Shown here: piece after piece, positions 1 through 64,000 of the stretch
Position numbering within the stretch: the stretch's first letter is position 1
Layout: each line of letters opens with the position of its first letter
NCBI GenBank assembly: GCA_044371425.1
Contig: JBILTR010000001.1
Location: 602,058 to 666,057 of the forward strand
Direction of reading: 5' to 3'
Origin: Pirellulaceae bacterium
GTDB taxonomy: Bacteria > Planctomycetota > Planctomycetia > Pirellulales > Pirellulaceae
DNA: 64,000 bases
Notes under the pieces: generated by a model
Told to the model about the DNA's origin: nothing
The model's input: the letters and a program-made list of their open reading frames with translations, nothing else
Databases searched by the model: none
Translations under genes and position numbers: made by a program

Positions 1-2
1 TG

Positions 3-1070
3 ATCCCCAAAAACCTCGACGACAACCCTTGCCTTTACAGCCCCGGTATCAAATGGAACGTGCAGCGAGGGTCGTTTACGCACCTGACGGAGCTGTTTGG
101 TCCCGTGCTGGGGGTGATGCCCTTCCGAAAACTGGAGGAAGCGATCGAGCTGCTGCATCAGACCGGATATGGGCTTACCAGTGGCCTGGAGAGCCTGGAT
201 GATCGCGAGCAGGCGGTGTGGCGCAAGAAGATGCGCGCTGGGAATCTCTACATCAACCGTCCGACAACCGGCGCTGTGGTGCTCAGACAACCCTTCGGTG
301 GCCTGGGGCGAAGCGCCTTTGGACCAGGGATCAAAGCCGGCGGACCGAACTACGTCGTCCCACTAGTGCGTTGTCATCCACCCGAGAATGTGCAGCTGCC
401 TCCCAGCAATGGTCCGCAACTCCCATCGCTCAAGACGCTCTGGAATACCCTCCACCGTCCATCCAACGCGGAAGCGTTTGTGCAATTGAGCGGGCAGAAC
501 CGGCAGGAATGGAGTCGTCTGCTGCAGGCGATTCTCGACTATGACCGCGTCGCCAGGGAAGAGATTCGTCAGGAGCATGACACATTGCGGCTGCTGGGGC
601 AGGACAACTTCCGGCGGTACCTACCGATGCAGCGCGTCCGTCTGCGGGTAGGTCCCGAAGATCGGCTCTGGGAGGTGCTGGCTGCCGCCTCGGCAGCGGT
701 CGCCGCAGGTGCTCGCATCACCATCTCAAGACCCGTCGATCTGCACGACGAATGGGAAGCATGGATGGAACAGTGGACGCAGGATTGGGGTGCCGATATC
801 GAGTTCGTCGAAGAGACCGATCAAGTCTTTCTGGGGGCGCTGGTCGGTGGGCAGGCAGACCGCGTCCGCGTGCTCCAGCCAGGGTCGCTGGCACTGGCCA
901 TCCTGCAGACGGCGATCGAGCATCATGTGCCGGTGGTCGATGAGCCGCTGCATGCTGCGGGGCGAATCGAATTGCTTTGGTATGTGCAAGAGCAGAGCGT
1001 ATCGACCGACTACCATCGCTACGGCAACCTGGGTATGCGAGCGACGGAGGCACGGCGCGAACCGACCTGA
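3..1070 (+). CDS. putA: C-terminal part of the aldehyde-dehydrogenase (P5C dehydrogenase) domain of a PutA-like proline utilisation protein. The gene is 5'-truncated by the window edge.
   Basis: The frame is open from position 3 with no upstream stop. ALDH-family C-terminal motifs are present: ELFGPVL, GNLYINRPTTGAVV.RQPFGG and GPKAGGPNY. Confidence 0.6.
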   Translation: MPKNLDDNPCLYSPGIKWNVQRGSFTHLTELFGPVLGVMPFRKLEEAIELLHQTGYGLTSGLESLDDREQAVWRKKMRAGNLYINRPTTGAVVLRQPFGGLGRSAFGPGIKAGGPNYVVPLVRCHPPENVQLPPSNGPQLPSLKTLWNTLHRPSNAEAFVQLSGQNRQEWSRLLQAILDYDRVAREEIRQEHDTLRLLGQDNFRRYLPMQRVRLRVGPEDRLWEVLAAASAAVAAGARITISRPVDLHDEWEAWMEQWTQDWGADIEFVEETDQVFLGALVGGQADRVRVLQPGSLALAILQTAIEHHVPVVDEPLHAAGRIELLWYVQEQSVSTDYHRYGNLGMRATEARREPT

Positions 1071-1151
1071 GTGGACGCGGGCCACTCTTCCACAGACCTC
1101 GGTCGATGGCCGCGCCCGCTAGCTGACCGGTACGATGGCAAGGCCTTGCGT

Positions 1152-3371
1152 CTACTTGCCAGGCGCTTCCGAGACGGGCTGCTCCTGCTTCCCTGCCTCC
1201 AGGGGTGGCATCGGCACTGGGGTGGGTTCCAGGTGCCTCGCGAGGTATTCGGTGCGGAGCCGTCCGTAGGTTCCACCGATCCCGTGATCGAACTGCGGAT
1301 AGATCATCATGTCGAACCGCTTGTTGGCATCATGAAGCGCCTTGGAAAGCTGCCAGGTGTTGGAAGGGTGGACATTGTCATCCACCAATCCATGTACCAG
1401 TAGCAACTTGCCACGAAGTTGCGATGCGTATTCCATGCAGGAGCCCAGTTGGTACCCTTCGGGATTCTCCTGCGGCGTGCGCATGTAACGCTCGGTGTAG
1501 ATCGTGTCGTAGTTTTTGAAGTTGGTCACCGGAGCGCCGGCCACCGCGACGTGGAAGAGATCGGGATAGCGCAGCACCGCTAGGGCCGCCATGTAGCCGC
1601 CATAGGAGTGCCCGAAAATGCCGACGCGCTGGGCATCCACCCAAGGCTGCTCAGCCAGATGACGGACACCCGCCGCTTGGTCGTCCAGATCGACGCCACC
1701 CAGTCTCTGGTAGGTTGCTGATTCGAATGCCTTGCCACGTCCCGTCGTGCCTCGATTGCCGATCTTTGCCACCACGACGCCGAGTTCACAAAGAGGATTG
1801 GCGGCACTGTAGCGGCACTGGAGCCCCTGGGAGGCAGGGCCTCCATAGACGTCGATCACCAGCGGATATTTGCGGCTGGGGTCGAAATGCGTCGGCTTTT
1901 GAAGGATGCCGTGAATCGTGGTGGTGCCGTCGGTGGAAACAAAAGAAAACCACTCGGCCGGCACCACTCCTGCTTGGCGCGCTGCCTGAGCCGATCCTTC
2001 TGCCAGCACCCATTCCCCCTGGTCGATTCCATAGACCACAGTGCTGGGCGGGGTGTCGACCATCTCCCGCACGGCGACCACATGTCGATGGTCCGGGGAG
2101 ATCTGAAATCCGGTGTGATGCAGTGGCGATCTGGTAACTCGCTGGGATTGAGTGCCATCGAGCCGTGCGCGATGCAACTGCGCGGCGTACGGATTGCTGT
2201 CGCTAAAGGCGGTGTAGTAAAGCCATCCCGCCGCTTCATCCACCTGCACCAGTTCACCGCACGGGTAGGGGACATCTGGGGTCAGATCGGCCAACAAACG
2301 GCCATCCAGATGCCGGAGCTGAAATCGCTTCCATCCATTCGACTCGGTCTCCCAGACGAAACGTTGGCCATCTTCAAGGAAGCGGATTGTCGGTGCATTT
2401 TCCTGCCAAGTCGGCTGCTTCTCCGACACCACGACGCGCTGGCGCAGCGTCACCAGGTCGATGGCGATCCAGTCGAGCACATCTTGGCGGCGGTTGGTGC
2501 GATGGACCAGCAGCTCCTTCCCATCGGGTGAGAACTGAATGCGGTAGAGATACTGCCGTGGTTCGCCGGGGATATCGATCTTTCGCTGGGTGCCGCTGGC
2601 TAGATCGTACAGCCAGAGAAAGACCTCGGGATTGCTGTCGCCCGCCTTGGGATAGCGGGAAGCGAGGATCGTGGTGTAAGAATCCAGGTTCCCTCCGGTC
2701 AGGTAATAGTCCTGCATCCCCTCTTCCCGCACTTCGTAGTAAGCGAGAGTCTGGCTGTCCGGCGACCACCAGATCGCATCCTGCTGAAACAGCTCTTCTC
2801 CGTAGACCCAGCAGCATGTGCCATATCGCCGTCGCTCTGTCCCATCGGTGGTCACCGCTACCGGGAAGCGCCCTTCCACCTGTCCGATAGGTTCCAGCCA
2901 GAGGTTGTTTTCGCGATGGATCGCTTTCCATTGACCATCGGGAGAGACCTCCTCCGTGCGTTGCTGGGCGCGCCCCACGGGAGCTCGACCCCTAGCCCCC
3001 CTTCCGGCATTGGGGGCGGCGGCTGCCGGGGGCACCGCTTCGGCTTCCGAAATCTTTCCGGTCGCTACATCCCATCGCTTTCTTGTCCCCTCGGTTCGGA
3101 AGGTCAGTCCACTTCCATCGGCATCCCAACTGGCCGCCTCGATTCGCCCACCAGTCTGGAACTGACGCATTTGCTGCGCCATCCGATCCATGCGTGCCAT
3201 CCCTTCGGCATGGCGAGCCAGATCCGAATGACCAGGAGGATCTTCTCCGCGGAGCGGTGCGATCAGGCGGATGGCGTCGAGTTTCGATTCCTGCAGCAGC
3301 ATCCCAATCGCCAGCAATCCCAAGAGTGCCTGCCCCACCGTCCAAGAACCATTGCGTCCGACGAAAGCCAT
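1152..3371 (-). CDS. S9 family peptidase (dipeptidyl-peptidase/acylaminoacyl-peptidase type). It has an N-terminal signal anchor and beta-propeller, and a C-terminal alpha/beta-hydrolase domain.
   Basis: GHSYGGYMAA nucleophile-elbow motif; FSPDGK/SPDGQW propeller repeats; 739-aa ORF with a hydrophobic N-terminus. Confidence 0.8.
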   Translation of the reverse strand: MAFVGRNGSWTVGQALLGLLAIGMLLQESKLDAIRLIAPLRGEDPPGHSDLARHAEGMARMDRMAQQMRQFQTGGRIEAASWDADGSGLTFRTEGTRKRWDVATGKISEAEAVPPAAAAPNAGRGARGRAPVGRAQQRTEEVSPDGQWKAIHRENNLWLEPIGQVEGRFPVAVTTDGTERRRYGTCCWVYGEELFQQDAIWWSPDSQTLAYYEVREEGMQDYYLTGGNLDSYTTILASRYPKAGDSNPEVFLWLYDLASGTQRKIDIPGEPRQYLYRIQFSPDGKELLVHRTNRRQDVLDWIAIDLVTLRQRVVVSEKQPTWQENAPTIRFLEDGQRFVWETESNGWKRFQLRHLDGRLLADLTPDVPYPCGELVQVDEAAGWLYYTAFSDSNPYAAQLHRARLDGTQSQRVTRSPLHHTGFQISPDHRHVVAVREMVDTPPSTVVYGIDQGEWVLAEGSAQAARQAGVVPAEWFSFVSTDGTTTIHGILQKPTHFDPSRKYPLVIDVYGGPASQGLQCRYSAANPLCELGVVVAKIGNRGTTGRGKAFESATYQRLGGVDLDDQAAGVRHLAEQPWVDAQRVGIFGHSYGGYMAALAVLRYPDLFHVAVAGAPVTNFKNYDTIYTERYMRTPQENPEGYQLGSCMEYASQLRGKLLLVHGLVDDNVHPSNTWQLSKALHDANKRFDMMIYPQFDHGIGGTYGRLRTEYLARHLEPTPVPMPPLEAGKQEQPVSEAPGK

Positions 3372-3889
3372 GATGACTCCTGTTTCCTTGCCGATACTCT
3401 GGGAATCGGTCCGGTTGCGGATCGAACAAAAAAGAATGCTCCCCGCAGGAGAAGCAACACTCGTTTTCTAACCTTTGGAACGCCGACTCGCCAGTGGCAA
3501 GCCACGATCGGATGGACTCGGCTTCTTCCCGTTTTGGAAGGTCGATGACCCTCCTCTGGCAGGAATCAGCAAGTCGGCACGCAGCGTCCGTCCCCAGCTC
3601 TTCCACTAGGCGTTCGCCGCAGCGCCGGGAGGGTCGATGCCAGCCGCAATCACCATGGGAACTGCAGACCCGAATTTTGACGCCGCAGCCTAAGGAGAGT
3701 CGATGCCAGCCACAATCACCTTCATCGGCCGAAGAGTCGTCCTATCGATGCCGCAAACGGGCACAGCCCGAACCCGAAAGATCACGAAGAGTCGCGAGAT
3801 GAGCCGACCGGAATCGAATGCTACCTGTCGACCGATCGACTGCATTGAATGGGGGTTGGGCGCGTCGACCGGGAGGGGAGGTTGAGCCA

Positions 3890-5819
3890 TCATGGAGATG
3901 CGGAGGGAGGGGCGACCTTCTTTTTTCGAAGCACTTCAATCGCCTCCAACATCCTGTCGTTGTCCGAGTTGAGTTCGGCAAGTGCGGCCAGAAATTCGGT
4001 TTGTTTCGATTCGGGGAGCTGCTCAAGGGAGTGCTCCATCCAGCGCTGGAGTTCCTCGAAGGGCTGGTCGTTCTTTTGGTCGATCGGTGTTTGCTGAGCC
4101 TGGGTCCAATGACGCACCGCGGCGACCAAACTGGCTTCTTGGGAAGGGAGATTCGCTTCCTGGGGTCCGAAGACCGTCAAGAAGGCTCGCATTTTCGAGT
4201 CGGCTTGCCATGGAGAGCGGCGCAGCGTTTCCTGGCAATTGAGGAACATCTGTTCGATCGGGCTGGGGGCTTGCTGTGGATCTCGAAGTCGACTGCGTAC
4301 ATCGCGCTCCGCTTGGCGAAGTTCCAGCGCCGAGAGCATCTTGCGGACCGCCGGTTGTCGAGGGTCCATCGGCTGTTCCAGCAGCCAACGATTCAGCCAT
4401 GACTGATGCTCGCGGATGATCGAAAAGTCTTCCTGCTGGAAGGCAGCGATCGTTTTCTCCAAAATGACATCGTCGCTAGGAACGCGTGTCCATTGTCTCC
4501 ATCCCCAAAAGCCGACCGCCAGTGCCAGGAGGAAAAAGACGATCGATGTCCAGTGCCAACCTTCCGCTTCCCACTCGTATTCCTTCTTCTTCTTTCGTTC
4601 ACGCCGTTTCATCTCCTCCAGCGTCGTGAATTCCGACTTTCGCGACATCGCCAACTCCGCTTCGGTCGGCTCGGGCATCAGTTTGCTCGGGGATGCGGCC
4701 AGCGTGGCAGCGGTGCCTTCCAGGGATGGCTTGGCGGCTTCGGAGGGAGGGTCGCGGTTCGGATCTGCGATGCGTGTCGAGAAGCCGGTTTGATCGCGCT
4801 TCAAATCGATCTGCTTTTCCCGAAGGACGCTGGCTGAATCGATCGACGAGGGCTCCATCTTTGCTTGGGAATCGGGTTCCTCCGAGGTTGGTGGGGGTGC
4901 GGATGGCTTGCTGCCGGAGCCTTCTCCTGCCGGATCAGACGCTCGATCCAGTCCGTGTCGAATGGCACGCACGCGATTGCCGATGACCAGGGCGGTGGGG
5001 GGACGCTTGGCGGGATCTTTCTGCAGAAGCTCGTGGATCAGGCCTTCCAGTGCCTCAGGGGTCTTGGGCGCCAGCGTCCGGACCGGCGGAAATTGCTCGT
5101 AGCGCACCGAATAAAGCACTTCGGGGACCGATCGCCCGACAAACGGTGGTCTGCCCGTCAGAGCGAAGTAGGCGATGCTGCCGACCGAGTAGAGGTCGCT
5201 TTTGCTGGTTACCGCTTTGCCCTCGGCCTGTTCGGGAGGCATGTAATCGGCGGTGCCGACGATACTGCCTGCTGCGGTCATTTCCTCGCCACCAAAAAAC
5301 TTGGCGATCCCAAAGTCGGCCAGTTTCACATTGCCCTCGTGGTCCAGCATGATGTTGGCCGGTTTCAGATCGCGGTGGATCACCCCTTGATCGTGCGCCG
5401 TTTTGAGCGCCGCACACATCTCGCCGATCAGTCGGCAGACGTCGCGCCACTGCATCGGTCCATCCCGTTTGATCCGATGGTGAAGGCTTTCCCCTTGCAC
5501 AAACTCCATCGAATAAAAAAGCTTTCCTTTTTCTTCGCCATATCCGATCAACTGAATGATGTGCGGATGCTGGAGTTTCTTGAGCGTTTCCACCTCGGCG
5601 GCAAACCGCCTGCGAAAGCGTTCTTGATCGGCAAGGGAGTTGGCGATCACCTTGATCGCCACGGGCTGGCCGGTTTTGGCGTGGGTTCCTTCGTAGACGA
5701 TCCCCATGCCCCCCTGCCCCAGCACCCGCTCGACCTTGTAAGGGCCGAGGAAATCCGATGGCGCCTCGGGACTCGCGCCGGGGTCAATCGGATCGGAAGA
5801 TGTCATAGGAGTTTCCTTC

Positions 5820-5821
<2 letters not shown>
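3890..5821 (-). CDS. Serine/threonine protein kinase with one transmembrane segment and a C-terminal extracytoplasmic domain.
   Basis: Hanks kinase motifs GQGGMGIVY, AIKVI, HRDLKPANIML, DFGIAK and APE-like PPEQ; TM helix WHWTSIVFFLLALAVGFWGW. Confidence 0.85.
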
Positions 5822-6743
<922 letters not shown>

Positions 6744-6852
6744 GCTGCCTGGGAGGAGCCGCCTGGCACCCCCCGCCAGCGACTTGATCTTCCTGGGGAG
6801 GACCGATCCAGGTCGATTGGTTTACACTGGAGGCGGATGAGATCGAGCGAGG

Positions 6853-8904
6853 TTGGCAAGGAAGAGGATCACAAGAACGATGGAACGGGCCTTTCGGTTG
6901 GAATCGTGGCTGGGTATTGATCAGGATCCCTCGTGGCTAGGTGCCGGTCAGCGGCCGGTGGTCTCACAGGGAGAAGGGCCTAGTGGCTCTCTTCCTCTTT
7001 CCGACCAGATGTTGCGGGAGTGGTCCAGTGGCGATCTATTCGGCTGGACGCAGAATGCCGGGATGGGGTGGCCTCCCAGCAAAATGCTAGGTCCGCAGTT
7101 TCTGCTGCTGAGCACCCAAGGGGGAATCCGCGCCGAAGATGGCAGTCCCGTGGCTCTCGGCTATCACACGGGGCACTGGGAAGTTGGCCTGCTGATGCGC
7201 GAGGCAGCGCGATGGATCGAGCAATCGGGTGGAGTGCCTTTTGCAGGGTTCGTCAGCGATCCTTGCGACGGGCGCACCCAGGGGACGGTCGGCATGTTCG
7301 ATTCGCTTCCCTATCGCAACGATGCTGCGATCGTCCTGCGTCGCTTGATCCGTTCCCTGCCGACACGCCGTGGCGTGATGGGGGTGGCCACTTGCGACAA
7401 GGGACTCCCCGCGATGATGATCGCTTTGGCCGGATCCAGCCAGCTTCCTTCGGTTTTAGTGCCGGGTGGCGTCACCTTGCCGGCCAAGGGAGCGGAGGAT
7501 CTTGGCAAGGTCCAGACGATCGGAGCCCGTTACTCGCATGGAGAGATCTCCCTGGAAGCGGCTGCGGAAGCGGGTTGCCGCGCCTGCGGTTCCCCTGGTG
7601 GTGGCTGCCAATTCCTTGGAACCGCGGCCACCAGCCAGGTCGTCGCCGAAGCGCTGGGGATGACCGTCCCTCATGCAGCCCTCGCCCCCAGCGGACAGCC
7701 GCTCTGGCTGGAAACCGCTCGACGCAGCGCCCAGGCACTCTGGGACATGCATCAACGCAAACAGACGCTCGCCGATTTCCTCACCGAAGATTCGTTCCAC
7801 AACGCCCTGGCGGTTCACGCCGCTTGCGGCGGATCGACAAACCTACTGCTCCATATTCCCGCCGTCGCTCATGCAGCCGGTTTGCGCCGGCCTGATGTCC
7901 AGCAGTGGCGTGCCATCAACCTCCAGGTTGCACGGTTCGTCGACTGCCTTCCCAACGGACCTGCCTACCATCCGACCGTCCGGTTTTTTCTCGCCGGCGG
8001 GGTACCGGAGTTGATGTGGCACTTACGGGAATTGGGGGTGGCTCGCTGCGATGCACGCACGATCACTGGCGAAACCTGGCATACCATCCTCGATGCATGG
8101 CATCGATCTCCACGCCGCGCCCAGTTGCGGCAGTGGCTCCTCGAGAATGACGGGGTCGACCCCGATCAGGTGATCTATCCCCCTGCAGCGGCACGCACCG
8201 CGGGGATGACCAGCACGGTTTGCTTCCCGGTCGGCAATCTCTGCCCCGAGGGCTCGGTAATCAAATCGACCGCCATCGATCCCAGCGTGATCGATCCAGA
8301 TGGGGTCTACCGCAAGCAAGGACCGGCGCGCGTCTTCACCACCGAGAAAGAAGCTGTTGCGGCGATCAAAGGGCAGCACCCGCGCCCGATCCGTCCAGGA
8401 GACATTTTGATTCTGATCGGACGTGGTCCGCTGGGATCGGGCATGGAGGAAACCTACCAGGTGACCAGCGCCCTGAAGCACCTTTCTTGGGGCAAGGAGG
8501 TGGCGGTGGTCACCGACGCGCGATTTTCGGGGGTCAGTACGGGTGCCTGCATCGGTCACGTAGGCCCCGAGGCGTTGGCTGGGGGACCCATCGGCCGCGT
8601 CCGCGATGACGATTGGATTGCAATTCAGATCGATCGCATTCGATTGACCGGAAGCGTCGACATGGTCGGCTGTGTCGATCGGCGGCTTGATCCCCACCAA
8701 GCTAACCAGTTGCTAGCCTCCCGAACCGCTCACCCTGCCCTGCAGCCCGACCCGCGGCTTCCTGACGACACGCGCTTATGGGCCGCACTGCAACAGGTTG
8801 GCGGTGGCACCTGGGGCGGATGCGTCTACGATGTCGCTGCGATCGTCGAAACGCTGGAAGCAGGCCGAAAAGCGTTGGCCGAGCGAAAGGCCGATCAGCG
8901 GTAG
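6853..8904 (+). CDS. IlvD/EDD-family dehydratase (dihydroxy-acid / sugar-acid dehydratase). The start codon is uncertain.
   Basis: CDGRTQGT and [17 protein letters not shown] Fe-S cluster motifs; length and order match YjhG/IlvD-type enzymes. Confidence 0.8.
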
Positions 8905-10793
8905 ATCCGATTGCGACCAGGGCCACCATCGAGCAGACTGTCGAGGCGGTCGCCATAAAGCCAATCGTCTCCCAAGCCTCCCAGCAACTGATCGACCCCC
9001 GCTTCACCCCAAAGGCGATCGTTCCCATCGCCTCCTTCCAGGCGGTCGTTGCCACTGCCTCCATAGAGCCAGTCGTGACCCGCCTGACCAAGGAGTTGGT
9101 CTGCCCCCGCCTCACCAAACAGCCAATCGTCCCCGTCGCCTCCATCGAGAAAATCATCGCCACTGCCACCGTAGATCCGGTCGTTGCCCGCACCGCCGAA
9201 GAGTCGATCGTTCCCTTGGTAGGAATAGAGGAAATCGTTTCCTCCCTCGCCGTGCAGTTCGGTGCTGCCGCCTCCCGCATACAGCTGATCATTCCCATCG
9301 CCCCCGCGGATACTGGAAGGCAGCACGATCGTTCTGGCGATCAACACCCAGTCGTGCCCATCCGCAGCATCGATCGAAACTCCCGTCAGGGCGTTCAGTT
9401 CGAATCTCCCTTGCCGGACGCCATTGACGGTCACCTGCACTTGGCCTGCGATCCGTTCGACCAGAATGCGGTCGGGACCCGCAGTGCCTCGCACCGTCAG
9501 AATGCCACCGATCACCGAAACCGTCGCGGGGGTTGGAGCCGGAATGTCCATGCGCTGACTGGTCGCCAAGCCAACGGATCGACCCATCGAGAGCCCTAGC
9601 TCGTTATCGAACCTCCAGTGGATCCCACCATAAAGCCGACTGTCGGCCGATTCCTGAGCCGCTTGGTCGACCGAACTGTAGGAGCGGGCTTCTGCGGCGG
9701 GGTTTTCGCTGGCAGCGGTGAAGGGAAGTTGACTGGTGCCAAAAAAACGAGTCAGCACTGTCGCCATCGCGCCACTGAAAGTGGCATGGCCCGAGGTGTA
9801 GCTTGGGAAGTTGGGCGTGGTCAGCAATGGGGTCCACGTCGGATCGGCCTGGGTGGCTGCATTGCCATCGTCGGCCGCTTTGCGGATCCCGGTGATGGGA
9901 CGCCAGAAATCGGATCGGTACTTGATGTCCCAGCAGACGATCGCCGAGTCAGCCAGCGCGAGGTTGAGGATCGCCATCAGACGCGCATTGTCCGAAAGTG
10001 TCGTCCCGCGGCTTTCGGCAATCGTCCTGGCCATCAGATTCAGATGCCCTGGTGGCGTCGCCGTCCCGGCTCCATTGGCCCAGAAATTAGCGATCTGAGT
10101 CTGATCGGGGGTCCGCGTCGAACTGGTTGCACTGCCGATCTGCTTGACCTCATCGAAGGCGGCAGTGTACTGCGCGCTGTCGAGGGCAGGCGGTGGACCG
10201 GGCCGAAAGGCGCTGCCACTAGAAATCGCAAAGGGACGCACTCCAGGCCATTGTGGCAGCAGCGCAGGCGCCAGCGCCGGAGGCGTCGGCTCCCAGTCTC
10301 CAGGCTGTCCACCAGGAGTGTAGGTCACCGAGTTCTGCGACCCATCATTGGCGCGAGCCGCAAGCATTGCGTCTGCTGCCCGACCACCCGCAGCGATGCC
10401 CGCCTGCTTGTCGAGTCCCTCCGGGACCTTGGCCAGCCACTCCTGTCGATTGGCCTGGAACTTGGCGACTTGAGCTGGGAACAGATTCGATAGCACCCGA
10501 GTGGCCGCCTCTGCGATCGCTGCTTCCCTGGATGCCGTGGGAGGAGCCGCCGGTACCGAAAGGTAGGTCCCATTTCGCTGGTCGATCGACTCGACCGCGT
10601 CATAAACCGCACCATGCAGCATCGCCAGTGCCCGGGATGCCACCGGAGGAGAAGTCCTGTCGGTGCGAATGGCCGCCAAGGCTTCATCGTTCCAATCGAA
10701 GATCGGATCGGCATGCATCAAGTGACGCTGCTCCAATCCCTCCAGTCTCAAAACACGCACGGGACGGGATGCCACTCTTTTTTTGATGCTCAT
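8895..10793 (-). CDS. PAP2 / vanadium-dependent-haloperoxidase-like domain protein with C-terminal hemolysin-type (RTX) calcium-binding repeats.
   Basis: All three PAP2 signature motifs are present: [16 protein letters not shown] and [12 protein letters not shown]. At least 14 GGxGxDxL nonapeptide repeats occur at the C-terminus. The start is set at MSIKKRV (ATG 10791-10793) because a GAGGAGG RBS lies 7 nt upstream. There is no N-terminal signal peptide. Confidence 0.75.
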
Positions 10794-10841
10794 TTGCCCC
10801 TCCTCACTTTTCCAACGGGTCGTCGCTCTATCCAACTGAAC

Positions 10842-10871
10842 GCCAGCCTAATCGAATCGAGAGGCTGGCGA
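10842..10871. promoter_or_regulatory. Perfect 9-bp-stem hairpin (cgccagcct / aggctggcg, 12-nt loop) in the leader region of the PAP2-RTX gene.
   Basis: Read directly: cgccagcct-aatcgaatcgag-aggctggcg. Confidence 0.4.
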
Positions 10872-11158
10872 GAATAAATGCAGGAAAGAAAAATGGAATC
10901 CGCTGCCTGCCCGCACCAGGAATCCGCCAGCCACTGACACACCGAAATCCGGGATGGGAGGGATACCTCAAATTCGAGCGGTTTTAGAGTGAAAACAAAG
11001 GGGGATTGCGAGCGAGATTCCCCTATCGCCCTGGTACCATTACGATGGTGCGAATCGCCATGGTCATCCCAAGTGGGACGGTGTGATGCTTATCGGCTTG
11101 ACCCAGCTTGGCGATGAGCCCACCAACCCCGGTCATCGAAGAATGAAGGAGACGTTTT

Positions 11159-13282
11159 TTGGGTCCCTCCCTCCTCTCTCGCCTCGGAATTCAGTCCAAA
11201 TTGCTCTTGGCCATGCTTCTGCTGACGCTGCTATCGGTCGGCACGATGGGGGCCCTTGGTTACCGGTCGGCTCGCGTCACCTTGCGCGAGGGGGCACTGA
11301 AGCAACTGGAGGCGGTGCGTCACGCCAAGTCCAGCGCCCTGCGCGCCATGCTGACGGCGCTGCGCAACCAAGTGCAGGCTCTTTCCGACAGCCAGATCGT
11401 CGTCGACAGTACGCTGGCATTCCGTCAGGCCTTCGCCGCTACCCGCAACCAGCGTCTGGCTCCCGATCAACTGCAAAGGCTCCGGCAGTTCTATCAGGAG
11501 CAATTCCTTCCCGAGCTAGCCAAGACGCGCGTTGGCACTCCGGTATTGGAACAGTACCTGCCGGAGGGACCGGCCGAGCAGTGGTTGCAGTACTTTTATC
11601 TGGCGGATAACCAGAATCCTTACAACCAGAAACGCAATCTTGTCAGTGCTCCTCTGGAGTCGACTGGATACGACGCAGTCCATCAACAGTTTCATCCTCG
11701 CTTGGTGCGCGCCTCGCAGCTCTTTCAGTTCGATGACATCCTATTGGTTGATGCCGAGACGCTCGACATCCTCTACTCCGTGGAGAAGCAATCCGAGTTC
11801 GCCACCAACCTCGACACCGGCCCCTACTCCAACACGCTGCTTGCGGCTGGCGTAAAGAAGATGATCAAGGCCCGGGATCGCGACGACTTCAAGATCGTCG
11901 ACTTCGAACCCTACGCGCCGGCGCTTGGGTTGGGGGAAGGCTTTGCGCTCAGCCCCATCTTCGATGGCCCGGAGATGATCGGGATCCTGGTGCTGCAGTT
12001 CCCAAGTTCCAAATTCACCGAGGTGATCACTGGGAATTTCGGATGGGAAAAAGAGGGATTGGGGAAAACGGGGGAATGCTACTTGGTTGGTCCTGATTAC
12101 ACCTTCCGCAGTCGCAGCCGCTTCATGGTGGAGGATCCCAAGGCCTTCATCGCCGAACTGCGCAGTCGCGGGATCAACAAGTCGGTCGTCGATCAGATCG
12201 AAAAACAGCAGTCGGTCCTCAATGTCCTAGAAGTGCGCAACGACAGCGTCCGCAACGCATTCCAAGGGAAGGAGGGGATCCATGAGACGCTCGACTACCG
12301 CGGTCAGCCGGTCCTCAGTTCCTATGGCTCCCTGGAGTTGGATTCGCTCCGCTGGGCGGTGATCGCCGAGATAGACAGCGAGGAAGCGTTCCGTCCGATC
12401 CGCGACTATGCACGATCCGCCATCCTTCTAGGATCGGGTTTGGTTCTCGGATCCAGTCTCCTTGCGATCGCGTTGGCTCACCTGCTCAGCCGCCCCCTGC
12501 GTCGGCTGACCGAAGGCGCTCGAAGGATCGGACGCGGCGATACCTCCGTTCGCATCCCGGTCGTCGGCACCGATGAATACGCAGAGGTGACCGAAGTCTT
12601 CAATGAGATGGCAGGTAGCCTCCGGGCGCAGACGAAGCAGCTAGAAGCAAGGATTCAGGAGAATCAGGAATTGCTGCTGAACATCCTTCCCGAACCGGCG
12701 GTGGCCATGCGGCGCGATGGCGATGAAAAGGCGACCAAACAGTTCGCGGACGTTTCGGTGCTGATGGCCGAAATCGGAGGACTGGAGGCGCTCGGGGAAA
12801 AGATGGACGAGAGCCGTGCGATGAGTCTGTTGGGAGACTTGGTGACGGTTTTCGATGAAGTGGCCGACCGGGTGGGAGTCGAAAAGGTCCGGACGATTGG
12901 CGCTTCCTACTTAGCGGTCTGCGGACTTTCGATCCATCGACCCGATCACCTCAATCGAATCCTTCAGTTCGCCAAGGAGATCACCGAGGTGGTCAACCGA
13001 GTCAACCGCGAACATCAGACGCAATTGACCATCGGGATCGGAGTCAACACAGGGCCTGTGGTTGGTGGTGTCGTGGGTCGCCGGAAATTCCTCTACGACC
13101 TTTGGGGCGATACCGTCAATCTGGCAAGTCGCTTGGCTCGCAGCGGAACCCCGGCCATTCTGGTCACCAAAGATGTCTACGAAAAGACCAAGGATCTGCT
13201 CTCCTATCGACCTGGCTCCCCCATGGAAGTCCCCGGCAAAGGATCGCTCGCTCACTGGCAACTCGATCCCTCGGATTCCTGA
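11159..13282 (+). CDS. Membrane sensor adenylate/guanylate cyclase: periplasmic sensor domain, TM, HAMP, class III cyclase domain. The start is TTG 11159 or ATG 11213.
   Basis: Two TM segments flank a ~380-aa periplasmic region. HAMP region LRRLTEGARRIGRGD. Cyclase motifs VLMAEIGG, RTIGASYLAVCGL and GVNTGPVVGGVVG. Confidence 0.8.
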   Translation: MGPSLLSRLGIQSKLLLAMLLLTLLSVGTMGALGYRSARVTLREGALKQLEAVRHAKSSALRAMLTALRNQVQALSDSQIVVDSTLAFRQAFAATRNQRLAPDQLQRLRQFYQEQFLPELAKTRVGTPVLEQYLPEGPAEQWLQYFYLADNQNPYNQKRNLVSAPLESTGYDAVHQQFHPRLVRASQLFQFDDILLVDAETLDILYSVEKQSEFATNLDTGPYSNTLLAAGVKKMIKARDRDDFKIVDFEPYAPALGLGEGFALSPIFDGPEMIGILVLQFPSSKFTEVITGNFGWEKEGLGKTGECYLVGPDYTFRSRSRFMVEDPKAFIAELRSRGINKSVVDQIEKQQSVLNVLEVRNDSVRNAFQGKEGIHETLDYRGQPVLSSYGSLELDSLRWAVIAEIDSEEAFRPIRDYARSAILLGSGLVLGSSLLAIALAHLLSRPLRRLTEGARRIGRGDTSVRIPVVGTDEYAEVTEVFNEMAGSLRAQTKQLEARIQENQELLLNILPEPAVAMRRDGDEKATKQFADVSVLMAEIGGLEALGEKMDESRAMSLLGDLVTVFDEVADRVGVEKVRTIGASYLAVCGLSIHRPDHLNRILQFAKEITEVVNRVNREHQTQLTIGIGVNTGPVVGGVVGRRKFLYDLWGDTVNLASRLARSGTPAILVTKDVYEKTKDLLSYRPGSPMEVPGKGSLAHWQLDPSDS

Positions 13283-13351
13283 TCGGTCGACTCGACTCCT
13301 TGCTGCTTTCCAGCGATCCCCAGTCCCCCAATAGCGCAAACGGTTTTCATC

Positions 13352-14815
13352 ATGGAAACGCTTTGGCAGATCTCCCAAGACCAGCTGATTCCAGCAATCG
13401 CTTTGATCGTTGGCTTTCCCTTGCTGATGATCCTTTCGAATGAGTGGATCCGCGCCTCCGAGGCCAGGGGAGGCAAGCTTCTACCAACCGCTCGTTCGAT
13501 CCGGCGGTTGGTGATCCCGACGCTTGCGATCTGGGTCTTCCTGCGCTGGGTGGCAAAGCTGCCCGATGATCATTTGGCGGTGCGGATCGCTGCGACCTTC
13601 TTTTGGATCAGTGTTCTAATTGCCGTCCTGAACCTGACCAACGATGCGATCTTCGGGAACGCCAATCTGGAGTCCTGGCAGGGACGGATTCCGAAGTTCT
13701 TTCGAGACCTGACGCGCCTGGCGCTAATCGCCTTGGGGGCAGCGATCATCTACTCGCTTGTCTGGAACCAGAACATCAGTGTCGCTCTAACCACCCTGGG
13801 GCTGGGAAGCATCGTTATCGGCCTAGCTTTGCAGGAGCCACTAGGCAACATCGTCTCGGGGATGATGCTGCTGTTCGAGCGACCGCTGAATATCGGCGAT
13901 TGGGTCAATGTAGGAGGTGTCGTCGGGAAGGTGATCGAGATCAATTGGCGTTCGGTCCATATCCAGACACCCACCATGGAATTGCAGATCGTCCCCAACG
14001 TGTCGCTCTACAAAGATGCGTTCACCAACCTCTCACGACCCACCACCATGCGGACCGACCTATATGAAGTCGGATTCTCCTACGATCATCCCCCCAACCG
14101 CGTCAAGCAATTGCTGTTGCAGATGCTGCATGAGACGCCGGGGGTGCTGAAAGACCCGCCACCTCGGGTTCGAACCGTCAACTACGCTGATTTCTCCATC
14201 ATCTACCGATTGATCTTTTCGGTCGAATCCCAAGAAATGCTTCCTGCGACGCGCGATGAGGTGATCACGCGCATTTGGTATGTCGCCAAACGCGAGGGAC
14301 TAAACATCCCTTTCCCGATTCAGTTGGAATACAGCCCAAGCGAGTCGATCAGCACGCCAGAGCCGACGGTGGAAGAGCGTCTGGCAGCTTACCCGCGTTT
14401 CCAGACGGCACTGGTCCCTGGACTACGCGCTCACCAGGAACCACGCACCAAGCAATACGCCGCAGGGGAAGTGCTGCTGCGGGCGGGCGAGCCCAGCCAT
14501 GGCATCTCCCTGATCGTCTCTGGCGACGCTGTCGTCCAGGCGATCGGAGGCGACGGAAATCCAATCACCATCGATACGCTCGATCAAGGTGAGTTTTTCG
14601 GAGAGTACGAACTCTCGGGGGATCAGCCCAGCGAAGTGACGGTGGTGGCTACCAGCGATCTGGTGGTGATCCACTTTCCTCCCGATTCGACATCGCGACT
14701 TCTAGAAAAATCGCCCGCCCTCTCACAGCAGGTGGGAGAGGCTTTATCGAGCCGTCGCAAGGCAGCTCGTGCGGCTCGCGCCATGCAACCCAGCCATGGT
14801 TCCGATGTGGAGTAA
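13352..14815 (+). CDS. Mechanosensitive channel (MscS family) with a C-terminal cyclic-nucleotide-binding domain.
   Basis: MscS core LALQEPLGNIVSGMMLLFERPLNIGDWV; cNMP-binding motifs GEVLLRAGEPSHGISLIVSG and FFGEYEL. Confidence 0.8.
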   Translation: METLWQISQDQLIPAIALIVGFPLLMILSNEWIRASEARGGKLLPTARSIRRLVIPTLAIWVFLRWVAKLPDDHLAVRIAATFFWISVLIAVLNLTNDAIFGNANLESWQGRIPKFFRDLTRLALIALGAAIIYSLVWNQNISVALTTLGLGSIVIGLALQEPLGNIVSGMMLLFERPLNIGDWVNVGGVVGKVIEINWRSVHIQTPTMELQIVPNVSLYKDAFTNLSRPTTMRTDLYEVGFSYDHPPNRVKQLLLQMLHETPGVLKDPPPRVRTVNYADFSIIYRLIFSVESQEMLPATRDEVITRIWYVAKREGLNIPFPIQLEYSPSESISTPEPTVEERLAAYPRFQTALVPGLRAHQEPRTKQYAAGEVLLRAGEPSHGISLIVSGDAVVQAIGGDGNPITIDTLDQGEFFGEYELSGDQPSEVTVVATSDLVVIHFPPDSTSRLLEKSPALSQQVGEALSSRRKAARAARAMQPSHGSDVE

Positions 14816-15036
14816 AGTGCGCGACGGCGTGCGCCGTTCCTCTCAAGCAGGGTGGTCATCTCCGCATCACACCGTCGCGTCGCAGTGGGGTGGTGATGTG
14901 TTGGCGGTCTGTTGAATTCCGCCAGCCACCGCAATCGCCAGCCACCATGACATGACGCTTTTTGTTCCGCCGTTCCTCGACCGGCTCATACAGGCTTCGC
15001 CGATTGTCCTTGTGCAATCCACGTCAAGCGATTGCC

Positions 15037-16059
15037 TTAGGCTTTGCTGAAGCCCAGCCCCATCTGGCGCATGCTTCGACTGCCGTGGCAACCCAGAACG
15101 ATATGGTCCAGCACATCGATCCCGATCAGTTTCCCGCTATCAACCAATCGTTCGGTCACACGCACATCGCACTCGCCAGGGGTTGCGTCTCCTGAGGGAT
15201 GGTTGTGGACCAGCAGCAGGCTTTTGGCCGATTCCCGAATCGCGACACGAAATACCTCGCGAGGATGAACCGGGCTGGCATCCAGAATGCCGACGCTGAC
15301 ACGATGCGTTCGCATCGGCTGGTTCTTTGTATTGAGTAGAACGATATGAAACTCTTCATGGGTCATCGTGCGCATCAGATCGAGAAACTCGGATTCGCAA
15401 AAAGCCACTGCCTGTTCGGGCGTCGTGATGCGAACAGGATCGGTCGACCGGCGACTGGATCGCTCTACCCTCCTACCCAGCTCCACCGCCGCCATCAGTT
15501 GGCAGTAGATGGCTGGCCCAACGACCTTGCTAATCTCTCGCAATTCCCCCAGCCCTGCTTGTGCGAATTGGTCCAGCCGATCGGCATAGTGCCTGGCGAG
15601 GTTTTCTCCCGCCTGGACTGCCGATTCTCCAGGCTGCCCCACGCGAATCAGAATGGCCAGTAGTTCCGCCAGCTTCAGCGAACCGGCTCCCTGAGCCAAA
15701 AGCCGCTCCCTGGGCCGCTCCTCCTGCGGCGAATGACGTACCTGCTGACCATGGACCTTCTTGCCGATCCAGGTCCCGAGACTTTCGCAGTCCGATCCGG
15801 CGCGCCATCGATAGCGCTGGTCATGGCCTGAACCGTCGCTGTCGACCCAACCTTCTCGATGCAACTGACCAACCAGGCGGATCAAAAATGGTTTCTTCTC
15901 CCAAGGAACCAGCTGCGGCAACTCCTCTCGCAGAAACTCTGGATATCCCACCAATGCCTCCAGCACACGTTGGTAGCGCCCCAGCCGATCCGCTTTCTCC
16001 AGAAGTTGGCTCATCGCACACGCTCTCCCAAGTTCTCGGACCGATCTCGGCCCCAGCAA
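15037..16059 (-). CDS. radC: RadC-like JAB-domain protein (UPF0758) with a ~110-aa N-terminal extension.
   Basis: JAMM motif LLLVHNHPSGDATPGECDVRVTERL; HhH-like segment upstream. Confidence 0.7.
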   Translation of the reverse strand: MLGPRSVRELGRACAMSQLLEKADRLGRYQRVLEALVGYPEFLREELPQLVPWEKKPFLIRLVGQLHREGWVDSDGSGHDQRYRWRAGSDCESLGTWIGKKVHGQQVRHSPQEERPRERLLAQGAGSLKLAELLAILIRVGQPGESAVQAGENLARHYADRLDQFAQAGLGELREISKVVGPAIYCQLMAAVELGRRVERSSRRSTDPVRITTPEQAVAFCESEFLDLMRTMTHEEFHIVLLNTKNQPMRTHRVSVGILDASPVHPREVFRVAIRESAKSLLLVHNHPSGDATPGECDVRVTERLVDSGKLIGIDVLDHIVLGCHGSRSMRQMGLGFSKA

Positions 16060-16453
16060 AATCCGGTGTTCGTTTGTTCCATTCTTTTGCGGCTGGGGAT
16101 TTCCTGGCTAGAGGAGGTCGGTAAGCGATTTTTTGCAGATAAAAATCAAGATATTTTCATTGGATCGATCGATTGGCATCTTGTTCCTGATGGACGACGC
16201 GCCTGGTGGACACTTTGCTTTTTGATCCATTTGTTCAGTTCTTTGGAGCCCCCGAGAGGATGCGGCCGGGATGGCGTGCCGGCCGGGATGGCGTCCTGGC
16301 CGGACTCGGGGCTCATGGCGGTACATTTTGGCCGCTGGCAGAAGTGCACAAGAGACGCAGTGGGGCGATCGGGTGGGGATCCAATGCCCCTTGGTTCCCC
16401 GAACGAGTCATTGGGACGGGGGGGCTGGGTACGCGTGGGACGGTTTGTGGGTT

Positions 16454-17740
16454 TCAAGCGGAGGGCGGAACGCCGAATCGTCGTCTTCGTTGCTCCAGCG
16501 ATTGTCGATGGGCATGAGCGACGGCGGCGCGAGCGACCCAACCGGCGGCCGTGGCGGACTCCTCCATCCCTTTGAGAATTTCCTCCAAGCGTCGCAAATC
16601 GTGACAGCCGACGTCCCATCCCGCTCGATACCACAAGTCATAGCGTCTTTCTGGCGATGCCTCCCCCGTCCTGGCTTGTTCCATCCAGTAGTCCACCACG
16701 CGGACGCCTCGCGTGTCCTCTGGATCGGTCAAAGCGTCCCAGTAGGCAGGGGAGATCTGATGGCTGGTGGGGGGCGAGGCGATCTGCATTAGTCGGTTGG
16801 CGGCAAACTTTCGTCCACCCAGGTGAACGCCATGCTTTCGAAGCCGAACCGATTGGTCGGTAAAAATGCTGGTCGAAAGAGCTTGCACCCAGCAGTCGGA
16901 TGCCTCCTGCAACTTCTCCTGTCGCAGGGCACCCCAACCAGCGACATCCCATGCCCAGGACTGATCCGATCGGCGAGCCAGGAGGTGGTGCACTTCGTCC
17001 AGGGCTTCGTCCCATCGCTGAATCAGCCATCGCTGAGGGTCTTGAGGAAGCAGGAGGTTTTGGAACTGTTCCAGTCGTTCGGAAGGAAACTGCATCGAAT
17101 CGAAAAGCCACCAACAAAGCTCCCGGTCCCAGTCTACCTGCAGCCAACGGGCATGCTTGGGGGTCGCCAATCGCGCCGCTTCGGACTGAAGCGCAGCATC
17201 GACCCGATCCAGCGCGATCGCATCGAGCGTCCAGCCCATGTCGCGAAACCATCGCCAGCCCTCTGGGCCTTCCAGATGCTCAAGCTGTACCCTATCGCGC
17301 GGTTGTGCATGGGAGGCGACCGATTGAAAAATCCACCGGTCCAGCGACTGCGATCGGCTCGGTTCGCCAAATGCACTCCACGACTCCCCGCACCACGCCA
17401 CGCGGCAATGGTCGTAAAGCAGCGCTTCGCTCCATCGGCTCCCTAGTGGCAGTTGGTCTCCGCCCCCATGGTTCCAATATTGGATCTCCCCGAAATCCCC
17501 TTCCGCACCGATACGCACACAAAGCCAATCGCCATAGCCGTTGGTGATCCACGGCATGCAGTCGGCAGGCATCCCCAGCGGCCAGCGCGTCGGCTGAAGC
17601 AGTTCATCGACTCCCATCGGCTGGTGGAAGGCACCGCGGGTCGACAGGGGGCCGTCGCCATGGCGCCACCAATCAAGCCATGGGTCGGACCATCGAAGAT
17701 GGTAGCGGTCGGCCAGCCGCATGGCGAACGCATCTGACAT
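16454..17740 (-). CDS. Hypothetical protein with an N-terminal SMI1/KNR4 (SUKH-1)-like domain and a ~300-aa uncharacterised C-terminal region. The start is taken at MSDAF.
   Basis: SUKH-1-like signature GMPADCMPWITNGYGDWLCVRIGAEGDFGEIQYWNHGG. The rest has no recognisable motifs. Confidence 0.4.
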   Translation of the reverse strand: MSDAFAMRLADRYHLRWSDPWLDWWRHGDGPLSTRGAFHQPMGVDELLQPTRWPLGMPADCMPWITNGYGDWLCVRIGAEGDFGEIQYWNHGGGDQLPLGSRWSEALLYDHCRVAWCGESWSAFGEPSRSQSLDRWIFQSVASHAQPRDRVQLEHLEGPEGWRWFRDMGWTLDAIALDRVDAALQSEAARLATPKHARWLQVDWDRELCWWLFDSMQFPSERLEQFQNLLLPQDPQRWLIQRWDEALDEVHHLLARRSDQSWAWDVAGWGALRQEKLQEASDCWVQALSTSIFTDQSVRLRKHGVHLGGRKFAANRLMQIASPPTSHQISPAYWDALTDPEDTRGVRVVDYWMEQARTGEASPERRYDLWYRAGWDVGCHDLRRLEEILKGMEESATAAGWVARAAVAHAHRQSLEQRRRRFGVPPSA

Positions 17741-18010
17741 CAGAGAATAACCACGCGCATCGAGAGGAGGGCTGCCCGCGAAAACCTCAGCCGGGAGGCT
17801 GGCTCCCTCACATGATCCTACCTGAGTTTTCCGCCGGCTGCGAAGCAACAGGACGACAAGACCGATCAGGGTAGCAGAAAAGGATTGCCGCCTGAAATGC
17901 TCCCGAACGCTTTTCCGCTAAAATTCAGATGGTCGTTGCGGGATCGTTGGGCGGCTATCAGGGCAGAGGGACGAAGAGACCTGAAGGGTCTGTAGGAGTT
18001 GCGTTGCATC

Positions 18011-19426
18011 ATGGATCGGGAGCCGCCACAAGAAGAGCCAGCTGGCGTTGATGCGGCCGGAAGGAGCCAGCTGCTGCAAGCCAGTCGGCTCCATCTGGAG
18101 AGGATTCAGCTACCCAAGCTGCAGCGTCTTTTGGACCTAGCCCGCCTGGAAAGCCCTTTCTATCGAGAGCGACTGCGGGATGCACCGGTCAGCTTGCGAT
18201 CGGTCTCCGATTGGAAGGATCTACCGACCACGGAAAAAGAGGATTTGGTCGACCCGGATCACCCCATGGGGTTGGCCAAGCATCATCGGCTGCCACTGGA
18301 GTCGTACGCCCGGTACCATCGGACCAGTGGCACCATGGGCAAACCGATGGTGATGCTCGACACGCAGGAGGACTGGCGATGGTGGCGGGAAACCTGGCAA
18401 TGGGTGCTCGACGCCGCCCAGGTCACCAGGCAGGACCGGGTGCTGATGGCTTTTTCTTTCGGACCTTTCATCGGTTTCTGGTCTGCCCATGATGCCTGTT
18501 TGGACCGAGGGGCGATGGTGATCCCGGCCGGTGGGCTTTCCACCCCCTCTCGGCTCGACCTTCTCCTGGCATCCCGAGCCACGGTTCTGGCGTCGACCCC
18601 TTCCTATGCCCTCCATCTGACCGAATTGGCCCTGGAGAGGAATCTTCCGATTGCAGCCAGTCAGCTGCGCACCATTCTGGTAGCGGGAGAGCCAGGTGGA
18701 AGTCAGCAAACCGTTCGCAAGATGCTGGAATCCGCTTGGAACGCCAAGGTCATCGATCATGCCGGTGCCACCGAACTTGGGCCCTGGGGATTTGGCGACT
18801 CACAGGGTGCGGGGCTGCGAGTGATTGAGACGGAATTCTTCGCAGAGTTCCTTCCGTGGGCGCCTGCAGTTTCCCAATGGTCTGCCGAAGATGGTGCGAT
18901 CTCGCGGTCGGATAGAGACTTGGCGGAAAATTCTTTCGCATCGCCAGATGCCCTTCACCCTCCATCGCCTACCCATGAACTGGTCCTCACTCCCCTGGGC
19001 CGCTTCGGATCGCCATTGATTCGGTATCGCACCGGGGATCTGGTTCGTCCCGTATTCGAAGCTCACGGTTTCGTGCGCCTCGAAGGGGGAATCCTGGGGC
19101 GACGGGATGCGATGTGGGTCATTCGTGGCGTCAACATCTATCCAGGCAGTGTGGAGACGATCTTGAGGAGCGAATGTGGGGTGCGCGAGTTTCAGGTGCG
19201 CGCGGTGCGTCGTGGAGCTCTCGACCAACTGGAAATCGATGTGGAACCTGGACCGATCTCCCCTCCGCAGATCGCTCAAATCCTTCATGCCCGATTGGCT
19301 CTTCGAGTCGACGTTCGGGAAGTAGCCGAGGGCTCGTTGCCTAGGTCGGAAGGCAAGGCAAAAAGATTTCACGATCAGCGTCCCTCGTCCGCAAACAACC
19401 CCCATCAAGAAGACCGTCGAACATGA
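18011..19426 (+). CDS. Phenylacetate-CoA ligase-like adenylate-forming enzyme (PaaK / coenzyme F390 synthetase / CapK family).
   Basis: YHRTSGTMGKPMVM adenylation P-loop-like motif; YRTGDL near the C-terminus; family-typical length. Confidence 0.7.
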   Translation: MDREPPQEEPAGVDAAGRSQLLQASRLHLERIQLPKLQRLLDLARLESPFYRERLRDAPVSLRSVSDWKDLPTTEKEDLVDPDHPMGLAKHHRLPLESYARYHRTSGTMGKPMVMLDTQEDWRWWRETWQWVLDAAQVTRQDRVLMAFSFGPFIGFWSAHDACLDRGAMVIPAGGLSTPSRLDLLLASRATVLASTPSYALHLTELALERNLPIAASQLRTILVAGEPGGSQQTVRKMLESAWNAKVIDHAGATELGPWGFGDSQGAGLRVIETEFFAEFLPWAPAVSQWSAEDGAISRSDRDLAENSFASPDALHPPSPTHELVLTPLGRFGSPLIRYRTGDLVRPVFEAHGFVRLEGGILGRRDAMWVIRGVNIYPGSVETILRSECGVREFQVRAVRRGALDQLEIDVEPGPISPPQIAQILHARLALRVDVREVAEGSLPRSEGKAKRFHDQRPSSANNPHQEDRRT

Positions 19427-20724
19427 CCTGGAACTCGGCAAGGCTCCAATCAATACGCCAACAATTCCCTTCGCTCCAACGGCAACATGAGGACCAGGAA
19501 GCGATTTACCTGGATGGTCCTGCTGGGTCGCAGGTGCCGCGGCGGGTTGCGGAGCGAATCGCGGAGGTGATGATCGACCATCAAGCGAATCGGCATGGAA
19601 AATTTCGAACGAGCCAAGAGGTAGATGCTGTCATCGACGCCGCGCATCAGGCCGCCGCAGACTTCCTGGGCGCCAGCGATCCTGGGGAGACCGTTTTTGG
19701 CGCGAACATGACGACGCTCACCTTTGCCTTCTCTCGCGCCCTGGCGCGGACCTGGAATCGAGGCGACCGGATCGCTCTAACCCGCCTAGACCACGACGCC
19801 AATGTCACTCCCTGGAAAATCGCCGCAGAGGAATGTGGCGTGGAGGTGGTGTGGATCGATATCGACCCAGTCGACTGCACATTGAATCTGGAACAACTGG
19901 AAACAGCATGCAAGAGCCCCCTGCGGCTGCTGGCCATCACGGCGGCGTCCAACAGTGTCGGCACTCTGCCTCCACTAGATCGCTGCATTTCACTCGCGCG
20001 ACAAGCAGGAGCTTGGGTCTTTGTCGACGCGGTCCACCTCGCCCCCCACCAGCGCGTGGATGTCGCGCGACTGAATGCCGACTTCCTCATCTGCTCCGCC
20101 TACAAATTCTTTGGTCCCCATGTCGGAATCCTCTGGGGAAGAAGGTCGCACTTGGAGTCGCTGCGGCCCTACAAGGTGGAGCCAGCTCCAGAGACCGTCC
20201 CTGAGAAGTGGATGACCGGTACACAAAACCCGGCTACTCTGGCGGGGGTCACCGAAGCGATCGATTACCTCGCCTCTCTGGCGGATCCTTCGTCCCCTTC
20301 GCCGCTGCACTCCGCGCCCAATCGTTCCAGGCGGCAGCAACTCGATGATGCCTTTCGTCAGATCCAGCTACACGAAATGGGGTTGATCGAGCGGTTGATT
20401 GGAGGGCTGCAGACGATTCGAGGTGTGACCATCCATGGGATCACCGATCCGAAGCGATTTTGGGAGCGAGTGCCGACGCTGGCGCTATCGGCCGAAAACT
20501 GGTCCAGCATCGACTTGGCGCAGGCCCTTGGCGATCGCGGCATCTATGCGTGGCACGGAAACTACTACGCGCTCCAGTTGGCCCGGCGACTAGGGAAGGA
20601 GAAGACGGGGATGCTGCGATTGGGTTGCATGCACTACAACACGGAAGCGGAGATCGATCGCGTCGTCGCGACACTGATGCAGATCCTCGATAGTCGATCG
20701 GCGACTGGGGCTTCTCGCGCCTGA
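19423..20724 (+). CDS. Aminotransferase class V fold PLP-dependent enzyme (cysteine desulfurase / SufS-CsdA-like).
   Basis: FLICSAYKFFGPHVGILWG PLP-lysine region; DHDANVTPW; the ATGA start overlaps the stop of the upstream gene. Confidence 0.75.
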   Translation: MTWNSARLQSIRQQFPSLQRQHEDQEAIYLDGPAGSQVPRRVAERIAEVMIDHQANRHGKFRTSQEVDAVIDAAHQAAADFLGASDPGETVFGANMTTLTFAFSRALARTWNRGDRIALTRLDHDANVTPWKIAAEECGVEVVWIDIDPVDCTLNLEQLETACKSPLRLLAITAASNSVGTLPPLDRCISLARQAGAWVFVDAVHLAPHQRVDVARLNADFLICSAYKFFGPHVGILWGRRSHLESLRPYKVEPAPETVPEKWMTGTQNPATLAGVTEAIDYLASLADPSSPSPLHSAPNRSRRQQLDDAFRQIQLHEMGLIERLIGGLQTIRGVTIHGITDPKRFWERVPTLALSAENWSSIDLAQALGDRGIYAWHGNYYALQLARRLGKEKTGMLRLGCMHYNTEAEIDRVVATLMQILDSRSATGASRA

Positions 20725-20761
20725 TTGGATTTTCCCTGGCGCGCGTCCATCCCCACCCGTG

Positions 20762-20782
20762 GCATGGCCGTCCCGGCCATGC
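20762..20782. repeat. Solo copy of the repeat-family hairpin core (gcatggccg-tcc-cggccatgc).
   Basis: Same 9-bp stem as the hairpins at 21972-21992, 22266-22286 and 30994-31014. Shared flank cgtggcatggccgtc.cggccatgca. Confidence 0.6.
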
Positions 20783-20846
20783 AAAGTGATTCAAAGATAG
20801 AATGTCCTGTCTTCGTCGTTACTGCCCCAAACCCCTCTTCGATCCA

Positions 20847-20874
20847 TACCAGGCACCGACATCGGTGCCTGGTA
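20847..20874. terminator. 12-bp-stem hairpin (taccaggcaccg-acat-cggtgcctggta) between convergent genes; candidate bidirectional terminator.
   Basis: Perfect inverted repeat read directly. It lies between the aminotransferase (+) and PEP-CTERM (-) 3' ends. No U-tract. Confidence 0.35.
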
Positions 20875-20929
20875 TCAACGTCCGATCATGGACTTGCAGA
20901 TGCCTGCCAGTCCATTTCTGAAAACCAGC

Positions 20930-21808
20930 CTACGAGATTCTCGATTGGCCCTTCGACCGCCGCCGATTCACGACGCCAAGAAGCGCCGATCCTGCAGCAA
21001 AAATGGCGATCGACCCTGGCTCGGGCACCTGAGTCTCAGTGAAGGCATCGCGAGCCTCTGCCGAGGTGAGACCAAAAGCTAACTTGTAGGTTACTGAGGT
21101 CGTCTGGCCTGCACCCAAGAGAACTCGCAGTCCAAGGTGAGTTCCTTGATCATCGAAGAATCCGTTTCCATCCACCGGGAAATTAAAGAAGTTGTTCAAT
21201 AATGAACCAGTCGATATGTCAAAAGGTCCTCCGGAGGCAACAACAACTCTGGGATCCAGCGAACCAGCTACAAACGTATAGCCTGACAGCGCTGATGCTT
21301 CGCCCGCAACGGTACCTGCCAGACTGAGCACATCATTGAATGTCGAGTAACCATAAAGCGGAACTCCTTGGTCTGGATCGAAAGTGTCGAAATAGCTGAC
21401 CGTTGTTGGCGAGATACCCTGATTCGTCAACTGCGTGGTAATCCGCAGGGCATTTACACCGGGGACAAGACTGTAGCTCCGAGTGAATTGAATATCCGCT
21501 CCACCTCCCCCGTAATTGCCGCTGACTGTAGTGCCAGTGACGGTGACGAATTGTTGCGTGACGCCCTCAGCCGTATTGCGTACAAATGTCCCGGTATCTG
21601 TTCCATTCTGAAATCCAAAATCAGATACGTAGGTCCCCTGCCGAAAGAACTCCGTGCCATTGAATGTCACCGAGTTGATGGCTCCATTGCTGTCCGAGAT
21701 ATCGACGGAAAGCAATCCATTGCTGATCACTGCCGCTTGGAGCTCCGATCTTGTTGCCATCCCAACCAGTGCCGCCATGGCCAGAATTCCCGAGTGCATC
21801 CAGTTCAT
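20930..21808 (-). CDS. PEP-CTERM sorting-domain secreted protein.
   Basis: N-terminal signal peptide MNWMHSGILAMAALVGMA. The C-terminus VPEPGSIAIFAAGSALLGVVNRRRSK is the canonical VPEP + TM + Arg cluster. Confidence 0.75.
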   Translation of the reverse strand: MNWMHSGILAMAALVGMATRSELQAAVISNGLLSVDISDSNGAINSVTFNGTEFFRQGTYVSDFGFQNGTDTGTFVRNTAEGVTQQFVTVTGTTVSGNYGGGGADIQFTRSYSLVPGVNALRITTQLTNQGISPTTVSYFDTFDPDQGVPLYGYSTFNDVLSLAGTVAGEASALSGYTFVAGSLDPRVVVASGGPFDISTGSLLNNFFNFPVDGNGFFDDQGTHLGLRVLLGAGQTTSVTYKLAFGLTSAEARDAFTETQVPEPGSIAIFAAGSALLGVVNRRRSKGQSRIS

Positions 21809-21878
21809 CCTGAGGATCCTCCATTGCTTGAGACATCAAATCCTGCGAAATGCGTAGGTACGATAGGTGGTATGCTTT

Positions 21879-22412
21879 GCTGGAGTCAATGCCAGAAAGA
21901 GAAGAAGCGAAAAGTGGATGGCACCAATTTCGATAGCTAGCCTATCCCCAGTGCGTCTGCATCGACTCGTGGCATGGCCGTCTCGGCCATGCACATCGCC
22001 CCGTCTTTAGGACTAGCGCCGTTCAAAGCATTCCAGACCGCATCACAAACCCCCTTGCGATCGCAGCCTTTGGGATGCGAATGCCAGCAAAAGGCGCAAA
22101 AGGTGGGTGGCACCAATTTCACGAATGCCAGCAAAAAGCGCAAAAGGTGGGTGGCACCAATTTCAGCACCTTGCTGGAGTCAATGCCAGAAAGAGAAGAA
22201 GCGAAAAATGGGTGGCACCAATTTCGATAGCTAGCCTATCCCCAGTGCGTCTGCATCGACTCGTGGCATGGCCGTCTCGGCCATGCACATCGCCCCGTCT
22301 TTAGGACTAGCGCCGTCCAAAGCATTCCAGACCGCATCACAAACCCCCTTGGGATCGCAGCCTTTGGGATGCGAATGCCAGCAAAAAGCGCAAAAGGTGG
22401 GTGGCACCAATT
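21879..22412 (+). repeat. Repeat cluster L: about 1.8 tandem copies of a ~294-bp composite element containing a 9-bp-stem hairpin and tandem 44-bp sub-repeats with core caaaaggtgggtggcaccaa.
   Basis: Unit start gctggagtcaatgccagaaagagaagaagcg occurs at 21879 and 22173. Hairpins at 21972-21992 and 22266-22286. Sub-repeats at 22076-22165. Confidence 0.85.
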
Positions 22413-22734
22413 GGGGTGGAGTGCTAGCAAAAGAGGATGTGGTGCTATCGGCTACTTGAGGGCTCGCAGTCCCAGGCACAATGCCAGCATCCAGGGGGCG
22501 GTCAGGTTGCTAGCTAAGCTGGGAAATCCCCCTCCGACTCGTTCGAATCCTCTTCTTTGAACTGGCTCCCCGTCTGCGACTGACTCTAGACTCCTCCCAC
22601 TGCGGGTTCACGGAGGAGTCCGCATGCAAGGGTTGGGTGTGTCGAATTCCGAGTCGAGACAGCCTACCCCCTGGATTCGAGAGAACCGATCGAACACCCG
22701 ATCCCGCTGGCCTTTCGTCAAGTTGGCCCAGGCG

Positions 22735-24195
22735 ATGGAGTCCAAGAGCATGGAAGCTCGACACGTCCGTCCGGTAGCACCGCGCGCCACCATTTGTCTT
22801 TTGGTGTCCGCTTGTTTGGGTCTGAATCTGGAGTATGCAGCGGCGCAATACCTGCCAGCTGGAGTCCCGGTCGGTTTCTCCGCCCAGCCCGCCCCGTCCA
22901 TGCCGATAACTGCGTACCCGGCCCCCACCGCCTTTGCCCCGACGGTGATGGTCCCAGGAGCAGCATCCGCTCTCCCGCCGCACCAAGCTGCCGCTGGCAT
23001 GGGACGAGCTGTAACCCGCAACTTCATCGTACTGGCCGCTTCTCAGCAACAAGCCGACACGATGGCCGAGGCGGCCGAACGGTATCGATCGCAGTTGGCC
23101 AAGTACTGGCTGGGCCAGGAACTTCCCGATTGGCCACAGCCCTGTCCGATCAGCGTACGAGCTTCCCAGCGGTTGGGGGCTGGTGGATCGACCTCCTTCA
23201 CCCTCATCGGCGGCAGCGTCACAGGGTGGCGGATGCAGGTCCAAGGGAGCGAAGAACGGATCCTCGACAGCGTGCTGCCTCATGAAATCACACATACCAT
23301 CCTGGCGACTCACTTGGCCCCTCTTGGAAAACCGATTCCTCGTTGGGCCGACGAAGGCGCTTGTTCGACGATGGAGCATGCCAGTGAGACGGCCAAGCAC
23401 GAAAAGTATCTGATTCAATTCCTGCAGGAAGGCCGCGGAATAGCGTTCGCCGAAATGTTTCGGATGAAAGAATATCCATCCGATATCATGCCGCTCTATG
23501 CGCAGGGCTACAGCGTTGCGAAGTTCTTGATCGAACAGTCGGGTCCACAGGCTTTCGTGCAGTTCGTCGAATCTGGGATGCGCACCGAAGACTGGGTGGC
23601 GGCGCTGGAGCATCACTATGGGTATCCCTTGGTGGGCAAGCTGCAGACGGCTTGGAATCAGTGGGTCGCCAATGGACGCGGCGCGATCCAACCCTACACC
23701 GCAGTGGCGCTCGGATTGTCCCGTCGCTCCGTGGCGATCGCACAGAATACCTCCCGCGCTACGAACCCCCAGGGAGTCCGGCTGGCCAGCGCCCTCTCGC
23801 CAATCGAGTCGACCGCAGCTCCCTACCAGCCAGCCCTCGCCGCCAGGCCGATCAGTTCCAAGCCAGCCTCAGAGATGCTGACCGAGTCAGGGATTCCGAG
23901 CGATCTACCGGCCAACGAACTTCGTCAATCTTTGGTAGCTCCTGAGCCAATCTCGTTGCCGCCAGCCTTGGCGTCGCTCGCTTCCCCCCCTGCCTCGCTT
24001 CCGCTCCAAGCCCCCCCCGGCGATGCTGGAGCCGTCACTGGGTCTGCACCATCGATCGATCCCATGGCGCTGGCCGCACCTCCTTCTCTCGCAGGCCCTG
24101 CAGCTCTACCTGCACCCGCCTCGCCGGCCCCGCTGCCTTCATCGATCCCTTGGACTACCCCCGCCGCGTCCTCCCCGGATCGGATCGTCCGCTAA
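22735..24195 (+). CDS. Putative secreted zinc metallopeptidase-like protein (HExxH) with a long Pro/Ala/Ser-rich C-terminal tail.
   Basis: Signal peptide after MESKSMEARH; HEITH motif with downstream Glu; ~170-aa low-complexity tail. The antisense ORF 22510-23691 is Arg-rich junk. Confidence 0.5.
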   Translation: MESKSMEARHVRPVAPRATICLLVSACLGLNLEYAAAQYLPAGVPVGFSAQPAPSMPITAYPAPTAFAPTVMVPGAASALPPHQAAAGMGRAVTRNFIVLAASQQQADTMAEAAERYRSQLAKYWLGQELPDWPQPCPISVRASQRLGAGGSTSFTLIGGSVTGWRMQVQGSEERILDSVLPHEITHTILATHLAPLGKPIPRWADEGACSTMEHASETAKHEKYLIQFLQEGRGIAFAEMFRMKEYPSDIMPLYAQGYSVAKFLIEQSGPQAFVQFVESGMRTEDWVAALEHHYGYPLVGKLQTAWNQWVANGRGAIQPYTAVALGLSRRSVAIAQNTSRATNPQGVRLASALSPIESTAAPYQPALAARPISSKPASEMLTESGIPSDLPANELRQSLVAPEPISLPPALASLASPPASLPLQAPPGDAGAVTGSAPSIDPMALAAPPSLAGPAALPAPASPAPLPSSIPWTTPAASSPDRIVR

Positions 24196-24283
24196 AGCCA
24201 ACCATTGCTCCAGCTTCCGTTTCGGGCCATATTGAGAGAGTCAGAGGCTAGGTGGAATCGAACCGTGGGTTGCGATTCGCCTA

Positions 24284-27200
24284 GTGCCTCATCCCTCCTT
24301 TTGCCAGGGGCAGTCGATGGTCCAAGGCAACCGATCCCACCGACCCAATGCTAGGTTTCCCTTCCTCTTCGGCTGGTTCTGCCGGCCAGCGATCGCTTGC
24401 ATGGTACTGCTCCTGAGCGTGACGCAGACCCAAGGGGAGTCGATCGATTTTCAGCGCGAGGTTGCGCCGATCTTTCGCGAGCGATGTCATCATTGCCACG
24501 ATCGCACGCAGCGAGAAGGTGGCTTGCGACTGGATCGTCGCAGCGATGCGATCCTGGGTGGGGATTCCGGCCCAGCATGGATCCCCACCAAAGCCGAAGG
24601 AAGCCTTCTGATCGCTCGAGTCAGCGCAACCGATCCAGATCTGAGGATGCCTCCCGAGGGACCGCCACTGACTGCGGATCAAATCGAAGTGCTTCGCCGC
24701 TGGATCGATGCAGGCGCTCCTTGGAAAGAATCGATGGAGAGCGACGAAGAGCGATCGACGGTCGCTCATTGGGCATGGCAACCGATCACCCCACCGACCA
24801 TTCCGCCGGAGGATCGATCTGCGACAGCCGCCTCCTCTCCGATCGACCGATTCATTCGGCAGAGACTGTCCGAAGAGCGGCTACCACCCGCTCCCACTGC
24901 CGACCGCGCCACCCTGATTCGCCGCATTCACTTCGACTTGATCGGTTTGCCGCCCTCTCCAGAAGAGGTCGATGCATTCGTCGGCGATGATCGACCCGAC
25001 GCCTGGGAGAGGTTGGTCGATCGCCTTCTTGCCTCACCACAGCTTGGGGAGCGTTGGGCTAGACACTGGCTGGATGTCGTCCACTACGGCGACACGCATG
25101 GCTATGACAAAGACAAGTTGCGTCCCTATGCTTGGCCCTATCGCGACTGGGTGATTCGAGCTTTCAACGAAGACCGATCGTACGTGCAGATGATCGAACA
25201 GCAGGTGGCCGGCGACCAGCTCTTCCCAGATCAGCCCGATGGGATTGTGGCGCAGGGCATGATCTCCGCAGGCCCATGGGACTTTATCGGCCACGCAGAA
25301 GTCCCTGAAACCAAGACCGATGGCAAGATCGCTCGGCACCTGGATCGCGATGACATGGTGGCCAATGTGATCGGCACATTCTGCAGCGTGACCATCCACT
25401 GCGCTCAGTGCCACAACCACAAATTCGATCCCATCACCCAGGAAGACTACTATTCGCTCCACGCCGTCTTCGCGGCGCTCGATCGAGCGGATCGGGCTTA
25501 CTATGCCGATCCTGAGATCGGAAAGCTTGCCGGCTCCCTGAGCCAGCGGCGGCGCGAAGTGGCCGCGGAACAGGAAGCTCGTCTCAATCTGCTTCGCGAA
25601 CAGACCGGCGCGGAGATCGTCGAGGTGGAGCGACAATTGGCGGCGTCTCAGAAGTCCGCCGGAAACCCTACCGAAGCATTTGGATACCACAGCGCCCTGA
25701 GCGATCGAGCGGATGCAAAGAAATGGGTGCAGGTCGATCTTGGGGAAGCGATCTCTATGGCAGCCGTTTCGGTGCGCCCCTGTTACGACGATTTCAATCA
25801 GATCGGTGCAGGTTTTGGTTTTCCTAGACGTTATCGCATTCTTGGATCCAGCGACCCACAATTCAAGGACGCATCCACTCTGGTCTTGGTCGACCGCACC
25901 AAGGAGTCGCAGCCCAATCCAGGGACTCGGCCACTCCGATTCGACCAACTGGATGGACGCTTCCGTTATGTGCGACTGGAGGCGACGGAACTGGCACCTA
26001 GGTCGGGCGACTTCATGCTTGCCATCGCTGAGCTGGAGGTGTGGGATCGCGAGGGCCTGAATCTTGCGGCGGGGAAAGCCGTCGAAGCCTTCGATTCGAT
26101 CGAAGCTCCAGCGCGGTGGCAGAAAAGCAATCTGACCGACGGCAAGTTTCCGAGCGATACCTCGGATCAGCCTCCTTCCCACTGGGTCGCTCTAAGAAAC
26201 CAGCTCTTCCAGAAAGCCAATCCAACACTTTTCTCGCAGTGGCAGGAGGCGAGTGAGCTGCTGGATCAATTGGATCAGAAGATCAAGGAACTGCCTTCTC
26301 CACAATTGGCTTACGTCGCGACGGTGCACACTGGCAGCGGCGCTTTTGCGGGGACCGGTGCCAGCGGTGGGAAACCCAGGCCGATCCATCTCTTGCGACG
26401 AGGCAACATTCAGCAGCCTGCACAAGCCGTCGGCCCCGGCAGCCTCTCGATGCTGCGGCATGCACCCAATCGATTCCCGATGGACATGGGGGATACCGAG
26501 GGGAATCGACGAGCGGAACTGGCACGATGGATCGCTCATCGAGACAATCCGTTGACGTGGCGAAGTATCGCCAATCGCATCTGGCAATACCATTTTGGAC
26601 GCGGGATCGTCGAAACAAGCAATGATTTCGGCACCATGGGCTCGGCTCCCAGTCACCCCCAGTTGCTCGATTGGATCGCTTTACGCGTCTTGGAGAGCGA
26701 CGGGTCGCTCAAGCAACTTCATCGCGACATCCTACTTTCGGATACCTACCAACAAGCCAGTGCGGTCGACCTAGAGCGACAAGCTATGGGCGAGGCGGTG
26801 GATCGCGATAATCGGCTGTTGTGGAAGCAGAATCGGCGCAAGCTGGAAGCGGAGGCGGTGCGCGACGCGGTCCTAGCAGTCAGCGGTACACTGCAGCAAT
26901 CGATGGGCGGTCCGGGATATCAGGATTTTGTGATCGAGCACCCGGAGCATTCGCCTCATTATGAATACCACTTGGCAGATCCCTCGGACTGGAAGACCTG
27001 GCGCAGATCGATCTACCGCGTGATTGTCCGCAGCCAGACCCAGCCGTTCATGACCAGCCTCGACTGCGCCGATCCATCGATGCGCGTCGAGAAACGCAAT
27101 GAGAGCATCTCCCCGATCCAGGCACTGACGCTGCTGAACAACGGACTGATGGTCACGCAGGCCAGCCATTTCGCGAAAAGGCTGGAGCGGGAGGTTGGGG

Positions 27201-27361
27201 GGGATCTGGAGATGCAGGTGGAACGAGCGTTTCGGCTGGCGATCGGCCGTACTCCCAGCGAGGACGAGCGACAGGTGCTGCTCGATCTGCGACGGGAGTC
27301 TGGGCTAGCCAATCTATGCCGGGTGCTGCTGAATCTGAACGAGTTTCACTTCATCGATTGA
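24284..27361 (+). CDS. PSCyt1 / DUF1549 / F5-8 type C (discoidin) / DUF1553 (PSD1) protein of the planctomycete-specific cytochrome-like family.
   Basis: CHHCHD heme-like motif near the N-terminus; central discoidin-like segment YVRLEATELAPRSGDFMLAIAELEVWD; DUF1553-type C-terminus; 1025 aa. Confidence 0.8.
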   Translation: MPHPSFCQGQSMVQGNRSHRPNARFPFLFGWFCRPAIACMVLLLSVTQTQGESIDFQREVAPIFRERCHHCHDRTQREGGLRLDRRSDAILGGDSGPAWIPTKAEGSLLIARVSATDPDLRMPPEGPPLTADQIEVLRRWIDAGAPWKESMESDEERSTVAHWAWQPITPPTIPPEDRSATAASSPIDRFIRQRLSEERLPPAPTADRATLIRRIHFDLIGLPPSPEEVDAFVGDDRPDAWERLVDRLLASPQLGERWARHWLDVVHYGDTHGYDKDKLRPYAWPYRDWVIRAFNEDRSYVQMIEQQVAGDQLFPDQPDGIVAQGMISAGPWDFIGHAEVPETKTDGKIARHLDRDDMVANVIGTFCSVTIHCAQCHNHKFDPITQEDYYSLHAVFAALDRADRAYYADPEIGKLAGSLSQRRREVAAEQEARLNLLREQTGAEIVEVERQLAASQKSAGNPTEAFGYHSALSDRADAKKWVQVDLGEAISMAAVSVRPCYDDFNQIGAGFGFPRRYRILGSSDPQFKDASTLVLVDRTKESQPNPGTRPLRFDQLDGRFRYVRLEATELAPRSGDFMLAIAELEVWDREGLNLAAGKAVEAFDSIEAPARWQKSNLTDGKFPSDTSDQPPSHWVALRNQLFQKANPTLFSQWQEASELLDQLDQKIKELPSPQLAYVATVHTGSGAFAGTGASGGKPRPIHLLRRGNIQQPAQAVGPGSLSMLRHAPNRFPMDMGDTEGNRRAELARWIAHRDNPLTWRSIANRIWQYHFGRGIVETSNDFGTMGSAPSHPQLLDWIALRVLESDGSLKQLHRDILLSDTYQQASAVDLERQAMGEAVDRDNRLLWKQNRRKLEAEAVRDAVLAVSGTLQQSMGGPGYQDFVIEHPEHSPHYEYHLADPSDWKTWRRSIYRVIVRSQTQPFMTSLDCADPSMRVEKRNESISPIQALTLLNNGLMVTQASHFAKRLEREVGGDLEMQVERAFRLAIGRTPSEDERQVLLDLRRESGLANLCRVLLNLNEFHFID

Positions 27362-27393
27362 AGGTGGTTAGAACCAAGCACTGACAGCCAAGT

Positions 27394-28290
27394 TCAGATG
27401 TCGGCGCCTCGCGAAACACTCGCTTCCACCTGGGCTAGATGCGGATTCTTTTTTCTCGCCCAAAGGTTCAGCATCTCGACCCCCAGAGAGAAGGCCATGC
27501 CGAAGTAGACGTAGCCTTTGTTGATGTGAGTCCCCAATCCTTCAGCCACCAGCATCACGCCGATCATGATCAAAAAGGAGAGAGCCAGCATCTTGATGGT
27601 TGGATTGGCTTCCACAAAACGAGCGACTGGTCCGGCGAAAATCATCATCACGAAGATCGCGATCATCATCGCTGCAATCATGACGCGTACATCGTCCGCC
27701 ATTCCGACTGCGGTGATGACCGAATCGAGCGAGAAGATGATGTCGAGCAGGGCGATCTGCGCCAGAGCGCTGCCGAAGGAGGGCGGTTTGCGTAGGGAGT
27801 TCCCATGTTCGTCATGTTCTGGATCAATCAGGTGGTGAATCTCTTTGACACTTTTCACGAGAAGGAAAAGCCCACCTAGAATCAGGATGACATCCTTCCA
27901 GGAGACTTGGTTCATTTCCTGATTGTCTTTCAGTTGGAACCATTCTTTGATCTGCTGCCAGGGCAGCAGATCATCGACCTCAAAGATGGGCTTCACCAAA
28001 TGCATGATCCAAAAGATGCTCAGGATGAGCACGACGCGAAGCACCATTGCCAAGAGCAGACCCAGTTGCCGCGCTTTGGCCTGGCTTTCCTTGGGGAGTC
28101 TAGCGGTGATGATGGAGATGAAAACGACATTGTCGATCCCCAGAACGATTTCCATCGCGGCCAGTGCGATCAAAGCGATCGCAGCACCCATCGCCGTCGA
28201 AGAACCGTCGACGGCGATAGCACCACCTGCAGCCAGCAATCCCGATCCGGTCAGCCCAGTCCCCAGCAACCACTCCAGCATCATCAACAC
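27394..28290 (-). CDS. TerC family integral membrane protein (YkoY/Alx-like).
   Basis: Multiple TM helices; conserved TerC motifs LGIDNVVFISI and LSLDSVITAVGMADD. Confidence 0.8.
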   Translation of the reverse strand: MLMMLEWLLGTGLTGSGLLAAGGAIAVDGSSTAMGAAIALIALAAMEIVLGIDNVVFISIITARLPKESQAKARQLGLLLAMVLRVVLILSIFWIMHLVKPIFEVDDLLPWQQIKEWFQLKDNQEMNQVSWKDVILILGGLFLLVKSVKEIHHLIDPEHDEHGNSLRKPPSFGSALAQIALLDIIFSLDSVITAVGMADDVRVMIAAMMIAIFVMMIFAGPVARFVEANPTIKMLALSFLIMIGVMLVAEGLGTHINKGYVYFGMAFSLGVEMLNLWARKKNPHLAQVEASVSRGADI

Positions 28291-28641
28291 AGGTCCTCAG
28301 CAAGGAAAGAAATCGCGGCTGGACCAGATTTTTCTGCCAGTTCGCCCGCCGAAGAAGTGTACCACGTTTGCAAGCCATCTGCCGTCCTCGAGGAACCGGA
28401 GGGCAATGGCTAGATGGCAGGTCCGCAGTTGGATTGGCCCCGGTTTGATGGCTTGTTGCGGTAAAGATGGCTAGAATTCGAGCGTGGAGTTATGGGAGTT
28501 GGTGGCCGGGTGGGGTCTCCGGTCGATGGACCCAAATGCTTCCATGTCCCATCGCTCCATGGGCTATGGTTTTCAGGACCTAGTGTTTTCGGACCTGGGT
28601 TTGGAGGGGCTGGGTTCGGAAACCGGAAGGAACCGTCTGCG

Positions 28642-30744
28642 ATGGAACCGTTTCAAATAGTTTGCCCTTCCTGCCAAGGAAAACTGCGGGTAGCCAAAGA
28701 AAGTCTGCTCGGAAGAACCATCCCCTGCCCCCGGTGCAGTCAGCCGGTTGAAGTGGTTGATCCCCGGCGAGTCTTCGTTCGGCCGCCTGGGGGCGAGGCG
28801 TTGGATTCAGAGGCGATCACGAGGGGGGCGGATGAGTCGCTGGAGGGGGCTGCGCCCCATGCGAAGGCAGAATCGCTGGCTCCTCAAATGGCCGGCAAGC
28901 GTGGCTTCCGAAATGACCCAGCGTCGGCGGCACCCTCCATCCCTCCATCGCCGACGCCGACGCCGACGCCGACACCGCAGAGCAAACGCCAACCGAGTGA
29001 CGATCGGGCGATCGATCCGGCGGCTCAAGTGGCCTCCCTGGAGTTGCCGCAGAACTGGTCTGCCGATGGACTGAACAGCTCGCGACGATGGCTGCAGGCA
29101 ATCACCCTGGGATTGATCGGACTGCTGGCCGCTGGCGCGGGTTTCTTTGGGTTTGTACGACTTTTCCAGAATCAACAGAACAAGGGAGAGGTCGCGGTCG
29201 CTCCCCCATCCATCGAAGGCTCGGAAACTGCCATCGTCGATCGACAGGGGCCTCAAGACGAAGAGCAGCCCAAGCTGCAGGCACAGATCGCTGCAGCACC
29301 GACCTTAGATCCGAGCATCTTCCAGCCGAAGGTGGCTGAACCACCGAATGCCGCTCCATGGACGCCGCCCCTTGGGGATTCGGATCGGGAGCCGACTCTG
29401 CAGCACCAGGGAGTGGAGCCGGATCCAGCGGTACCGGCGCCTGAGGTTACGAGCACAAAGGAACCCCGTGACGATGCGCCCAAGGGAGGCGCCCAAGGGG
29501 GCGCGAAGAAGGAGCCAGAGGCAGGTGATGAGGAAGTGATCCTGCCGGAAGTGTTTCGGACTTTTCTTCCAGGCGGAGGTCTTGCGGCCGGTTCCCAGAT
29601 GTCCGATGCGATCCTCAGTGCCGAACCAGCTACCGTCCTCCCCGATGCTCCACAGAAGATTCGAATAGACCACTACGTGCATCCTCCAGCGGCGGAATTG
29701 GGAGATGTCGTCAAGCAGTTGGATTGGACGTTAGGGGAGGTGGAGCTCCCCAACATCCCGTTGCACGAAGCGCTGGGTATCTTTTCCCAATTGACCGGGG
29801 TGGGGTTGCAGCTAGACCTGCCGATGATGCTTCGATGCGGGGTTTCCCCTTCGACGCCTGTCTCCGGAAAGTTTCAAGACCTGAAGGTGTCTGAAGCGGT
29901 GAGCCAGTTGGTGGAGCCCTTGGGATTGCAGCTGATCGTCAGCGATGGCCAGCTCCCTTGGATCACTCCAAGTCCCCAGACGGTCGGAAAGCGACTCGAT
30001 CAACGATGGAGGATCGACGACCTTGGGGACATCGACGCCCAGCAGGGGTGGTGGAAGGCGATTGTGGAGGTGGTGCCCGAACTGGGGGATTGGTGTCGTG
30101 TGGAGGCTGGAGAGGTGATTTGGGATCCGAAGGCACCCAGCTCCGCCAAACTGTCGCTCAGCCTGACGCTGGATCGAATTCGATCAGCGATCGGAAAGCC
30201 GCCACAGTGGAAGTGGGCGGATGGCCAGTTGGAGGCGGGGTATCCTTGGGGAGGTTCGACCCAGTGGCTTCAGGAGACCGCCAGCAGCGCATCGCCACAG
30301 GATCGTCCATGGGTGCATGCGCTGATGCGAGCGGCGAAGGAGAGTGGTATCGATCTGGTGGTCGACTGGAAGGGACTGGCGTCGCATGGAGTCACCCCCA
30401 AGTCGTCCGAGACCGTCGTTTTGCGGAATCGAACTGTTCCTCAGATTTTCAAGAAGTACCGGGAAAGGCTGGCGTTAGAGTTGTTGGTGGTGGAACCTGG
30501 ATTGCTGTACCTGACCATTCCGGAGACCAGGCGAATGGATAGCCAGGTCTATCTGGTATCGCTACCTGCCGGGACCAATCCGCAAGATCTGGTCCCATCG
30601 CTTCGCTCCATCGCGCCGGCCAGTGCCTCGATGGAGAGCCTTTTGAGGGTGGTTCCCACGCCTCAGTCCCCGTGGTGTCTGGTCCGGACCTGCATGCCGT
30701 CGATTGAACAGTTGGAGTCGTTGCCGCCGGGAGCTGGTAGCTGA
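28642..30744 (+). CDS. Hypothetical membrane protein: N-terminal zinc-ribbon (CPSC..CPRC), one TM, Pro-rich linker, large uncharacterised extracytoplasmic domain.
   Basis: MEPFQIVCPSCQGKLRV...CPRCSQPVEV; TM WLQAITLGLIGLLAAGAGFFGFV. Confidence 0.5.
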   Translation: MEPFQIVCPSCQGKLRVAKESLLGRTIPCPRCSQPVEVVDPRRVFVRPPGGEALDSEAITRGADESLEGAAPHAKAESLAPQMAGKRGFRNDPASAAPSIPPSPTPTPTPTPQSKRQPSDDRAIDPAAQVASLELPQNWSADGLNSSRRWLQAITLGLIGLLAAGAGFFGFVRLFQNQQNKGEVAVAPPSIEGSETAIVDRQGPQDEEQPKLQAQIAAAPTLDPSIFQPKVAEPPNAAPWTPPLGDSDREPTLQHQGVEPDPAVPAPEVTSTKEPRDDAPKGGAQGGAKKEPEAGDEEVILPEVFRTFLPGGGLAAGSQMSDAILSAEPATVLPDAPQKIRIDHYVHPPAAELGDVVKQLDWTLGEVELPNIPLHEALGIFSQLTGVGLQLDLPMMLRCGVSPSTPVSGKFQDLKVSEAVSQLVEPLGLQLIVSDGQLPWITPSPQTVGKRLDQRWRIDDLGDIDAQQGWWKAIVEVVPELGDWCRVEAGEVIWDPKAPSSAKLSLSLTLDRIRSAIGKPPQWKWADGQLEAGYPWGGSTQWLQETASSASPQDRPWVHALMRAAKESGIDLVVDWKGLASHGVTPKSSETVVLRNRTVPQIFKKYRERLALELLVVEPGLLYLTIPETRRMDSQVYLVSLPAGTNPQDLVPSLRSIAPASASMESLLRVVPTPQSPWCLVRTCMPSIEQLESLPPGAGS

Positions 30745-30821
30745 CGAAAGTTCGCCAACGACGTCGACCGACCGGCTTGGTTCCCATCCCCTCGGGACCT
30801 AATCGCCATCATTCCTTCGGT

Positions 30822-31342
30822 GCTAGCATTCGTTAAGTGCCACCCACCTTTTGGCGTGCTAGCATTCGATTGGTGCCACCCACCTTTTGCGCCTTTTGCT
30901 GGCATTCGCATCCCAAAGGCTGCGATCCCAAGGGGGGGTGTGATGCGGTCTGGAATGCTTTGAACGGCGCTAGTCCTAAAGACGGGGCGATGTGCATGGC
31001 CGAGACGGCCATGCCACGAGTCGATGCTAGCATTCGATTGGTGCCACCCACCTTTTGGTGTTTTTGCTGGCATTTGGATCCCGCGTAGCATTCGTTAAGT
31101 GCCACCCACCTTTTGGCGTGCTAGCATTCGATTGGTGCCACCCACCTTTTGGTGTTTTTGCTGGCATTTAGATCCCGCGGGCTGCGATCCCAATGGGGTT
31201 CGTGAAGCGGATTGTGGCGTGTTGAACCGGGTTGGTCCCAAGGACAGGGGTGGGGGCACGGCCGAGACCGCCATGCCACGCGTCGATGCTAGCATTCGTT
31301 AGGTGCCACCCACCTTTTGAGATTGGTGCCACCCACCTTTTG
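30822..31342 (-). repeat. Repeat cluster R: the same composite element as cluster L in inverted orientation, with seven copies of the sub-repeat core (ttggtgccacccaccttttg on + strand) and the hairpin.
   Basis: The stretch 30876-31040 is the reverse complement of the unit at 21945-22115 with few mismatches. Hairpin at 30994-31014. A second, more diverged copy lies at 31120-31300. Confidence 0.85.
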
Positions 31343-31630
31343 AGGTTTTCTACCTGAAAGGGGGGGGTTCTTTTTGGGGGATCGTCGGCCTGATCTGGGT
31401 GATCCCATGAACGGGTGGTTCTTGGGTGGGTAGCGATGGGCTTGCTGCCGGGGTGGGGGAAAATTGCAACGAAATTTTTCGGAGTCATCAGAAATCAATC
31501 CAATATCTTTCAGATATCATTCGAATATCATTTTGTATCGCAGCGGAGTGTGGGCCGTTGGAACTTCGCCGCTCTTGGTGAGCGGTGGCGCGGCACGATT
31601 AGGGATACGACTGACAAGGAGCAGACCGAC

Positions 31631-32566
31631 ATGGAGACAACGATTGCAGAGAAACCATTTCAGCCAATTTCCGGGTGGGTCGCTCTTCCCGTTTGCTTGG
31701 GACTGCTGGCTTGCCTGCCCTTGGTGCTGATGACCGGCATGATCTTTCTCGGGATTCCTGCAGTACTCTTGGCTGTGGCCGGTTTTTTCGGTTTGTTCGG
31801 CCTGACGGCGATTGGCCCCAACCAGGCGCGCGTTTTCACGCTCTTTGGCGAGTACCGCGGAACGGCACGCCAGTCGGGTTTCTTCTGGGTCAATCCATTC
31901 TTCAGCAAGAAGCTGATTTCTCTCCGGGTGCACAACTTTGAAACGGGATCGTCCCGCACTCCCGAGATCAAGGATGCAGCGGGTAAGGTGACTCAGGAAA
32001 AGGGGCGAACTCATGGAAGGCCTTCCAAGGTCAACGACCGAAATGGCAATCCAGTAGAAATCTCTGCGGTGGTGGTTTGGAAGGTGGTCAACACCGCCGA
32101 AGCTTCCTTCCAGGTGGAGGATTATGAGGACTTCGTCGCGGTGCAAAGTGAAGCGGCGCTCCGTTCGATGGCGACGCGTTATCCCTACGACAGCGAAGAC
32201 CACGAAATGTCCTTGCGGGGCAACACCGAGGAAATCTGCCAGCAACTCCGGCAGGACATTCAGGAACGGTTGGATCAAGCTGGCGTGGAGGTACTGGAGG
32301 CCCGAATCAGCCACCTGGCGTACGCTCCTGAAATCGCTGCCGCCATGCTGCAACGGCAGCAGGCTTCTGCCGTGATCGCCGCGCGAGCCAAGATCGTTGA
32401 AGGGGCGGTTGGCATGGTCCAAATGGCACTGGAGCATCTCAAGAAAGATGGCATCGTGGAGCTAGACGAAGAACGTAAGGCTGCCATGGTCTCCAATCTT
32501 CTAGTGGTCCTCTGTAGCGACCGCAGCGCCCAGCCCGTGGTGAACACCGGTTCGCTTTATTCTTGA
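31631..32566 (+). CDS. SPFH / band-7 domain membrane protein (stomatin/HflK-C-like).
   Basis: AAGGAG RBS 8 nt upstream of ATG 31631; two N-terminal TM helices; SPFH-like core. Confidence 0.8.
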
Positions 32567-32614
32567 CCTTGCCTGGCCAGTAAGGCAAAGATCCATCGCA
32601 TGAGGTAGCCAGGC

Positions 32615-32884
32615 GTGGCGAAACGGGATAGTTTTCTGTTGCGGATCGATCCGCAGTTGATGGACCAACTGCGGCGTTGGGCTGAAGATGACCTCCGAAG
32701 CCTCAACGCGCAGATCGAGTTTCTTCTGCGTCGGGAATTGCGGAGAGCGGGTAGGTGGCCCAAGGAGTCGGCGTCGGAGGGCGAAGCGGAATGCCAGGGG
32801 ATGGCGGCAGAGCCATCCGAAGAGGGGGCAGGCGATCGGGATCACTCGCCCCCAATCGTCCAGCCCCCCGGCAGCGATGACTGA
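32615..32884 (+). CDS. Arc-type ribbon-helix-helix DNA-binding protein.
   Basis: FLLRIDPQLMDQLRRWAEDDLRSLNAQIEFLLRREL matches the Arc/MetJ RHH pattern. Confidence 0.5.
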   Translation: MAKRDSFLLRIDPQLMDQLRRWAEDDLRSLNAQIEFLLRRELRRAGRWPKESASEGEAECQGMAAEPSEEGAGDRDHSPPIVQPPGSDD

Positions 32885-32890
32885 GCAGGT

Positions 32891-34105
32891 GTGAGCATGT
32901 CCAGGCGACCGGCTGTGGCGCTTCTCATCGAAACCTCCAATGCCTACGCACGAGGGTTGCTCCGTGGGATCATCGAGTTCCAGAGAGAGCGAGATGCATG
33001 GAGCGTCTATCTTCCCGAGCAGGAGCGAGGGGCACTGCCGCCGCAGTGGCTGCGACGATGGCGCGGGGATGGGCTGATCGCACGCATCGAAAACGATGCG
33101 ATCGCCCGAGCCGTCCAAGGGACAGGCTTGCCCGTCGTCGACGTCAGTGCCGCGCGGAAAATCGAAGGGATTCCTTGGGTGGAAACCGATGACCGAAAGG
33201 TCGCCGAACTGGCCGCTCAGCACCTTCTCGACCGAGGATTCACCCAGCTGGCCTATTGCGGGGAACCGCAGTTCAATTGGTCGCGTTGGCGTGGAGAGGC
33301 ATTTCGGCAGTTCGTCGCTACCAAGCAGGCTAAATTCTGGGCTTATCCCGATCCCCCGTCGCAAAAGTCTCGCTCCTGGCTCCAAGAGAAAGCGCGACTG
33401 GCCAAGTGGCTGACCAGCCTGCCTCGCCCCATCGGAATCATGGCCAGCTACGACATCCAGGCTCGTCGCATCCTCGACCTGTGTCGCGAACTGCTGATCG
33501 CTGTTCCCGAGGAGATGGCGGTGGTCGGGGTCGATAACGACTCTCTTGTCTGCAATCTATCCTCTCCTTCCCTCTCCAGTGTCATTCCAGATGCTGTTCA
33601 AGCCGGCTATCGCGCCGCTCAATTGCTCGATGACATGCTGCGGGGAGCCGCGATTCCTGGTCAGCCGCTTCTACTTCCCCCCTTAGGCGTTGCCACGCGG
33701 CAGTCGACCGACGTGCTGGCAGTAGACGACCCCTGGATCGCGCAGGTCGCCAAGTGGATTCGCGAGCATGCTTGCGAGGGGATCCAGGTGGAAGATGTCG
33801 CCAGGCATTTCTCCGTCAGCCGCCGCATTCTGGAGCGACGGTTCAAGATGGCAACAGCTCGGACGCCTCATGCCGCTATCCTCAGCCAGAAACTGGAGCG
33901 AGTCGCCAGCCTCCTTCGCGACTCGAGCAGTTCGATCGAGCAAATCGCTTCCCGATGTGGCTTCGAACATCCTGAGTATCTTCAGGTGGCATTCCGCAAG
34001 CACTTCGGCACCACACCCGGTCTCTATCGCAAGACCAAAGGTCGCTCCATGTCCGGTCGCGCCGAGATCGATCCACCAGGACACCAGCCAGGGGCTTCGC
34101 GCTAG
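32891..34105 (+). CDS. XylR-type AraC-family transcriptional regulator (periplasmic-binding-protein-like sensor domain + AraC HTH).
   Basis: The N-terminal VALLIETSNAYARGLLRGI is XylR-like. C-terminal AraC HTH: IEQIASRCGFEHPEYLQVAFRKHFGTTPGLYR. Confidence 0.8.
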   Translation: MSMSRRPAVALLIETSNAYARGLLRGIIEFQRERDAWSVYLPEQERGALPPQWLRRWRGDGLIARIENDAIARAVQGTGLPVVDVSAARKIEGIPWVETDDRKVAELAAQHLLDRGFTQLAYCGEPQFNWSRWRGEAFRQFVATKQAKFWAYPDPPSQKSRSWLQEKARLAKWLTSLPRPIGIMASYDIQARRILDLCRELLIAVPEEMAVVGVDNDSLVCNLSSPSLSSVIPDAVQAGYRAAQLLDDMLRGAAIPGQPLLLPPLGVATRQSTDVLAVDDPWIAQVAKWIREHACEGIQVEDVARHFSVSRRILERRFKMATARTPHAAILSQKLERVASLLRDSSSSIEQIASRCGFEHPEYLQVAFRKHFGTTPGLYRKTKGRSMSGRAEIDPPGHQPGASR

Positions 34106-34118
34106 CCACTGGATCGGT

Positions 34119-34850
34119 TCACCAGCGGATGGTCCCAATCAGAAACAGGATCACCCCACAGCAAGCCACCTGCACCACTCCCTGCGTCATCCGCTCCAAC
34201 CAGAACAATCTTGGGCTGAGCGGTTCGTTCCAGTCGATTTCCTGATTGTCCTGCTGCGAATAAAGGATTTCCCGATAGAGTTGGATCTGGGGTTCCGCAA
34301 AACCAGCCGATGCCAGCACGCTGCGGACCTCCTCATCCCGTCGCCCCCCTGAGAGCTCGGCCACCGTGCCAGCAAACTCGACACCGTAGTCCGGATCGAG
34401 AACCAGGGAACCACCATCCAGGGGCTGGGTCTCTAGCACCACGTGGCCCCCCAAGCCAACCAGACGGCTGGCGATGCCCCGCCGGGACAGCATCGCTTGC
34501 AGCACCGCAGATCGCTCCGAACAGTCCCCTTCCCCGGAAGCCAAGATGCGTGCCGCCAATTGACTTCGGGCCGCAGGCGGATAGAGAGTTCCCAGCAGCC
34601 ACTGCACCCAGTTGATCTCCGGCCCAACCCGAAGCCCCTCACTGTGCTCAACCCAAAGATGCACCAGTTGGTTGAGTTGCCGCAGTTGGCTTTCGCTGGT
34701 TGCCTCCAAATGCTCCACCGCCCCAACCGCCGCGATACCCCGAAGACTCGCCCCGGACCACGTAAGCACCGATCCAGACGTCAGGTTGAAAAAAGTCAGT
34801 CCGGTTAGCAGTGTCAGGACGCACACTAGGCCAACTCGAGGCATCTGCAT
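34119..34850 (-). CDS. Hypothetical membrane protein with N- and C-terminal TM segments.
   Basis: ORF only, with hydrophobic termini. No recognisable motif. Confidence 0.35.
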   Translation of the reverse strand: MQMPRVGLVCVLTLLTGLTFFNLTSGSVLTWSGASLRGIAAVGAVEHLEATSESQLRQLNQLVHLWVEHSEGLRVGPEINWVQWLLGTLYPPAARSQLAARILASGEGDCSERSAVLQAMLSRRGIASRLVGLGGHVVLETQPLDGGSLVLDPDYGVEFAGTVAELSGGRRDEEVRSVLASAGFAEPQIQLYREILYSQQDNQEIDWNEPLSPRLFWLERMTQGVVQVACCGVILFLIGTIRW

Positions 34851-35166
34851 TGAACCCCCTTAAGTGGTGGTAAAATGCTATGCCAAGATTGCGATGCAGC
34901 GCCCGAATGCAGAAAGATTCGAGCAAAATCTATACATCGCGCACCCCAGGCGCTACACTGGAGCCAACCTTCTTCCGGAGCCTCCCGGGGGATTGGCTAG
35001 AATCGCTCGATCGCCACCAACGGTCGAGCGATTCGTTTTTTCGCTACCTAGTTACCAACCCATCGACGCGGGAAAGGTTTCTCGTTTTTTTCCCTGAACG
35101 CACTATTTTTTTCCTGTACCCGGCGGTCCCAATCCCAGGTGATTCCCACCGTTTTCGATTTCCTGA

Positions 35167-35787
35167 TTGCAGCATCTAGGACGATGGTTTTCCCACTACG
35201 AGAGTCTGCCTGCGTTGTGTCATTTCATCACCGCCACCATGGCGCCCCAAGGCGATGAAGCATCGGTGCGCCGACTGGCGAAGGCATCGCTGCTGCAGTG
35301 GGATCCAATCGAGCATCTGGGAGTGCAGGCATCCCTTGCTAGTGGCGAGCGTTACTACCTGACCACAAGCCGATCGTGCGACTGTGGTACCGAGATCGGG
35401 CTGGCGCTTCGAAGCGAAAGCGCACTTCCATCGCAGCAACGCGATTTTTCCCGGGACATCCGAAATCTGAAGAAGAAAGGTTGGTCGGCCGCCAAAATCG
35501 ATCGATGGATGGAACAGTCCAAAGCAGACACTGCCCGAAAGCACCAGGAAGCTGCCAACAGGCTCTCGGGCCAGCACCTGGAACTGCAGCGATGGGTTCA
35601 ATTCATCGCTTCAGTTCTCGATGGCGGCCATGCCCAGTGGATTGGCATCCTGCTCCACTGGTACTCCGGGGACATTGCCACCGAATCGATCGACGCTGGC
35701 AATCGGCGCTGGCTGAGCCGTCGCGAACTGACAGAAGACTACCTGCTCCGTGCCGAAGAGGATGTCCTCCACACCTTTCGATCCTAG
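35167..35787 (+). CDS. Hypothetical protein.
   Basis: ORF only. The coding strand was chosen over overlapping antisense ORFs by composition. Confidence 0.3.
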   Translation: MQHLGRWFSHYESLPALCHFITATMAPQGDEASVRRLAKASLLQWDPIEHLGVQASLASGERYYLTTSRSCDCGTEIGLALRSESALPSQQRDFSRDIRNLKKKGWSAAKIDRWMEQSKADTARKHQEAANRLSGQHLELQRWVQFIASVLDGGHAQWIGILLHWYSGDIATESIDAGNRRWLSRRELTEDYLLRAEEDVLHTFRS

Positions 35788-35874
35788 ACCGCCTCAACGG
35801 ACAGCACCGCAAGCGATGCGATATGGAGTCGATCGCTCGTGGTCGATGATTGGCTCTGTCATTTGCGTCCTTTC

Positions 35875-35946
35875 GAGTACGAGTACCGCTTCGCTCAGTA
35901 CGGGTACCGCTTCGCTGAGTACGGGTACCGCTTCGCTGAGTACGAG
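35875..35946. repeat. Tandem repeat: 21-bp unit gagtacgggtaccgcttcgct in ~3.4 copies.
   Basis: Copies at 35875-35895, 35896-35916, 35917-35937 and a partial 35938-35946. It lies between convergent genes. Confidence 0.85.
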
Positions 35947-36053
35947 AAATTCGTCCTGAAGCAGGAACGATTTGATGACGGGATCGACCAAGGGCGCAAG
36001 GTGGATGATCTTCTTCATCCAATGACGGGCAGCGTCATCTCCCCCCCGGCAGC

Positions 36054-37160
36054 TCAGTCGGTCCCGCAACCCTCTTCGCCAACCTGATGCAGCTCGGCGG
36101 GCGGGAAGACCCCGGGTTCGTTCCCGGAATACCATTTCTCCAAAATGCTCTCCCAGTCTGCGTAGCTTCGAACGCGAACGAAGTCGGCGCGCACCGAGTG
36201 GTACTCCGGATGGCTAGCTGCGTACTTGATTCCAAACTTCCGCATCAGCTGACCAGTTCGCTCGGGACCATACAACGATTCGGCCAGCGACCAATGTTCG
36301 CGAAGCACCTCGCGTTGGCGATGGAGCGAAGGGGGGGGCGGCATGGGATCGCCCGCCGCCAACGCGCGACACTGTTCGAAGATCCAAGGATTGCCGATCG
36401 CTCCTCTGGCCACCGTCACGCCGTCGATTCCAGTTTCCTGAATCATTCGCCAGCAGTCGTGCGCGGTGAAAAGATCACCGCTACCCAGGATGGTTCGGTC
36501 CCCGACCATTTCCTTCACTTCCTTCAGGAACGACCAGCGACTGGGGCCCCGATAGCCTTGCTCCACGGTGCGTCCATGGAGGGTCACTGCAGCCACCCCC
36601 CGCGCGAAGGCTCCTTGAAGAATCTCAAAAAACCGATCGCGACTTTGCTGGCTGTCGTCGATCCCGCGGCGCATCTTGACGGTCACTGGGGTCTCGGGCG
36701 GTACGATGGCCCTGGTGCGTTCAACGATCTCGAGCGCCACTTGAGGTTGGCTGAGGTGGTATCCACCACGGCAACGCCCCAGCACTTTCCGCACGGGGCA
36801 TCCGAAGTTGATATCGATCACCGCGAATCCGGCTTCCACCAGTTTGGCCGCCCCCGCTGCAAACTGCTGCGGTTCGGCTCCCATCAACTGCCCCGCCACC
36901 GGCTGCTCTTCCGGGGTGTTGTAGAGAAAGTGCCTGGTTTTGTCTCGCGTCTTGAGGGCAACCAGGAACTGATCGAGCATCACTTCGCAGAGCGAATACG
37001 AGGCGCCATGTCGCCTGGCCAGAAGTCGCATCGGCCAGTCACTGTAACCGGAAAGCGCTGCCTGGACGATCGGAAATCCGATCTCCAGGTTCCCGATGCG
37101 AAGTGGCCGGTAGCGGATACCTTTCCCGACGGATGACTCTTCGGGCGCGGTGGGATTCAT
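36054..37160 (-). CDS. tRNA-dihydrouridine synthase (Dus family).
   Basis: IDINFGCPVRKV and LHGRT motifs; TIM-barrel FMN enzyme; C-terminal helical domain. Confidence 0.8.
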   Translation of the reverse strand: MNPTAPEESSVGKGIRYRPLRIGNLEIGFPIVQAALSGYSDWPMRLLARRHGASYSLCEVMLDQFLVALKTRDKTRHFLYNTPEEQPVAGQLMGAEPQQFAAGAAKLVEAGFAVIDINFGCPVRKVLGRCRGGYHLSQPQVALEIVERTRAIVPPETPVTVKMRRGIDDSQQSRDRFFEILQGAFARGVAAVTLHGRTVEQGYRGPSRWSFLKEVKEMVGDRTILGSGDLFTAHDCWRMIQETGIDGVTVARGAIGNPWIFEQCRALAAGDPMPPPPSLHRQREVLREHWSLAESLYGPERTGQLMRKFGIKYAASHPEYHSVRADFVRVRSYADWESILEKWYSGNEPGVFPPAELHQVGEEGCGTD

Positions 37161-37202
37161 GGCGCCTGGCTCCTGCCAGCCGAGGGGGTGCGAGCGATCG
37201 GA

Positions 37203-37973
37203 TCAAAGCGACTGAAGATACTGAATCGCCTGCCGCAATTCCAACAGGGGGCTTTCCATCTTCTCCTGTTCGATCACATACATGCCGCTGTAGTGACCTT
37301 CCTCCAGGTCCCCTAGCAACTGGGGAAAATCGACCTCGCCGGACCCCATCGCTACCGAAGAACCACGATTCATCGATCGATCGTACACCGCGTCTTTCGC
37401 ATGGACTAGGCGAATCCATGGCGACGCCTGGAGGACCCCCTGAATTCCGAATCCATTGGCGATCAGATTGCCTGGATTGAGCGTAATCCCGATCGGCGTG
37501 TCTCGCAGACCTTGCAGAAACTGATGAAGCACCGGCAATGGCTCGGCGCCCGTCTCACAACTGAGGAATGCCCCGGCCTTCAGCCCATAGCTTCCCAGAT
37601 CCTCCAGAAGCTCTGCCAGAAGCTGTCGGTTCGGATCATTCTCCTCCTCGGGGATCCGCCCCACCTGATTGACCACCAGTTCGCATCCCATCGCATGCGC
37701 GAATCGCATCGCCGATTTCAGCCCAGCCACCCGCCGCTCCAAATCCTCCGGGTGATAGAGAGCCCGCCTGGTTCCGTAGCGAACCGAACACAGCTTTAGC
37801 TGCGCGTCCTCCAGCCATTTGCGGATCTGTCGCATGCCGGTTCCGGACAATTCCGCCAGATTCACATCGCGCCTTGCATCGAGTTCCACCGAGTCAATTC
37901 CCAACTTGGCTGCAAAAGGAATTGCGAACTGCAGGCTGGTTTGCAGAGACTTTAACTGGACTCCAAATCGCAT
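37203..37973 (-). CDS. Sugar phosphate isomerase/epimerase (xylose-isomerase-like TIM barrel) family protein.
   Basis: MRFGVQLKSL...IDSVELD N-terminus and overall AP-endonuclease-2/XylA-like TIM-barrel pattern. Confidence 0.7.
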   Translation of the reverse strand: MRFGVQLKSLQTSLQFAIPFAAKLGIDSVELDARRDVNLAELSGTGMRQIRKWLEDAQLKLCSVRYGTRRALYHPEDLERRVAGLKSAMRFAHAMGCELVVNQVGRIPEEENDPNRQLLAELLEDLGSYGLKAGAFLSCETGAEPLPVLHQFLQGLRDTPIGITLNPGNLIANGFGIQGVLQASPWIRLVHAKDAVYDRSMNRGSSVAMGSGEVDFPQLLGDLEEGHYSGMYVIEQEKMESPLLELRQAIQYLQSL

Positions 37974-38293
37974 TCAATCTTCCGTCTGCTACATGTCCCT
38001 TAGCTGAATCGACGCCCAATCTAGTCTAATCCCATTGCGAATGTTCGCTAGGGCAATCAGGTGACGGCATGCATCATCGACACGTAGGGTTTCCTCGCTA
38101 TTGAACCTTAGTGCAAACAGCCCGACGATCGCTTTTGAATCGAGCCGCCGGATTGGTCTATACTGGAAAGCATCCTGTCGTTCGGTGAACTTGGTTTCGC
38201 GTTTTGTCTTCGCGAGAAAAGGAACGCCCAACGGACAGCCCCACCCAAGTCGGATTCCGCCCCCCACCCAGATCGAATCTTTGGGAGTCTTCG

Positions 38294-41014
38294 ATGATTC
38301 GGATTGCGACTCGCATGTCTACTCGATACCTCTGGATGCGGCAGCTCCTTGCCGCTTCCTCGATCGGTTTGGCTCTTTCACCGCTCACCTCCGTCTGGGC
38401 CGAAGACGTCGATCCCACACGCTTTGAGAAAGTGGAGATCGCCACCAAGTTGGTGCAACCGATGGAGATGGCGATTGCCCCCGATGGATCGCTGTTCCTC
38501 ATCGAGCTGGCGGGGGATCTCAAACGCATCGATCCGAAGACGAGGAATGTGGAAGTCGTCGGCCACCTGGAGGTGACGACGCAGCAAGAGAATGGGCTGA
38601 TCGGCATTTGCCTGGATCCTGCCTTTTCAGAAAACGGCTGGATCTACCTGCAGTATTCGCCACCCGACTACAGCGGACAGTACATCAGCCGCTTTGACTT
38701 CCGCGACGGCAAGCTTGACCTCGCTTCCGAGAAGCGACTCTTTCAGTACGAAGAGCAGCGTCGGGAGTGCTGCCACCATGCGGGATCGATGGAGTTCGGT
38801 CCCGATGGATGCCTCTATATTGGAACGGGGGACAACACCAACCCATTCAACGACAGCCAGGGATTCGCACCGATCGATCAACGCCCGGGGCGCGAACCCT
38901 GGGACGCACAGCGCACCAGCGCCAACACCCGCAGTTACAACGGCAAGATCCTCCGGATTCGTCCGACCCCCGAAGGATCGTATGAAATCCCCGATGGCAA
39001 TCTCTTCCCGAAGGATGGCAGCGTCGGCCATCCCGAGATCTACGTGATGGGGTGCCGCAACCCCTGGCGATTGAACCTCGATCGACGCACCGGCTATCTC
39101 TACTGGGGCGATGTGGGACCCGACGCTGGGGGCGACGGGGAACGCGGGCCGCGTGGATACGACGAGGTCAATCAGGCGCGCCAGGCGGGCTTTTTTGGAT
39201 GGCCCTACTTCATCGGGCCCAATCGCCCCTACAGCATGGTCGACTTTGCGACCGGGGCTATCCACCCGCCACAGGATGCCGAGCAACCCGTCAATGCCTC
39301 GGTCAACAACACCGGGGCCCGACAACTGCCCCCGGCTCAGCCACCGCTGCTCTACTACCCCGCAGGCCCTATCGACGAATTCCCAGAAGTCGGAAGCGGC
39401 GGCCGCACCGCTTGCGCAGGGCCAGTCTACTACTTCGACGACTATCCCAACTCCCCCACCAAACTCCCCAGCGCCTACGACCGCACACTGTTCGCATTCG
39501 AATGGTCCCGCAACTGGATCCTCGCTGTCCACCTCGACCAAGACCATCGCATCGAACGTCTGGAGCGGTTTCTTCCGGAAGTCCCGTTCATCCGCCCGGT
39601 CGACCTTCAGTTCGATGCCAACGGATCGCTGTATGTCATCGAGTACGGTGAGACATGGGGCGTCAACGCCGACGCAAGGCTGGTGCGAATCGACTACCAA
39701 CGTGGCAACCGCACCCCAGTGGCGGTCTCCCGCGCCGAGAATCAGATCGGCCGCGAACCGCTCTCCGTCCGGCTCTCCGCCGAAGGCTCCAGCGACCGAG
39801 ATCAAGATCCGTTGACCTACCGCTGGTTCGCGGTGGCAACCGGTGACCCGAACAGTACCGCCCGAGTTCCTATCGGGCAGGGGGCTGAGATCGAGCATCT
39901 GTTCACGCAGCCTGGGACCTACTCGGTGATTCTCGAAGCGGCCGATCCACAGGGAGCCGTCGCCTCCACGTCGCTCCCTGTGGTCGTCGGCAACGCGGTC
40001 CCGAAAGTCTCTCTGCTGGAACCGGCCGATGGGGACTTCTATGAGCCGGGGCAGCCGATCGCCTTTCGCGTCCGTGTCGAAGATCCAGAAGATGGTTCGA
40101 ATGATTTCGAAGCGGTCGAGGCGGGCGATGCCGAAGCGATTGAAGGCAAGGCCCCCAGCCGCACGACGATCGAGCTGTTTCCGGAGACAACGGGACTGGC
40201 GGCCAACGAGCCACCGGGGCTGCAGGCGATCCGCAAAAGCGATTGCCTCAACTGCCATGCCATCGACCGAGCGCTTGTAGGCCCCCGGTTCCTCGATATC
40301 GCCGAAAAGTATCGAGACCAGGAAGGGGCTCTCGAGAAATCGATCCAGCGCGTCCGAGAAGGATCCACCGGCGTCTGGGGTAAGGTGGCGATGCTCCCTC
40401 ACGCCCAACTGACCGAACAGCAGGTCGATGAAATGGTCCGCTATATCTACCAGCTCAAGCCCGACGCCAGCCGCGTCTCGGCTCAAGGATTCCAGGGGAA
40501 CCTGAACGCCCCTGCTTCCGGGGCGCTGCTGCGGCTGCAGGCCACCTACACCGATCTGGGGCGAGAGGGAAACATCCCCCCTCTGTCCGGGACCGCCAGC
40601 GTTCTGCTGCGCGGCCGCAGGATTCAGGCCGAGTCGGCGGATGCGTTCGCCAAGACCCAGCCCCTTGCCTCCGAAAATGCCGAAGGGAAAAAATTCCTTG
40701 GTGCGATCGAAAATGGAGCGACCATCTTGTTGCGCGGGATCCCGTTGGAACGGGTGAGCGCTCTGCAGGTTCGCGTTGCCAGCGCGGGGGCTGGGGGTGC
40801 GATCGAGGTGCACCAGGACACCGCCGATGGCCCCTTGCTGGGTAAGATCGATGTCGCCGTCAATGGCCAGTGGGAAGTCTTCCGCGAGGAAAAAATTCCG
40901 CTCCAGCCCACCCAGGGTCGGCACGATTTGGTCCTCAAGTTCACCCATCCTTCCGCGGGTGGCGGACTGATGAATATCGATGCGATCGAGCTTTTGCCGC
41001 CGGCCACACCCTGA
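38294..41014 (+). CDS. Secreted PQQ-dependent glucose/sorbosone-dehydrogenase-like beta-propeller fused to PKD-like, cytochrome c (CxxCH) and C-terminal beta-sandwich domains.
   Basis: Signal peptide after MIRIATRMS; CLNCHAID heme-binding motif; GSDH-like propeller N-terminal half; 907 aa. Confidence 0.75.
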   Translation: MIRIATRMSTRYLWMRQLLAASSIGLALSPLTSVWAEDVDPTRFEKVEIATKLVQPMEMAIAPDGSLFLIELAGDLKRIDPKTRNVEVVGHLEVTTQQENGLIGICLDPAFSENGWIYLQYSPPDYSGQYISRFDFRDGKLDLASEKRLFQYEEQRRECCHHAGSMEFGPDGCLYIGTGDNTNPFNDSQGFAPIDQRPGREPWDAQRTSANTRSYNGKILRIRPTPEGSYEIPDGNLFPKDGSVGHPEIYVMGCRNPWRLNLDRRTGYLYWGDVGPDAGGDGERGPRGYDEVNQARQAGFFGWPYFIGPNRPYSMVDFATGAIHPPQDAEQPVNASVNNTGARQLPPAQPPLLYYPAGPIDEFPEVGSGGRTACAGPVYYFDDYPNSPTKLPSAYDRTLFAFEWSRNWILAVHLDQDHRIERLERFLPEVPFIRPVDLQFDANGSLYVIEYGETWGVNADARLVRIDYQRGNRTPVAVSRAENQIGREPLSVRLSAEGSSDRDQDPLTYRWFAVATGDPNSTARVPIGQGAEIEHLFTQPGTYSVILEAADPQGAVASTSLPVVVGNAVPKVSLLEPADGDFYEPGQPIAFRVRVEDPEDGSNDFEAVEAGDAEAIEGKAPSRTTIELFPETTGLAANEPPGLQAIRKSDCLNCHAIDRALVGPRFLDIAEKYRDQEGALEKSIQRVREGSTGVWGKVAMLPHAQLTEQQVDEMVRYIYQLKPDASRVSAQGFQGNLNAPASGALLRLQATYTDLGREGNIPPLSGTASVLLRGRRIQAESADAFAKTQPLASENAEGKKFLGAIENGATILLRGIPLERVSALQVRVASAGAGGAIEVHQDTADGPLLGKIDVAVNGQWEVFREEKIPLQPTQGRHDLVLKFTHPSAGGGLMNIDAIELLPPATP

Positions 41015-41251
41015 TGAATCATTTTTGATCTCCCCATCGAACCGGCTGCCTTGCCGTAGCCGGAAGAACCAACCCCTCGCTTCGCTGGGCAGTTCGCCTT
41101 GCCAAGCCGATGCATCCTTCCCTTTGGCTTCCTCAAGCACGCGATCGAAAGTCTCGCCGCGATGAACACCGACGCTCCCCTCCCCTTTCGGATCCGATGG
41201 TCCCCCTCGAACCGATCTTGGGCGATCCGCTCCAGGTCCATCCGATCTCGG

Positions 41252-44200
41252 ATGATCGTTTGCCTGGCGATCGCTGGTCTGGCGACCCTGCCAGCCCTGG
41301 CTGAAACCCCCCAGCCAGATTCCACGGTCGATTACCAGCGGCAGATCCGGCCGATTCTGGCGGAGCATTGTTGGCAGTGCCATGGTGTCGACGACAAGAC
41401 GCGCGAGGGGCAGCTGCGACTCGATCTACGCGATGCGGCTCTCCAAGGCGGCGACTCGGGAACCCCAGCGATCCGCCCGGGCGATGCGGCGCAAAGCGAG
41501 ATGCTGGTTCGCCTTCGCTCCGACGACCCCGATCTAAAAATGCCGCCACCGCATCTCCCCAAGCAGCCATCGGCGGACGAGATCGCGCTGCTGGAGCGTT
41601 GGATTGGCCAGGGTGCCCCTTACGCGCAGCATTGGGCCTTTACGCCTCCTGTCCAGCTGCCTCTGCCCAAGGCCGATGCGTCCCCGATCGACGCATGGAT
41701 CGATGCGCGGCATCAGGCGATGGGAATCACCCCGTCTCCCGCAGCGCCCTTGCACCAGCTGGCCCGCCGGCTGTATCTGGATCTCATCGGCCTACCCCCA
41801 TCGCCAGCGGAGCTAGAGGCGTTTGAGAAGGAGGGGCTGGAAGCGACGGTCGACAAGCTATTGGACAGTCCCCGTTACGGCGAAAAATGGGCCCGCCATT
41901 GGCTGGATGTCGCCCGCTACTCCGATACCAACGGCTACGAAAAAGATCTGCGGCGCGAGCAGTGGGCGTGGCGAGATTGGGTGATCGCCGCCATCCAGAA
42001 CGATATGCCATACGATCAGTTCGTCATCGAACAGATCGCTGGCGACCTCTTGCCCAACGCCACACAGGACCAAGTGATCGCCACCGGATTTCTCCGCAAC
42101 AGCATGATCAACGAGGAAGGAGCGATCGTACCTGAGCAGTTTCGCAAGGTGGAGATGTTCGATCGGCTCGACTGCATCGGCAAAGCGGTGCTGGGACTGA
42201 CCACCCAGTGCGCTCAGTGCCACACCCACAAGTTCGACCCGATCTCCCACGACGAATACTTTGGGATGTTCGCCTTCCTGAACAACACCTACGAAGCACA
42301 GTCCTGGGTCTATGCCCCCGACCGATTGCAGCAGCTGAACCAGGCCAGGGCAGCCGTCGATCAAGCGATGGAGTCGATTCGCAAGCAGCTTCCCGACGGC
42401 CAGGCGCGACTGGATCAATGGACCAGTCAGCTGGCAGCCTCCCGACCCAACTGGCGACCAGTGCAGGCGACGCTGCTGGAGACGATCAGCGGACTGAATC
42501 ACCCGACCCAAGAAGAGGACCTTTCGATTTTGATGCTGGGACATACCAGCAACGATGTCTTCCTGCTGGCAAGCCCTCCGGCAGGAACCATCACCGGGAT
42601 CCAGCTGGAACTTCTTCCTCATCGCGATCTCCCCTTCGGTGGCCCAGGCCGAAATGGGCAGGGGATGTGGAGCATTCAGGAGGTGGAGCTGTTGGTGAAG
42701 AAGCCGGGTGCCGAATGGGAGAAGCAGAAGTTGGTGGAGGCGACTGCGGATTTTTCGGAGCCTGAGCAGAAGTCGGGGGATGGAAAATCTGCCTCCGGTC
42801 CCGTCGCTTTCCTGATCGACGGCAAAGAGGAAACCCACTGGCAGGCCGATCGTGGCAAGGGGCGCCGCAACCAAGCGTCGGTGGCGGTGATGCAATTGGA
42901 GACATCGTGCGAGTTGCCGGAGGGATCGGAAATCAAGATCGTCTGGCGGATGCCGCAGATGGTCGGTTGTTGTCGCTGGAGTCTGACCGATCAGCCTAAA
43001 CCAGTCGCCCCGCCAGTCGATCACCAAGCGGTGCTGGCGGCATGGAAAGCGCCCGATGCCCGTAGCCAAGCCGACCGCGACGCTCTCTGGGATGCCTTCA
43101 GCCGCACCGTGCCGGAGTTGGCCGATTCGCGGAAGGGACTCGATGCCGCCTGGGCTCAGTGGCCCGACCCGACGACATCCGTACTGCACTTGGCCGAACG
43201 GGATCCTTCGCAAAAACGTCAGACCTATCTATTGGAGCGAGGGGAGTGGGACCGGCCGTTGCACGCGGTAGAGCCGCATGTGCCACAGGCGCTCCATCGC
43301 CTGGAGCTGGGGCCGGATCAGCCTCAGCGATTGGCGCTGGCCAAGTGGTTGGTCAGCCGCGATTCACCGCTGGCGGCCCGCGTGGCGGTCAATCGCATCT
43401 GGCAGTCGATCTTCGGAGAAGGGCTGGTGGAGACGTCGGAAGATTTCGGAACGCGAGCTCCCGTGCCCGAGTACCTGGAGTTGCTGGATCATCTAGCGGT
43501 CGACTTCCAAGAACATCAGTGGAGCCAAAAGCGATTGATTCGCCAAATCGTCTCAAGCCGCGCCTACCAACGCAGCTCTGCCAGTACCCCCGAACAGCGC
43601 GAAAAGGATCCTCGCAACCGCTATCTGACTCGCGGACCTCGATTCCGCGCCGATGCGGAAGTGGTGCGCGATATCGCGCTAGCAGCCAGTGGCCTCATGC
43701 ATCATCAGATCGGCGGACCGCCTGTGATCCCACCGGTCCCGCAGAATGTGCTCGACTACAACTACACCTATCCAGGCTATTGGACCGCCGCGCAGGGCCC
43801 CGACCGGTACCGGCGCACTGTCTATGTCTTCCGCAAGCGATCGATGCCCGATCCGGCGCTGTCGACCTTGGATGCGCCCAATGGGGACTTCGCCTGCGCG
43901 CGGCGGATCCGATCGAACACGCCGCTGGCGGCGCTGACGAGTTTGAATGAGCCGATCTTTGTCGAAGCGGCTCGGGCGCTGGGCTTGCGAATCGTCCGAG
44001 AAGCTGGCAAAGACGACGCTCAGCGTGCTGCCTATGGCTATCTGCTGTGCACCGGTCGGAGGCCATCCCAGCAAGAGACGCAGCAGTTGCTGCGATTCAT
44101 CGCTCAGCAGCGACAGCGGATCGCCGACGGTTGGATCAATGCGCGCGAGGTGGCGACGGGGGAAAGCGGCAAGCTGCCGGAGATCCCCGAAGGCACGACG

Positions 44201-44275
44201 CCGCAAGATGTCGCCGCCTGGGCCCTGGCCGGACGCGTCCTGCTGAACCTCGATGAAACCATCACCAAGAACTGA
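41252..44275 (+). CDS. PSCyt1 / PSCyt2 (DUF1549) / PSD1 (DUF1553) family protein.
   Basis: Signal peptide [17 protein letters not shown]; CWQCHG motif; same domain order as 24284-27361; 1007 aa. Confidence 0.8.
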
Positions 44276-44297
44276 CTTTCGCCTGAGGCAACTGAAG

Positions 44298-45731
44298 ATG
44301 AATCCGATGCAGAATCTGTCCGATCTGGCTGTGGCTCAGATGAAGCGACGTTGGTTCCTCGCGCAGTGCGGCGTCGGCCTAGGTGGCCTGGCCGCGCGAA
44401 GTCTCCTAGCCGATGATGGGGCCAGCAGCGCGGCAATGGAGGATCTTCCGATGCCTCCCAAGCCTTCGCATTATGAAGCGAAGGCCAAGCGAGTGATCTT
44501 CCTGTTCCAGGCGGGCGCACCCAGTCACCTGGAGCTGTTTGATCCGAAGCCCGAGCTGACCAAGAGGAACGGCCAGTTGCCGCCGCCTGAACTGCTGGAG
44601 GGCTATCGAGCCGCGTTCATCAACCCCAAGTCGGCGCTGCTGGGGCCGAAGTTCGCCTTCGCCAAGCATGGGCAGTGCGGGATGGAATTGAGCGAAGTGC
44701 TGCCGCACACGGCGAAGATCGCTGATGACATCTGCCTGATTCGATCGATGCAGACCGATGCGGTCAATCATGCGCCGGGTCAGATTCTGATGAATACCGG
44801 TTCGCAGCAGTTCGGTCGTCCCAGCTTCGGATCGTGGACCATCTACGGTTTGGGGAGCGAAGCACGCGATCTGCCCGGCTTCGTGGTGCTGACCAGCGCC
44901 AAGGGAACCAGCGGTGGGGCCAGCAACTACGGGGCAGGGTTTCTACCGACGATGTACGGCGGCGTGCCGCTGCGCAGCAAGGGAGATGCCATGCTCTATC
45001 TGACCAACCCTGCAGGGGTCGACCGCCAAGCCCAGAGGGAAGCACTCGATGCCCTCCAGTCGCTCAATCAATCCAGCCTGGAATCCTTCGCCGATCCAGA
45101 AACAGCGACGCGCATTCAAAGCTACGAGATGGCGTATCGATTGCAGACCAGCGCGCCCGAGCTGATGGATTTGCGAGGGGAGTCGCCCGAGACATTGCAG
45201 AAGTATGGAATCAAGGACCCCAACGAATCCAGTTTTGCAAGGAATTGCCTGCTAGCTAGACGTCTAGCAGAACGCGGGGTTCGGTTCGTGCAGCTGTTTC
45301 ATGAGGTGTGGGATCAGCATGGAAATCTGGCTGGTGGCGTGAAGGCCAATGCTGGGGACACCGATCAGCCGAGCGCAGCGCTGGTCCAGGATCTGAAGGA
45401 TCGCGGCATGCTCAAGGATACCCTGGTGATCTGGGGTGGCGAGTTTGGCCGCACACCGATGGTTCAGGGAGGCAATGATGGTCGCGACCATCACAATCGA
45501 TGCTTCAGCATGTGGGTGGCTGGTGGCGGGATCAAGGGTGGCACGGTTTGGGGAACGACCGACGACTTTGGATTCAACGTCGTCGAGAATCCGGTGCACG
45601 TGCACGACCTCAATGCGACGCTGCTACATCTGCTGGGGATGGATCACTTGCGATTGACCTATCGCTTCCAGGGGCGCGATTATCGACTCACCGATATTCA
45701 CGGCAACATCATCCAGGGGATTCTCGCCTGA
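44298..45731 (+). CDS. DUF1501 family protein (sulfatase-like, Tat signal), the canonical partner of DUF1549/DUF1553 proteins.
   Basis: Tat motif [18 protein letters not shown]; the start is embedded in the 3' end of the upstream gene. Confidence 0.8.
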
Positions 45732-45893
45732 TGGTTTTCGTTCGCCATTCGCCCCTCACTCCCTGCCTCTCTCCCCGCGCCAGCGGGGCGCGGGCAGACG
45801 AGGTGGTCGATGTGCGGAAGCAAGAGACTCTGCTCTGAAGCTGCCCCCTCTCCCCCCGGGCAAAGCCGAGGGGATCAGCAAACAGTTCTTACC

Positions 45894-47645
45894 TCAGGGC
45901 GCTAGCGCTTCGATCGCCTGCTTCCTTGCCGCTTCGAATTCATCCCCAGGCTTCCAAGTGGGGAGGCCGTCGGCTTCCGCGATCGCCATGGTCGCTAAGA
46001 ACAGCAGCTTTGCATCCTGCACCGCACCGCTCAAATCCCAGTCCTCACGGAATTCATCAGAGGGCTGATGGTAATGTTTCTCCACCCACTGCTCGATCTG
46101 CTGACGCCCCCAACCTTCGGGTTTCCCTTCCACCTCCTGACCCGCATGGAGATAGATCGCCGGCACCCCCAGCTTGGCTAGGCTGAATTGATCGGATCGA
46201 TAGTAGTAACCCCGATCGGGATGCAGGTCGGGTACCACGACGCGCCCCTGCCACTTGGCGATGGATTCCAGCACTTGATCCAGACTGCTTTTTCCTTGAC
46301 CAATCACATTGACATCGCGCGTCTTTCCGAGGAATCCGATCCCGTCGATATTCACCAGCCCGGCCATCCTGCCCGGCGCGATTGGCGGATTCTGAGCGAA
46401 GTACTTCGATCCTAAGAGTCCCTGTTCTTCCGCCGCCACGGAGGCAAATAGAATCGATCGCCGCGGCGCGGTGGGAAGCGCCTCCATGGCCGCCGCCAGG
46501 CACAGCATCGATGCGACGCCCGATGCATTGTCGATCGCGCCGTTGTAGATATCGTCCCCATCGGCATTGCGCGCCTCGGCCCTCCCCAGATGATCATGAT
46601 GCGCCATCACGATCACACACTGGTCGCGCAAGTTGGGGTCGCTCCCCTCCAGCCAGCCAAGCACGTTGGCGGAGTCTTGCGTGCGAGCCACGGATTCCAG
46701 ACGAAACCCACAGGTGACTCCCAGAGGCACCGGTTGGAAGTCGCTTCTCTGAGCCGCTGCAAGAAGGTCGGACCACTTCCTGCCCGCCAATCCGCTCACC
46801 TTCCCAATCGCCTCCTCGGTGATCCATCCTTTGAATCGGGTCCGCGGCGAACGATCATCCCGCAGTTCAAACTCCTCCCCCGACCAGGAATTTTGCACCA
46901 CGGAGTAGGGATAGCCGGCCGATTCGGTGGTGTGAACGATCAACGCACCGGCGGCTCCCATCTTGGCGGCCATCTCGTACTTGTAATCCCAGCGGCCATA
47001 ATAAAGCCGCTTCTTTCCTTCAAAGAGCGCCCGGTCGTCGGCTGGGTCATTGTTCAGCATGACCAGAATCTTGCCGCGAACCTCTTTTCCTTTGTAATCA
47101 TCCCACTGGTACTCGGGCGCCTGGATTCCATAGCCCACAAACACCAGTTCGGCCGGCGCCACATCGATCGCTTCTTCCGGCACTCCACACACCAGCATCA
47201 AGTCGTCGCGATGCCGCAAAGAAAGCGTCTCACTAGGAGTGCGAAAGAGCACTTCCTTCGGTGGCTTGGTGGCGATGCCTCGCAGCGGGACAGGCTGTTC
47301 CCAGCCCAGATTTCCCAGCGGTCGCATCCCATGGCTTTCCAGCTGACTGGCGATGTAACGCCGCGCCAAAAGATCTCCTTGCGAACCGGGCCCACGCCCC
47401 TCCAGAAGGTCGTCGGCAAGGAAGCGCAGATGGCCCGCCAGCCGCCCTTCATGGATCGCCTGTTCGGCAGCATCGACCTGTTGCTTGGGAGGCGCCTGGG
47501 CCGCTGCGGAACCGCAGACCATACCGCTCAGCAGCAACCCCCGCAGCCACCAGCATCGCGCTGGAAACCGAGTCGCCAGTTCCGTCCTTCGGGCACGATC
47601 ATTCCATCGCATCGCGTCACTCCTTGCTCGAAATCCTGTCGCCAT
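45894..47645 (-). CDS. M28 family metallopeptidase (aminopeptidase with PA domain).
   Basis: HHDHLG and NGAIDNASGVA zinc-ligand motifs; N-terminal signal peptide. Confidence 0.8.
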   Translation of the reverse strand: MATGFRARSDAMRWNDRARRTELATRFPARCWWLRGLLLSGMVCGSAAAQAPPKQQVDAAEQAIHEGRLAGHLRFLADDLLEGRGPGSQGDLLARRYIASQLESHGMRPLGNLGWEQPVPLRGIATKPPKEVLFRTPSETLSLRHRDDLMLVCGVPEEAIDVAPAELVFVGYGIQAPEYQWDDYKGKEVRGKILVMLNNDPADDRALFEGKKRLYYGRWDYKYEMAAKMGAAGALIVHTTESAGYPYSVVQNSWSGEEFELRDDRSPRTRFKGWITEEAIGKVSGLAGRKWSDLLAAAQRSDFQPVPLGVTCGFRLESVARTQDSANVLGWLEGSDPNLRDQCVIVMAHHDHLGRAEARNADGDDIYNGAIDNASGVASMLCLAAAMEALPTAPRRSILFASVAAEEQGLLGSKYFAQNPPIAPGRMAGLVNIDGIGFLGKTRDVNVIGQGKSSLDQVLESIAKWQGRVVVPDLHPDRGYYYRSDQFSLAKLGVPAIYLHAGQEVEGKPEGWGRQQIEQWVEKHYHQPSDEFREDWDLSGAVQDAKLLFLATMAIAEADGLPTWKPGDEFEAARKQAIEALAP

Positions 47646-47713
47646 CGGCCCGCCTTCAGTGCGGGCAAGTCTGCATCATAGCCGATCGCTGGAAATGCTG
47701 CCCGCGGATCGGT

Positions 47714-50700
47714 CTACGAAGAGAGCGATCCGAGATGCTTCAGGAAAAGCGATCGAAGGCGCTGTCGCGTGGCATGGCAACGATCGAGCAGTTGCTGGCC
47801 GGTGGGCTGGTCCAGCAGGAAGGCGAGGCGGTCTAGCTGCCGCGAGTCGCTGGGCAAATCATGCCGTGCAACGGTGTTCATCAGCCTTAGGCCGCTTTCC
47901 ACCCGTCGCAGCCAAGCATACCCTTCGGCTAGCTGTTGGCAGTCGTCGCTGGGCAACAGCCCCTCCCGCGCGATCTCACGCAGCGCAGCAAGCGTCCCGG
48001 TGGCTCGAAGCGAGGGCGCCGACTTGCCATGCTTCAGCTGCATCCACTGGACCAGGAACTCGACGTCGACAGTCCCTCCCTCTCCCCGCTTGAGATTCTC
48101 AAGGCTAGCTCCCGACTGCATCTTCTCGCGCATCGCTACCAGTTGACCTGCATCGGCGGGGTCGACCCGCGTGGAATCGAGAATGCGGCAGATCGCCTCT
48201 TCGGCTCTGCGACGCCCCGTCGGGTTGCCCCAGACGACGCGCGCCTTGCAGAGCATCAATCGTTCCCAAAGCTGTGCACTCGATTGGAAGTAGGTTTCCA
48301 GATCATGCAGGCTGAGCGCCAGGGGGCCGCTGTCGCCATGAGGCCGCAACCGCACATCCAGATCGTAGAGTTTGCCCCCCGCTGCGATTCGATTGACCCC
48401 CTGCAGAATCGACTGAGCCAGATGATGGAAGTCCGAGTGGGCTTCCGGCGTTTCCCCTGTCTCCGATAGCTGCTGGGGGTCGTAGAGGAAAAGGAGATCC
48501 AGGTCGCTATGGTAGTTCGGTTCCTGTCCCCCCAACTTGCCCAGCGCCACCAGCACCAGCGGGACTTCCTTGGCATCCTGGCCCAGCCGACTAGCACTTC
48601 CTTCCTCCAAAAATGAGTCGATCGTTCTCCCCACCACCAGTTCCAAACAGACTTCGGCGACATCGGAGAGACATCGATGAGTCGCTTCCATCGAATCCTT
48701 GCCCAGCAGATCGCGGACGCCGATCCTCAAGTGCGCCGCCCGCTTGAACCCCTGCAGGATCGGTTCGATGCGCGTGGCCCCTTGGCTTAGTTGCCTCAAT
48801 TCCTCCCGCAACGATTCGATCGACGGCAGATCGCCAAGCATCAGCGAGTCCATGAGATCGTCGATCATCCCGGGGTGGCTGGCCAGCATCTCCTCTAGGT
48901 ACTCGCTGCAGGCGCCGATGCGAATGCATAGCCGCAAGGTGGGTGGATGTTCGCTGAGCAGTTCCCAGAGGACGGCCTTGCCGCCGATGGAGTTGCTGAT
49001 GCGGACTAGGTTGACCAGCGTTCGGTCGGGGTCGGGCGTGGCGGCGATTTCGGTGAGCAATCGGTTGGCGATGGCGGAGAGAAAATGGCGACAGCGACTG
49101 GAGGAGAGGAACGGGACGGTTTCTCTGGCCAGCTCCTGCAGATGTTCAAAGGCCTGCAGCGGCTGGACCAGTCGATAAGGTGCCAGAACCGATGCGATTC
49201 GCTGTTCGGTGGGTGCTGGGTCCAGAAGAAGGTCGGTCTCCTGCGACACTTCCCCTTCTTCGCCGAAGGGTTCATGCAGCAGATGGTTCAGGATTCGGCG
49301 ATTCAGTTCCGTGCAGTCCGATAGCTGCGCTTGCAACTGCTGGGTGACCGACCGGGCGGGAAGCTGTTGGTCTCCCGGGAAGTCGCGATAGCCCAGTCGA
49401 ATCGCCAGACGTTTCATCTCCTCAGGAGATTCCGGAAGGGTATGGGTCTGCGCATCGAAGACGATCTGCAATGCATGCTCGACGCGGCGGAGGAATCGAT
49501 AATTCGTCTCCAGCAGCGATCGTTCTTGAGGAGTCAGGCAACCGGCGCGTTCCAGCTGAACAATCGCCAGCAGCGTGTTGCCTGTGGGGAGAGATTCCAA
49601 CTGGGAGGCGTGCAACAGTTGCAAGAATTGGATGACGAACTCGACATCCCGAATGCCTCCACGTCCTGTCTTGATATTGCGGCTGCCAGAGCGACCTTCG
49701 GCGTTGCTGCGTTCGATGTTTCGCTTGATCGCTCGGATGCCTGCGATATCCGCGCGGGTCAGATAGCTTCCCAAAATCCAGGGTCGGAGGCGTTCAAGGA
49801 ATTCGTCCCCAAGTTGTGTATCGCCCGCAACCGCTCGGGCCTTCAGCATCGCTTGGCGTTCCCAGGTGCGGCCCATCGTCTCGTAGTAATGCCATGCCGA
49901 TGGCAGGTCGATCACCAGTGGGCCGCTCTTCCCATAGGGTCTTAGTCGCAGATCGACGCGGTAGGCATGGTGCAACTGGTGGCTGTCTCCCAGCCATCGC
50001 GTGAAGCGTTTGGCCAGCTGATCGAAGAACAGCGTGTTCTCACAGACGCGGGGGCCTTCGGTGCAGCCCTCCAGATCTCCAAGGAACATCAGATCGATAT
50101 CGCTGGAGTAATTCAGTTCGCGGCCACCCAGTTTGCCCATCGCCAGCACGCACCAGCGAGCGGTCGATCCATCAGGACGCAGCGGCCGTCCGTATTGGGC
50201 TCGCGTTGCCTTCCACGCGGCGCGGTAGGCCGCTTCGCAGATCGCATCGGCAAGATCGGACAGTTGCTGAGCGACTAGATCGACCGGCATGCCGCCGACA
50301 AAGTCGTTGGAGGCGATCCGCACGGTCTCGCGATGCCGGTACGATCGCAGCGCCTGCAGGATCTGCGATTCGTCCTTGCACGCATCGACCTGGCAGCAGA
50401 TCTCATCGATCAGGATCTCTCGATCGACCGGTTGCAGACGGCTGCGGCGAATCGCATCGAACGCATCGGGGGATCGGATGAGCTGTTCGCTGAGATAGGG
50501 GCTGACAGAAAACATCTGCAGCAGCATCGGGAGCACATCGGGTTCGCGAGCGAAGAGGTCACCGATCGATCGCCCGGTGCGCGCCGTTCGAATGAATCGT
50601 TCTAGCGTCTCCAGCACCCCCTGCGGGTCGGTGGTGTGGGGCAGGCAGCTGCTGGCCTGATGAAGCATCTTCAGCAGCAGCGAGGGCGGGACGCCATCCT

Positions 50701-50890
50701 CTAGGAAGCGTTCCAGTACCTCGCGAGCAGCACTCGGATCCTTGAGCCCCAGTTGCTGCATCCAGTCTCTGAATCCCAGCCTAGTCGCCGAGGGCTGAAG
50801 ACCGCTATAAAAGCGATGCTGCAAGAAGGTTTCCCCCTGCTGCATCGCATCGCCCGGGCGCCCGGTGTCGCCGCTTGCTCCGTCAGGCAC
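47714..50890 (-). CDS. glnE: Bifunctional glutamine synthetase adenylyltransferase / adenylyl-removing enzyme.
   Basis: Two nucleotidyltransferase domains carrying GKLGGRELNYSSDIDL and GKLGGQEPNYHSDLDL; 1058 aa. Confidence 0.85.
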   Translation of the reverse strand: MPDGASGDTGRPGDAMQQGETFLQHRFYSGLQPSATRLGFRDWMQQLGLKDPSAAREVLERFLEDGVPPSLLLKMLHQASSCLPHTTDPQGVLETLERFIRTARTGRSIGDLFAREPDVLPMLLQMFSVSPYLSEQLIRSPDAFDAIRRSRLQPVDREILIDEICCQVDACKDESQILQALRSYRHRETVRIASNDFVGGMPVDLVAQQLSDLADAICEAAYRAAWKATRAQYGRPLRPDGSTARWCVLAMGKLGGRELNYSSDIDLMFLGDLEGCTEGPRVCENTLFFDQLAKRFTRWLGDSHQLHHAYRVDLRLRPYGKSGPLVIDLPSAWHYYETMGRTWERQAMLKARAVAGDTQLGDEFLERLRPWILGSYLTRADIAGIRAIKRNIERSNAEGRSGSRNIKTGRGGIRDVEFVIQFLQLLHASQLESLPTGNTLLAIVQLERAGCLTPQERSLLETNYRFLRRVEHALQIVFDAQTHTLPESPEEMKRLAIRLGYRDFPGDQQLPARSVTQQLQAQLSDCTELNRRILNHLLHEPFGEEGEVSQETDLLLDPAPTEQRIASVLAPYRLVQPLQAFEHLQELARETVPFLSSSRCRHFLSAIANRLLTEIAATPDPDRTLVNLVRISNSIGGKAVLWELLSEHPPTLRLCIRIGACSEYLEEMLASHPGMIDDLMDSLMLGDLPSIESLREELRQLSQGATRIEPILQGFKRAAHLRIGVRDLLGKDSMEATHRCLSDVAEVCLELVVGRTIDSFLEEGSASRLGQDAKEVPLVLVALGKLGGQEPNYHSDLDLLFLYDPQQLSETGETPEAHSDFHHLAQSILQGVNRIAAGGKLYDLDVRLRPHGDSGPLALSLHDLETYFQSSAQLWERLMLCKARVVWGNPTGRRRAEEAICRILDSTRVDPADAGQLVAMREKMQSGASLENLKRGEGGTVDVEFLVQWMQLKHGKSAPSLRATGTLAALREIAREGLLPSDDCQQLAEGYAWLRRVESGLRLMNTVARHDLPSDSRQLDRLAFLLDQPTGQQLLDRCHATRQRLRSLFLKHLGSLSS

Positions 50891-50908
50891 CCGTCACCCT
50901 CCGTCGGT

Positions 50909-51706
50909 TCAGGGCTGCTTGGGCACCACAGGTGGCAGAGGCTTGCCATCGGGAACGAATCGCACCGAAATCGAATTGACGCAGTGCCGGGTGTTCTTCA
51001 GGGTAAAACCTTCTCCTTCGAACACATGTCCCAGGTGGCCATCGCAATTGGCGCAGAGAATCTCGGTGCGATACCCGTCGGCATCGACTTCGCGTCGCAC
51101 CGAATCGGGGATCTCATCATCAAAGCTAGGCCATCCGCAATGGCTATCGAATTTGTCGCTGGACCGATACAACGGCGCGTTGCAGCGACGGCAGAGGTAG
51201 GTGCCTTTTTCTTTGTGGTTCCAATACTCTCCCGTAAACGCTCGCTCGGTCCCCTTGTGCAGGATGACATATTGCTCATCGCGACTGAGCGTGTTGTACT
51301 GGCCGGGGGCGGGAGTCTTTTCGGAGGATGCCACTTCGGCTAGCGCGCTTTGCGGATCGTCCTGCGAAGCAATCTTCTTGGGATCAGCGATCATGGCGGA
51401 TTCCTTGGTATCAGCGGCGAGGGGGGCAGAAGAGGTAGAGGAATCGACCGAAGTTTCTCGCGCCGAAGCCTGGTTGGCAACCGGGGGAGGAGGGGTCTGT
51501 TGGGAGACCACTTCGGAGTTGGGGGTCGCGGGAGGGGGGAGACGCTTGCCGGCGATGAAAAGGGCGGCAAGTGCCACGCCCACGATGGCGAAAGCAAGGA
51601 GTCGGGTTGGAAGCGGCATGGTGTCGTTCCTCCGGGGTGAACTGGCGAGAGGCGTGCAGGTCAGCGAGGACCAAGGCCGCGGTGGGATTTTCAAAAAAGG
51701 ATCCAC
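50909..51706 (-). CDS. msrB: Peptide-methionine (R)-S-oxide reductase MsrB with an N-terminal membrane anchor and low-complexity linker.
   Basis: Two CxxC pairs (CRRCNAPLY..., [12 protein letters not shown]) and the catalytic RHCVNS motif. Confidence 0.8.
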
Positions 51707-51812
51707 CGGCCTGTTGGTAGCTTAGAGGATCGCAAACCCCAAGTCGACCCGAAAGGGGAGTCCCCCGCCGATCCGCAGGGGTGCCGAGGGCCAAAAAAAC
51801 TTGCAGGAACAG

Positions 51813-51939
51813 ACCCAAGGTGTGCAATAGGACAGCCCCGGGCAATGCCTTGGGATTGGTTTCATCTTTCATGCACAGCGCCCCGCACGTCGGCATGTGC
51901 ACACCCAAGGTGTGCTATGTGAAAGCCCGGGGCAACGCC
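51813..51939. repeat. Pair of ~37-bp direct repeats (acccaaggtgtgc.a.{13}agccc.gggcaa.gcc) 90 bp apart in the hsdM upstream region.
   Basis: R1 is 51813-51849 and R2 is 51903-51939. Each ends in a short palindrome. Confidence 0.6.
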
Positions 51940-52151
51940 CCGGGGAACGGCGACAGCCACCCCACCCCATCCTCACCATCCGCCCCGACGGGGCGAGACG
52001 ATACAATAACCAATGACGCAAAAAAAGCGTCGATTTCGGAGGCGTGAGGAGGGACGGTTGGCGAGCACAACCGCTTGGGAAGGTTCTGACGTATCTCGAT
52101 CCTATCGTCCTCTGAATCCCTAGGCTGCCAGAATACCGAGGAGACCATTCG

Positions 52152-53771
52152 TTGCACTGGATTGCACCCACCGAAAAAGATACGGCGGCCGCGTCGCTGG
52201 AAAAGCGACTTTGGGACGCGGCCGATCAGTTCCGCGCCAACTCGGGGCTCAAGGCCCAGGAATACTCTGGCCCTATTCTTGGACTGATTTTTCTCCGATT
52301 CGCCGAAGTGCGTTTTGCCGCCCAGCGCGCCAAACTGGAAAAAGCCGGAACTTCGTCCCGTCGAGGTAGCCGGGTGGATGAACCCGCTGCCTACCATGCC
52401 GATAACGTGCTGTATCTGGCTGCCGAGGCGCGCTTCGATCACCTGCTGACCTTGCCCGAGGCGGTCGACATCGGCGCCAAGGTCAACGCCGCGATGCGCG
52501 AGGTGGAAAAACACAATCCGCAACTGGCCGGCGTGCTACCCAAGACCTTCAATCTCTTCACCAGCACCCTGCTCAAGGAGCTGCTGAAAAAAATCTCCGA
52601 GATCCCGGCCACACTCGACTTCGATGCCTTCGGCAGGATCTACGAATATTTTCTGGGCGAGTTCGCGATGAGCGAGGGCCAGGGCGGTGGCGAGTTCTAT
52701 ACGCCCGCCAGCATCGTGCAGTTGCTGGCGCAGGTGATCGAGCCCTTCCATGGGCGCATTCTCGACCCCGCCTGTGGATCGGGGGGTATGTTCGTGCAAT
52801 CGGCGCGGTTCGTGGCCGAGCATCATAAGAACCCGGCTGCCGAACTCTCCATCTGTGGCGTCGAGAAGACCGACGAGACCGGCCGACTGGCGCGCCTGAA
52901 CCTCGCCGTGCACGGGCTGGAGGGGGACATCCGCCACGGTGGTAACGTGAACAGCTACTACGACGACCCGCACAATGCCACCGGCCAGTTCGATTTCGTG
53001 CTGGCCAATCCACCCTTCAATGTGAACGCGGTGGACAAGGAGCGGATCAAGGACATGGTCGGCACCGGTCGGCGTTTCCCCTTCGGACTGCCGCGCACCG
53101 ACAACGCCAACTACCTCTGGATCCAGCTCTTCTGCTCGGCGCTGAATGCCAAAGGCCGCGCTGGTTTCGTTATGGCCAACTCGGCCTCCGATGCGCGCAG
53201 CAGCGAGCAAGAGCTACGGCAGAAGCTGATCGAGGCGCAGGCGGTGGATGTCATGGTGGCCGTCGGTCCCAACATGTTCTACACCGTGACGCTCCCCTGC
53301 ACGCTGTGGTTCCTCGACCGGGGCAAGGCTAAGACGAACCGCGCCGAGACCGTGCTCTTTATCGATGCGCGTCATATCTACCGCCAAGTCGATCGCGCCC
53401 ACCGCGATTGGACACCGGCGCAGATCGGATTCATCGCCAACCTCGTGCGACTCTATCGCGGCGAAGCGCCTGACTTGACCGTGGGGGGCCAGGAGACCGA
53501 AGCCAAGCTGAAAGAAGTCTTTGGTAAGAAGCCGAAATATGCCGACATCCCGGGCCTCTGCAAGGCAGCGACGATCGAGCAGATCGAGTCGCAGGGTTGG
53601 TCGCTGAACCCCGGCCGCTATGTCGGCGTGGCTCCGGGCGAAGAGGTGAGCGACGAGGATTTTAAATCGCAGCTTCAATCGCTGAACGAGGAATTGGAAA
53701 CCCTCAACGCCCAAGCGCGGGAATTGGAAGCGACCATTGCCAAAAACGTAGCAGGGATTTTGGAGATATGA
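52152..53771 (+). CDS. hsdM: Type I restriction-modification system DNA methyltransferase subunit M.
   Basis: N6-adenine MTase motifs DPACGSGGM and LANPPFN; HsdM N-terminal domain LWDAADQFR. Confidence 0.9.
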
Positions 53772-54622
53772 AAACAGAATTGGTTCAGGCGTTAAACACC
53801 ACATTCGAAGGGCATGCTCAGCAAACAGAAAGCGGCGTTGAGTTCTGGCTCGCGCGGGATCTTCAGCACTTACTGGGCTATTCAAAATGGGACAATTTTC
53901 TGGGCGTGGTTGTAAAGGCAAAAACCGCCTGTGATGTCTCTGGGCACCCGGTGGGCGACCATTTTGCCGACGTCGGGAAAATGGTCGATCTGGGCTCGGG
54001 TAGCCAGCGGGAAATTGACGACATCATGTTGACTCGCTATGCCTGCTATCTGATTGCTCAGAACGGCGACCCGAGGAAACTGGAAATCGCCTTTGCGCAG
54101 ACCTACTTCGCCGTCCAGACTCGTCGAGCTGAACTGATTGAACAACGTTTGCTTGAGGCCGAGCGAGTTTCGGCTCGCAAAAAGCTCAGCGTTACTGAAA
54201 AGGAACTGTCGGATGTCATCTTCGAGCAAACCGGTGGCAATAATGACTTCGCGTTGATTCGCAGCAAAGGGGACCAGGCTCTCTTTGGAAAATCGACCCA
54301 GGCGATGAAAGCTCAATGGAAAGTCCCGGACAGTCGCCCTCTAGCCGACTTCGCCCCGACGATCATTTTGAAAGCCAAGGACTTTGCCACAGAGATTACG
54401 ATCTTCAATGCGCGCCAGCATGGAATGAGCAGCGAGTCGGCGATTTCTCGCGAGCATGTGACGAACAACCAGGCGGTCCGCAACACGCTGCTGGAACGTG
54501 GCATTCGGCCCGAGGCTCTGCCGGCAGCCGAGGATGTGAAGAAAGTCGAGCGACGTTTGGCCTCTGAGGAGAAAAAATCGCTGCAGAATCCTGAAGGCCT
54601 CACCGCGGAGGAACAGCAATGA
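53768..54622 (+). CDS. dinD: DinD-like (DNA-damage-inducible protein D, Bro-N domain) protein embedded in the type I R-M operon.
   Basis: [32 protein letters not shown] and [12 protein letters not shown] are DinD-like. The ATGA start overlaps the hsdM stop. Confidence 0.65.
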
Positions 54623-54639
54623 GCGAACTTATAAGATTT

Positions 54640-54697
54640 GCCCAAACGCGGGAATTGGAACAAACCATCGCCGCCAATGTGGCGGGGATTTCGGAGG
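54640..54697 (+). pseudogene. Relic duplicate of the 3' end of hsdM between dinD and hsdS.
   Basis: About 80% nt identity over 57 bp to 53709-53765. It would encode AQTRELEQTIAANVAGISEG, compared with the HsdM C-terminus [20 protein letters not shown]. Confidence 0.7.
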
Positions 54698-54698
54698 G

Positions 54699-55923
<1,225 letters not shown>

Positions 55924-55931
<8 letters not shown>

Positions 55932-57015
55932 AATCACCCCGCTGCCCGCCGACTACGCCCCGCTGCTGGCGGAGATCAAGGCCCGCGTGCGGCATGCGCA
56001 GACCCGCGCCGTGATGGCGGTCAATGCGGAGCTGATCCGCCTGTATGGGGAGATCGGTGCGCTGATCGACCAGCGCCAGCAACAGGAAGGCTGGGGAGCC
56101 AAGGTGATCGAGCGTCTGGCCCGCGACCTGCACAACGAGCTGCCCGAAGAAAAGGGCTTTTCCGAGCGCAACATCAAGCGGATGCTGGCCTTTTATCGGG
56201 CCTACCCGCACTTTGTGCCACAGGCTGTGGCACAAATGGGGGGCAAACCAGAAGTGCCGGAGGCCGTGGCACTTTTTCCGACCGATCTCTTGCTGGCGCT
56301 GCCCTGGGGGCATCACAGCGAGCTGCTCGCCAAGGTCAAGGATGCAGCCACCCGACAATGGTACATGCAGGCAGCGGTTCGGTTCGGGTGGAGCCGCAAC
56401 ATTCTGCTGATGCAGATCGAGACCTCGGCGCACCTGCGCCAGGGAAAGGCGACCACGAATTTTTCCGAACGCCTGCCGCCACCGGCATCGGACATGGCGC
56501 AGCAGTCGCTGAAAGACCCCTACATCTTCGACTTTCTTACCCTCGCCAACGGGTTTCATGAGCGGGAGCTGGAAACCGGGCTGGTGGCCCATCTGGAGAA
56601 GTTTCTGCTGGAGTTGGGCCAGGGCTTCGCCTTCGTGGGAAGACAGTATCACCTAGATCTCGGCGGGGATGACTTCTACATCGATCTGCTGTTCTATCAC
56701 CTGAAGCTGCGCTGCTTCGTGGTGATCGACCTCAAACGCGGGGACTTCAAACCCGAATACGCCGGCAAGATGAACTTCTACTGCAATGTGGTGGACGACC
56801 GACTGCGCCATGCGAGCGATGCGCAAACCATCGGACTGATTTTGTGTCAGCAACCCAATAGGGTTCTCGCCGAGTACGCGCTGCGCGGCATCGACAAACC
56901 CATCGGTGTGTCGACCTATGAACTGACTCGGGCACTGCCTACGGAACTGCAAACCAGCCTGCCCAGCATCGAGGAGCTCGAGCGGGCGCTGGCCGACCAT
57001 TCAGGAGACGAATAG
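55924..57015 (+). CDS. DUF1016 / YhcG-family PD-(D/E)xK nuclease-like protein, copy 1.
   Basis: The N-terminal NAELIRLYGEIGALI...GWGAKVIERLARDL is YhcG-like. C-terminal PD-(D/E)xK motif YIDLLFYHLKLRCFVVIDLKRGDFKPEYAGKMNFY. The start overlaps the hsdS stop by 8 bp. Confidence 0.8.
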
Positions 57016-57017
57016 CC

Positions 57018-57064
57018 ATGAGCCCGCACGCCTACACCGAAGACCAACTCGTTGAACAGCCCGC
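57018..57064 (+). pseudogene. Relic duplicate of the 5' end of hsdR.
   Basis: A 47/47-nt identical match to the hsdR start at 58212-58258 (atgagcccgcacgcctacaccgaagaccaactcgttgaacagcccgc). Confidence 0.8.
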
Positions 57065-57186
57065 CATCGGGTTGTGCTCCCACCGGGTGCCTTTGGGCAA
57101 GGGGCGCTTGCATCATTCGCGGCTTTCTCCAACCGACGGTTGGACTTGCCGGGCATTGGCCACTAGCAAGGCCAGGGAGGAACGCT

Positions 57187-58215
57187 ATGACTGATTATCT
57201 ACCTTTGCCTTCCGACTACAACCAGCTCCTTGCCGAGGTGAAAGATCGCATCCGTTCGGCCCAGTATGCTGCACTCAAAGCAGTCAATACCGAGCTTGTC
57301 GGACTGTATTGGGATCTAGGCCGCTTGATTGTGGAGAAACAGGAGCAATCGGGGTGGGGTAAATCCGTGGTTGAACGACTCTCTCAAGACTTGCGGAAGG
57401 AATTCCCCGGCGTGGCCGGTTTCTCGGTCCAGAATCTCTGGTATATGCGCCAATTCCATCTGGAATATCGGGAACATGAAAAACTCCAACCACTGGTTGG
57501 AGAAATCGCCTGGGCACACAACTTGGTCATCATGAGCAAGTGCAAAGACCCTCTCGAGCGGGAATTCTACCTGCGAATGACTCGCAAGTTCGGCTGGTCA
57601 AAAAACGTACTGATCCACCAAATCGCGAACCAGAGCTACGAGAAGTCCTTGCTGGGGCAGACCAATTTCGACCAGACCCTGACGCCCGCGCTCCGGTCAC
57701 AGGCCAAGCTGGCCGTGAAGGATGAATACACCTTCGATTTCCTGGAACTGGCCGAAGAACACAGTGAACGAGAGCTTGAGCGGGCTCTCATCGCCCGCGT
57801 TGAAGACTTCCTTCGGGCCATGGGTGGCTTGTTTGCCTTCATGGGAAGCCAGTATCGGCTTGAGGTCGACGGCCGGGAGTATTTCTTGGACCTACTCCTG
57901 TTCCATCGGCGATTGCGATCTCTGGTGGCCATCGAACTAAAGATTGGCGATTTTCAACCCGAGTTCGTTGGCAAGATGCAGTTCTATTTGACGGCGCTGG
58001 ATCGACAGGTACGGCAGGACGATGAGAACCCGTCCATTGGTATCATCCTATGCAAGGAGAAGAACCGCACCATCGTCGAGTATGCACTGCATGATGCCAA
58101 CAAGCCCATCGGCGTGGCGACTTACGAGATCACTCGGACGCTACCCAAGGAACTGAAGGAGCAATTGCCTCGGCCCGAGGAGATCGCGGCATTGCTCGAG
58201 GGGTTCGATCCATGA
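57187..58215 (+). CDS. DUF1016 / YhcG-family PD-(D/E)xK nuclease-like protein, copy 2. It is diverged from copy 1 and has visibly lower GC.
   Basis: NTELVGLYWDLGRLI...GWGKSVVERLSQDL and YFLDLLLFHRRLRSLVAIELKIGDFQPEFVGKMQFY. The TGA stop overlaps the hsdR ATG. Confidence 0.8.
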   Translation: MTDYLPLPSDYNQLLAEVKDRIRSAQYAALKAVNTELVGLYWDLGRLIVEKQEQSGWGKSVVERLSQDLRKEFPGVAGFSVQNLWYMRQFHLEYREHEKLQPLVGEIAWAHNLVIMSKCKDPLEREFYLRMTRKFGWSKNVLIHQIANQSYEKSLLGQTNFDQTLTPALRSQAKLAVKDEYTFDFLELAEEHSERELERALIARVEDFLRAMGGLFAFMGSQYRLEVDGREYFLDLLLFHRRLRSLVAIELKIGDFQPEFVGKMQFYLTALDRQVRQDDENPSIGIILCKEKNRTIVEYALHDANKPIGVATYEITRTLPKELKEQLPRPEEIAALLEGFDP

Positions 58216-61200
58216 GCCCGCACGCCTACACCGAAGACCAACTCGTTGAACAGCCCGCGATCGGACTCTTTGCTGCATTGGGCTGGCAAACGATTTCGGC
58301 TATGGAAGAAACCTTCGGCCCCGACGGTACGTTTGGCCGCGAGACCAAAGGGGAGGTGGTGCTGACCGATCGACTGCGGGCGGCACTCACCAAGCTCAAC
58401 CCTGGCCTGCCCGCCGAGGCGATCCAGACCGCTATCGACGAACTGGCCCGTGACCGCTCGGCCATGAGCCTGGAGGCCGCCAACCGCGAGGTGTACCGAC
58501 TACTCAAGGAGGGTATTCCGGTTTCCATCCCCGACCGCGAGCACGGCGGGCAGAAGACCGAGCGGCTGCGCGTGGTCGATTGGGAACACCCAGAACAGAA
58601 CGATTTTCTACTAGTCAGTCAGCTTAGCGTGGTCGGCAGCCTCTACACCTGCCGGCCTGATCTGGTCGGTTTTGTGAATGGCTTGCCTTGGGTGGTGATC
58701 GAACTGAAGAAGCCCGTCGTGCCGGCGCGCGCAGCGTTCGATGAGAACCTGACGCACTACAAGAAAGAGATCCCGCAGCTCTTCTGGTTCAACGCCCTGC
58801 TGATCGCCAGCAACGGCACCGACAGCCGCGTCGGGTCGCTGACTGCCGACTGGGAACGGTTCTTCGAGTGGAAGCGGATCGAGCGTGAGGACGAGCCGCG
58901 CCGCGTGTCGATGGAGGTGATGCTGCGCGGCACCTGCGACCCCAATCGGCTGCTCGACTTGGTAGAGAATTTTACGCTCTTCTCCGAGCACAAAGCGGGC
59001 CTGGTGAAGGTGCTGGGCCAGAACCACCAGTTCCTCGGCGTCAACAACGCGATCCGCTCCATGCTGGAAGCCCGCAAGCTGGGCCACGGGCGCGGCGGTG
59101 TGTTCTGGCAGACGCAGGGAAGCGGCAAGAGTTTTTCGATGGTGTTCTTCGCGCAGAAGGTGCTGCGCAAACTGACCGGCAACTGGACCTTCGTGGTGGT
59201 GACCGACCGGGTGGAACTGGATGAGCAGATCGCCAAGACCTTCAAGACCGTAGGTGCGGTGAGCGAAGCAGAGGGGGACCAGTGCCATGCCGCTAGCGGG
59301 GCGCACCTGCGCGAGTTGTTGCGAGGCAACCATCGCTACGTGTTCACGCTGGTGCACAAGTTCCAGACGCCGGAGATGCTCACCGATCGTTCGGATGTGA
59401 TCGTGCTGACCGACGAAGCGCATCGCAGCCAGTACGATACCCTGGCGCTGAACATGCGGGCGGCGCTGCCCAAGGCCCTATTCTTGGCCTTCACCGGTAC
59501 TCCACTGATCGCGGGCGAAGAGCGTACCAAGGAGGTTTTTGGCGACTATGTGTCGATCTATGACTTCCAGCAATCTGTTGAGGACGGCGCGACGGTGCCG
59601 CTGTTCTATGAGAACCGCACCCCCGAGTTGCAACTGGTCAACCCTGATCTCAATGACGACATTTATGACCTGATTGAGAACGCCAGTCTTGACGAACAGC
59701 AGGAGGCGAAGCTGGAGCAAGCACTGGGACGGCAATACCACCTGATTACGCGCGACGACCGGCTGGAGACGGTGGCTGCAGATATCGTCACGCATTTTCT
59801 AGGCCGGGGCTTCCTCGGCAAGGCGATGGTTGTTTCCATCGACAAGGCCACGGCGCTGCGGATGCACGACAAGGTGAAGAAACACTGGGCCGCCGAGACG
59901 GCGCGTGTGCAGAAGGAACTGAACCGCTACGACCTGCCAGATTTAGAAAAGGCAGCGCTGCGGCACCGACTGGAGGTGCTGACTACCACCGACATGGCGG
60001 TCATCGTCTCGCCGGGGCAGAACGAAATCGAGCAGATGAGGAAGCTAGGGATCGACATCGAGCCGCACCGTAGACGCATGAACGATTCTCAGCCCGGACT
60101 GGACGAGAAGTTCAAGGACACGAACGATCCACTGCGTCTGGTGTTCGTCTGTGCCATGTGGCTGACCGGTTTTGACGCCCCGAGCTGTTCGACGGTTTAC
60201 CTCGACAAGCCGATGCGCAATCACACGCTGATGCAGACGATCGCCCGCGCGAACCGCGTCTTCCCAGGCAAGCACAGTGGCGTGATTGTGGACTACGCCA
60301 ATGTGTTCGCCTCGTTGGAGAAAGCGCTGGCCATCTACGGCGCGGGCAAGGGTGGCACGAACCCGGTCAAGGACAAGGCCGAGTTGGTCGCAGCCCTGCG
60401 GGAGGCGATCGCTGAGGTTACCTCGTTCTGTGCCGGCCATGGCGTCGACCTTGCCGCGATGGAAACCCTTCCCGTGGCTGGGATGGAGCGACTGGCTGCG
60501 ATTGAGGACGCGATCGATTCGCTGATTGGTCCTGATGCGGTGCGACGGGAGTTTCTCGGTCACGAAAAATTCGTGAGCACGCTGTATCGCGCCGTCAAAC
60601 CCGATCCAGCAGCAGTTGAATTTTCGATGAGAGTGGCGGGGATTGTGACACTTGCTGGAGCGATCCGAGAAAGACTGAACCCCAACTCGCCCGATATCTC
60701 CACCATTTTGCAGCAGATTGGCGGTCTGCTGGACGATTCGATCACCGGCTTGACGATTCGTGAAGAGGGGCCACCCGCCATCGACCTTTCGAAAATCAAC
60801 TTCGAGGCGCTGGCCAATCGGTTCAAGGAATCGAAACACAAGAATACCGACCTTGAGGCATTGAAGACGGCCATCGCGGCAAGGCTGGAGAAGCTGGTTC
60901 GATTGAACCGAACCCGAGCCGACTTCGCCGAACGATTCGAATCGCTGATCGAGAGTTACAACAATGGCAGCCGCAACATCGAACAGCTCTTTGAGGAACT
61001 GCTCAAGCTGTCGAATAGCCTGGACAGCGAGCAGGAGCGTCACGTGCGCGAGAATCTCAGCGAAGAAGAGCTGGTGATCTTCGACATTCTGACGCGTCCC
61101 GCGCCGGAGTTGACGACCGCCGAACGCGACGAAGTAAAAAAGGTTGCCAGAGATCTACTCTCGCGTCTGAAGAGCTTGCTGGTGCTCAACTGGCGGCAGA

Positions 61201-61367
61201 AATCTGCCGCGCGATCGACTTTGAAATTGGCGATCGAAGACACGCTGGATACATTACCGGCTGCCTACGACCGGCCGTTGTTCGCGCAGAAATGTTCGGC
61301 GCTTTTCGAGCATGTTTATGAGAGCTACCCGGAACTGAATTCGGGAGTCTATGCTGGGCTGACCTGA
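58212..61367 (+). CDS. hsdR: Type I restriction enzyme endonuclease/helicase subunit R.
   Basis: Helicase motifs GSGKS and DEAH; FTGTP; 1051 aa; typical HsdR N-terminal start MSPHAYTEDQL. Confidence 0.9.
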   Translation: MSPHAYTEDQLVEQPAIGLFAALGWQTISAMEETFGPDGTFGRETKGEVVLTDRLRAALTKLNPGLPAEAIQTAIDELARDRSAMSLEAANREVYRLLKEGIPVSIPDREHGGQKTERLRVVDWEHPEQNDFLLVSQLSVVGSLYTCRPDLVGFVNGLPWVVIELKKPVVPARAAFDENLTHYKKEIPQLFWFNALLIASNGTDSRVGSLTADWERFFEWKRIEREDEPRRVSMEVMLRGTCDPNRLLDLVENFTLFSEHKAGLVKVLGQNHQFLGVNNAIRSMLEARKLGHGRGGVFWQTQGSGKSFSMVFFAQKVLRKLTGNWTFVVVTDRVELDEQIAKTFKTVGAVSEAEGDQCHAASGAHLRELLRGNHRYVFTLVHKFQTPEMLTDRSDVIVLTDEAHRSQYDTLALNMRAALPKALFLAFTGTPLIAGEERTKEVFGDYVSIYDFQQSVEDGATVPLFYENRTPELQLVNPDLNDDIYDLIENASLDEQQEAKLEQALGRQYHLITRDDRLETVAADIVTHFLGRGFLGKAMVVSIDKATALRMHDKVKKHWAAETARVQKELNRYDLPDLEKAALRHRLEVLTTTDMAVIVSPGQNEIEQMRKLGIDIEPHRRRMNDSQPGLDEKFKDTNDPLRLVFVCAMWLTGFDAPSCSTVYLDKPMRNHTLMQTIARANRVFPGKHSGVIVDYANVFASLEKALAIYGAGKGGTNPVKDKAELVAALREAIAEVTSFCAGHGVDLAAMETLPVAGMERLAAIEDAIDSLIGPDAVRREFLGHEKFVSTLYRAVKPDPAAVEFSMRVAGIVTLAGAIRERLNPNSPDISTILQQIGGLLDDSITGLTIREEGPPAIDLSKINFEALANRFKESKHKNTDLEALKTAIAARLEKLVRLNRTRADFAERFESLIESYNNGSRNIEQLFEELLKLSNSLDSEQERHVRENLSEEELVIFDILTRPAPELTTAERDEVKKVARDLLSRLKSLLVLNWRQKSAARSTLKLAIEDTLDTLPAAYDRPLFAQKCSALFEHVYESYPELNSGVYAGLT

Positions 61368-61430
61368 GCATGTTTTCTCAGGGCAACGCCCTGGGGTCGC
61401 TAGAGCTTTATAGGACAGTGAACGCCCGGT

Positions 61431-63002
61431 TCAGCAATCGGCTCGGAATGCCAGCAGCGTGCGATCCTGGTGGTTGGTTTCCTGAGGGTCTGACGGGCTG
61501 GGCAGATGCCTGGCGATCGCTAGGCAGAACTCGGAGATCGGTAGATCGCTATGCGATTCCACTAGCTGCACCAGTTGGCTCCAAGGGAGCACATCGGATG
61601 TCGCAGTGGCCTCCGGGCCAAGGTCGGCCACCGCTGCGTTCCACAGCAGCAGTCCCGTCCCAGGCTGCCATGGGATGGTGGTGATGGCGGGGGTGATGCC
61701 GGTGGATGACTGGCCTAGCGTGGAATCCCCCAGCGGTCTTTGTCCCCTGCCGAGGAATCGGCAGCCATCGGGACCCCAGCAGAGAGCCCCGACGTGCCCG
61801 TGAAGAGCCAGTTTGACGCTGCGCTGGTTGGCGTCGAAGTCGGCCCAAGCTAGGCCGCTGTGACTCCAGTCGCTCTGGTGACCGTTTGGGATCCAGCGAG
61901 GGAGCTGGCCAAGGCGTTGGTCGATCATCGGCAGGGCCTGTTCGATCGACTGGTTTTCCAGCCAGGAGTGCTGCAAGAGTGTTTGCAGCGTGGTGGCCAC
62001 CATCGCTCCGAGAACCGATTGCTGCTGGCTAGCTCCAATGGCACAGCGCAGTCGATGGGATTCGGGTTGGTACCAATCATGAAATGCGCCGCCGACTGGG
62101 CCCGCCTGAGAGGTCCAGCCATCCCATTGGATGGGCGAGGCGGAGGCGGTGCGCGTGGGAAGCATGGCGGCCTGAGCCCAGCCGGCATCTTCCATCGTCG
62201 ATTGAATGGAGTAGCTTCGTTCCAGCTGGCGGACCATCTGGAACTGCTGAAGGGCACCGACCATCTGGTCGGCGGCCATGGTGGCGATGGCGATATCGCG
62301 GCGATCGAAATCTCGCGGCCGATCGCTCCAGAACCACAGCGTTCCCAGCGGCGTCGATTCCGTGCCTACCGGGACGCAGATCGCTGCGGGAAACGGTTCG
62401 GGCCTAGCCCATGCGATCTGAGTATCTTCGGCTCGCAGCAGAACGGCTTTGCCGAGCAATGCTTCGAGGTCGGCGCGAGCGCCTCGCAGCGGCCGTGGGG
62501 CCTGGATGAGAACTCCTTCCAGCGAACCCCAGGCAGCGCGGGGCTGCAGCGATCGATGGTCTTCGGTTAGCAGGTACATCGAAGCGGCTTGCATGCCCAT
62601 CGCCAGCGATGCATCGCCAAGCGTCCGCTGCCAGCGATCGGCTAGTTGCGATTGCTCTTTGGCGTCCAACGTGAAATGGATTCCAGTCGCCAGTTCCGCA
62701 TGCTGCCGTCTAACCACCTGCTCGGTGCGATGGAGACGTCGGGCGAGCGACTGGATGGGATCGAGCAGATGTCGGACTTGTTCGAGCGACAGGGAGGCGT
62801 GTTGGTCGGGATCTAGTTCCTTGGCCAGCACCCAGCGTCCCTCCGCGACACTCCATCCGCGTCGTTCGACGCGCCAGCCCGACAGATCCTCCAGGGCGTC
62901 GAGGATCTGTTCCCATTCGGATTCCAAAGGGAGATCCCGTTGAGGTGGCGAGAAGGCTTCGCCCTCGTGGAGTCGCAGATGGGGAGAACGATCCAGTGGC
63001 AC
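61431..63002 (-). CDS. GAF-domain protein with a C-terminal, apparently degenerate PP2C/SpoIIE-like phosphatase domain.
   Basis: Central GAF-like region; LPTRT...VGGAFHDWY...AIGASQQQSV resembles RsbU/SpoIIE motifs but lacks the DxSGxG metal-binding aspartates; C-terminal LLAFRADC. Confidence 0.45.
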   Translation of the reverse strand: MPLDRSPHLRLHEGEAFSPPQRDLPLESEWEQILDALEDLSGWRVERRGWSVAEGRWVLAKELDPDQHASLSLEQVRHLLDPIQSLARRLHRTEQVVRRQHAELATGIHFTLDAKEQSQLADRWQRTLGDASLAMGMQAASMYLLTEDHRSLQPRAAWGSLEGVLIQAPRPLRGARADLEALLGKAVLLRAEDTQIAWARPEPFPAAICVPVGTESTPLGTLWFWSDRPRDFDRRDIAIATMAADQMVGALQQFQMVRQLERSYSIQSTMEDAGWAQAAMLPTRTASASPIQWDGWTSQAGPVGGAFHDWYQPESHRLRCAIGASQQQSVLGAMVATTLQTLLQHSWLENQSIEQALPMIDQRLGQLPRWIPNGHQSDWSHSGLAWADFDANQRSVKLALHGHVGALCWGPDGCRFLGRGQRPLGDSTLGQSSTGITPAITTIPWQPGTGLLLWNAAVADLGPEATATSDVLPWSQLVQLVESHSDLPISEFCLAIARHLPSPSDPQETNHQDRTLLAFRADC

Positions 63003-63412
63003 GTCCGAGCTTTCTAAGAAGGCGAAGCGATCGACGAGTCTTTGGGGCGAGGTGTCGGAGCACCTGGTCGCCCGAGGTGAGTGACGGGAGAGACCATCGG
63101 CCTGGGTCGCTCTTTCGGTCGAGGAAAACAGGGTGGAGTGCGTGGTGCGGTCCCCCTCCCTGACTTGCTGATCGACACAACCGGACTAACCGAAATTCCC
63201 AACACGACGGCTCAAGCCGGGTGGGAAACAGCTAATGGAATAAAAAGTCGTTCGTGCCCGGCCCAAGTTGGCAGGGGTATCGATGTCCGATCCCCACTCA
63301 CGGATTCTCTTGATGATGGCGGAACCCTGGTGAGTCCCCTGGGAGATCGCATCGGGTTTTCTACTGACGGAGTCCGATGGCAGGGAGGCACGGTCGTGGG
63401 CAAAAGGAAAGA

Positions 63413-63997
63413 TTAGGAAGAAGGACTGCTGTCCGCCTCTTCGCTTCCCGTATCGTCGCTGGGGATTTCGAAGGAGCTGGTGGTTTTGACGATGGCGAGG
63501 TCGTCGGGGAAGGTGTGCAGTCCATAAACCACCGCGCGACGACTGCGAAGATCGACATGCAACAGACTGGCCGCTCCGATCGAGACCCGGCCACTCGATT
63601 CAAACAAATGCAGCAAATCCGACTCTTGCCGCTTCTGCCGAAACTCCTTGTGGATCATCGCAAACAGCTCGGCCGGAAGCACCTCCCGCTGGTAGGTCGT
63701 CTGGTAGATGACCCCACGCGGTGCATCGGTACGGAAGCTATAGGGATCCCCGATGAGCCCCCGATGCATCAGGCGTCGTGTGGGTAGGGGCTGGTGTGCC
63801 GAACTGGCGACTTCGCAAAGCGTCAGCGTCTTGTAATAGAACTGAATGCGATGCCCTTCGTGGGTGATGTCGACCTCGACCCGATAGTCGTTGCGATCGA
63901 ACACTCCGGTCTGAACCACCTGGAACAGCTCCGGATGCAGGGCACGCGAAAAGCAGTGGAGTGCGATCGCCATCGCTCGCGGTCGAATCGTCAGCAC
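63413..63997 (-). CDS. Hypothetical protein. The N-terminus may lie at or beyond the window edge.
   Basis: ORF only. The coding strand was chosen by composition. Confidence 0.3.
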   Translation of the reverse strand: MLTIRPRAMAIALHCFSRALHPELFQVVQTGVFDRNDYRVEVDITHEGHRIQFYYKTLTLCEVASSAHQPLPTRRLMHRGLIGDPYSFRTDAPRGVIYQTTYQREVLPAELFAMIHKEFRQKRQESDLLHLFESSGRVSIGAASLLHVDLRSRRAVVYGLHTFPDDLAIVKTTSSFEIPSDDTGSEEADSSPSS

Positions 63998-64000
63998 AAC

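Follow-up and report, generated by a model that had tools for sequence, protein, structure and literature searches.

A haloperoxidase-like PAP2 enzyme with an RTX tail and a conserved planctomycete N-terminal motif, a probable exported protein of the Pirellulaceae

The gene described here lies in a 64-kb stretch of DNA from a Pirellulaceae planctomycete; the whole of this stretch is referred to below as the window. Its open reading frame is intact on the minus strand, with an ATG at 10793 and a TGA at 8895-8897. An earlier note on this DNA had placed the start behind a GAGGAGG ribosome-binding site, and GAGGAGG was indeed confirmed at 10799-10805. An alternative TTG start at 10835 would add 14 further residues, and these are hydrophilic. 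The 10-bp overlap with a neighbouring dehydratase gene, also proposed previously, was verified from both stop codons: the dehydratase gene runs from 6853 to 8904 on the plus strand, ends with a TAG at 8902-8904, and belongs to the IlvD/Edd family by Pfam. An identical 632-aa protein (P0001) is on record from five contigs (Pirellulaceae MAG). The features of the locus are as follows.

8895..10793, minus strand: complete gene, 632 aa plus stop, in which a leader is followed by a VHPO-like catalytic domain, a beta-sandwich linker and an RTX beta-roll (ORF, translation)
10799..10805, minus strand: Shine-Dalgarno-like GAGGAGG, preceding the ATG with a 5-nt spacer (sequence reading; plus strand cctcctc)
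10707..10793, minus strand: N-terminal leader, residues 1-29, hydrophilic, basic and disordered in the model (pLDDT about 50, hydrophobicity values)
10710..10757, minus strand: planctomycete N-terminal motif, residues 13-28, matching RRLxxExLExRxLLA, PF07595 type (homologue conservation, leader HMM)
9549..10706, minus strand: catalytic domain (residues 30-415) of two helical bundles with the vanadium-haloperoxidase (VHPO) fold (phmmer, Foldseek)
9897..9923, minus strand: motif 1, KYRSDFWRP (K291, R298), residues 291-299 (alignment to CiVCPO, DNA check)
9786..9806, minus strand: motif 2, PSYTSGH (S334, G335, H336), residues 330-336 (alignment to CiVCPO, DNA check)
9606..9641, minus strand: motif 3 (R386, H392, D396), residues 385-396 (alignment to CiVCPO, DNA check)
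9339..9524, minus strand: beta-sandwich linker module, residues 424-485 (AF2 model, seven or eight strands, pLDDT 86-97)
8898..9311, minus strand: calcium-binding beta-roll of RTX type (residues 495-632), with 15 nonapeptides in register plus an IYR end (HemolysinCabind, register count, model)
8895..8904, no strand assigned: 10 bp shared by the 3' ends of this gene and of the convergently oriented IlvD/Edd-family dehydratase gene (stop codons read in the sequence)

The earlier note had described a PAP2/VHPO domain fused to a C-terminal RTX tail. On this point Pfam, phmmer, the AF2 model, Foldseek and an alignment to the Curvularia inaequalis enzyme (CiVCPO) all agree. Pfam PAP2 (PF01569) is matched with an E-value of 2.1e-8 (34.4 bits versus a cut-off of 27.2) and HemolysinCabind with 5e-42 over six stretches; VCPO_N and VCPO_2nd both score under their own cut-offs in this protein. 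The AF2 model of the 632-aa protein (mean pLDDT 92.9, pTM 0.90) has the two-bundle VHPO fold, and its vanadate/phosphate residues all map onto those of CiVCPO.

The best match in both sequence and structure is VIPO1 of Zobellia galactanivorans (4CIT/4USZ). phmmer aligns residues 44-412 to 4CIT with an E-value of 5.6e-45, and Foldseek against 4USZ/4CIT gives a target-normalised TM-score of 0.83 (rmsd 2.9 A, 30% identity, ~410 residues); CiVCPO, NapH3 and NapH1 follow in the Foldseek ranking, i.e. all are VHPOs. The two proteins have the monomer-type two-bundle fold in common, and CWD-x-KYRS, FP-x-YTSGH and SR-x-YGGIH recur almost letter for letter. In contrast, VIPO1 has no RTX tail, beta-sandwich linker or planctomycete leader, all three of which are present here, and it reads HYRAA where our protein reads HWRFD, as in the fungal enzyme. 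The halide specificity of VIPO1 cannot be transferred to our protein. For CiVCPO (1IDQ/1VNC), the vanadate ligands together with W350, F397 and D500 have identical counterparts, although overall identity is 22-25% and the Curvularia enzyme, a secreted protein of fungal origin, has long insertions (609 aa in its catalytic part) and no RTX.

All three acid-phosphatase/haloperoxidase motifs named in the earlier note were found, checked in the DNA and aligned residue for residue with CiVCPO. K291 and R298 of motif 1 align to K353 and R360; S334, G335 and H336 of motif 2 to S402, G403 and H404; and R386, H392 and D396 of motif 3 to R490, H496 and D500 (domain 2 of the alignment). W288, three residues upstream of motif 1, and F329, directly upstream of motif 2, align to W350 and F397, which line the halide site in CiVCPO. 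Among 84 homologues, K291, R298, S334 and D396 are invariant, while W288, F329, G335, H336, R386 and H392 are kept in at least 90%. The full vanadate/phosphate-binding set (K291, R298, S334, G335, H336, R386, H392) is therewith retained, the PAP2 signature KX6RP / PSGH / SRX5HX3D is complete and conserved in the family, and H392 is predicted to be either the vanadate ligand or a phosphohistidine nucleophile.

Class A acid phosphatases (PhoN, PhoC, E. blattae NSAP) have the PAP2 motifs and the core four-helix bundle in common with our protein. However, they are Sec-exported periplasmic proteins of ~230 aa with a single bundle, whereas the catalytic part here has ~385 aa, two bundles and no Sec signal; membership in the class A non-specific acid phosphatases was rejected on these three grounds. 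In Foldseek they are matched at E about 1e-4 to 1e-5, over one bundle and ~230 columns.

Sequence and fold make haloperoxidase chemistry more likely than phosphatase chemistry. The catalytic domain would bind vanadate via H392 and oxidise a halide (Cl-, Br- or I-) with H2O2, giving hypohalous acid. The competing proposal, possible but rather doubtful, keeps the same architecture and export and changes the chemistry: a secreted, Ca2+-stabilised non-specific acid phosphatase, in which H392 would form the phosphohistidine intermediate, H336 would protonate the leaving group, and phosphate would be scavenged from organic esters. It draws on the complete, conserved PAP2 signature, on the same seven residues being used by PAP2 acid phosphatases to bind phosphate, on the PGAP name 'phosphatase PAP2 family protein', and on the title of PDB entry 3BB0, which presents an apo-chloroperoxidase as capable of dephosphorylation. 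Ecology may also speak for it: many homologues come from freshwater MAGs, where phosphorus limitation is probably common, and halide and vanadium are scarce in the lakes and glacier-fed streams that are the apparent sources of homologues. Nevertheless, the VHPOs are far closer (Zobellia VIPO1 at E 5.6e-45 and TM 0.83, then CiVCPO, NapH1 and NapH3) than the class A acid phosphatases, which reach E about 1e-5 with one bundle covered, and the conserved W288 and F329 match W350 and F397 of CiVCPO. Furthermore, an active planctomycete VHPO is on record, that of Rhodopirellula baltica, a vanadate-dependent bromo/chloroperoxidase (PMC13519999). Compared by description, this enzyme (Q7UVW2) is, like ours, from the Pirellulaceae; it lies near the iodoperoxidases and brominates and chlorinates monochlorodimedone with vanadate and H2O2. 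PMC13519999 mentions no RTX or calcium-binding domain for it, whereas our protein has an RTX tail, and Q7UVW2 is absent among the best 120 matches listed in our homologue searches.

Between the catalytic domain and the tail lies the linker module, for which the Pfam search gave no family and which is kept in the family consensus. The tail itself is made of 15 nine-residue units in perfect register (residues 495-629), 11 of them strict GxxGxD and four degenerate; therefore, the 'at least 14' repeats counted in the earlier note hold if the degenerate units are included and not for strict units only. Only IYR, three residues, stands between the last unit and the stop, which leaves 19 residues after the last strict unit. 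In the AF2 model, a strand recurs every nine residues up to residue 631 (pLDDT 87-97). This ending is a property of the family: the terminal unit is conserved as GGxG(R/K)N(R/K), and fewer than 20 residues follow the last strict unit in 104 of 120 homologues.

At the other end of the protein, the longest run free of D, E, K and R within residues 1-29 is five residues, and the Kyte-Doolittle maximum is 0.22 (12-residue window). Inspection for an h-region, for a twin-arginine with h-region and for a lipobox Cys revealed no Sec, Tat or lipoprotein signal; the sole Cys of the protein is residue 287. The earlier description of a hydrophilic N-terminus without a Sec or Tat signal is thus upheld by hydrophobicity and motif inspection, but the N-terminus is probably not signal-free: a PF07595-type motif, a putative export signal, is present there, with ExLExR placed 12-13 residues before the WN anchor in 107 of the 108 homologues that have a leader. 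This conserved planctomycete motif had been overlooked in that note. Among 84 homologues, R23 never varies, and E18, L20 and E21 are kept in at least 90%; the leaders of close relatives differ outside the motif, while the motif itself is kept. The family leader consensus is RSRRRLALEQLEDRQLLAAD, and the leader takes the form LExLExRxL(L/M)xA.

PF07595 is matched by 55 of the 84 aligned homologues (best 1.2e-6). The query alone gives no match to the Pfam PF07595 model at E<=1; it agrees with the consensus at seven of the ten specified positions and differs conservatively at one more. A leader HMM from which the query had been left out gives it 14.0 bits (E 0.001), the top score among 598 window segments. 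As in PF07595 motif proteins, the motif of our protein lies at the extreme N-terminus, resembles the RRLxxExLExRxLLA consensus and is preceded by a basic stretch; described carriers, by contrast, consist for the most part of giant adhesin-like proteins and proteases, along with a dehydrogenase (PMC8567305), whereas ours is a VHPO-RTX enzyme. This planctomycete-specific motif was put forward as an export signal in 2004 (Studholme et al. 2004, cited through PMC8567305), and PMC8567305 treats it as a novel, putative one. In Tuwongella, 52 proteins carry it; 20 of these were detected, eight of them solely in the SDS-soluble envelope fraction (PMC8567305).

The same architecture recurs in more than 200 clusters (90% identity), mostly from Pirellulales, and the family spans at least 30 species-level genomes; in terms of database records the protein is hence not the 'unusual exoenzyme' it was first taken for. 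Extracellular VHPOs are, moreover, the norm among the fungal and algal enzymes. Many homologues apparently come from lakes and glacier-fed streams, as judged from record titles. In a crude NJ tree, the C-terminal-RTX planctomycete forms group as a single clade, and because of this the link between the motif and a C-terminal RTX amounts to essentially one evolutionary event. In these forms the (E)xLExR leader stands at the same spot in 30 of 30, and a hydrophobic h-region in none of the 30. The leader is also found on RTX-less proteins, and it is therefore independent of RTX. In cyanobacterial relatives, RTX is at the N-terminus.

A further group of 24 RTX-less orthologues, from Verrucomicrobiota, Acidobacteriota, Phycisphaerae and some Pirellulales, carries classical Sec signal peptides ending ...AxA|D[VI]VxxWN. 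The planctomycete motif occupies the position of these Sec signal peptides, with the junction before the conserved D-[VI]-V-x-x-W-N. Since the Sec signal peptides of the orthologues end directly before this same sequence, the protein is very probably exported, as far as sequence comparison can tell.

The explanation that best fits the whole is an exported, probably cell-surface or extracellular, VHPO-branch PAP2 enzyme that is routed by its leader, acts as a haloperoxidase, and does not use its RTX module as a type I secretion (T1SS) signal; we give this reading a probability of about 0.6. The PF07595-type motif is accordingly the proposed export signal. The protein would leave the cytoplasm independently of Sec, by a route that the N-terminal motif specifies, and the leader may be cleaved off before the invariant D29. 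The RTX module would stay unfolded at the low Ca2+ concentration inside the cell and become a Ca2+-loaded beta-roll outside it, where the folded roll could stabilise the enzyme, drive its folding or tether it, without serving as a type I secretion signal of the canonical kind.

The earlier note had instead read the protein as a type I secretion substrate. In its canonical form, which we consider unlikely, an ABC/MFP/TolC-like system encoded elsewhere would read the RTX tail and the extreme C-terminus and thread the protein C-terminus first, folding would follow on Ca2+, and the N-terminal motif would be irrelevant to export or serve as a retention or processing tag. RTX repeats in a protein that lacks a Sec signal classically mark a T1SS substrate, and the gain of RTX coincides with the absence of a Sec signal in two independent lineages (C-terminal RTX in planctomycetes, N-terminal RTX in cyanobacteria). 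The T1SS RTX exoenzymes (serralysin-family proteases, Pseudomonas and Serratia lipases, CyaA) likewise join an enzyme to a C-terminal GGxGxD beta-roll without an N-terminal Sec signal, and the RTX segment of our protein matches them with E-values of 1e-6 to 1e-34. However, those proteins have a non-repeat C-terminal signal or cap after the repeats, and their ABC/MFP genes are usually adjacent; ours has neither, and it has the conserved N-terminal motif in addition. A passage of PMC6891781 defines T1SS substrates by a non-cleavable C-terminal signal preceded by repeats. Here the repeats and the modelled roll reach the last residues and leave no non-repeat C-terminal segment, although a cryptic signal within the last repeats is possible.

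The search for nearby secretion genes points the same way: neither the 64-kb window nor two annotated homologue loci yielded ABC, MFP or OMF genes, and 28 homologue loci (332 kb) hold a single short ABC-ATPase-like ORF of 396 aa and no membrane-fusion genes. Against this, there are predicted T1SS loci in Planctomycetes, and the genes of most T1SS are divided between two loci, often at a distance from their substrates (PMC4793230). Nevertheless, type I secretion leaves the strongly conserved N-terminal motif, also present on RTX-less proteins, unexplained, and a C-terminal signal does not account for the N-terminal RTX of the cyanobacterial relatives.

Last, a cytoplasmic enzyme, with some other role for the N-terminal motif and RTX as a structural scaffold only, is very improbable: it would fit the failure to find a recognised signal peptide in the protein and the absence of secretion genes nearby, but RTX rolls need millimolar Ca2+ for folding, Sec signal peptides stand at the same junction in orthologues, and hypohalous acid made in the cytoplasm would presumably damage the cell itself. 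Motif-bearing proteins of Tuwongella, moreover, fractionate with the envelope (PMC8567305).

Three points deserve mention. VHPO-type enzymes with a Ca2+-binding beta-roll form a large clade in Planctomycetes common in lakes, streams and soils, and if they are active haloperoxidases, VHPO biology reaches well beyond marine algae, fungi and Streptomyces. The exchange of a Sec peptide for a PF07595-type leader is clean in position; it offers comparative evidence for the motif as an export signal and couples that motif to an easily assayed enzyme reporter. For annotation, the case is a caution that RTX together with 'no signal peptide' does not automatically mean T1SS, especially outside Proteobacteria.

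More speculatively, the PF07595-type leader may be the address tag of a Sec-independent planctomycete route for export or surface display, perhaps a T1SS-like one that reads or retains the N-terminal motif. The VHPO family would then be a natural experiment and a reporter for this route, with the same catalytic domain, starting from the same invariant Asp, behind a Sec peptide in other lineages and behind the leader and joined to RTX in one planctomycete clade. As a further part of this tentative picture, the extracellular RTX-tailed haloperoxidases of abundant freshwater Planctomycetes and of filamentous Cyanobacteria might be an overlooked source, in inland waters, of reactive halogen species and of natural organohalogens.

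No description of a VHPO-RTX fusion, or of a VHPO-RTX enzyme with a PF07595-type leader, was found in the literature searched. The gene itself is no surprise, because each of its two domains is a textbook module and its family already figures in the databases. It is assembled from known parts, and the family is real and widespread, listed under automatic names: most members are called 'phosphatase PAP2 family protein' by NCBI/PGAP.

The gene under study has the extent that the earlier note gave it:

8895-10793, minus strand: ORF of 632 aa by translation, from ATG at 10793 to TGA at 8895-8897

The sequence GAGGAGG lies at 10799-10805, 5 nt 5' of the ATG. The farthest-upstream start possible, a TTG at 10835, would extend the protein by only 14 residues; a start there with a signal peptide is ruled out, as the extra residues (MDRATTRWKSEEGQ) are hydrophilic. 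Five recorded contigs, the longest of 713 kb, encode a 632-aa protein identical to the product. In its 90% cluster, the members with names come from Pirellulaceae MAGs and are labelled 'phosphatase PAP2 family protein' or 'vanadium-dependent haloperoxidase'. At the 3' end, a convergent IlvD/Edd-type dehydratase gene (6853-8904) overlaps the query gene by 10 bp. This overlap, also noticed before, is real because each end is set by a stop codon, and it has no evident functional bearing.

Both Pfam families expected of the product were recovered, PAP2 above threshold and HemolysinCabind at E 5e-42; VCPO_N and VCPO_2nd were sub-threshold. A search of NCBIfam returned no vanadium-haloperoxidase (VHPO) model, and its RTX-family matches were partial and far below cut-offs. 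Among PDB sequences, the query (residues 44-412) by far most closely matches 4CIT, the vanadium iodoperoxidase of Zobellia galactanivorans (E 5.6e-45), with the Curvularia chloroperoxidase next (E ~1e-21). An AlphaFold2 model of the query, with 84 homologues as alignment input, is confident (pLDDT 92.9, pTM 0.90), and its closest folds are VHPOs: Foldseek places 4USZ/4CIT, both Zobellia iodoperoxidase, at the top (target-normalised TM 0.83, rmsd 2.9 A, 30% identity), followed by the Curvularia inaequalis vanadium chloroperoxidase (CiVCPO), NapH3, XhnO11 and NapH1. Class A acid phosphatases appear at E ~1e-5 only, with a single bundle covered. In CiVCPO numbering, the residue equivalences taken from the HMMER alignment are:

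CiVCPO W350/K353/R360: query W288/K291/R298
CiVCPO F397/S402/G403/H404: query F329/S334/G335/H336
CiVCPO R490/H496/D500: query R386/H392/D396

All of these query residues are invariant or at least 90% conserved in the 84-sequence family alignment. Thus, the three PAP2/haloperoxidase motifs that had been picked out by eye are real and lie at catalytic positions.

On paper, the predicted active site is equally competent for vanadate and phosphate. The domain is probably a haloperoxidase (probability about 0.6): its nearest matches, both among PDB sequences and in Foldseek with the model, are proven VHPOs, with acid phosphatases far more distant, and the conservation of W288 and F329 points the same way. 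Activity has been demonstrated for a VHPO of the planctomycete Rhodopirellula baltica, which prefers bromide to chloride about fivefold (PMC13519999); this enzyme (Q7UVW2) did not appear among the best 120 matches when a homologue from marine Mariniblastus served as the search seed. That the domain acts as a phosphatase would suit the many members that seemingly come from freshwater habitats, judged by record titles, and we regard it as rather unlikely.

Beyond the catalytic domain, residues 424-485 form a beta-sandwich module that joins the enzyme to the RTX roll. Residues 495-629 are fifteen 9-residue RTX units in perfect register (11 fit GxxGxD, 4 are degenerate), after which only IYR remains, and the model has a short strand per nine residues as far as residue 631 (pLDDT 87-97). 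Fewer than 20 residues follow the last strict RTX unit in 104 of the 120 homologous protein records. Their final unit, GGxG(R/K)N(R/K)xx(Q/R), is conserved and degenerate, with basic residues in place of the Ca-binding Asp; it may cap the roll or serve as a sorting tag.

The N-terminus had been described as hydrophilic and lacking a Sec/Tat signal. The absence of an h-region was upheld: the Kyte-Doolittle value over 12 residues peaks at 0.22 in the query, which has no hydrophobic core, and stays at or below 1.6 in all of 101 leaders from homologues; neither a Tat motif nor a lipobox was found in the query N-terminus. However, the N-terminus is not signal-free, as residues 13-28 of the leader (residues 1-29) match the consensus RRLxxExLExRxLLA. 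This motif, of the PF07595 type, was described for R. baltica surface proteins and is considered a novel signal for export; in the Tuwongella proteome it is carried by 52 proteins, 20 of which were detected, 8 of these 20 exclusively in the SDS-soluble envelope fraction (PMC8567305, the one paper among those found that discusses the motif). In the 84-homologue alignment, E18, L20 and E21 are at least 90% conserved and R23 is invariant, and ExLExR stands 12-13 residues ahead of a WN anchor in 107 of 108 leader-bearing homologues. PF07595 itself is matched at E<=1 by 55 of the 84 homologues (best 1.2e-6) and not by the query. A leader HMM made without the query (consensus RSRRRLALEQLEDRQLLAAD) nevertheless scores the query leader at 14.0 bits (E 0.001), first of 598 six-frame segments of the window, the runner-up reaching 6.6 bits. 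The conservation and the HMM score are evidence that the predicted motif copy in the query is genuine. The motif 5' of M26 is kept at the protein level among homologues of ~50% identity; hence M26, the start of the 607-aa records from some gene callers, is ruled out as the true start.

The leader is also found in homologue loci on neighbouring proteins without RTX and on another RTX protein, and is therefore an autonomous feature. Its LExLExR form was seen at L002 14122-17214 (minus strand), L036 9795-13208, L027 3471-5444, L031 9447-11534 and L073 1436-5707; one of these proteins is a 1030-aa RTX protein, and the rest have few or no RTX units. We favour export specified by this putative leader, with the RTX roll serving, in this proposal, as a module that would aid Ca2+-dependent folding, stabilise or tether.

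The earlier note had proposed type I secretion (T1SS) through a C-terminal signal, which would fit the presence of RTX repeats and the absence of a Sec signal; T1SS is also predicted in Planctomycetes, and T1SS genes are often spread over separate loci (PMC4793230). The proposal found little support. In PMC6891781, T1SS substrates are defined by a C-terminal non-cleavable signal with the repeats ahead of it, whereas the query has no non-repeat segment after its repeats. T1SS genes (ABC, MFP, OMF) are absent from the window, both by Pfam (40 ORFs covering it) and when every ORF of at least 150 aa was scanned for Walker-A plus LSGGQ, and from two annotated homologue loci; 28 homologue loci (332 kb) hold only one short ABC-like ORF, of 396 aa. 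The autonomy of the leader, with and without RTX, also argues against a canonical T1SS substrate, which we consider unlikely, and a C-terminal signal cannot account for the N-terminal RTX of the cyanobacterial homologues described below.

Of 522 relatives from a scan of species-representative genomes, 80 were kept; their N-termini sort cleanly into classes. Classical Sec signal peptides, whose ...AxA end lies directly ahead of D-[VI]-V-x-x-W-N, are carried by 24 RTX-less orthologues, L036 being an example, from Verrucomicrobiota, Acidobacteriota, Methylomirabilota, Phycisphaerae and some Pirellulales. The planctomycete forms with C-terminal RTX have the (E)xLExR leader at the same junction (30/30) and no h-region (0/30). 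Homologues from Microcoleus, Oscillatoria, Lyngbya and Phormidium have no signal peptide and the reverse domain order, RTX repeats first and the VHPO domain C-terminal. Such filamentous cyanobacterial homologues were seen at L039, L041-L044, L046, L054, L057, L065 and L080, with a catalytic domain of ~50% identity. A crude NJ tree without support values groups the planctomycete C-RTX forms in one clade, within which L033 and L073 have exchanged the tail and kept the leader, and the cyanobacterial N-RTX forms in a separate clade nested among the signal-peptide forms. From the sorting of N-termini and this tree, we conclude that this family as a whole is probably extracytoplasmic, that in the C-RTX clade the leader appears to take the place of the Sec signal, with the junction at the same, invariant residue (D29), and that RTX appears to have been fused on two or more independent occasions, in opposite orientation. 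The catalytic domain also lies inside very large multidomain ORFs of >1400 and >2800 aa with long N-terminal extensions (L045, a Nitrospira MAG; L056, a Pirellulaceae MAG).

Homology searches found >200 distinct 90%-identity clusters, mostly unnamed or automatically named, that share the VCPO/PAP2 plus HemolysinCabind architecture, and none of the papers found mentions a VHPO-RTX fusion or such use of the leader. Thus, the RTX-tailed VHPO-type protein is a variant of a known enzyme kind; the kind itself is not new. The observation made from sequence alone is confirmed; the interpretation put on it holds in part. What is most useful beyond this is the swap between Sec signal and PF07595 leader, by which the planctomycete export motif becomes approachable by experiment.

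Gene neighbourhood is not conserved among the three loci compared, the neighbours being unlike in the window, a Planctomycetaceae MAG and Anatilimnocola aggregata. The latter (P0112, CP036274.1 6994882-7016540) and Anatilimnocola sp. NA78 are cultured bacteria that carry a family member. Other features of the window are:

11159-13282, plus strand: HAMP-domain adenylate/guanylate cyclase
13352-14815, plus strand: MscS-type mechanosensitive channel, directly following, with a C-terminal cyclic-nucleotide-binding domain
16454-17848, minus strand: 464-aa ORF without Pfam assignment
20930-21808, minus strand: 292-aa protein with a C-terminal PEP-CTERM sorting motif
24284-27361 and 41099-44275, plus strand: planctomycete hallmark PSCyt1/PSCyt2/PSD1 proteins
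28492-30744, plus strand: 750-aa ORF with a weak LysW-type zinc-ribbon match only, otherwise without Pfam assignment
38204-41014, plus strand: 936-aa multidomain protein (glucose/sorbosone dehydrogenase, PKD, cytochrome c, CBM6)
38627-41383, antisense to the 936-aa protein gene: long ORF without family match, probably spurious
44253-45731, plus strand: DUF1501 protein, paired with the PSCyt1/PSCyt2/PSD1 protein at 41099-44275
52152-61367, plus strand: type I restriction-modification operon with extra inserts
55672-57015 and 57052-58215, plus strand: tandem YhcG/DUF1016 PDDEXK nucleases (Pfam)

The PSCyt1/PSCyt2/PSD1 and DUF1501 genes support a planctomycete origin of the window. The cyclase and channel, transcribed divergently from the query gene, look like a cyclase and cNMP-gated channel pair. 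The restriction-modification operon runs in the order HsdM, Bro-N domain protein, HsdS, the two tandem nucleases and HsdR.

Follow-up and report, generated by a model that had tools for sequence, protein, structure and literature searches.

Opposed clusters of a REP-containing intergenic mosaic repeat flanking a conserved gene block in a Pirellulaceae genome

Arrays of a conserved repeat of about 20 nt, set between variable segments of about 50-150 bp, occupy intergenic regions in Neisseria (dRS3/NIME) and in pneumococcus (BOX). Both vary in module number and act as recombination sites, and dRS3 has terminal inverted repeats and is an integration site for phage or IS110-type elements. Hairpin-based families are also described. 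GTAG-tagged REPs, with a GTGG variant in Opitutus terrae, were reported by Di Nocera et al. (2013, PMC3733652), and the GTAG-19 family of that species (Additional file 3) is the closest to the hairpin analysed here; copies of this family inside genes encode HGRDARAT or GTGVPPV, which back-translate to GTGGCACGGGCGTCCCGCCCGTG. BIMEs are defined in PMC2817692 by regularly spaced REPs in alternating orientation, and the roles proposed for them there and in PMC3733652 include stabilising mRNA, ending transcription and influencing DNA supercoiling. REPIN/RAYT systems (Bertels and Rainey 2011, PMC3116915) are non-autonomous, non-coding, hairpin-based and lineage-persistent, and STAR of Staphylococcus aureus (Purves et al. 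2012, PMC3532100) combines a short conserved direct repeat with recurring spacers.

The window analysed here (the whole stretch of 64,000 nucleotides) contains two repeat clusters, L and R, in opposite orientation on either side of four genes (Table 1). We consider it probable that these clusters are two loci of a lineage-specific, non-coding family of interspersed intergenic mosaic repeats, inherited in place. A sequence-only reading of this DNA had proposed paired clusters with a common core in inverted orientation, and the pairing is real: a unit of 159-180 nt recurs at 93-98% identity, far above chance, with inverted matches between 21959-22138 and 30848-31027 (180 nt, 93%) and between 22253-22411 and 30869-31027 (159 nt, 97%), and a blastn alignment of 21959-22117 with 31027-30869 at 98%. 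The example given in that reading, 30876-31040 as the reverse complement of 21945-22115, was right as to the match, with ends off by about 7-14 nt; the similarity begins at 21959/31027. Tandem Repeats Finder agreed with the proposed 1.8 or so tandem copies of a 294-bp unit in cluster L (21877-22412, period 294, 1.8 copies, 97% matches), and a repeat search of the window found two internal 242-nt copies at 98%. For cluster R, described as two copies in the opposite orientation, the tandem call was 30824-31319, with a period of 262, 1.9 copies and 83% matches; this cluster fills the whole gap between the zinc-ribbon gene and an SPFH/Band7 gene. The content of the four-gene block was also as proposed. 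With two mismatches allowed, the 15-mer AAAGGTGGGTGGCAC had 12 matches, all within the two clusters, against 0.11 expected, and the 24-nt hairpin had five window copies, each with the GTGG tag, against 0 expected, thus excluding chance as the source of the clusters.

That the repeat is composite and lacks coding capacity, as had been claimed, was borne out as well. Three module types, namely, the GTGG-tagged hairpin, a motif termed M20 and GAATGCYAGCA linkers, are joined head to tail into the mosaic of each cluster, and within a cluster all hairpins and M20 modules run in one direction, both in the window and at loci L006, L017, L064 and L117. ORFs inside the clusters had no Pfam match and single-base indels between repeat copies interrupt any reading frame, so that a coding role was rejected. 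A CRISPR array was rejected because what separates the M20 copies is itself repetitive and no cas genes lie nearby, and a MITE because the units are bounded by direct M20 copies and not by terminal inverted repeats with a target-site duplication.

Table 1. Features of the two clusters, the genes between them and the scattered arrays of the relative bin-58
Feature	Position	Strand	Remarks
Solitary REP-type hairpin	20759-20782	+	GTGGCATGGCCGTCCCGGCCATGC; 35 nt past the aminotransferase stop codon
Cluster L	21877-22416	+	1.8 copies of a 294-bp mosaic unit; between a divergent PEP-CTERM gene (-) and the peptidase gene (+)
Degenerate M20 module	21885-21931	+	AAAAGTGGATGGCACCAATTTCG; unit-2 counterpart 22176-22225
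REP hairpin, L unit 1	21969-21992	+	GTGG tag, 9-bp stem CATGGCCG(G), TCT loop
Spacer, L unit 1	21993-22077	+	About 85 nt; neutral-rate evolution, no supported structure
Two tandem 44-bp M20 modules	22078-22165	+	CGAATGCCAGCAAAARGCGCAAAAGGTGGGTGGCACCAATTTCA
REP hairpin, L unit 2	22263-22286	+	
Terminal M20 module, cluster L	22372-22415	+	
Bracketed four-gene block	22624-30744	mixed	Pfam; genes that adjoin the repeats and belong to no mobile unit
Peptidase-MA-like gene	22624-24195	+	Weak Peptidase_MA_2 match (Pfam)
PSCyt1/PSCyt2/PSD1 gene	24284-27361	+	Pfam
TerC gene	27394-28290	-	Pfam
Zinc-ribbon membrane protein gene	28492-30744	+	Weak zinc-ribbon match (Pfam)
Cluster R	30820-31350	-	1.9 copies of a 262-bp mosaic unit and extra M20 modules
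Two M20 modules, block-proximal end of cluster R	30824-30905	-	
Unit R1	30869-31027	-	Hairpin 30994-31017, spacer, M20; 97-98% identical to L units
Further M20 modules, cluster R	31028-31073, 31086-31167, 31290-31350	-	
Unit R2	31131-31289 (31127-31305 in a wider call)	-	Hairpin 31256-31279, spacer, M20; 75-77% against the other three window units
bin-58 array L006			Beside a histidine kinase; orthologous to L069 in another MAG
bin-58 array L017			Beside a DUF4332 protein
bin-58 array L064			Beside parB/GH16
bin-58 array L083			Beside an ORF without assigned function

In the GTGGCATGGCCG hairpin a 9-bp stem closes a 3-nt loop and leaves the GTGG tag unpaired, and the whole folds as single-stranded DNA at -12.6 kcal/mol (z = -4.17); the copy in unit R2 has one G-T wobble and one mismatch. 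Among 64 hairpins that were not picked by the search pattern, two stem pairs covaried (pair 1, TA 40 and CG 20; pair 3, GC 48 and CG 13; at most four non-pairs) and the tag was GTGG in 47 and GTAG in 16. The module is thus a palindromic stem-loop within the 20-40 nt of REPs, with an unpaired GTRG-type tag and complementary stem variants, and it belongs to the GTAG/GTGG-tagged REP superfamily. The sequence-only reading had seen no known IS, REP or CRISPR structure in the repeat; this was correct for CRISPR but not for REP. Like GTAG-19 REPs, the hairpin has an unpaired 5' GTGG, a short GC-rich stem, a TCY loop and complementary stem variants. The high copy number and extragenic location of GTAG-tagged REPs may be further features of it: the same 24-mer is present in more than 110 loci among the matches listed, from Planctomycetota, Acidobacteriota, Armatimonadota, Hydrogenedentota and other phyla. 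Unlike in GTAG-19, the stem is CATGGCCG and not CACGGGCG, and the hairpins of this clade are direct, not alternating, and accompanied by a non-palindromic partner motif.

Within the matches listed, hairpin copies numbered at least 20 in Fontivita pretiosa and 10 in bin-58, compared with the 5 in the 64-kb window; statistics on copy number and genome-wide orientation derive from a relative with 86% nucleotide identity and from the listed matches of the scan. The solitary hairpin of the window recurs at the equivalent position in L117 (twice) and L127. Loci of the 24-mer in other phyla often form inverted pairs or doublets. Fontivita has the same hairpin built into a REPIN-like unit, and a MITE-like element with terminal inverted repeats carries it in another Planctomycetaceae MAG. 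A low-power tblastn search with seven RAYT/TIRYT sequences (E. coli YafM and six from Additional file 5 of PMC3733652) turned up neither a RAYT nor any other HUH gene, whether in the window or in the fetched loci (about 1.1 Mb). The Oter_2468-type RAYT, in the one lineage followed, had few homologues and was flanked by a different REP family.

The second module, M20, is the 24-nt motif CAAAAGGTGGGTGGCACCNATTGA, which is kept unchanged across species: about 18 nt were invariant in 60 distinct instances from at least five genomes. It holds a 9-bp near-palindrome, GGTGGCACC. Rfam and the literature searched gave no counterpart to M20, and a string search of the literature for the hairpin and M20 returned only unrelated primer matches. 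Several readings of the motif were tried and rejected. The TGGCAC of M20 does not form a sigma-54 promoter, the downstream TTG being 2 nt too close with no GC at -12. A parS site, suggested by the L064 array beside parB, was dismissed in that canonical parS sites adjoin parA in L064, and a dispersed oligomer of the Chi/KOPS kind in that M20 sub-words occur outside the arrays at expectation only. The fourth G-run needed for a two-tetrad G-quadruplex in GGTGGGTGG is not conserved. A scan of viral contigs gave 11 single M20 matches, about the chance number for a 16-mer.

Between species, identity reached 100% in the hairpin and 90-100% in the M20 region, while the spacer stood at 82-84%, compared with 79-91% for unique intergenic sequence and 83-90% for genes; linkers and spacers evolve at the neutral rate. 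Perfect conservation of M20 exceeds what a purely selfish or neutral element needs and points to a recognition function. M20 might then be the specific site of a candidate protein, either a new type of mobilising enzyme, one that assembles REPs into direct and not inverted arrays, or a factor with a chromosome-organising or regulatory role in this Pirellulaceae clade, a suggestion that we put forward with considerable doubt. We retain the recognition-site reading because about 18 nt are conserved across species against the neutral drift around them.

A narrower form of this idea is that the host selects the arrays, with M20 as the operator of a putative nucleoid-associated, regulatory or recombination protein, in the manner of the IHF and gyrase sites in E. 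coli BIMEs. The invariance of about 18 nt in 60 instances amid drifting linkers, the near-palindrome within M20 and the retention of the arrays at their loci across species all favour it, as does the like locus-specific conservation of the staphylococcal STAR elements, for which a function has been proposed (PMC3532100). We nevertheless regard host-selected operators as unlikely: M20 spacing ranges from 22 to 61 bp with no constant helical phase, the neighbouring genes have no functional theme in common, array orientation relative to the downstream gene varies, M20 is neither a sigma-54 promoter nor parS, and its sub-words are not enriched beyond the arrays. Recognition by a mobilising enzyme could equally explain the conservation.

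Intergenic location and a repetitive motif architecture would also suit a structured non-coding RNA, the clusters encoding an sRNA or a motif-repeating sponge, and the change in the R2 hairpin is G-U-compatible on the strand on which M20 is written (+ in L, - in R). Against this, whole-unit folds were no better than those of shuffles (z = -1.4 and -1.2), RNAalifold found no compensatory pairs outside the hairpin, the M20 module folded with z about 0, and sigma-70-like promoter and intrinsic terminator patterns did not rise above chance or shuffles. The Rfam search that the sequence-only reading had recommended for the repeat unit gave nothing relevant at the gathering threshold (window) or at E<=1 (both clusters), and a tRNA/tmRNA scan was empty. 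A whole-unit structured RNA was rejected on the z-scores and the lack of covariation, and we hold an RNA role for the clusters to be extremely improbable.

The position of the clusters proved stable in relatives. The four-gene block had identical order, orientation and both flanks in all relatives examined (78-92% protein identity), and both clusters had kept place and orientation in L117/L118 (81% peptidase identity) and L119 (78%); bin-58 (L050) contributed the cluster L orthologue only, its contig stopping inside the cluster. The arrays thus hold fixed intergenic positions and are vertically inherited. Bin-58 also carries M20 arrays at at least four unrelated intergenic sites, none aligning to the window, each in a single orientation and with no inverted partner within its 8-kb locus. 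The nearest outgroups (50-57% identity) had neither M20 nor the hairpin and only the AMP-binding/aminotransferase pair in common; synteny is otherwise lost at that distance, making them uninformative on insertion or inversion of the block. The host range of the family is one genus-level clade of freshwater Pirellulaceae.

These comparisons bear directly on the proposal that the inverted clusters are the ends of a composite transposon or mobile island, an 8.4-kb element moving the four genes. Multi-copy repeats do lie inverted around a gene block, and the direct arrays at each end, built on a motif of some 20 nt, bear a superficial likeness to Tn7- or Mu-type ends, which carry multiple transposase-binding sites. 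Yet Pfam searches found no transposase, integrase or recombinase domain in the ten genes between 17999 and 34105, that is, in the block or its neighbours; the GC content of the block resembles that of its surroundings; the outer borders show no evident terminal inverted repeat or target-site duplication; and M20 arrays at other loci are unpaired. The extra, third cluster of the same family in L117 is the product of a local tandem duplication and no second element. Flanks and internal order were unchanged in every relative at 78-92%, with neither presence/absence nor relocation of the block, so that the gene-order comparison proposed earlier as a check on mobility revealed none. The composite transposon is largely refuted, and we give it next to no credence. 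The sequence-only reading had itself named what would speak against it, scattered copies of the repeat together with a gene order conserved in relatives lacking it; scatter was indeed seen, but the relatives with the conserved gene order had retained the repeats as well.

Homologous recombination between L and R (159-180 nt, 93-98%, 8.5-8.7 kb apart) could instead flip the block rarely, exchanging the genes that face the PEP-CTERM and SPFH flanks. The length and identity of the homology should suffice for RecA-dependent exchange, and L and R have evidently undergone gene conversion with each other. However, the arrangement of the window was found again in L140, in a JGI 26.5-kb contig and in five similar places more, all crossing cluster L, and orientation was constant in all related species, with no site-specific recombinase adjacent among the ten genes. 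In assemblies spanning cluster L, which give the majority orientation only and would not show a rare inverted subpopulation, the PEP-CTERM gene adjoins the peptidase gene and never the zinc-ribbon gene. An invertible segment is therefore very unlikely. The earlier description of the block as recombinogenic holds in the limited sense of recent sequence exchange between L and R, with no detectable block inversion.

This exchange is visible in the units themselves. L1, L2 and R1 of the window match one another at 97-98%; for orthologous L units in relatives the figure falls to 87-88% over the whole unit and 82-84% for the spacer, and unit R1 is absent from the R clusters of relatives, thus indicating recent exchange of sequence between L and R. 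The contrast between 97-98% within the genome and 82-84% between species likewise indicates gene conversion, including that of L with R. R1 and R2 are 98% identical over 61 nt of flanking modules while their cores are only about 77% alike; R1 is a recent conversion or copy and R2 an old diverged copy. Module content and copy number of the arrays differ between relatives, a change that may proceed by unequal recombination or replication slippage. New loci would be seeded rarely. By analogy with other REPs, seeding would presumably depend on an enzyme that works on hairpins in single-stranded DNA, for instance a RAYT-like HUH transposase. The opposition of L and R is probably an inherited accident of placement, and may date back to a single old inversion that cut one array in two.

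An interspersed mosaic repeat inherited in place therefore remains our preferred account of the clusters. Three observations tell against it: the low-power RAYT search of the window and about 1.1 Mb of loci was empty, the hairpins of an array do not alternate as in classical BIMEs and REPINs, and M20 is conserved more perfectly than a selfish or neutral element requires. The family has relatives in kind. As with enterobacterial BIMEs (PMC2817692), the clusters are intergenic mosaics of REP hairpins and other short conserved motifs in variable copy number; unlike those BIMEs, they are unidirectional, with no alternation, and their dominant repeated module is M20 and not the REP. The likeness to STAR (PMC3532100) lies in a short conserved direct repeat between recurring spacers and in intergenic loci that expand and contract yet stay in place within a lineage, but it is architectural only, since the two differ in sequence, come from unrelated phyla, and STAR lacks a REP hairpin as partner. 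The non-autonomous, non-coding, hairpin-based and lineage-persistent character of REPIN/RAYT systems is also seen here, although the units of the window are not the inverted doublets of REPINs, which the same hairpin does form in other phyla. Finally, sequences are unrelated to dRS3 and BOX, and no terminal inverted repeats or integration-site feature was seen. The family is thus a variant of REP/BIME- or STAR-like intergenic repeats in which the hairpin is a known REP type and M20 a new motif.

For annotation, it follows that clusters L and R are not to be labelled transposon ends, and the 86-aa ORF placed in cluster L by JGI gene calling is not to be treated as a gene. The arrays fragment short-read assemblies of this clade, whose contigs end exactly inside both clusters. 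As side effects, the arrays probably place hairpins at the 3' ends of mRNAs and create local hot spots of recombination, with changes in gene copy number among the likely results, as in the PEP-CTERM gene beside cluster L, which has 0, 1 or 2 copies among relatives. One REP hairpin type is common to several phyla almost letter for letter, and different lineages build it into different composites: direct M20 arrays, a MITE-like element and a REPIN-like unit. The strict conservation of M20 marks a putative case of sequence-specific recognition in Planctomycetota, where few DNA-protein interactions have been characterised, and if the recognition reading is true, the arrays would be functional landmarks under selection, the convergent L/R pair among them.

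We compared the two intergenic clusters, L and R, after reading both in one orientation, and found them to be composites, as the sequence-only reading had claimed, of three kinds of module: a GTGG-tagged hairpin (HP), a 24-nt conserved motif (M20, with a degenerate form, M20') and linkers, all modules running in a single direction inside each cluster. L and R were confirmed by Tandem Repeats Finder and a repeat finder, and their mutually inverted orientation by the repeat finder and blastn; the inverted match first offered as an example is genuine, but its ends were misplaced by about 7 to 14 nt. In the window, a 15-mer taken from the unit had 12 matches, all within L and R, against 0.11 expected, and the 24-nt hairpin had 5 against 0 expected, thus indicating that the clusters are not due to chance. 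When the whole window was searched with a profile, the family was confined to the two clusters and one solitary hairpin. A 21-bp tandem repeat and a hexamer repeated in the zinc-ribbon gene are unrelated to it.

Modules, features and loci discussed in the text (window positions unless a locus is named)
Feature	Position	Description
HP		GTGGCATGGCCGTCTCGGCCATGC; 9-bp stem, 3-nt loop, GTGG in front
M20		CAAAAGGTGGGTGGCACC[A/G/T]ATTGA; ~18 invariant positions (logo, 60 distinct instances)
Linkers		~85-nt spacer after HP; recurring GAATGCYAGCA; small palindrome GATAGCTAGCCTATC
Cluster L	21877-22412	294-bp unit, 1.8 copies, 97% (Tandem Repeats Finder, repeat finder); M20'-HP-spacer-M20-M20-M20'-HP-spacer-M20
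Cluster R	30824-31319	262-bp unit, 1.9 copies, 83% (Tandem Repeats Finder, repeat finder); nine M20 copies, two HP units
Inverted L/R pairing	21959-22138 with 30848-31027	180 nt, 93% (repeat finder)
Second inverted L/R pairing	22253-22411 with 30869-31027	159 nt, 97% (repeat finder)
Inverted L/R match	21959-22117 with 31027-30869	98% (blastn)
Solitary hairpin	20759-20782	
Counterpart of L127 unit	20690-20800	solitary REP only
Intergenic hairpin	20843-20872	perfect 12-bp stem, ATACCAGGCACCGACATCGGTGCCTGGTAT
86-aa ORF	21974-22234	wholly within cluster L
Ten genes	17999-34105	AMP-binding enzyme; class-V aminotransferase; PEP-CTERM; peptidase-MA-like; PSCyt1/PSCyt2/PSD1; TerC; zinc-ribbon; SPFH/Band7; opposite-strand unannotated ORF overlapping SPFH gene; XylR/AraC regulator
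Unrelated tandem repeat	35875-35946	21-bp unit x3.4, GAGTACGAGTACCGCTTCGCT
Unrelated hexamer	28949-28977	CGCCGA x4.8
L117 (Ga0315904_10000201) duplication	5890-9760	tandem: last 48 aminotransferase codons, solitary REP, PEP-CTERM, repeat cluster; compare window 20576-22416
L117 PEP-CTERM copies	5890-6765; 7784-8656	
L127 (Ga0315906_10018370) unit	4700-4960	HP-spacer-M20 behind aminotransferase, then 36-bp duplicate of the gene's 3' end
L150 REPtron	9880-10640	Rariglobus hedericola-type contig CBCRVV010000005
L064 (bin-58, JBEISR010000005) array	5990-6690	between parB and GH16 gene; nine copies, 58-60-bp unit
L064 parS-like sites	3881-3896; 4083-4098	GTTTCACGTGAAAC, upstream of parA
L006 (bin-58) array		upstream of HAMP histidine kinase; seven M20 (one at orthologous JBJSWM site L069)
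L017 (bin-58) array		beside DUF4332 protein
L083 (bin-58) array		beside unannotated ORF

HP folded much better than its shuffles (z = -4.17), and M20 alone gave no significant fold (z about 0). A structured RNA reading of the clusters and a conserved G-quadruplex in M20 were both rejected. The claim that the element has no coding capacity was borne out, since ORFs internal to the units had no Pfam match, unit copies are separated by single-base indels, and unit spacings of 209 and 231 bp in one relative place successive units in different frames. The 86-aa ORF, called as a gene in JGI assemblies, also lacked a Pfam match and is a repeat artefact.

The inverted clusters had been read as the ends of a composite transposon or of an invertible segment, and comparison of gene order in relatives did not support this. 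In GCA_041442895.1, whose peptidase is 92% identical, all genes between guanylate cyclase and XylR, both included, are arranged and oriented as in the window, except that PEP-CTERM is missing. Three metagenome contigs with peptidases 78 to 81% identical (L117, L118 and L119) match the window collinearly in all of its genes that they cover. L117 covers the stretch between the AMP-binding and XylR genes, both included; L118 and L119 begin in cluster L, and L119 stops within the SPFH gene. In all three, both intergenic positions again hold repeat clusters in the window's orientations (L '+', R '-'), with different content. An identical PEP-CTERM protein occurs on fourteen contigs, and all those crossing cluster L continue with peptidase, PSD1 and TerC as in the window; L140 matches window 14930-27808 at 100% identity. 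Logan short-read contigs of 8451 to 8498 bp correspond exactly to the four-gene block and end inside both clusters, as expected of multi-copy repeats. No transposase or recombinase domain was found in the ten genes, and the GC content of the region is not unusual. The block is thus neither mobile nor inverted in the available data, with no inversion or absence at 78 to 92% peptidase identity. In outgroups at 50 to 57% identity no synteny is left from which a past insertion or inversion could be read. L and R may face opposite ways simply as independent arrays, or else an old inversion may have broken a single array, which would have left its halves inverted on either side of the inverted segment.

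The region adjoining cluster L has an unstable structure when relatives are compared. GCA_041442895.1 has no PEP-CTERM gene (a 730-bp gap only), the window has one and L117 a tandem pair, and the gene hence varies from zero to two copies among close relatives. Behind the aminotransferase gene, the window's lone REP corresponds to a full unit in L127, in which the REP seems to have served as an anchor for templated extension. The aminotransferase and PEP-CTERM genes converge on a hairpin that is conserved in L117 and probably terminates transcription in both directions; it is overlapped by a weak Rfam match at chance level (cow-rumen-1, E = 0.68).

The modules differ in how they evolve. Between window units and L117-type units, HP is 100% and the M20 region 90 to 100% identical, while the ~85-nt spacer is 82 to 84% identical, like unique intergenic DNA (79 to 91%) and genes (83 to 90%), showing that the spacer drifts neutrally whereas HP and M20 are constrained. 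Among L1 and L2, the units of cluster L, and R1, one of the two in cluster R, the corresponding values are 100, 97 to 100 and 97 to 98%. The spacer of the second R unit, R2, is only 69 to 70% identical to these three, and R2 is an old diverged copy, although the flanking modules common to R1 and R2 are 98% identical over 61 nt. The simplest reading is that cluster R received an L-type core by a recent gene conversion or copy event; this direction is suggested by relatives' R clusters, which lack HP units (three HP units in the L cluster of L117, seven M20 and zero HP in its R cluster). The term recombinogenic holds for this exchange between L and R and in no further sense. Overall, the arrays are inherited in place, their copy number differs among relatives, and units are homogenized within a genome. 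Arrays could grow and shrink by unequal recombination or slippage and act as recombination hot spots, new loci might rarely be seeded by a RAYT-like, hairpin-recognizing single-strand enzyme, and the hairpins may influence mRNA 3' ends, as has been hypothesized for REPs.

The repeat had been described as not a known REP, which does not hold for HP. Di Nocera et al. (2013) described a class of short stem-loops with a GTAG tag, replaced by GTGG in an Opitutus terrae family (PMC3733652). Among 64 family members outside our search pattern, two stem positions covary (TA 40/CG 20 and GC 48/CG 13, with at most four non-pairs) and the tag is GTGG in 47 and GTAG in 16. Stem-loop form, covariation and tag place HP in the GTAG/GTGG-tagged REP superfamily, which it matches on up to four of five defining features, the fifth being an associated RAYT. 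Intragenic GTAG-19 REPs of O. terrae encode HGRDARAT or GTGVPPV (PMC3733652, Additional file 3), which by back-translation we infer to be the two strands of GTGGCACGGGCGTCCCGCCCGTG. A pattern scan with one genome per species found at least 110 HP loci in Planctomycetota (Pirellulaceae, Planctomycetaceae, Phycisphaerae and Tepidisphaeraceae), Acidobacteriota, Armatimonadota, Hydrogenedentota, Sumerlaeota and others, where related sequences of the type GTGGCAYGGSCGTCYCGSCCRTG stand next to HP, frequently in inverted pairs. Seven RAYT/TIRYT probes had no match in the window or in ~1.1 Mb of loci. In the one traceable RAYT lineage (Oter_2468-like, in Rariglobus), the flanking REP is another one, GTAGGGCCTGAC...GTCAGGCC; L150 is a classic REPtron in which these REPs stand, in both orientations, on either side of a Y1 transposase gene with 52% identity to Oter_2468.

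Other composites contain the same hairpin. In Fontivita pretiosa (Tepidisphaeraceae, NZ_CP191258), more than 20 loci (e.g., L010, L021, L033 and L038) carry a ~130-nt composite of GAGCCAAYT, the REP, AGGGTGCRCTCGARTTCGAAAGTCCGA... and an inverted REP (REPIN-like), showing that one hairpin has been built into different lineage-specific composites. In the Planctomycetaceae MAG binchicken_co8_31 (CAYMAP), a ~130-nt element between terminal inverted repeats CTGTATGAAAAC...GTTTTCATACAG holds the hairpin and three further GC-rich hairpins at at least 15 loci (L014, L019, L023, L030, L051, L066, L075-L077, L080, L087, L093, L099, L106 and L108), and looks like a true MITE made of REPs. The hairpin and neighboring family members also occur on a contig of a Methanoregulaceae archaeon MAG (L025, JADZEW010000035), which could be bin contamination or horizontal transfer.

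M20 is new and restricted to a clade. It had no match in Rfam or in the searched literature, was at chance level in viral contigs and, among all retrieved loci, occurred only in the window's close relatives, Planctomycetaceae bin-58 (JBEISR) and Pirellulaceae JBJSWM; neither M20 nor HP was found in ~190 kb from relatives at 50 to 59% protein identity. At least four sites in bin-58, none of them alignable to the window, have M20 arrays, each array in one orientation without an inverted partner within its own 8-kb locus, and the orientation of the arrays relative to the downstream gene is not constant. The largest, in L064, follows immediately after the chromosomal parA-parB operon; since canonical parS-like sites are already present upstream of parA, M20 is not parS. 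A sigma-54 promoter (wrong spacing) and a Chi/KOPS-like dispersed word were also rejected.

CRISPR arrays, MITEs, composite transposons and recombinase-driven switches do not fit the clusters. They resemble Neisseria dRS3/NIME arrays and pneumococcal BOX elements and, as mosaics of REPs and other motifs, BIMEs, but BIMEs and REPINs are defined by alternating or inverted REPs, which the clusters lack. Closest in architecture are the STAR elements of staphylococci, direct repeats interspersed between genes at loci that grow and shrink without changing place (PMC3532100). The clusters are a bacterial intergenic repeat of a known kind in a new form, and the strict conservation of M20 is the one point of real curiosity.

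Follow-up and report, generated by a model that had tools for sequence, protein, structure and literature searches.

A type I restriction-modification operon with three additional genes

The window, a stretch of 64,000 nucleotides that is 100% identical to the Pirellulaceae contig Ga0453752_0000001 of JGI metagenome 3300044621, includes a Pirellulaceae (planctomycete) chromosomal type I operon with three extra genes of listed candidate anti-phage families. An ORF scan places hsdM, a dinD-family Bro-N gene, hsdS, DUF1016-1, DUF1016-2, and hsdR in this order on the plus strand, and all reading frames of the locus are intact. The six ORFs, their order, and their domain calls had been proposed in a sequence-only reading of this DNA and are borne out by matches to Pfam, NCBIfam, and PADLOC models; the HMM searches that it recommended (Pfam DUF1016/YhcG and Bro-N) confirmed the domains, and PADLOC matched PDC-S02 and PDC-S13. 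The locus comprises the following features.

51838..51944, plus strand: two copies of a G+C hairpin motif, CNGGGCAAYGCCYNGGG, upstream of hsdM and inside a 90-nt tandem repeat (D3)
52152..53771, plus strand: hsdM, type I methyltransferase subunit, 539 aa, TTG start; Pfam HsdM_N and N6_Mtase
53768..54622, plus strand: DinD-family Bro-N protein, 284 aa, in the slot between hsdM and hsdS; NF008573, Bro-N, PDC-S13
54619..54702, plus strand: hsdM 3' relic, a 27-codon mini-ORF (direct repeat D1)
54705..55931, plus strand: hsdS, specificity subunit, 408 aa; Pfam Methylase_S and PADLOC Specificity_I (3e-80)
55924..57015, plus strand: DUF1016-1, YhcG-family PD-(D/E)xK protein, 363 aa; DUF1016_N and YhcG_C, PDC-S02 (1e-144)
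57018..57194, plus strand: hsdR 5' relic ORF, 58 codons (direct repeat D2), also called as a gene by JGI
57187..58215, plus strand: DUF1016-2, YhcG-family PD-(D/E)xK protein, 342 aa; DUF1016_N and YhcG_C, PDC-S02 (1e-153)
58212..61367, plus strand: hsdR, restriction/translocase subunit, 1051 aa; HSDR_N, SWI2_SNF2, T1R_D3-like, T1RH-like_C
61379..61395, plus strand: third copy of the hairpin motif, 12 nt past the hsdR stop

The hsd core genes form a complete and apparently functional type I restriction-modification operon. HsdM matches Pfam N6_Mtase (1e-74) and PADLOC MTase_I (9e-236), and its DPACGSG (residue 205) and NPPF (residue 286) motifs are those of a type I methyltransferase. The Specificity_I match of HsdS is full length, spanning residues 78-405, and the protein has two target-recognition domains; both are unrelated to those of the syntenic locus L001, and the central conserved block of the gene (55084-55300) and its 3' end are 97-99% identical to L001. 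HsdR (NCBIfam TIGR00348, 478 bits; PADLOC REase_I, 6e-175) carries the PDLVGF...IELK, GSGKS, and DEAH motifs of a nuclease and SF2 translocase. Its amino acid identity to 80 loci from many phyla is 74-99% (best segment), and the hsd family appears to have been very widely transferred.

Three of the junctions within the operon overlap, as the sequence-only reading had described. No intergenic region precedes dinD, whose ATG shares an ATGA with the stop of hsdM; hsdS and DUF1016-1 overlap by 8 bp (ATGCCTGA), and DUF1016-2 and hsdR are joined by a second ATGA. The same reading took all junctions to be tightly coupled, which is wrong for two of the five: dinD and hsdS are separated by 82 nt and the two DUF1016 genes by 171 nt, and each gap contains a duplicated hsd gene end. 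GC3 is approximately 0.77, 0.77, and 0.76 in hsdM (0.765, host-like), DUF1016-1 (0.769, also host-like), and hsdR, versus 0.62, 0.63, and 0.67 in dinD (0.621, below the flanking hsd genes), hsdS (0.626), and DUF1016-2 (0.668). A consensus scan of the locus, uninformative for a planctomycete, returned no internal plus-strand promoter, and terminator-like sites, in a scan equally uninformative for a planctomycete, were within shuffle expectation in number. No integrase-family match was present among the flanking genes scanned (41 kb to the window end). The hairpin motif occurs three times in the 64 kb, against 0.11 expected, and all three copies flank the hsd operon.

The cargo proteins

The DinD-like protein scores 376.9 bits against NCBIfam NF008573, 'DNA damage-inducible protein D' (cut-off 242), its residues 1-277 aligning with profile positions 1-286 of 288, and is thus a full-length, equivalog-level match to the family of E. 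coli DinD (PRK11525). Pfam Bro-N is matched at residues 21-112 (2e-09) and PADLOC PDC-S13 at 3e-116. A PADLOC HsdS model, PDLC03083 (717 positions), also matches the protein over residues 13-263, and judged by this match DinD-HsdS fusions apparently exist.

DUF1016-1 and DUF1016-2, which are 42% identical in pairwise comparison, have in common with E. coli YhcG (COG4804/PF06250) a two-domain architecture and the E-D-(E/D)xK motif. Their DUF1016_N (PF17761) and YhcG_C (PF06250) domains score 127 and 218 bits in DUF1016-1 and 164 and 212 bits in DUF1016-2, with Pfam gathering cut-offs of about 33 bits. The PD-(D/E)xK triad, whose loss would have refuted the sequence-only reading by its own account, is intact in both proteins (ERELE 213 / IDLL 253 / IDLK 268 in DUF1016-1; ERELE 194 / LDLL 234 / IELK 249 in DUF1016-2) and follows the orthodox E-D-(E/D)xK motif defined for the YhcG family (PMC1189080). 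Among 30 aligned homologues, E194, E198, and K252 (DUF1016-2 numbering) are invariant and D235 is nearly so. We place the start of DUF1016-2 at the ATG at 57187 rather than the TTG at 57052, because the 120 homologues listed are 336-342 aa long, nearly all exactly 342, and because the JGI gene call agrees; homologues at 87-100% identity are common in metagenomes.

DUF1016-1 of the window has three deviations at 201 conserved columns, including W42G, and relaxed constraint on it was rejected because 32 of 120 homologues have as many. A phage origin of DUF1016 was likewise rejected: only 14 of 50,697 phage records contain a relative, none of which reaches 60% identity, and most of these records are Wolbachia WO or unannotated fragments. 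An AlphaFold2 model of DUF1016-2, built on an alignment of 30 sequences, was of low quality (mean pLDDT 56.6, below 50 in the nuclease domain); this low-confidence model had no PDB match at E <= 0.001 by Foldseek, and a sequence search returned no PDB relative.

The arrangement is of an ordinary and already known kind. Earlier instances of DUF1016 and dinD lying among hsd core genes are on record in PMC9881135 and PMC3424549, and PDC-S02 and PDC-S13 are PADLOC candidates that were defined by their nesting within type I, BREX, or DISARM loci (Payne et al. 2024; 10.1101/2024.01.29.577857). The cargo matches these models at E values of 1e-116 to 1e-153; what distinguishes it from that set is that three cargo genes are stacked in two slots and that recombination scars are kept. 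The text of the preprint contains none of the words 'recombination', 'operon', and 'hotspot' and does not address an embedding mechanism, and our literature search found no paper on hsd-end relics or on how such genes become embedded.

Duplicated hsd gene ends and the occupancy of the slots

The insertions of dinD and DUF1016-2 each left a duplicate of an hsd gene end at the junction used. Downstream of dinD, direct repeat D1 pairs 54640-54703 with 53709-53772 (77% over 64 nt), and the resulting hsdM 3' relic is a mini-ORF that begins on the dinD stop (ATGA), carries GGAGG ahead of hsdS, and ends 2 nt short of the hsdS ATG. In alignment A3 it is similar to the tail with which hsdM adjoins hsdS in L001, and equivalent relics follow dinD in L004, L011, L022, L027, and L030. 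Between the DUF1016 genes, direct repeat D2 pairs 57016-57070 with 58210-58264 (55 nt, 98%), such that the first 53 nt of the relic ORF (about 17 codons) duplicate the 5' end of hsdR, and the TGA stop of this ORF, which is JGI gene call L081 7832-8008, overlaps the DUF1016-2 ATG (ATGACTGA). The relic is followed by a lineage-specific spacer of 116 nt (57071-57186), and 11 independently assembled data sets (samples from JGI, NCBI, and ENA) agree exactly on relic, spacer, and DUF1016-2. The spacer has no match beyond the lineage and no Rfam family. As a candidate hsdS 3' end it did not align to the hsdS 3' ends that precede DUF1016-2-clade genes in L095. Because it matches nothing outside the lineage and is not a recognisable hsdS 3' end, the donor junction of the DUF1016-2 event is not reconstructed.

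Such relics are general in this hsd family and specific to gene ends. The comparison set consists of 80 hsd loci, mostly from metagenome bins, that are the closest relatives of one hsdR rather than a random type I sample. Twenty of 78 loci carry, upstream, a copy of nt 1-300 of their own hsdR; with three internal 300-nt segments as controls, the figure is 1 of 78 in each case. Seven loci have relics of their own hsdM 3' end. For hsdS 3' relics there are two clear cases, L025 and L072, while L065 has a match of 16 nt that is too short to count; as many as three or four relics occur in a single locus (L045 and L072). The hsdR 5' relic of L012 and L025 is fused directly to an hsdS 3' relic (...LEALDHA, then stop), a joint diagnostic of unequal joining of two hsd loci. 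Breakpoints in hsdR relics extend from +23 to +299, with a loose cluster at +53 to +66. In 15 of 25 relics the relic frame terminates close to where an ORF of 100 aa or more begins (-12 to +10 nt), compared with 4 of 25 for each of the other two frames. The hsdR 5' end was also considered as a conserved 'landing pad', an idea dropped because several internal windows were equally high; synonymous-codon identity over hsdR codons 1-20 is 0.61, with a gene mean of 0.53 (79 loci).

Cargo at the hsdS-hsdR junction is the rule among related loci, as hsdS abuts hsdR in only 6 of approximately 62. The survey of this slot that the sequence-only reading had called for identifies DUF1016 as the commonest occupant (about 20 of 80 loci), and the cargo ORFs comprise DUF1016 (15), Fic/SoFic (12), HerA (6), Schlafen (6), GmrSD (5), AbiEii (4), and SIR2 (4). 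The description of the DUF1016 genes as auxiliary defence cargo fits this company of SoFic, GmrSD, SIR2/HerA, AbiEii, and Schlafen-type genes. The slot between hsdM and hsdS holds DinD in 8-9 loci, RhuM in 3, and transposases in 2.

Sister genomes of the island differ in cargo. The dinD gene is absent from the syntenic L001 and L082-L090. DUF1016-1 is reduced to its N-terminal domain, lacking the nuclease domain, in 8 of the 10 sister places shown (among L001 and L082-L090), and the hsd genes of these genomes are unchanged. DUF1016-2 remains intact and 99-100% identical, and L005 has remnants of both. The decay of DUF1016-1 in sister places thus identifies the pair as a product of serial insertion rather than a two-part machine. 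Codon composition and flanks also show that the two genes arrived at different times, DUF1016-1 being host-like in composition and DUF1016-2 having a lower GC3 and an hsdR copy at its flank.

Proposed serial insertion and its alternatives

We propose that the two internal hsd junctions are probably landing slots for accessory defence-type genes, and that the cargo recombined in and acts as an independent second-line defence. There are precedents for such autonomy: TgvAB (GmrSD-like; Vibrio cholerae VPI-2) and DarTG2 (between hsdS and hsdR; EPEC) are embedded in type I operons, which they complement while acting on their own (PMC11411939 and PMC12255303, respectively). GmrSD-type cargo occupies the same hsdS-hsdR slot in loci related to ours. 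TgvAB and DarTG2 belong to other protein families and are experimentally validated, whereas the cargo here consists of candidates known from sequence. The DUF1016 proteins are predicted to be Mg2+-dependent DNA endonucleases, whose helical N-terminal domain might sense or bind a target missed by ordinary restriction, and the DinD-like protein may bind DNA as a Bro-N factor and act on intermediates of recombination or restriction. None of the three would be a subunit of the restriction enzyme.

Two alternatives that tie the cargo more closely to restriction are unlikely, and about equally so. In the first, the type I complex would hold DUF1016, and perhaps DinD, inactive as in PrrC systems until a phage anti-restriction protein releases them as abortive-infection effectors. 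The DUF1016 genes lie inside an hsd locus on the same strand, in the position that the sequence-only reading cited for PrrC/RloC, and PrrC is almost exclusively embedded in type I loci; translational coupling would fix the stoichiometry with the Hsd subunits, and the PDLC03083 match, in suggesting DinD-HsdS fusions, points the same way. Against this, the cargo has no ABC-type ATPase or anticodon nuclease domain, Pfam matching only DUF1016_N with YhcG_C or Bro-N, and the DUF1016 fold is that of a PD-(D/E)xK DNA nuclease. Two DUF1016 clades of such low mutual identity beside the same hsdR family argue against a tailored interface. Sisters have also lost the nuclease domain of DUF1016-1 with their hsd genes unchanged. 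DUF1016 is found beside type IIG enzymes and in Wolbachia WO prophage regions as well, and E. coli has it as a stand-alone gene, yhcG, for which no conserved neighbourhood was found (PMC1189080). E. coli yhcG and dinD are solitary chromosomal genes, whereas their counterparts here are embedded in an operon. No evidence emerged for a PrrC-like link to restriction. The only published assay found counts against the defence role proposed above: a PDC-S02 representative was not among the protective systems, and E. coli B was reportedly not protected from T4, T5, or T7 (10.1101/2024.09.26.614923).

The second of these alternatives takes the DinD-like and DUF1016 proteins to be accessory parts that modulate type I restriction, by alleviation after damage, processing of stalled DNA, or an extra DNA-binding module. 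Cargo is indeed slot-specific, with DinD and RhuM only after hsdM and nucleases only after hsdS, and E. coli DinD, the product of a LexA-regulated SOS gene, is a RecA modulator that inhibits RecA filaments. However, the hsdS-hsdR slot is empty in some related loci and dinD is missing from most, that slot is shared with the clearly autonomous GmrSD, AbiE, SoFic, and SIR2-HerA, and cargo turns over and decays between near-identical genomes.

Still less probable is a selfish cassette, with DUF1016 as a free-standing endonuclease of the homing type that would cleave hsd junctions lacking cargo and be copied in during repair, the host gaining nothing. The prevalence of DUF1016 in the hsdS-hsdR slot and the loose clustering of relic breakpoints are in keeping with such a cassette, but the same relics flank non-nuclease cargo (Fic, Schlafen-type), the breakpoints are spread widely, homing normally proceeds without duplication, and DUF1016 genes also occur in non-hsd contexts. 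That the tandem DUF1016 genes and relics were stitched together from strain variants is scarcely credible even though the window and most comparison loci are metagenome assemblies, given the identity of the DUF1016-2 region across 11 of them, a repeat of 55 nt, less than the k-mer size to which many of these assemblies' k141 contig names point, and the intact reading frames.

For serial insertion, we envisage that the donor would be another hsd locus with different cargo, recombining into the resident one at two points: a crossover where the hsd sequences are homologous, and an illegitimate join within the end of the adjacent hsd gene. By this combination, cargo would accumulate instead of being exchanged. 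A scar would preserve the old junction together with its ribosome-binding site and start/stop context, in the form of a short ORF running from the stop of the preceding gene to the start of the next, and by bridging stop to start such scars may keep the eight reading frames one translationally coupled unit. Older cassettes would then decay once a newer one is in place. The joining of two coding ends could by itself, with no selection involved, account for part of the mini-ORF coupling pattern.

A tentative extension, to which we give rather less credence than to serial insertion itself, is that the type I operons of this family are integrase-free cassette arrays, in which recombination at both junctions duplicates hsd ends and the scar mini-ORFs have been selected for passing ribosomes from cargo to cargo, so that expression of hsdS and hsdR survives insertions. 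No description of this idea was found in the literature searched. Like integron arrays, such operons would have a conserved platform that gathers promoter-less, co-oriented cassettes serially by a fixed gene, the older ones decaying. Unlike an integron, this locus has no integrase among the flanking genes scanned and no attC, and what separates the cassettes is duplicated hsd gene ends that vary in length (23-299 nt), which points to homologous and illegitimate rather than site-specific recombination.

By itself the locus adds little, being one more type I operon with candidate defence genes that are already catalogued. What makes it useful is a clear, population-resolved view of genes embedding in a defence operon without breaking it, in which the stages preceding and following dinD insertion and DUF1016-1 decay are represented by near-identical genomes. 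Any genome can be scanned for the sequence signature that the duplicated hsd ends provide. If general, this signature would explain why embedded genes reliably mark defence function, could allow cassette arrivals to be ordered in time, and would suggest how insertions into coupled operons might be designed. As natural variants of DUF1016, the intact form and the nuclease-less form are material for probing the function of PDC-S02 proteins.

Gene order and junctions of the operon

The type I restriction-modification (R-M) operon occupies positions 52152-61367 of the window and consists of six open reading frames (ORFs) in a single orientation, none with an internal stop, whose identities agree across Pfam, NCBIfam and PADLOC profile searches:

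52152-53771, + strand, hsdM
53768-54622, + strand, dinD, a DinD-family Bro-N gene (PADLOC PDC-S13)
54705-55931, + strand, hsdS
55924-57015, + strand, DUF1016-1, a YhcG/DUF1016 gene (PADLOC PDC-S02)
57187-58215, + strand, DUF1016-2, a second YhcG/DUF1016 gene (PDC-S02)
58212-61367, + strand, hsdR

The gene order and domain identities proposed in the sequence-only reading are therefore borne out, with corrected coordinates. HsdM possesses both methyltransferase motifs (DPACGSG and NPPF), and HsdR contains the D...IELK, GSGKS and DEAH motifs. The two DUF1016 proteins share 42% identity and both retain the E...D...(E/D)xK motif, leaving intact the PD-(D/E)xK triad presumed by that reading; the motif glutamates and lysine do not vary across an alignment of 30 homologues, and the first aspartate hardly does. 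By alignment, D235 and K252 of DUF1016-2 correspond to D254 and K271 of DUF1016-1. DUF1016-2 is assigned a start at 57187 rather than at the TTG at 57052, since the listed homologues (n=120) are all 336-342 aa in length, nearly all exactly 342. The operon is flanked by PSCyt1/PSCyt2/PSD1, DUF1501, GlnE, MsrB and GAF-SpoIIE phosphatase genes, which point to a planctomycete host. A Pirellulaceae contig in JGI metagenome 3300044621 matches the window at 100% identity.

Two database matches concern the embedded proteins. The PADLOC model PDLC03083 ('type I specificity subunit', 717 positions) matches residues 13-263 of the DinD-like protein (E 2e-48), implying that DinD-HsdS fusion proteins exist and hinting that DinD-like proteins may be physically connected to the methylase core. 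P0231, a 471-aa protein of the DUF1016-1 clade, combines Pfam DUF1016_N, N6_Mtase and YhcG_C, and is either a genuine fusion that includes part of a methyltransferase or the result of gene calling through an hsd relic.

Three gene overlaps named in the earlier reading were found: ATGA at hsdM/dinD, the 8-bp ATGCCTGA at hsdS/DUF1016-1, and ATGA at DUF1016-2/hsdR. Its statement that all junctions are tightly coupled does not hold for the remaining two, each of which contains a relic, that is, a duplicated end of an hsd gene. The 82-nt gap between dinD and hsdS holds a 64-nt copy of the hsdM 3' end (77% identical), which forms a 27-aa ORF; the start codon of this ORF overlaps the dinD stop, its end lies 2 nt short of the hsdS ATG, and it includes the GGAGG preceding hsdS. 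The 171-nt gap between DUF1016-1 and DUF1016-2 opens with a 55-nt copy of the hsdR 5' end, beginning at the ATG and 98% identical; this relic initiates an ORF of 58 codons, annotated as a gene by JGI, that begins with the ATG at 57018, 2 nt beyond the end of DUF1016-1, and whose stop codon overlaps the DUF1016-2 start codon (ATGACTGA). When hsdM tails are aligned, the post-dinD relic of the window resembles the tail that usually abuts hsdS (as in locus L001), and the tail ahead of dinD is of a distinct type common to the window and locus L011, indicating that dinD moves together with the hsdM tail that precedes it.

Cargo and hsd relics in related loci

An hsdR query recovered 80 loci, with best-matching segments of 72-99% amino-acid identity, from Planctomycetota, Verrucomicrobiota, Pseudomonadota, Acidobacteriota, Chlorobiota, Gemmatimonadota, Spirochaetota and others; the presence of such close relatives in many phyla indicates that this hsd family is heavily exchanged between them. 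The six window proteins were mapped onto these loci and the hsdS-hsdR gaps were measured. hsdS directly abuts hsdR in only 6 of approximately 62 loci, the remainder carrying 0.9-9.7 kb of intervening non-hsd genes (cargo). DUF1016 between hsdS and hsdR, a placement singled out by the sequence-only reading, recurs among them.

Cargo between hsdS and hsdR in related loci
DUF1016 (PDC-S02): 15 ORFs (about 20 loci including fragments)
Fic/SoFic: 12 ORFs
HerA: 6 ORFs
Schlafen-AlbA_2: 6 ORFs
GmrSD: 5 ORFs
SIR2: 4 ORFs
AbiEii: 4 ORFs
DUF4268: 4 ORFs

The slot between hsdM and hsdS is occupied by DinD (8-9 loci), RhuM (3) or transposases (2), the last being an IS200-like Y1_Tnp in L045 (2970-3548) and an IS4/5 DDE enzyme in L069 (6625-7404). 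Cargo is also stacked in L011 (hsdM-dinD-hsdS-DUF1016-hsdR) and L091 (hsdM-dinD-hsdS-Fic-Schlafen-DUF1016-hsdR), and L095-L097 have the simple form hsdM-hsdS-DUF1016-hsdR with the 8-bp overlap of the window.

Each of 78 loci was searched with nucleotides 1-300 of its own hsdR, three internal 300-nt segments serving as controls. Upstream copies of the hsdR 5' end were present in 20 of the 78 loci (35 matches), as compared with a single locus for each control segment. These relics, 23-299 nt in length, start at the hsdR ATG immediately after the preceding cargo gene, and there are three in L045 and four in L072. Seven loci possess a copy of their own hsdM 3' end after cargo; such relics follow dinD in the window, L004, L011, L022, L027 and L030. 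In its own reading frame, a relic terminates close to the start (-12 to +10 nt) of an ORF of 100 aa or more in 15 of 25 cases, versus 4 of 25 for each of the other two frames. In L012 and L025, an hsdR 5' relic runs directly into an hsdS 3' relic (...LEALDHA*) that overlaps the ATG of the following cargo gene, as would be expected had two hsd loci been joined unequally.

We propose that cargo arrives through recombination between hsd loci, involving one homologous and one illegitimate join. Recombination of this kind would duplicate a gene end while preserving the translation-initiation context of the downstream gene, and the resulting scar ORFs would keep the operon translationally coupled.

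The verrucomicrobial locus L072 (4460-11482) contains 9.7 kb of cargo, and all four of its relics break at about +30 and continue into the same short element (...GCACCCTCACCCAGCCTCTCC...GGGGAGAGG...), with similar sequence following the relics of L044, L063 and L068. The L072 scars may be recurrent targets of a REP- or MITE-like repeat, or may be marked by one.

Proposed function of the embedded genes, and precedents

Co-occurrence of DUF1016 with type I R-M genes was reported in 2005 (PMC1189080) and again in 2012 (PMC3424549), DUF1016 and dinD/RhuM were listed between hsd core genes in 2023 (PMC9881135), and both families are PADLOC candidates through 'guilt-by-embedding' (10.1101/2024.01.29.577857). 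The locus is thus a further example of a known arrangement. No paper found in our literature search describes hsd-end relics, cassette stacking or relay ORFs, and these features, drawn from one hsd family in metagenome-derived loci, may be new. As described, the locus is of moderate to low value and the scars of somewhat more, turning the question of how genes become embedded into a directly testable one.

Validated systems embedded in type I loci include TgvAB (PMC11411939) and DarTG2 (PMC12255303). We suggest that the cargo proteins would act as independent second-line defence factors. DUF1016 is tentatively predicted to be a DNA endonuclease that depends on Mg2+ and has a helical N-terminal domain for sensing or DNA binding. 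It shares a slot with autonomous systems and is present outside hsd loci as well. The shared slot also fits one part of the earlier interpretation, that of an auxiliary defence function. When one PDC-S02 gene was tested in E. coli B, it failed to protect against T4, T5 or T7 (10.1101/2024.09.26.614923). PrrC is the classic gene embedded in a type I R-M locus, and it is doubtful that the cargo represents a PrrC-like guardian of the R-M enzyme; an accessory subunit of the restriction enzyme appears unlikely to the same degree. That DUF1016 is a selfish homing cassette is quite improbable. An assembly artefact as the source of the tandem and its relics is scarcely credible.

Sister loci and flanking repeats

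L001 and L082 are syntenic with the window (flanks 93-97% identical in DNA), the shorter contigs L085-L090 carry the same variant, and so does L084, but with other genes downstream of hsdR. In L084 (1-11160), a 93-99% identical module of hsdS, truncated DUF1016-1, relic, DUF1016-2 and hsdR is followed by Na+/H+ antiporter and ApbA genes in place of the GAF-SpoIIE gene; either the whole stacked module moved, therefore, or its neighbourhood was rearranged. In all of these sister loci the relic, a 116-nt spacer and DUF1016-2 are 99-100% identical to those of the window. Unlike the window, they lack dinD, and their hsdS target-recognition domains differ. In their DUF1016-1, a 378-nt deletion between imperfect repeats (ELETGL/ELQTSL) and a 1-nt frameshift leave a 297-codon ORF that encodes the N-terminal domain only, crosses the relic and still stops on the DUF1016-2 ATG. 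L005 retains degraded remnants of both DUF1016 genes.

The conserved central (55084-55300) and C-terminal (55842-55931) blocks of the window hsdS are 90-99% identical to L001, L005 and L011, with both target-recognition domains unrelated; hsdS genes on the sister contigs encode 392-421 aa. As judged from these alignments, hsdS variation is ordinary specificity domain swapping within one population. Third-codon-position G+C is 0.77 in hsdM, 0.77 in DUF1016-1 and 0.76 in hsdR, and 0.62 in dinD, 0.63 in hsdS and 0.67 in DUF1016-2.

The ancestral order was likely hsdM-hsdS-DUF1016-1-hsdR. DUF1016-2 was then likely gained, an event that duplicated the 5' end of hsdR, DUF1016-1 probably decayed afterwards in most of the population, and dinD and a new hsdS were likely imported in the variant of the window. 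On this series of events the tandem nucleases would be a by-product of serial insertion rather than an obligate pair.

A G+C hairpin motif (CNGGGCAAYGCCYNGGG) is present in exactly three copies in 64 kb, versus 0.11 expected:

51838-51854 and 51928-51944, copies 1 and 2, within a 90-nt tandem repeat upstream of hsdM
61379-61395, copy 3, 12 nt past the hsdR stop

The motif thus brackets the entire operon; it may be a regulatory hairpin, a terminator or a repeat marking an island boundary. Two similar palindromes lie 334 nt apart, the first at 57124-57147 (TCCAACCGACGGTTGGA) in the spacer that precedes DUF1016-2 and the second at 57482-57505 (CTCCAACCACTGGTTGGAG) within the coding region of that gene, the latter scoring as terminator-like on the - strand.

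Follow-up and report, generated by a model that had tools for sequence, protein, structure and literature searches.

The window, that is, the whole 64-kb stretch of DNA that was analysed, carries a type I restriction-modification (RM) operon. Pfam searches identified HsdM, HsdS and HsdR domains in co-oriented genes, and the corresponding PADLOC models scored 782 bits (MTase_I), 268 bits (Specificity_I) and 582 bits (REase_I). The HsdM protein is 89-93% identical to 120 database HsdM proteins. The dinD gene is located between hsdM and hsdS (the M/S junction). Its product matched the NCBIfam equivalog NF008573 with 376.9 bits (cut-off 242) over residues 1-277 of 284, a full-length match above the curated equivalog cut-off, and was also recognized as the PADLOC candidate PDC-S13 (385.7 bits). 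Two YhcG/DUF1016 nuclease genes, named here YhcG#1 and YhcG#2, are located between hsdS and hsdR (the S/R junction). The coordinates of all features are given in Table 1. The same locus was found unchanged in several JGI samples.

The genes are tightly packed: positions 52152-61367 form an unbroken chain of eight overlapping or abutting ORFs when two short ORFs, one at each junction, are included, and the longest untranslated gap is then 2 nt. These two ORFs, which carry copies of hsd gene ends, occupy the sole places in this interval where a gap would otherwise be found. The ATG of YhcG#1 overlaps the end of hsdS by 8 nt, and the TGA of YhcG#2 overlaps the hsdR ATG. No promoter-like or terminator-like site was found between dinD and hsdS.

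The neighbour genes are glnE, msrB, an M28 peptidase gene and a gene for a GAF-SpoIIE protein. No match to transposase or integrase families was obtained in the five flanking ORFs scanned. Upstream of hsdM a 52-nt direct repeat (77%; 51803-51854 and 51893-51944, 90 nt apart) was observed, with a CCCGGG...CCTTGGG hairpin.

Table 1. Features of the type I RM operon (window coordinates).
Feature	Position	Strand	Evidence or remark
hsdM, type I methyltransferase subunit	52152-53771	+	Pfam N6_Mtase 252 bits, HsdM_N 72.5 bits
Live repeat copy (last ~85 nt of hsdM)	within 52152-53771	+
Live hsdM terminus, upstream repeat copy	53709-53772	+	TGA overlaps dinD ATG (ATGA)
dinD, embedded cargo, DNA-damage-inducible protein D family	53768-54622	+	NCBIfam NF008573, Pfam Bro-N, PADLOC PDC-S13
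GGAGG, Shine-Dalgarno-like motif	54607-54611	+	inside dinD coding end, 7 nt upstream of mini-ORF ATG
Mini-ORF, 27 codons (putative bridge)	54619-54702	+	retained original hsdM/hsdS junction; core repeat 54640-54703
GGAGGGG, hsdS Shine-Dalgarno	54693-54699	+	inside last mini-ORF codons
hsdS, specificity subunit	54705-55931	+	Pfam Methylase_S; PADLOC Specificity_I; JGI gene call, same ATG
YhcG/DUF1016 PDDEXK nuclease #1, S/R-junction cargo	55924-57015	+	Pfam YhcG_C 218.9 bits, DUF1016_N 128 bits; PADLOC PDC-S02
Second putative bridge ORF, 58 aa	57018-57194	+	53 nt at its start copied from the hsdR 5' end (98%)
YhcG/DUF1016 nuclease #2	57187-58215	+	Pfam; tblastn (42% identity to #1)
hsdR, restriction subunit	58212-61367	+	Pfam HSDR_N, SWI2_SNF2, T1RH-like_C

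Copies of hsdM and hsdR ends at the two junctions

The original prediction held that the segment 54640-54697 is about 80% identical to the hsdM terminus. Both the coordinates and the sequences were confirmed: when 54619-54710 was compared with the remainder of the window by blastn, one strong match was obtained, 53709-53765 (78.9% over 57 nt, E=4.4e-9), the next-best match in the window having an E value of 0.05. A repeat search aligned 53709-53772 with 54640-54703 without gaps (49/64 nt, 77%; spacing 931). When the 27-aa translation was used as a tblastn query, the hsdM end was the only match in the window (E=2e-5). The proposal that dinD is flanked by a copy of the hsdM 3' end on either side, as the footprint of a recombination or insertion at the M/S junction, is supported. 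Both copies are in the same frame, with the stop codon at the homologous position; the downstream copy ends in AQTRELEQTIAANVAGISEG followed by the stop. Judged against the family consensus, the homology probably reaches back to the dinD stop codon, over about 84 nt with one 3-nt indel (54620-54702 versus approximately 53686-53771).

The downstream copy forms a complete ORF, with an ATG that overlaps the dinD TGA (ATGA). Its own TGA (54700-54702) overlaps a GTG at position 54699 (GTGA), which is an alternative start of hsdS, and is located 2 nt before the hsdS ATG (TGA-AG-ATG). The stop/start-overlap geometry is thus found both between dinD and the mini-ORF and between the mini-ORF and hsdS, and likewise in 17 other loci. 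The Shine-Dalgarno sequence of the downstream gene, GGAGGGG, is located within the upstream ORF. Shine-Dalgarno-like cores precede the mini-ORF start in 8 of the 18 loci, against a background of about 15%. In the JGI records the 27-codon ORF was not called as a gene; the 58-codon ORF at the S/R junction was.

At the S/R junction, the segment 57016-57070, between the two YhcG genes, is a 98% copy of the hsdR start (58210-58264). The ORF that contains it, 57018-57194, starts 2 nt past the YhcG#1 stop codon, its TGA overlaps the YhcG#2 ATG, and it was called as a gene by JGI in loci L175 and L177. Part of its non-hsdR portion matches the sequence upstream of YhcG in locus L085. Judging by this arrangement, 57018-57194 appears to be a second bridge formed from a junction copy. 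The two YhcG proteins are only 42% identical and are therefore not the product of a recent tandem duplication. At the DNA level, an identity of 72% was found between the C-terminal ends (56867-56949 versus 58073-58155).

A related structure was observed in locus L082 (10287-10616), where a 109-aa ORF joins about 96 aa of an HsdR N-terminus, in frame, to the HsdS C-terminal motif LLSGQIDVE. This ORF has an SLFN/AlbA_2 ATPase gene on either side, stops and starts overlapping, and its composition is what an unequal crossover with duplication of the S/R junction would leave behind.

Related loci and the ancestral junction

DinD homologues (78-89% identity) were taken from 80 genome loci and 80 metagenome loci. 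An hsdM end of the same family was found directly upstream of dinD in 29 of the fetched DinD loci. Inspection yielded 17 distinct DinD-derived loci with the layout cargo, hsdM-end copy, hsdS, and one more locus, L083, was found via an HsdM relative and has YhcG instead of dinD as the cargo before the copy. The layout is therefore present in at least 18 loci from several phyla, including Planctomycetota, Verrucomicrobiota, Cyanobacteria, Proteobacteria, Lentisphaerota and others, and the HsdM proteins of these operons are 59-93% identical to that of the window. These findings discard the idea of an event particular to this genome; the type I RM family concerned is a widely transferred one.

Analysis of relatives in which hsdM directly precedes hsdS allowed us to ask which copy is ancestral, a check proposed with the original prediction. 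In all six of these cargo-less loci (L085, L166-L170) the hsdM end matched the downstream copy of the window (45-52/63 nt) better than the live hsdM end (39-49/63 nt). Hence, it is the live hsdM end that is derived, and the supposed relic corresponds to the original M/S junction. We regard this nucleotide comparison as decisive for the question. An identity count over 20 residues against 120 HsdM C-termini was uninformative on ancestry because the copy carries private changes.

The protein ends fit into the same picture. Most of the 120 closest HsdM proteins end in ...LEQTIAANVAGILE(A/G) and share the Q and the A of the copy at the two positions that differ from the live end of the window, which is a minority type among these 120 proteins. 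In L085 and L166-L169, where hsdM has the common end, hsdS comes directly after it, and the same order is seen in L170. The minority end type (codon NNA followed by TGA) is followed by cargo: dinD in P0005 and P0007, a 44-aa ORF and YhcG in P0050, and a RAYT-like gene in P0001. No sharp recombination breakpoint was found inside hsdM in 90-nt bins: the last bin gave 0.69-0.78 against cargo-less relatives and the neighbouring bin 0.79-0.84, a modestly higher divergence of the last bin, which gave 0.89 against the dinD-linked locus L082. A RAYT-like (REP-associated transposase-like) gene directly after hsdM was observed in L081 (7734-7913).

Several loci depart from the common arrangement. In L043 no copy is present and the dinD stop codon overlaps the hsdS ATG directly, showing that the copy is dispensable where dinD and hsdS are coupled without an intermediate. 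An in-frame fusion of DinD to the hsdM-end copy is present in L138, and in L056 an ATG on the dinD stop codon reads in frame straight into hsdS. Locus L087 contains, in the order dinD, copy, rhuM, copy, copy, hsdS (3202-4700), three copies, each of which is a stop/start-overlapping ORF; its copy 1 ends in the cargo-proximal sequence type CTCGAAGCATGA. All four variants (L138, L043, L087 and L056) keep an uninterrupted translatable path to hsdS. Two further loci, L004 and L016, are degraded. After copy 2 of L087 the sequence ATGAAAAC remains from a dinD start. In L092 (2002-2124), dinD has an hsdM end before it and the beginning of another hsdM (MIWIAPSEKD...) after it, an order suggestive of tandem or rearranged type I operons.

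A scan of viral contigs with HsdM yielded no relatives. A tblastn search of plasmids yielded relatives with less than 60% identity only, four of which were inspected. In L171 and L172 hsdM is followed directly by hsdS, and L174 has cargo without a detectable copy. The fourth, L173, is the plasmid NZ_CP016487 of the cultured Picosynechococcus sp. PCC 8807, whose HsdM is 57% identical to that of the window. In this plasmid hsdM is followed first by a VapC module with a copy behind it (88% over 78 nt) and then by MNT-HepT with another copy (80% over 75 nt), after which comes hsdS. No bridge ORF was found in L173: the hsdS-proximal copy has no in-frame start and neither copy abuts the next start. 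Bridging is therefore not universal, and the duplication process is more general than bridging. The L173 copies are located at about 8194-8271 and 8901-8975, and both cargo modules end in ...DSQ(R/L)-stop inside the repeat.

Constraint on the downstream copy and its retention

The reading frame of the downstream copy is conserved over a wide range of lengths. In 13 of the 18 loci the cargo stop codon shares nucleotides with an ATG or GTG (ATGA/GTGA), and a start is found within +6 nt in three more. In most loci the stop codon of the copy overlaps the hsdS start or is located within a few nt of it, typically as GGAGGCGTGAnnATGG. The distance from the cargo stop to the copy stop varies from 62 to 302 nt, and 13 of the 14 distinct distances equal 2 modulo 3 (binomial P about 6e-6, with the lengths treated as independent, which overstates their independence); L056, described above, is the exception. 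In eight loci (L008, L012, L024, L083, L087, L090, L091 and L133) the copy contains one to four REP-like palindromic insertions. The insertion sites differ, and the frame of the copy is open throughout, the other frames having one to three stops. Some of these insertions could in principle predate the duplication. The inserted palindromes, which recur in hsdM-end copies, have the form ...CTCTCCCGCTGGGAGAGG...GGTGAGGG....

The two halves of the copy differ in their constraint. For six REP-free loci, the mean pairwise amino acid identity of the copies was 0.46 in the 5' half and 0.82 in the 3' half, versus 0.79 and 0.66, respectively, for the live hsdM ends. The last 21 nt are GTGGCGGAGATTCTGGAGGCG in most copies, nearly invariant with synonymous sites included. 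Over the last 27 nt of the copies, differences at third positions (0.33) equalled those at first and second positions (0.33); the values for the live ends were 0.47 and 0.24. A GGAGG homologous to that of the window is nearly invariant in the hsdS-proximal copies and in cargo-less hsdM ends. Such a pattern is what would be expected from a translated spacer with a nucleotide-level initiation signal rather than from a functional peptide.

These results show that the downstream copy, which had been called a relic, is not a decaying one: it is the conservative one of the two, its last 21 nt hardly vary, and it has been kept as an open ORF with a start codon. The idea of an insertion footprint therefore stands with respect to the origin by duplication and fails with respect to the status of the copy. 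The original prediction had named a conserved hsdS coupling signal as the finding that would count against it. Such a signal is likely to be the reason why the copy was retained, and it is compatible with a duplication.

We favour, with some reservation, the explanation that a duplication of about 85 nt accompanied an ancestral cargo insertion and that the hsdS-proximal copy persists as a translated bridge which preserves hsdS initiation. The last 85 nt or so of hsdM would have a dual use, coding for the HsdM C-terminal helix and providing the hsdS initiation region, that is, GGAGG, a stop codon and an ATG 0-2 nt later. Recombination of cargo, in this case dinD, into the M/S junction would have duplicated this segment; insertion would have required such a duplication, after which the two roles could be separated. 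The upstream copy now completes HsdM, is joined to the dinD start by ATGA and has diverged at its very 3' end. The copy downstream is the original junction, now a short ORF from the cargo stop to the hsdS start, through which ribosomes leaving dinD could be relayed to hsdS in its native initiation context.

The duplication, its spread among lineages, the ancestral state of the downstream copy, the conservation of the frame and of the ORF, and the nucleotide conservation at the 3' end are observed in the loci compared. Translation of the mini-ORF and the exact course of the recombination are deduced from these observations. The frame conservation (P about 6e-6) lends indirect support to a dependence of hsdS translation on translation of the mini-ORF. 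Initiation at hsdS could be independent as well, since hsdS has a strong GGAGGGG of its own. Taken together, the feature is best described as a conserved coupling element that is probably translated.

That the copy could be a neutral insertion scar, without present function and decaying, appears improbable to us. The strong divergence of its 5' half, the 3-nt indel in the window, its absence from L043 and the degraded loci L004 and L016 are all in agreement with decay. Against this, conservation in the 3' half of the copy exceeds that of the live gene end, at synonymous sites too; the frame and the start have been kept over 14 length variants and several REP insertions, which puts a neutral explanation under strain from the frame statistic; and the architecture is maintained among operons with HsdM proteins only 59-93% identical to that of the window. 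A product acting as a peptide is far less probable still. In this case the 27-aa product would mimic the C-terminal helix of HsdM, bind HsdS and modulate methyltransferase assembly, in accordance with the conservation of the last 14 or so HsdM residues and with a model in which the HsdM C-terminal helix lies along HsdS helices (PMC3510504). However, the N-terminal half is unconstrained (0.46 identity), the helix tolerates inserts of about 9-18 REP-encoded residues, mini-ORF lengths range up to about 100 residues, and the peptide is fused to DinD in L138 and absent in L043. The conservation of this part at synonymous sites, seen in the residues that are kept, also points to a signal at the nucleotide level. 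Equally hard to credit is a selected cis-acting RNA structure, namely the hairpin ATCGCCGCCAATGTGGCGGGGAT at 54669-54691, immediately upstream of the ribosome-binding site of hsdS. Folding gives a 9-bp hairpin for the window and for many hsdS-proximal copies, which the live hsdM end has lost (GCC to AAA), but the RNAalifold consensus was weak and lacked support from covariation (-5.2 kcal/mol, covariation term -0.07, one compensatory pair) and REP insertions have removed the 5' arm in L008, L012, L083, L087 and L090. Rfam covariance models gave no match at E<=1 in the interval 51500-58500.

Another explanation concerns the origin and mobility of the cargo and is compatible with a bridging ORF: the copies may be direct-repeat boundaries of cassettes, through which RecA-type recombination inserts, excises or shuffles cargo between type I operons. 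We consider it possible, although rather doubtful. The presence of a copy after every cargo module in the multi-cargo arrays L087 and L173 would be accounted for, as would the end of copy 1 in L087, CTCGAAGCATGA, which fits a crossover of a donor hsdM end with the resident copy. Also in agreement are the common slot of dinD, YhcG and RAYT-like genes behind the same minority hsdM end type and the analogous hsdR-5'/hsdS-3' chimeras at the S/R junction. On the other hand, neither presence/absence polymorphism nor an excised circle was observed, and repeats of 64-85 nt at 77-88% identity are ill suited to homologous recombination. They may moreover be by-products that each viable insertion must create, because the hsdS ribosome-binding site is located inside hsdM. 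A more far-reaching version, to which we give a similarly low probability, combines both roles: the hsdM-end copies of about 85 nt would be recombinase-independent boundaries in an integron-like operon array. Such an array would gather and exchange genes for defence, namely dinD, RhuM, YhcG and toxin-antitoxin pairs, and the repeats would double as translated couplers for hsdS and, at the S/R junction, for hsdR.

Relation to known couplings, insertions and embedded genes

Translational coupling through the hsdM/hsdS overlap has been proposed for the classical E. coli type I systems and stated for EcoKI (PMC3510504), where it was modelled on the trpB-trpA stop/start overlaps (PMC3510504). The junctions of EcoKI and of classical type I systems (Roberts et al. 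2012, PMC3510504) share with the window a stop/start overlap or a gap of 0-2 nt, an hsdS ribosome-binding site within the end of the upstream ORF, and different frames. The difference is that the upstream ORF of the window is a 27-codon remainder of hsdM located after an inserted gene, and that its coupling is proposed here on the basis of sequence alone.

The putative bridge refines known principles and is not a new kind of system. A comparable arrangement has been constructed artificially. In the synthetic "bicistronic design", reportedly introduced by Mutalik and colleagues in 2013, a short leader ORF holds the downstream ribosome-binding site and its stop codon overlaps or abuts the next start, so that initiation is said to be independent of context. 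The hsdM-end bridge would be a natural counterpart of such leader-cistron designs, with the difference that it derives from the duplication of a gene end and would be fed by reinitiation at the cargo stop codon.

Flanking duplications are known to arise from homology-facilitated illegitimate recombination and from Campbell-type single crossovers. The structure of the window resembles the expected product: an hsdM anchor and a second join would leave the cargo flanked by two copies of the anchor end, the upstream one being of the donor type. No donor, circle or junction microhomology was identified, and the mechanism is deduced from its product.

Two other origins were considered and rejected. 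Transposon target-site duplications are near-identical repeats of 2-15 bp; the repeat is 64-84 nt long with 77% identity, and no terminal inverted repeats were found around dinD. Integron arrays resemble L087 and L173 in having the same short repeat after each cargo module. However, no integrase was found in the five flanking ORFs scanned, the boundary repeat is a piece of the host gene, namely hsdM coding sequence, and has no attC-type palindrome, and site-specific recombination is not in evidence.

Genes embedded in type I RM operons are known, among them PrrC and TgvAB (PMC11411939). Candidates identified by their embedding in RM operons have been listed (Payne et al. 2024, bioRxiv 10.1101/2024.01.29.577857), and dinD, RhuM and DUF1016 genes have been located between hsd genes (PMC9881135). 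The window likewise has dinD (PDC-S13) and YhcG/DUF1016 (PDC-S02) between core hsd genes. In the searched text on PrrC, TgvAB, Payne et al. 2024 and PMC9881135, neither a duplicated host-gene end nor a bridge ORF beside an embedded gene is mentioned. Embedding and hsdM-hsdS coupling are thus already known; the literature searched, which left most subscription journals outside, contained no description of an hsdM-end duplication, remnant or bridge ORF. Nor did it address how a gene can enter the junction of two overlapping genes linked by translational coupling while expression of the second gene is maintained.

The window and its 17 or so relatives suggest a rule for such insertions: a gene end of dual use is duplicated, after which one copy codes for protein and the other would serve initiation as a tiny translated ORF. 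Since embedded RM-operon genes are now used for the discovery of antiviral defences, a copy of a host-gene end beside a cargo gene may be of use as a signature for recognizing insertions, for distinguishing ancestral from derived junctions and for detecting cassette exchange. The rule also predicts that unannotated mini-ORFs of this type have been missed by gene callers.

A further observation concerns the profiles used to annotate embedded genes. The PADLOC "Specificity_I" model PDLC03083 (717 positions) matches DinD over its first 265 or so positions with 163 bits, which points either to the existence of DinD-HsdS fusions or to contamination of the model.
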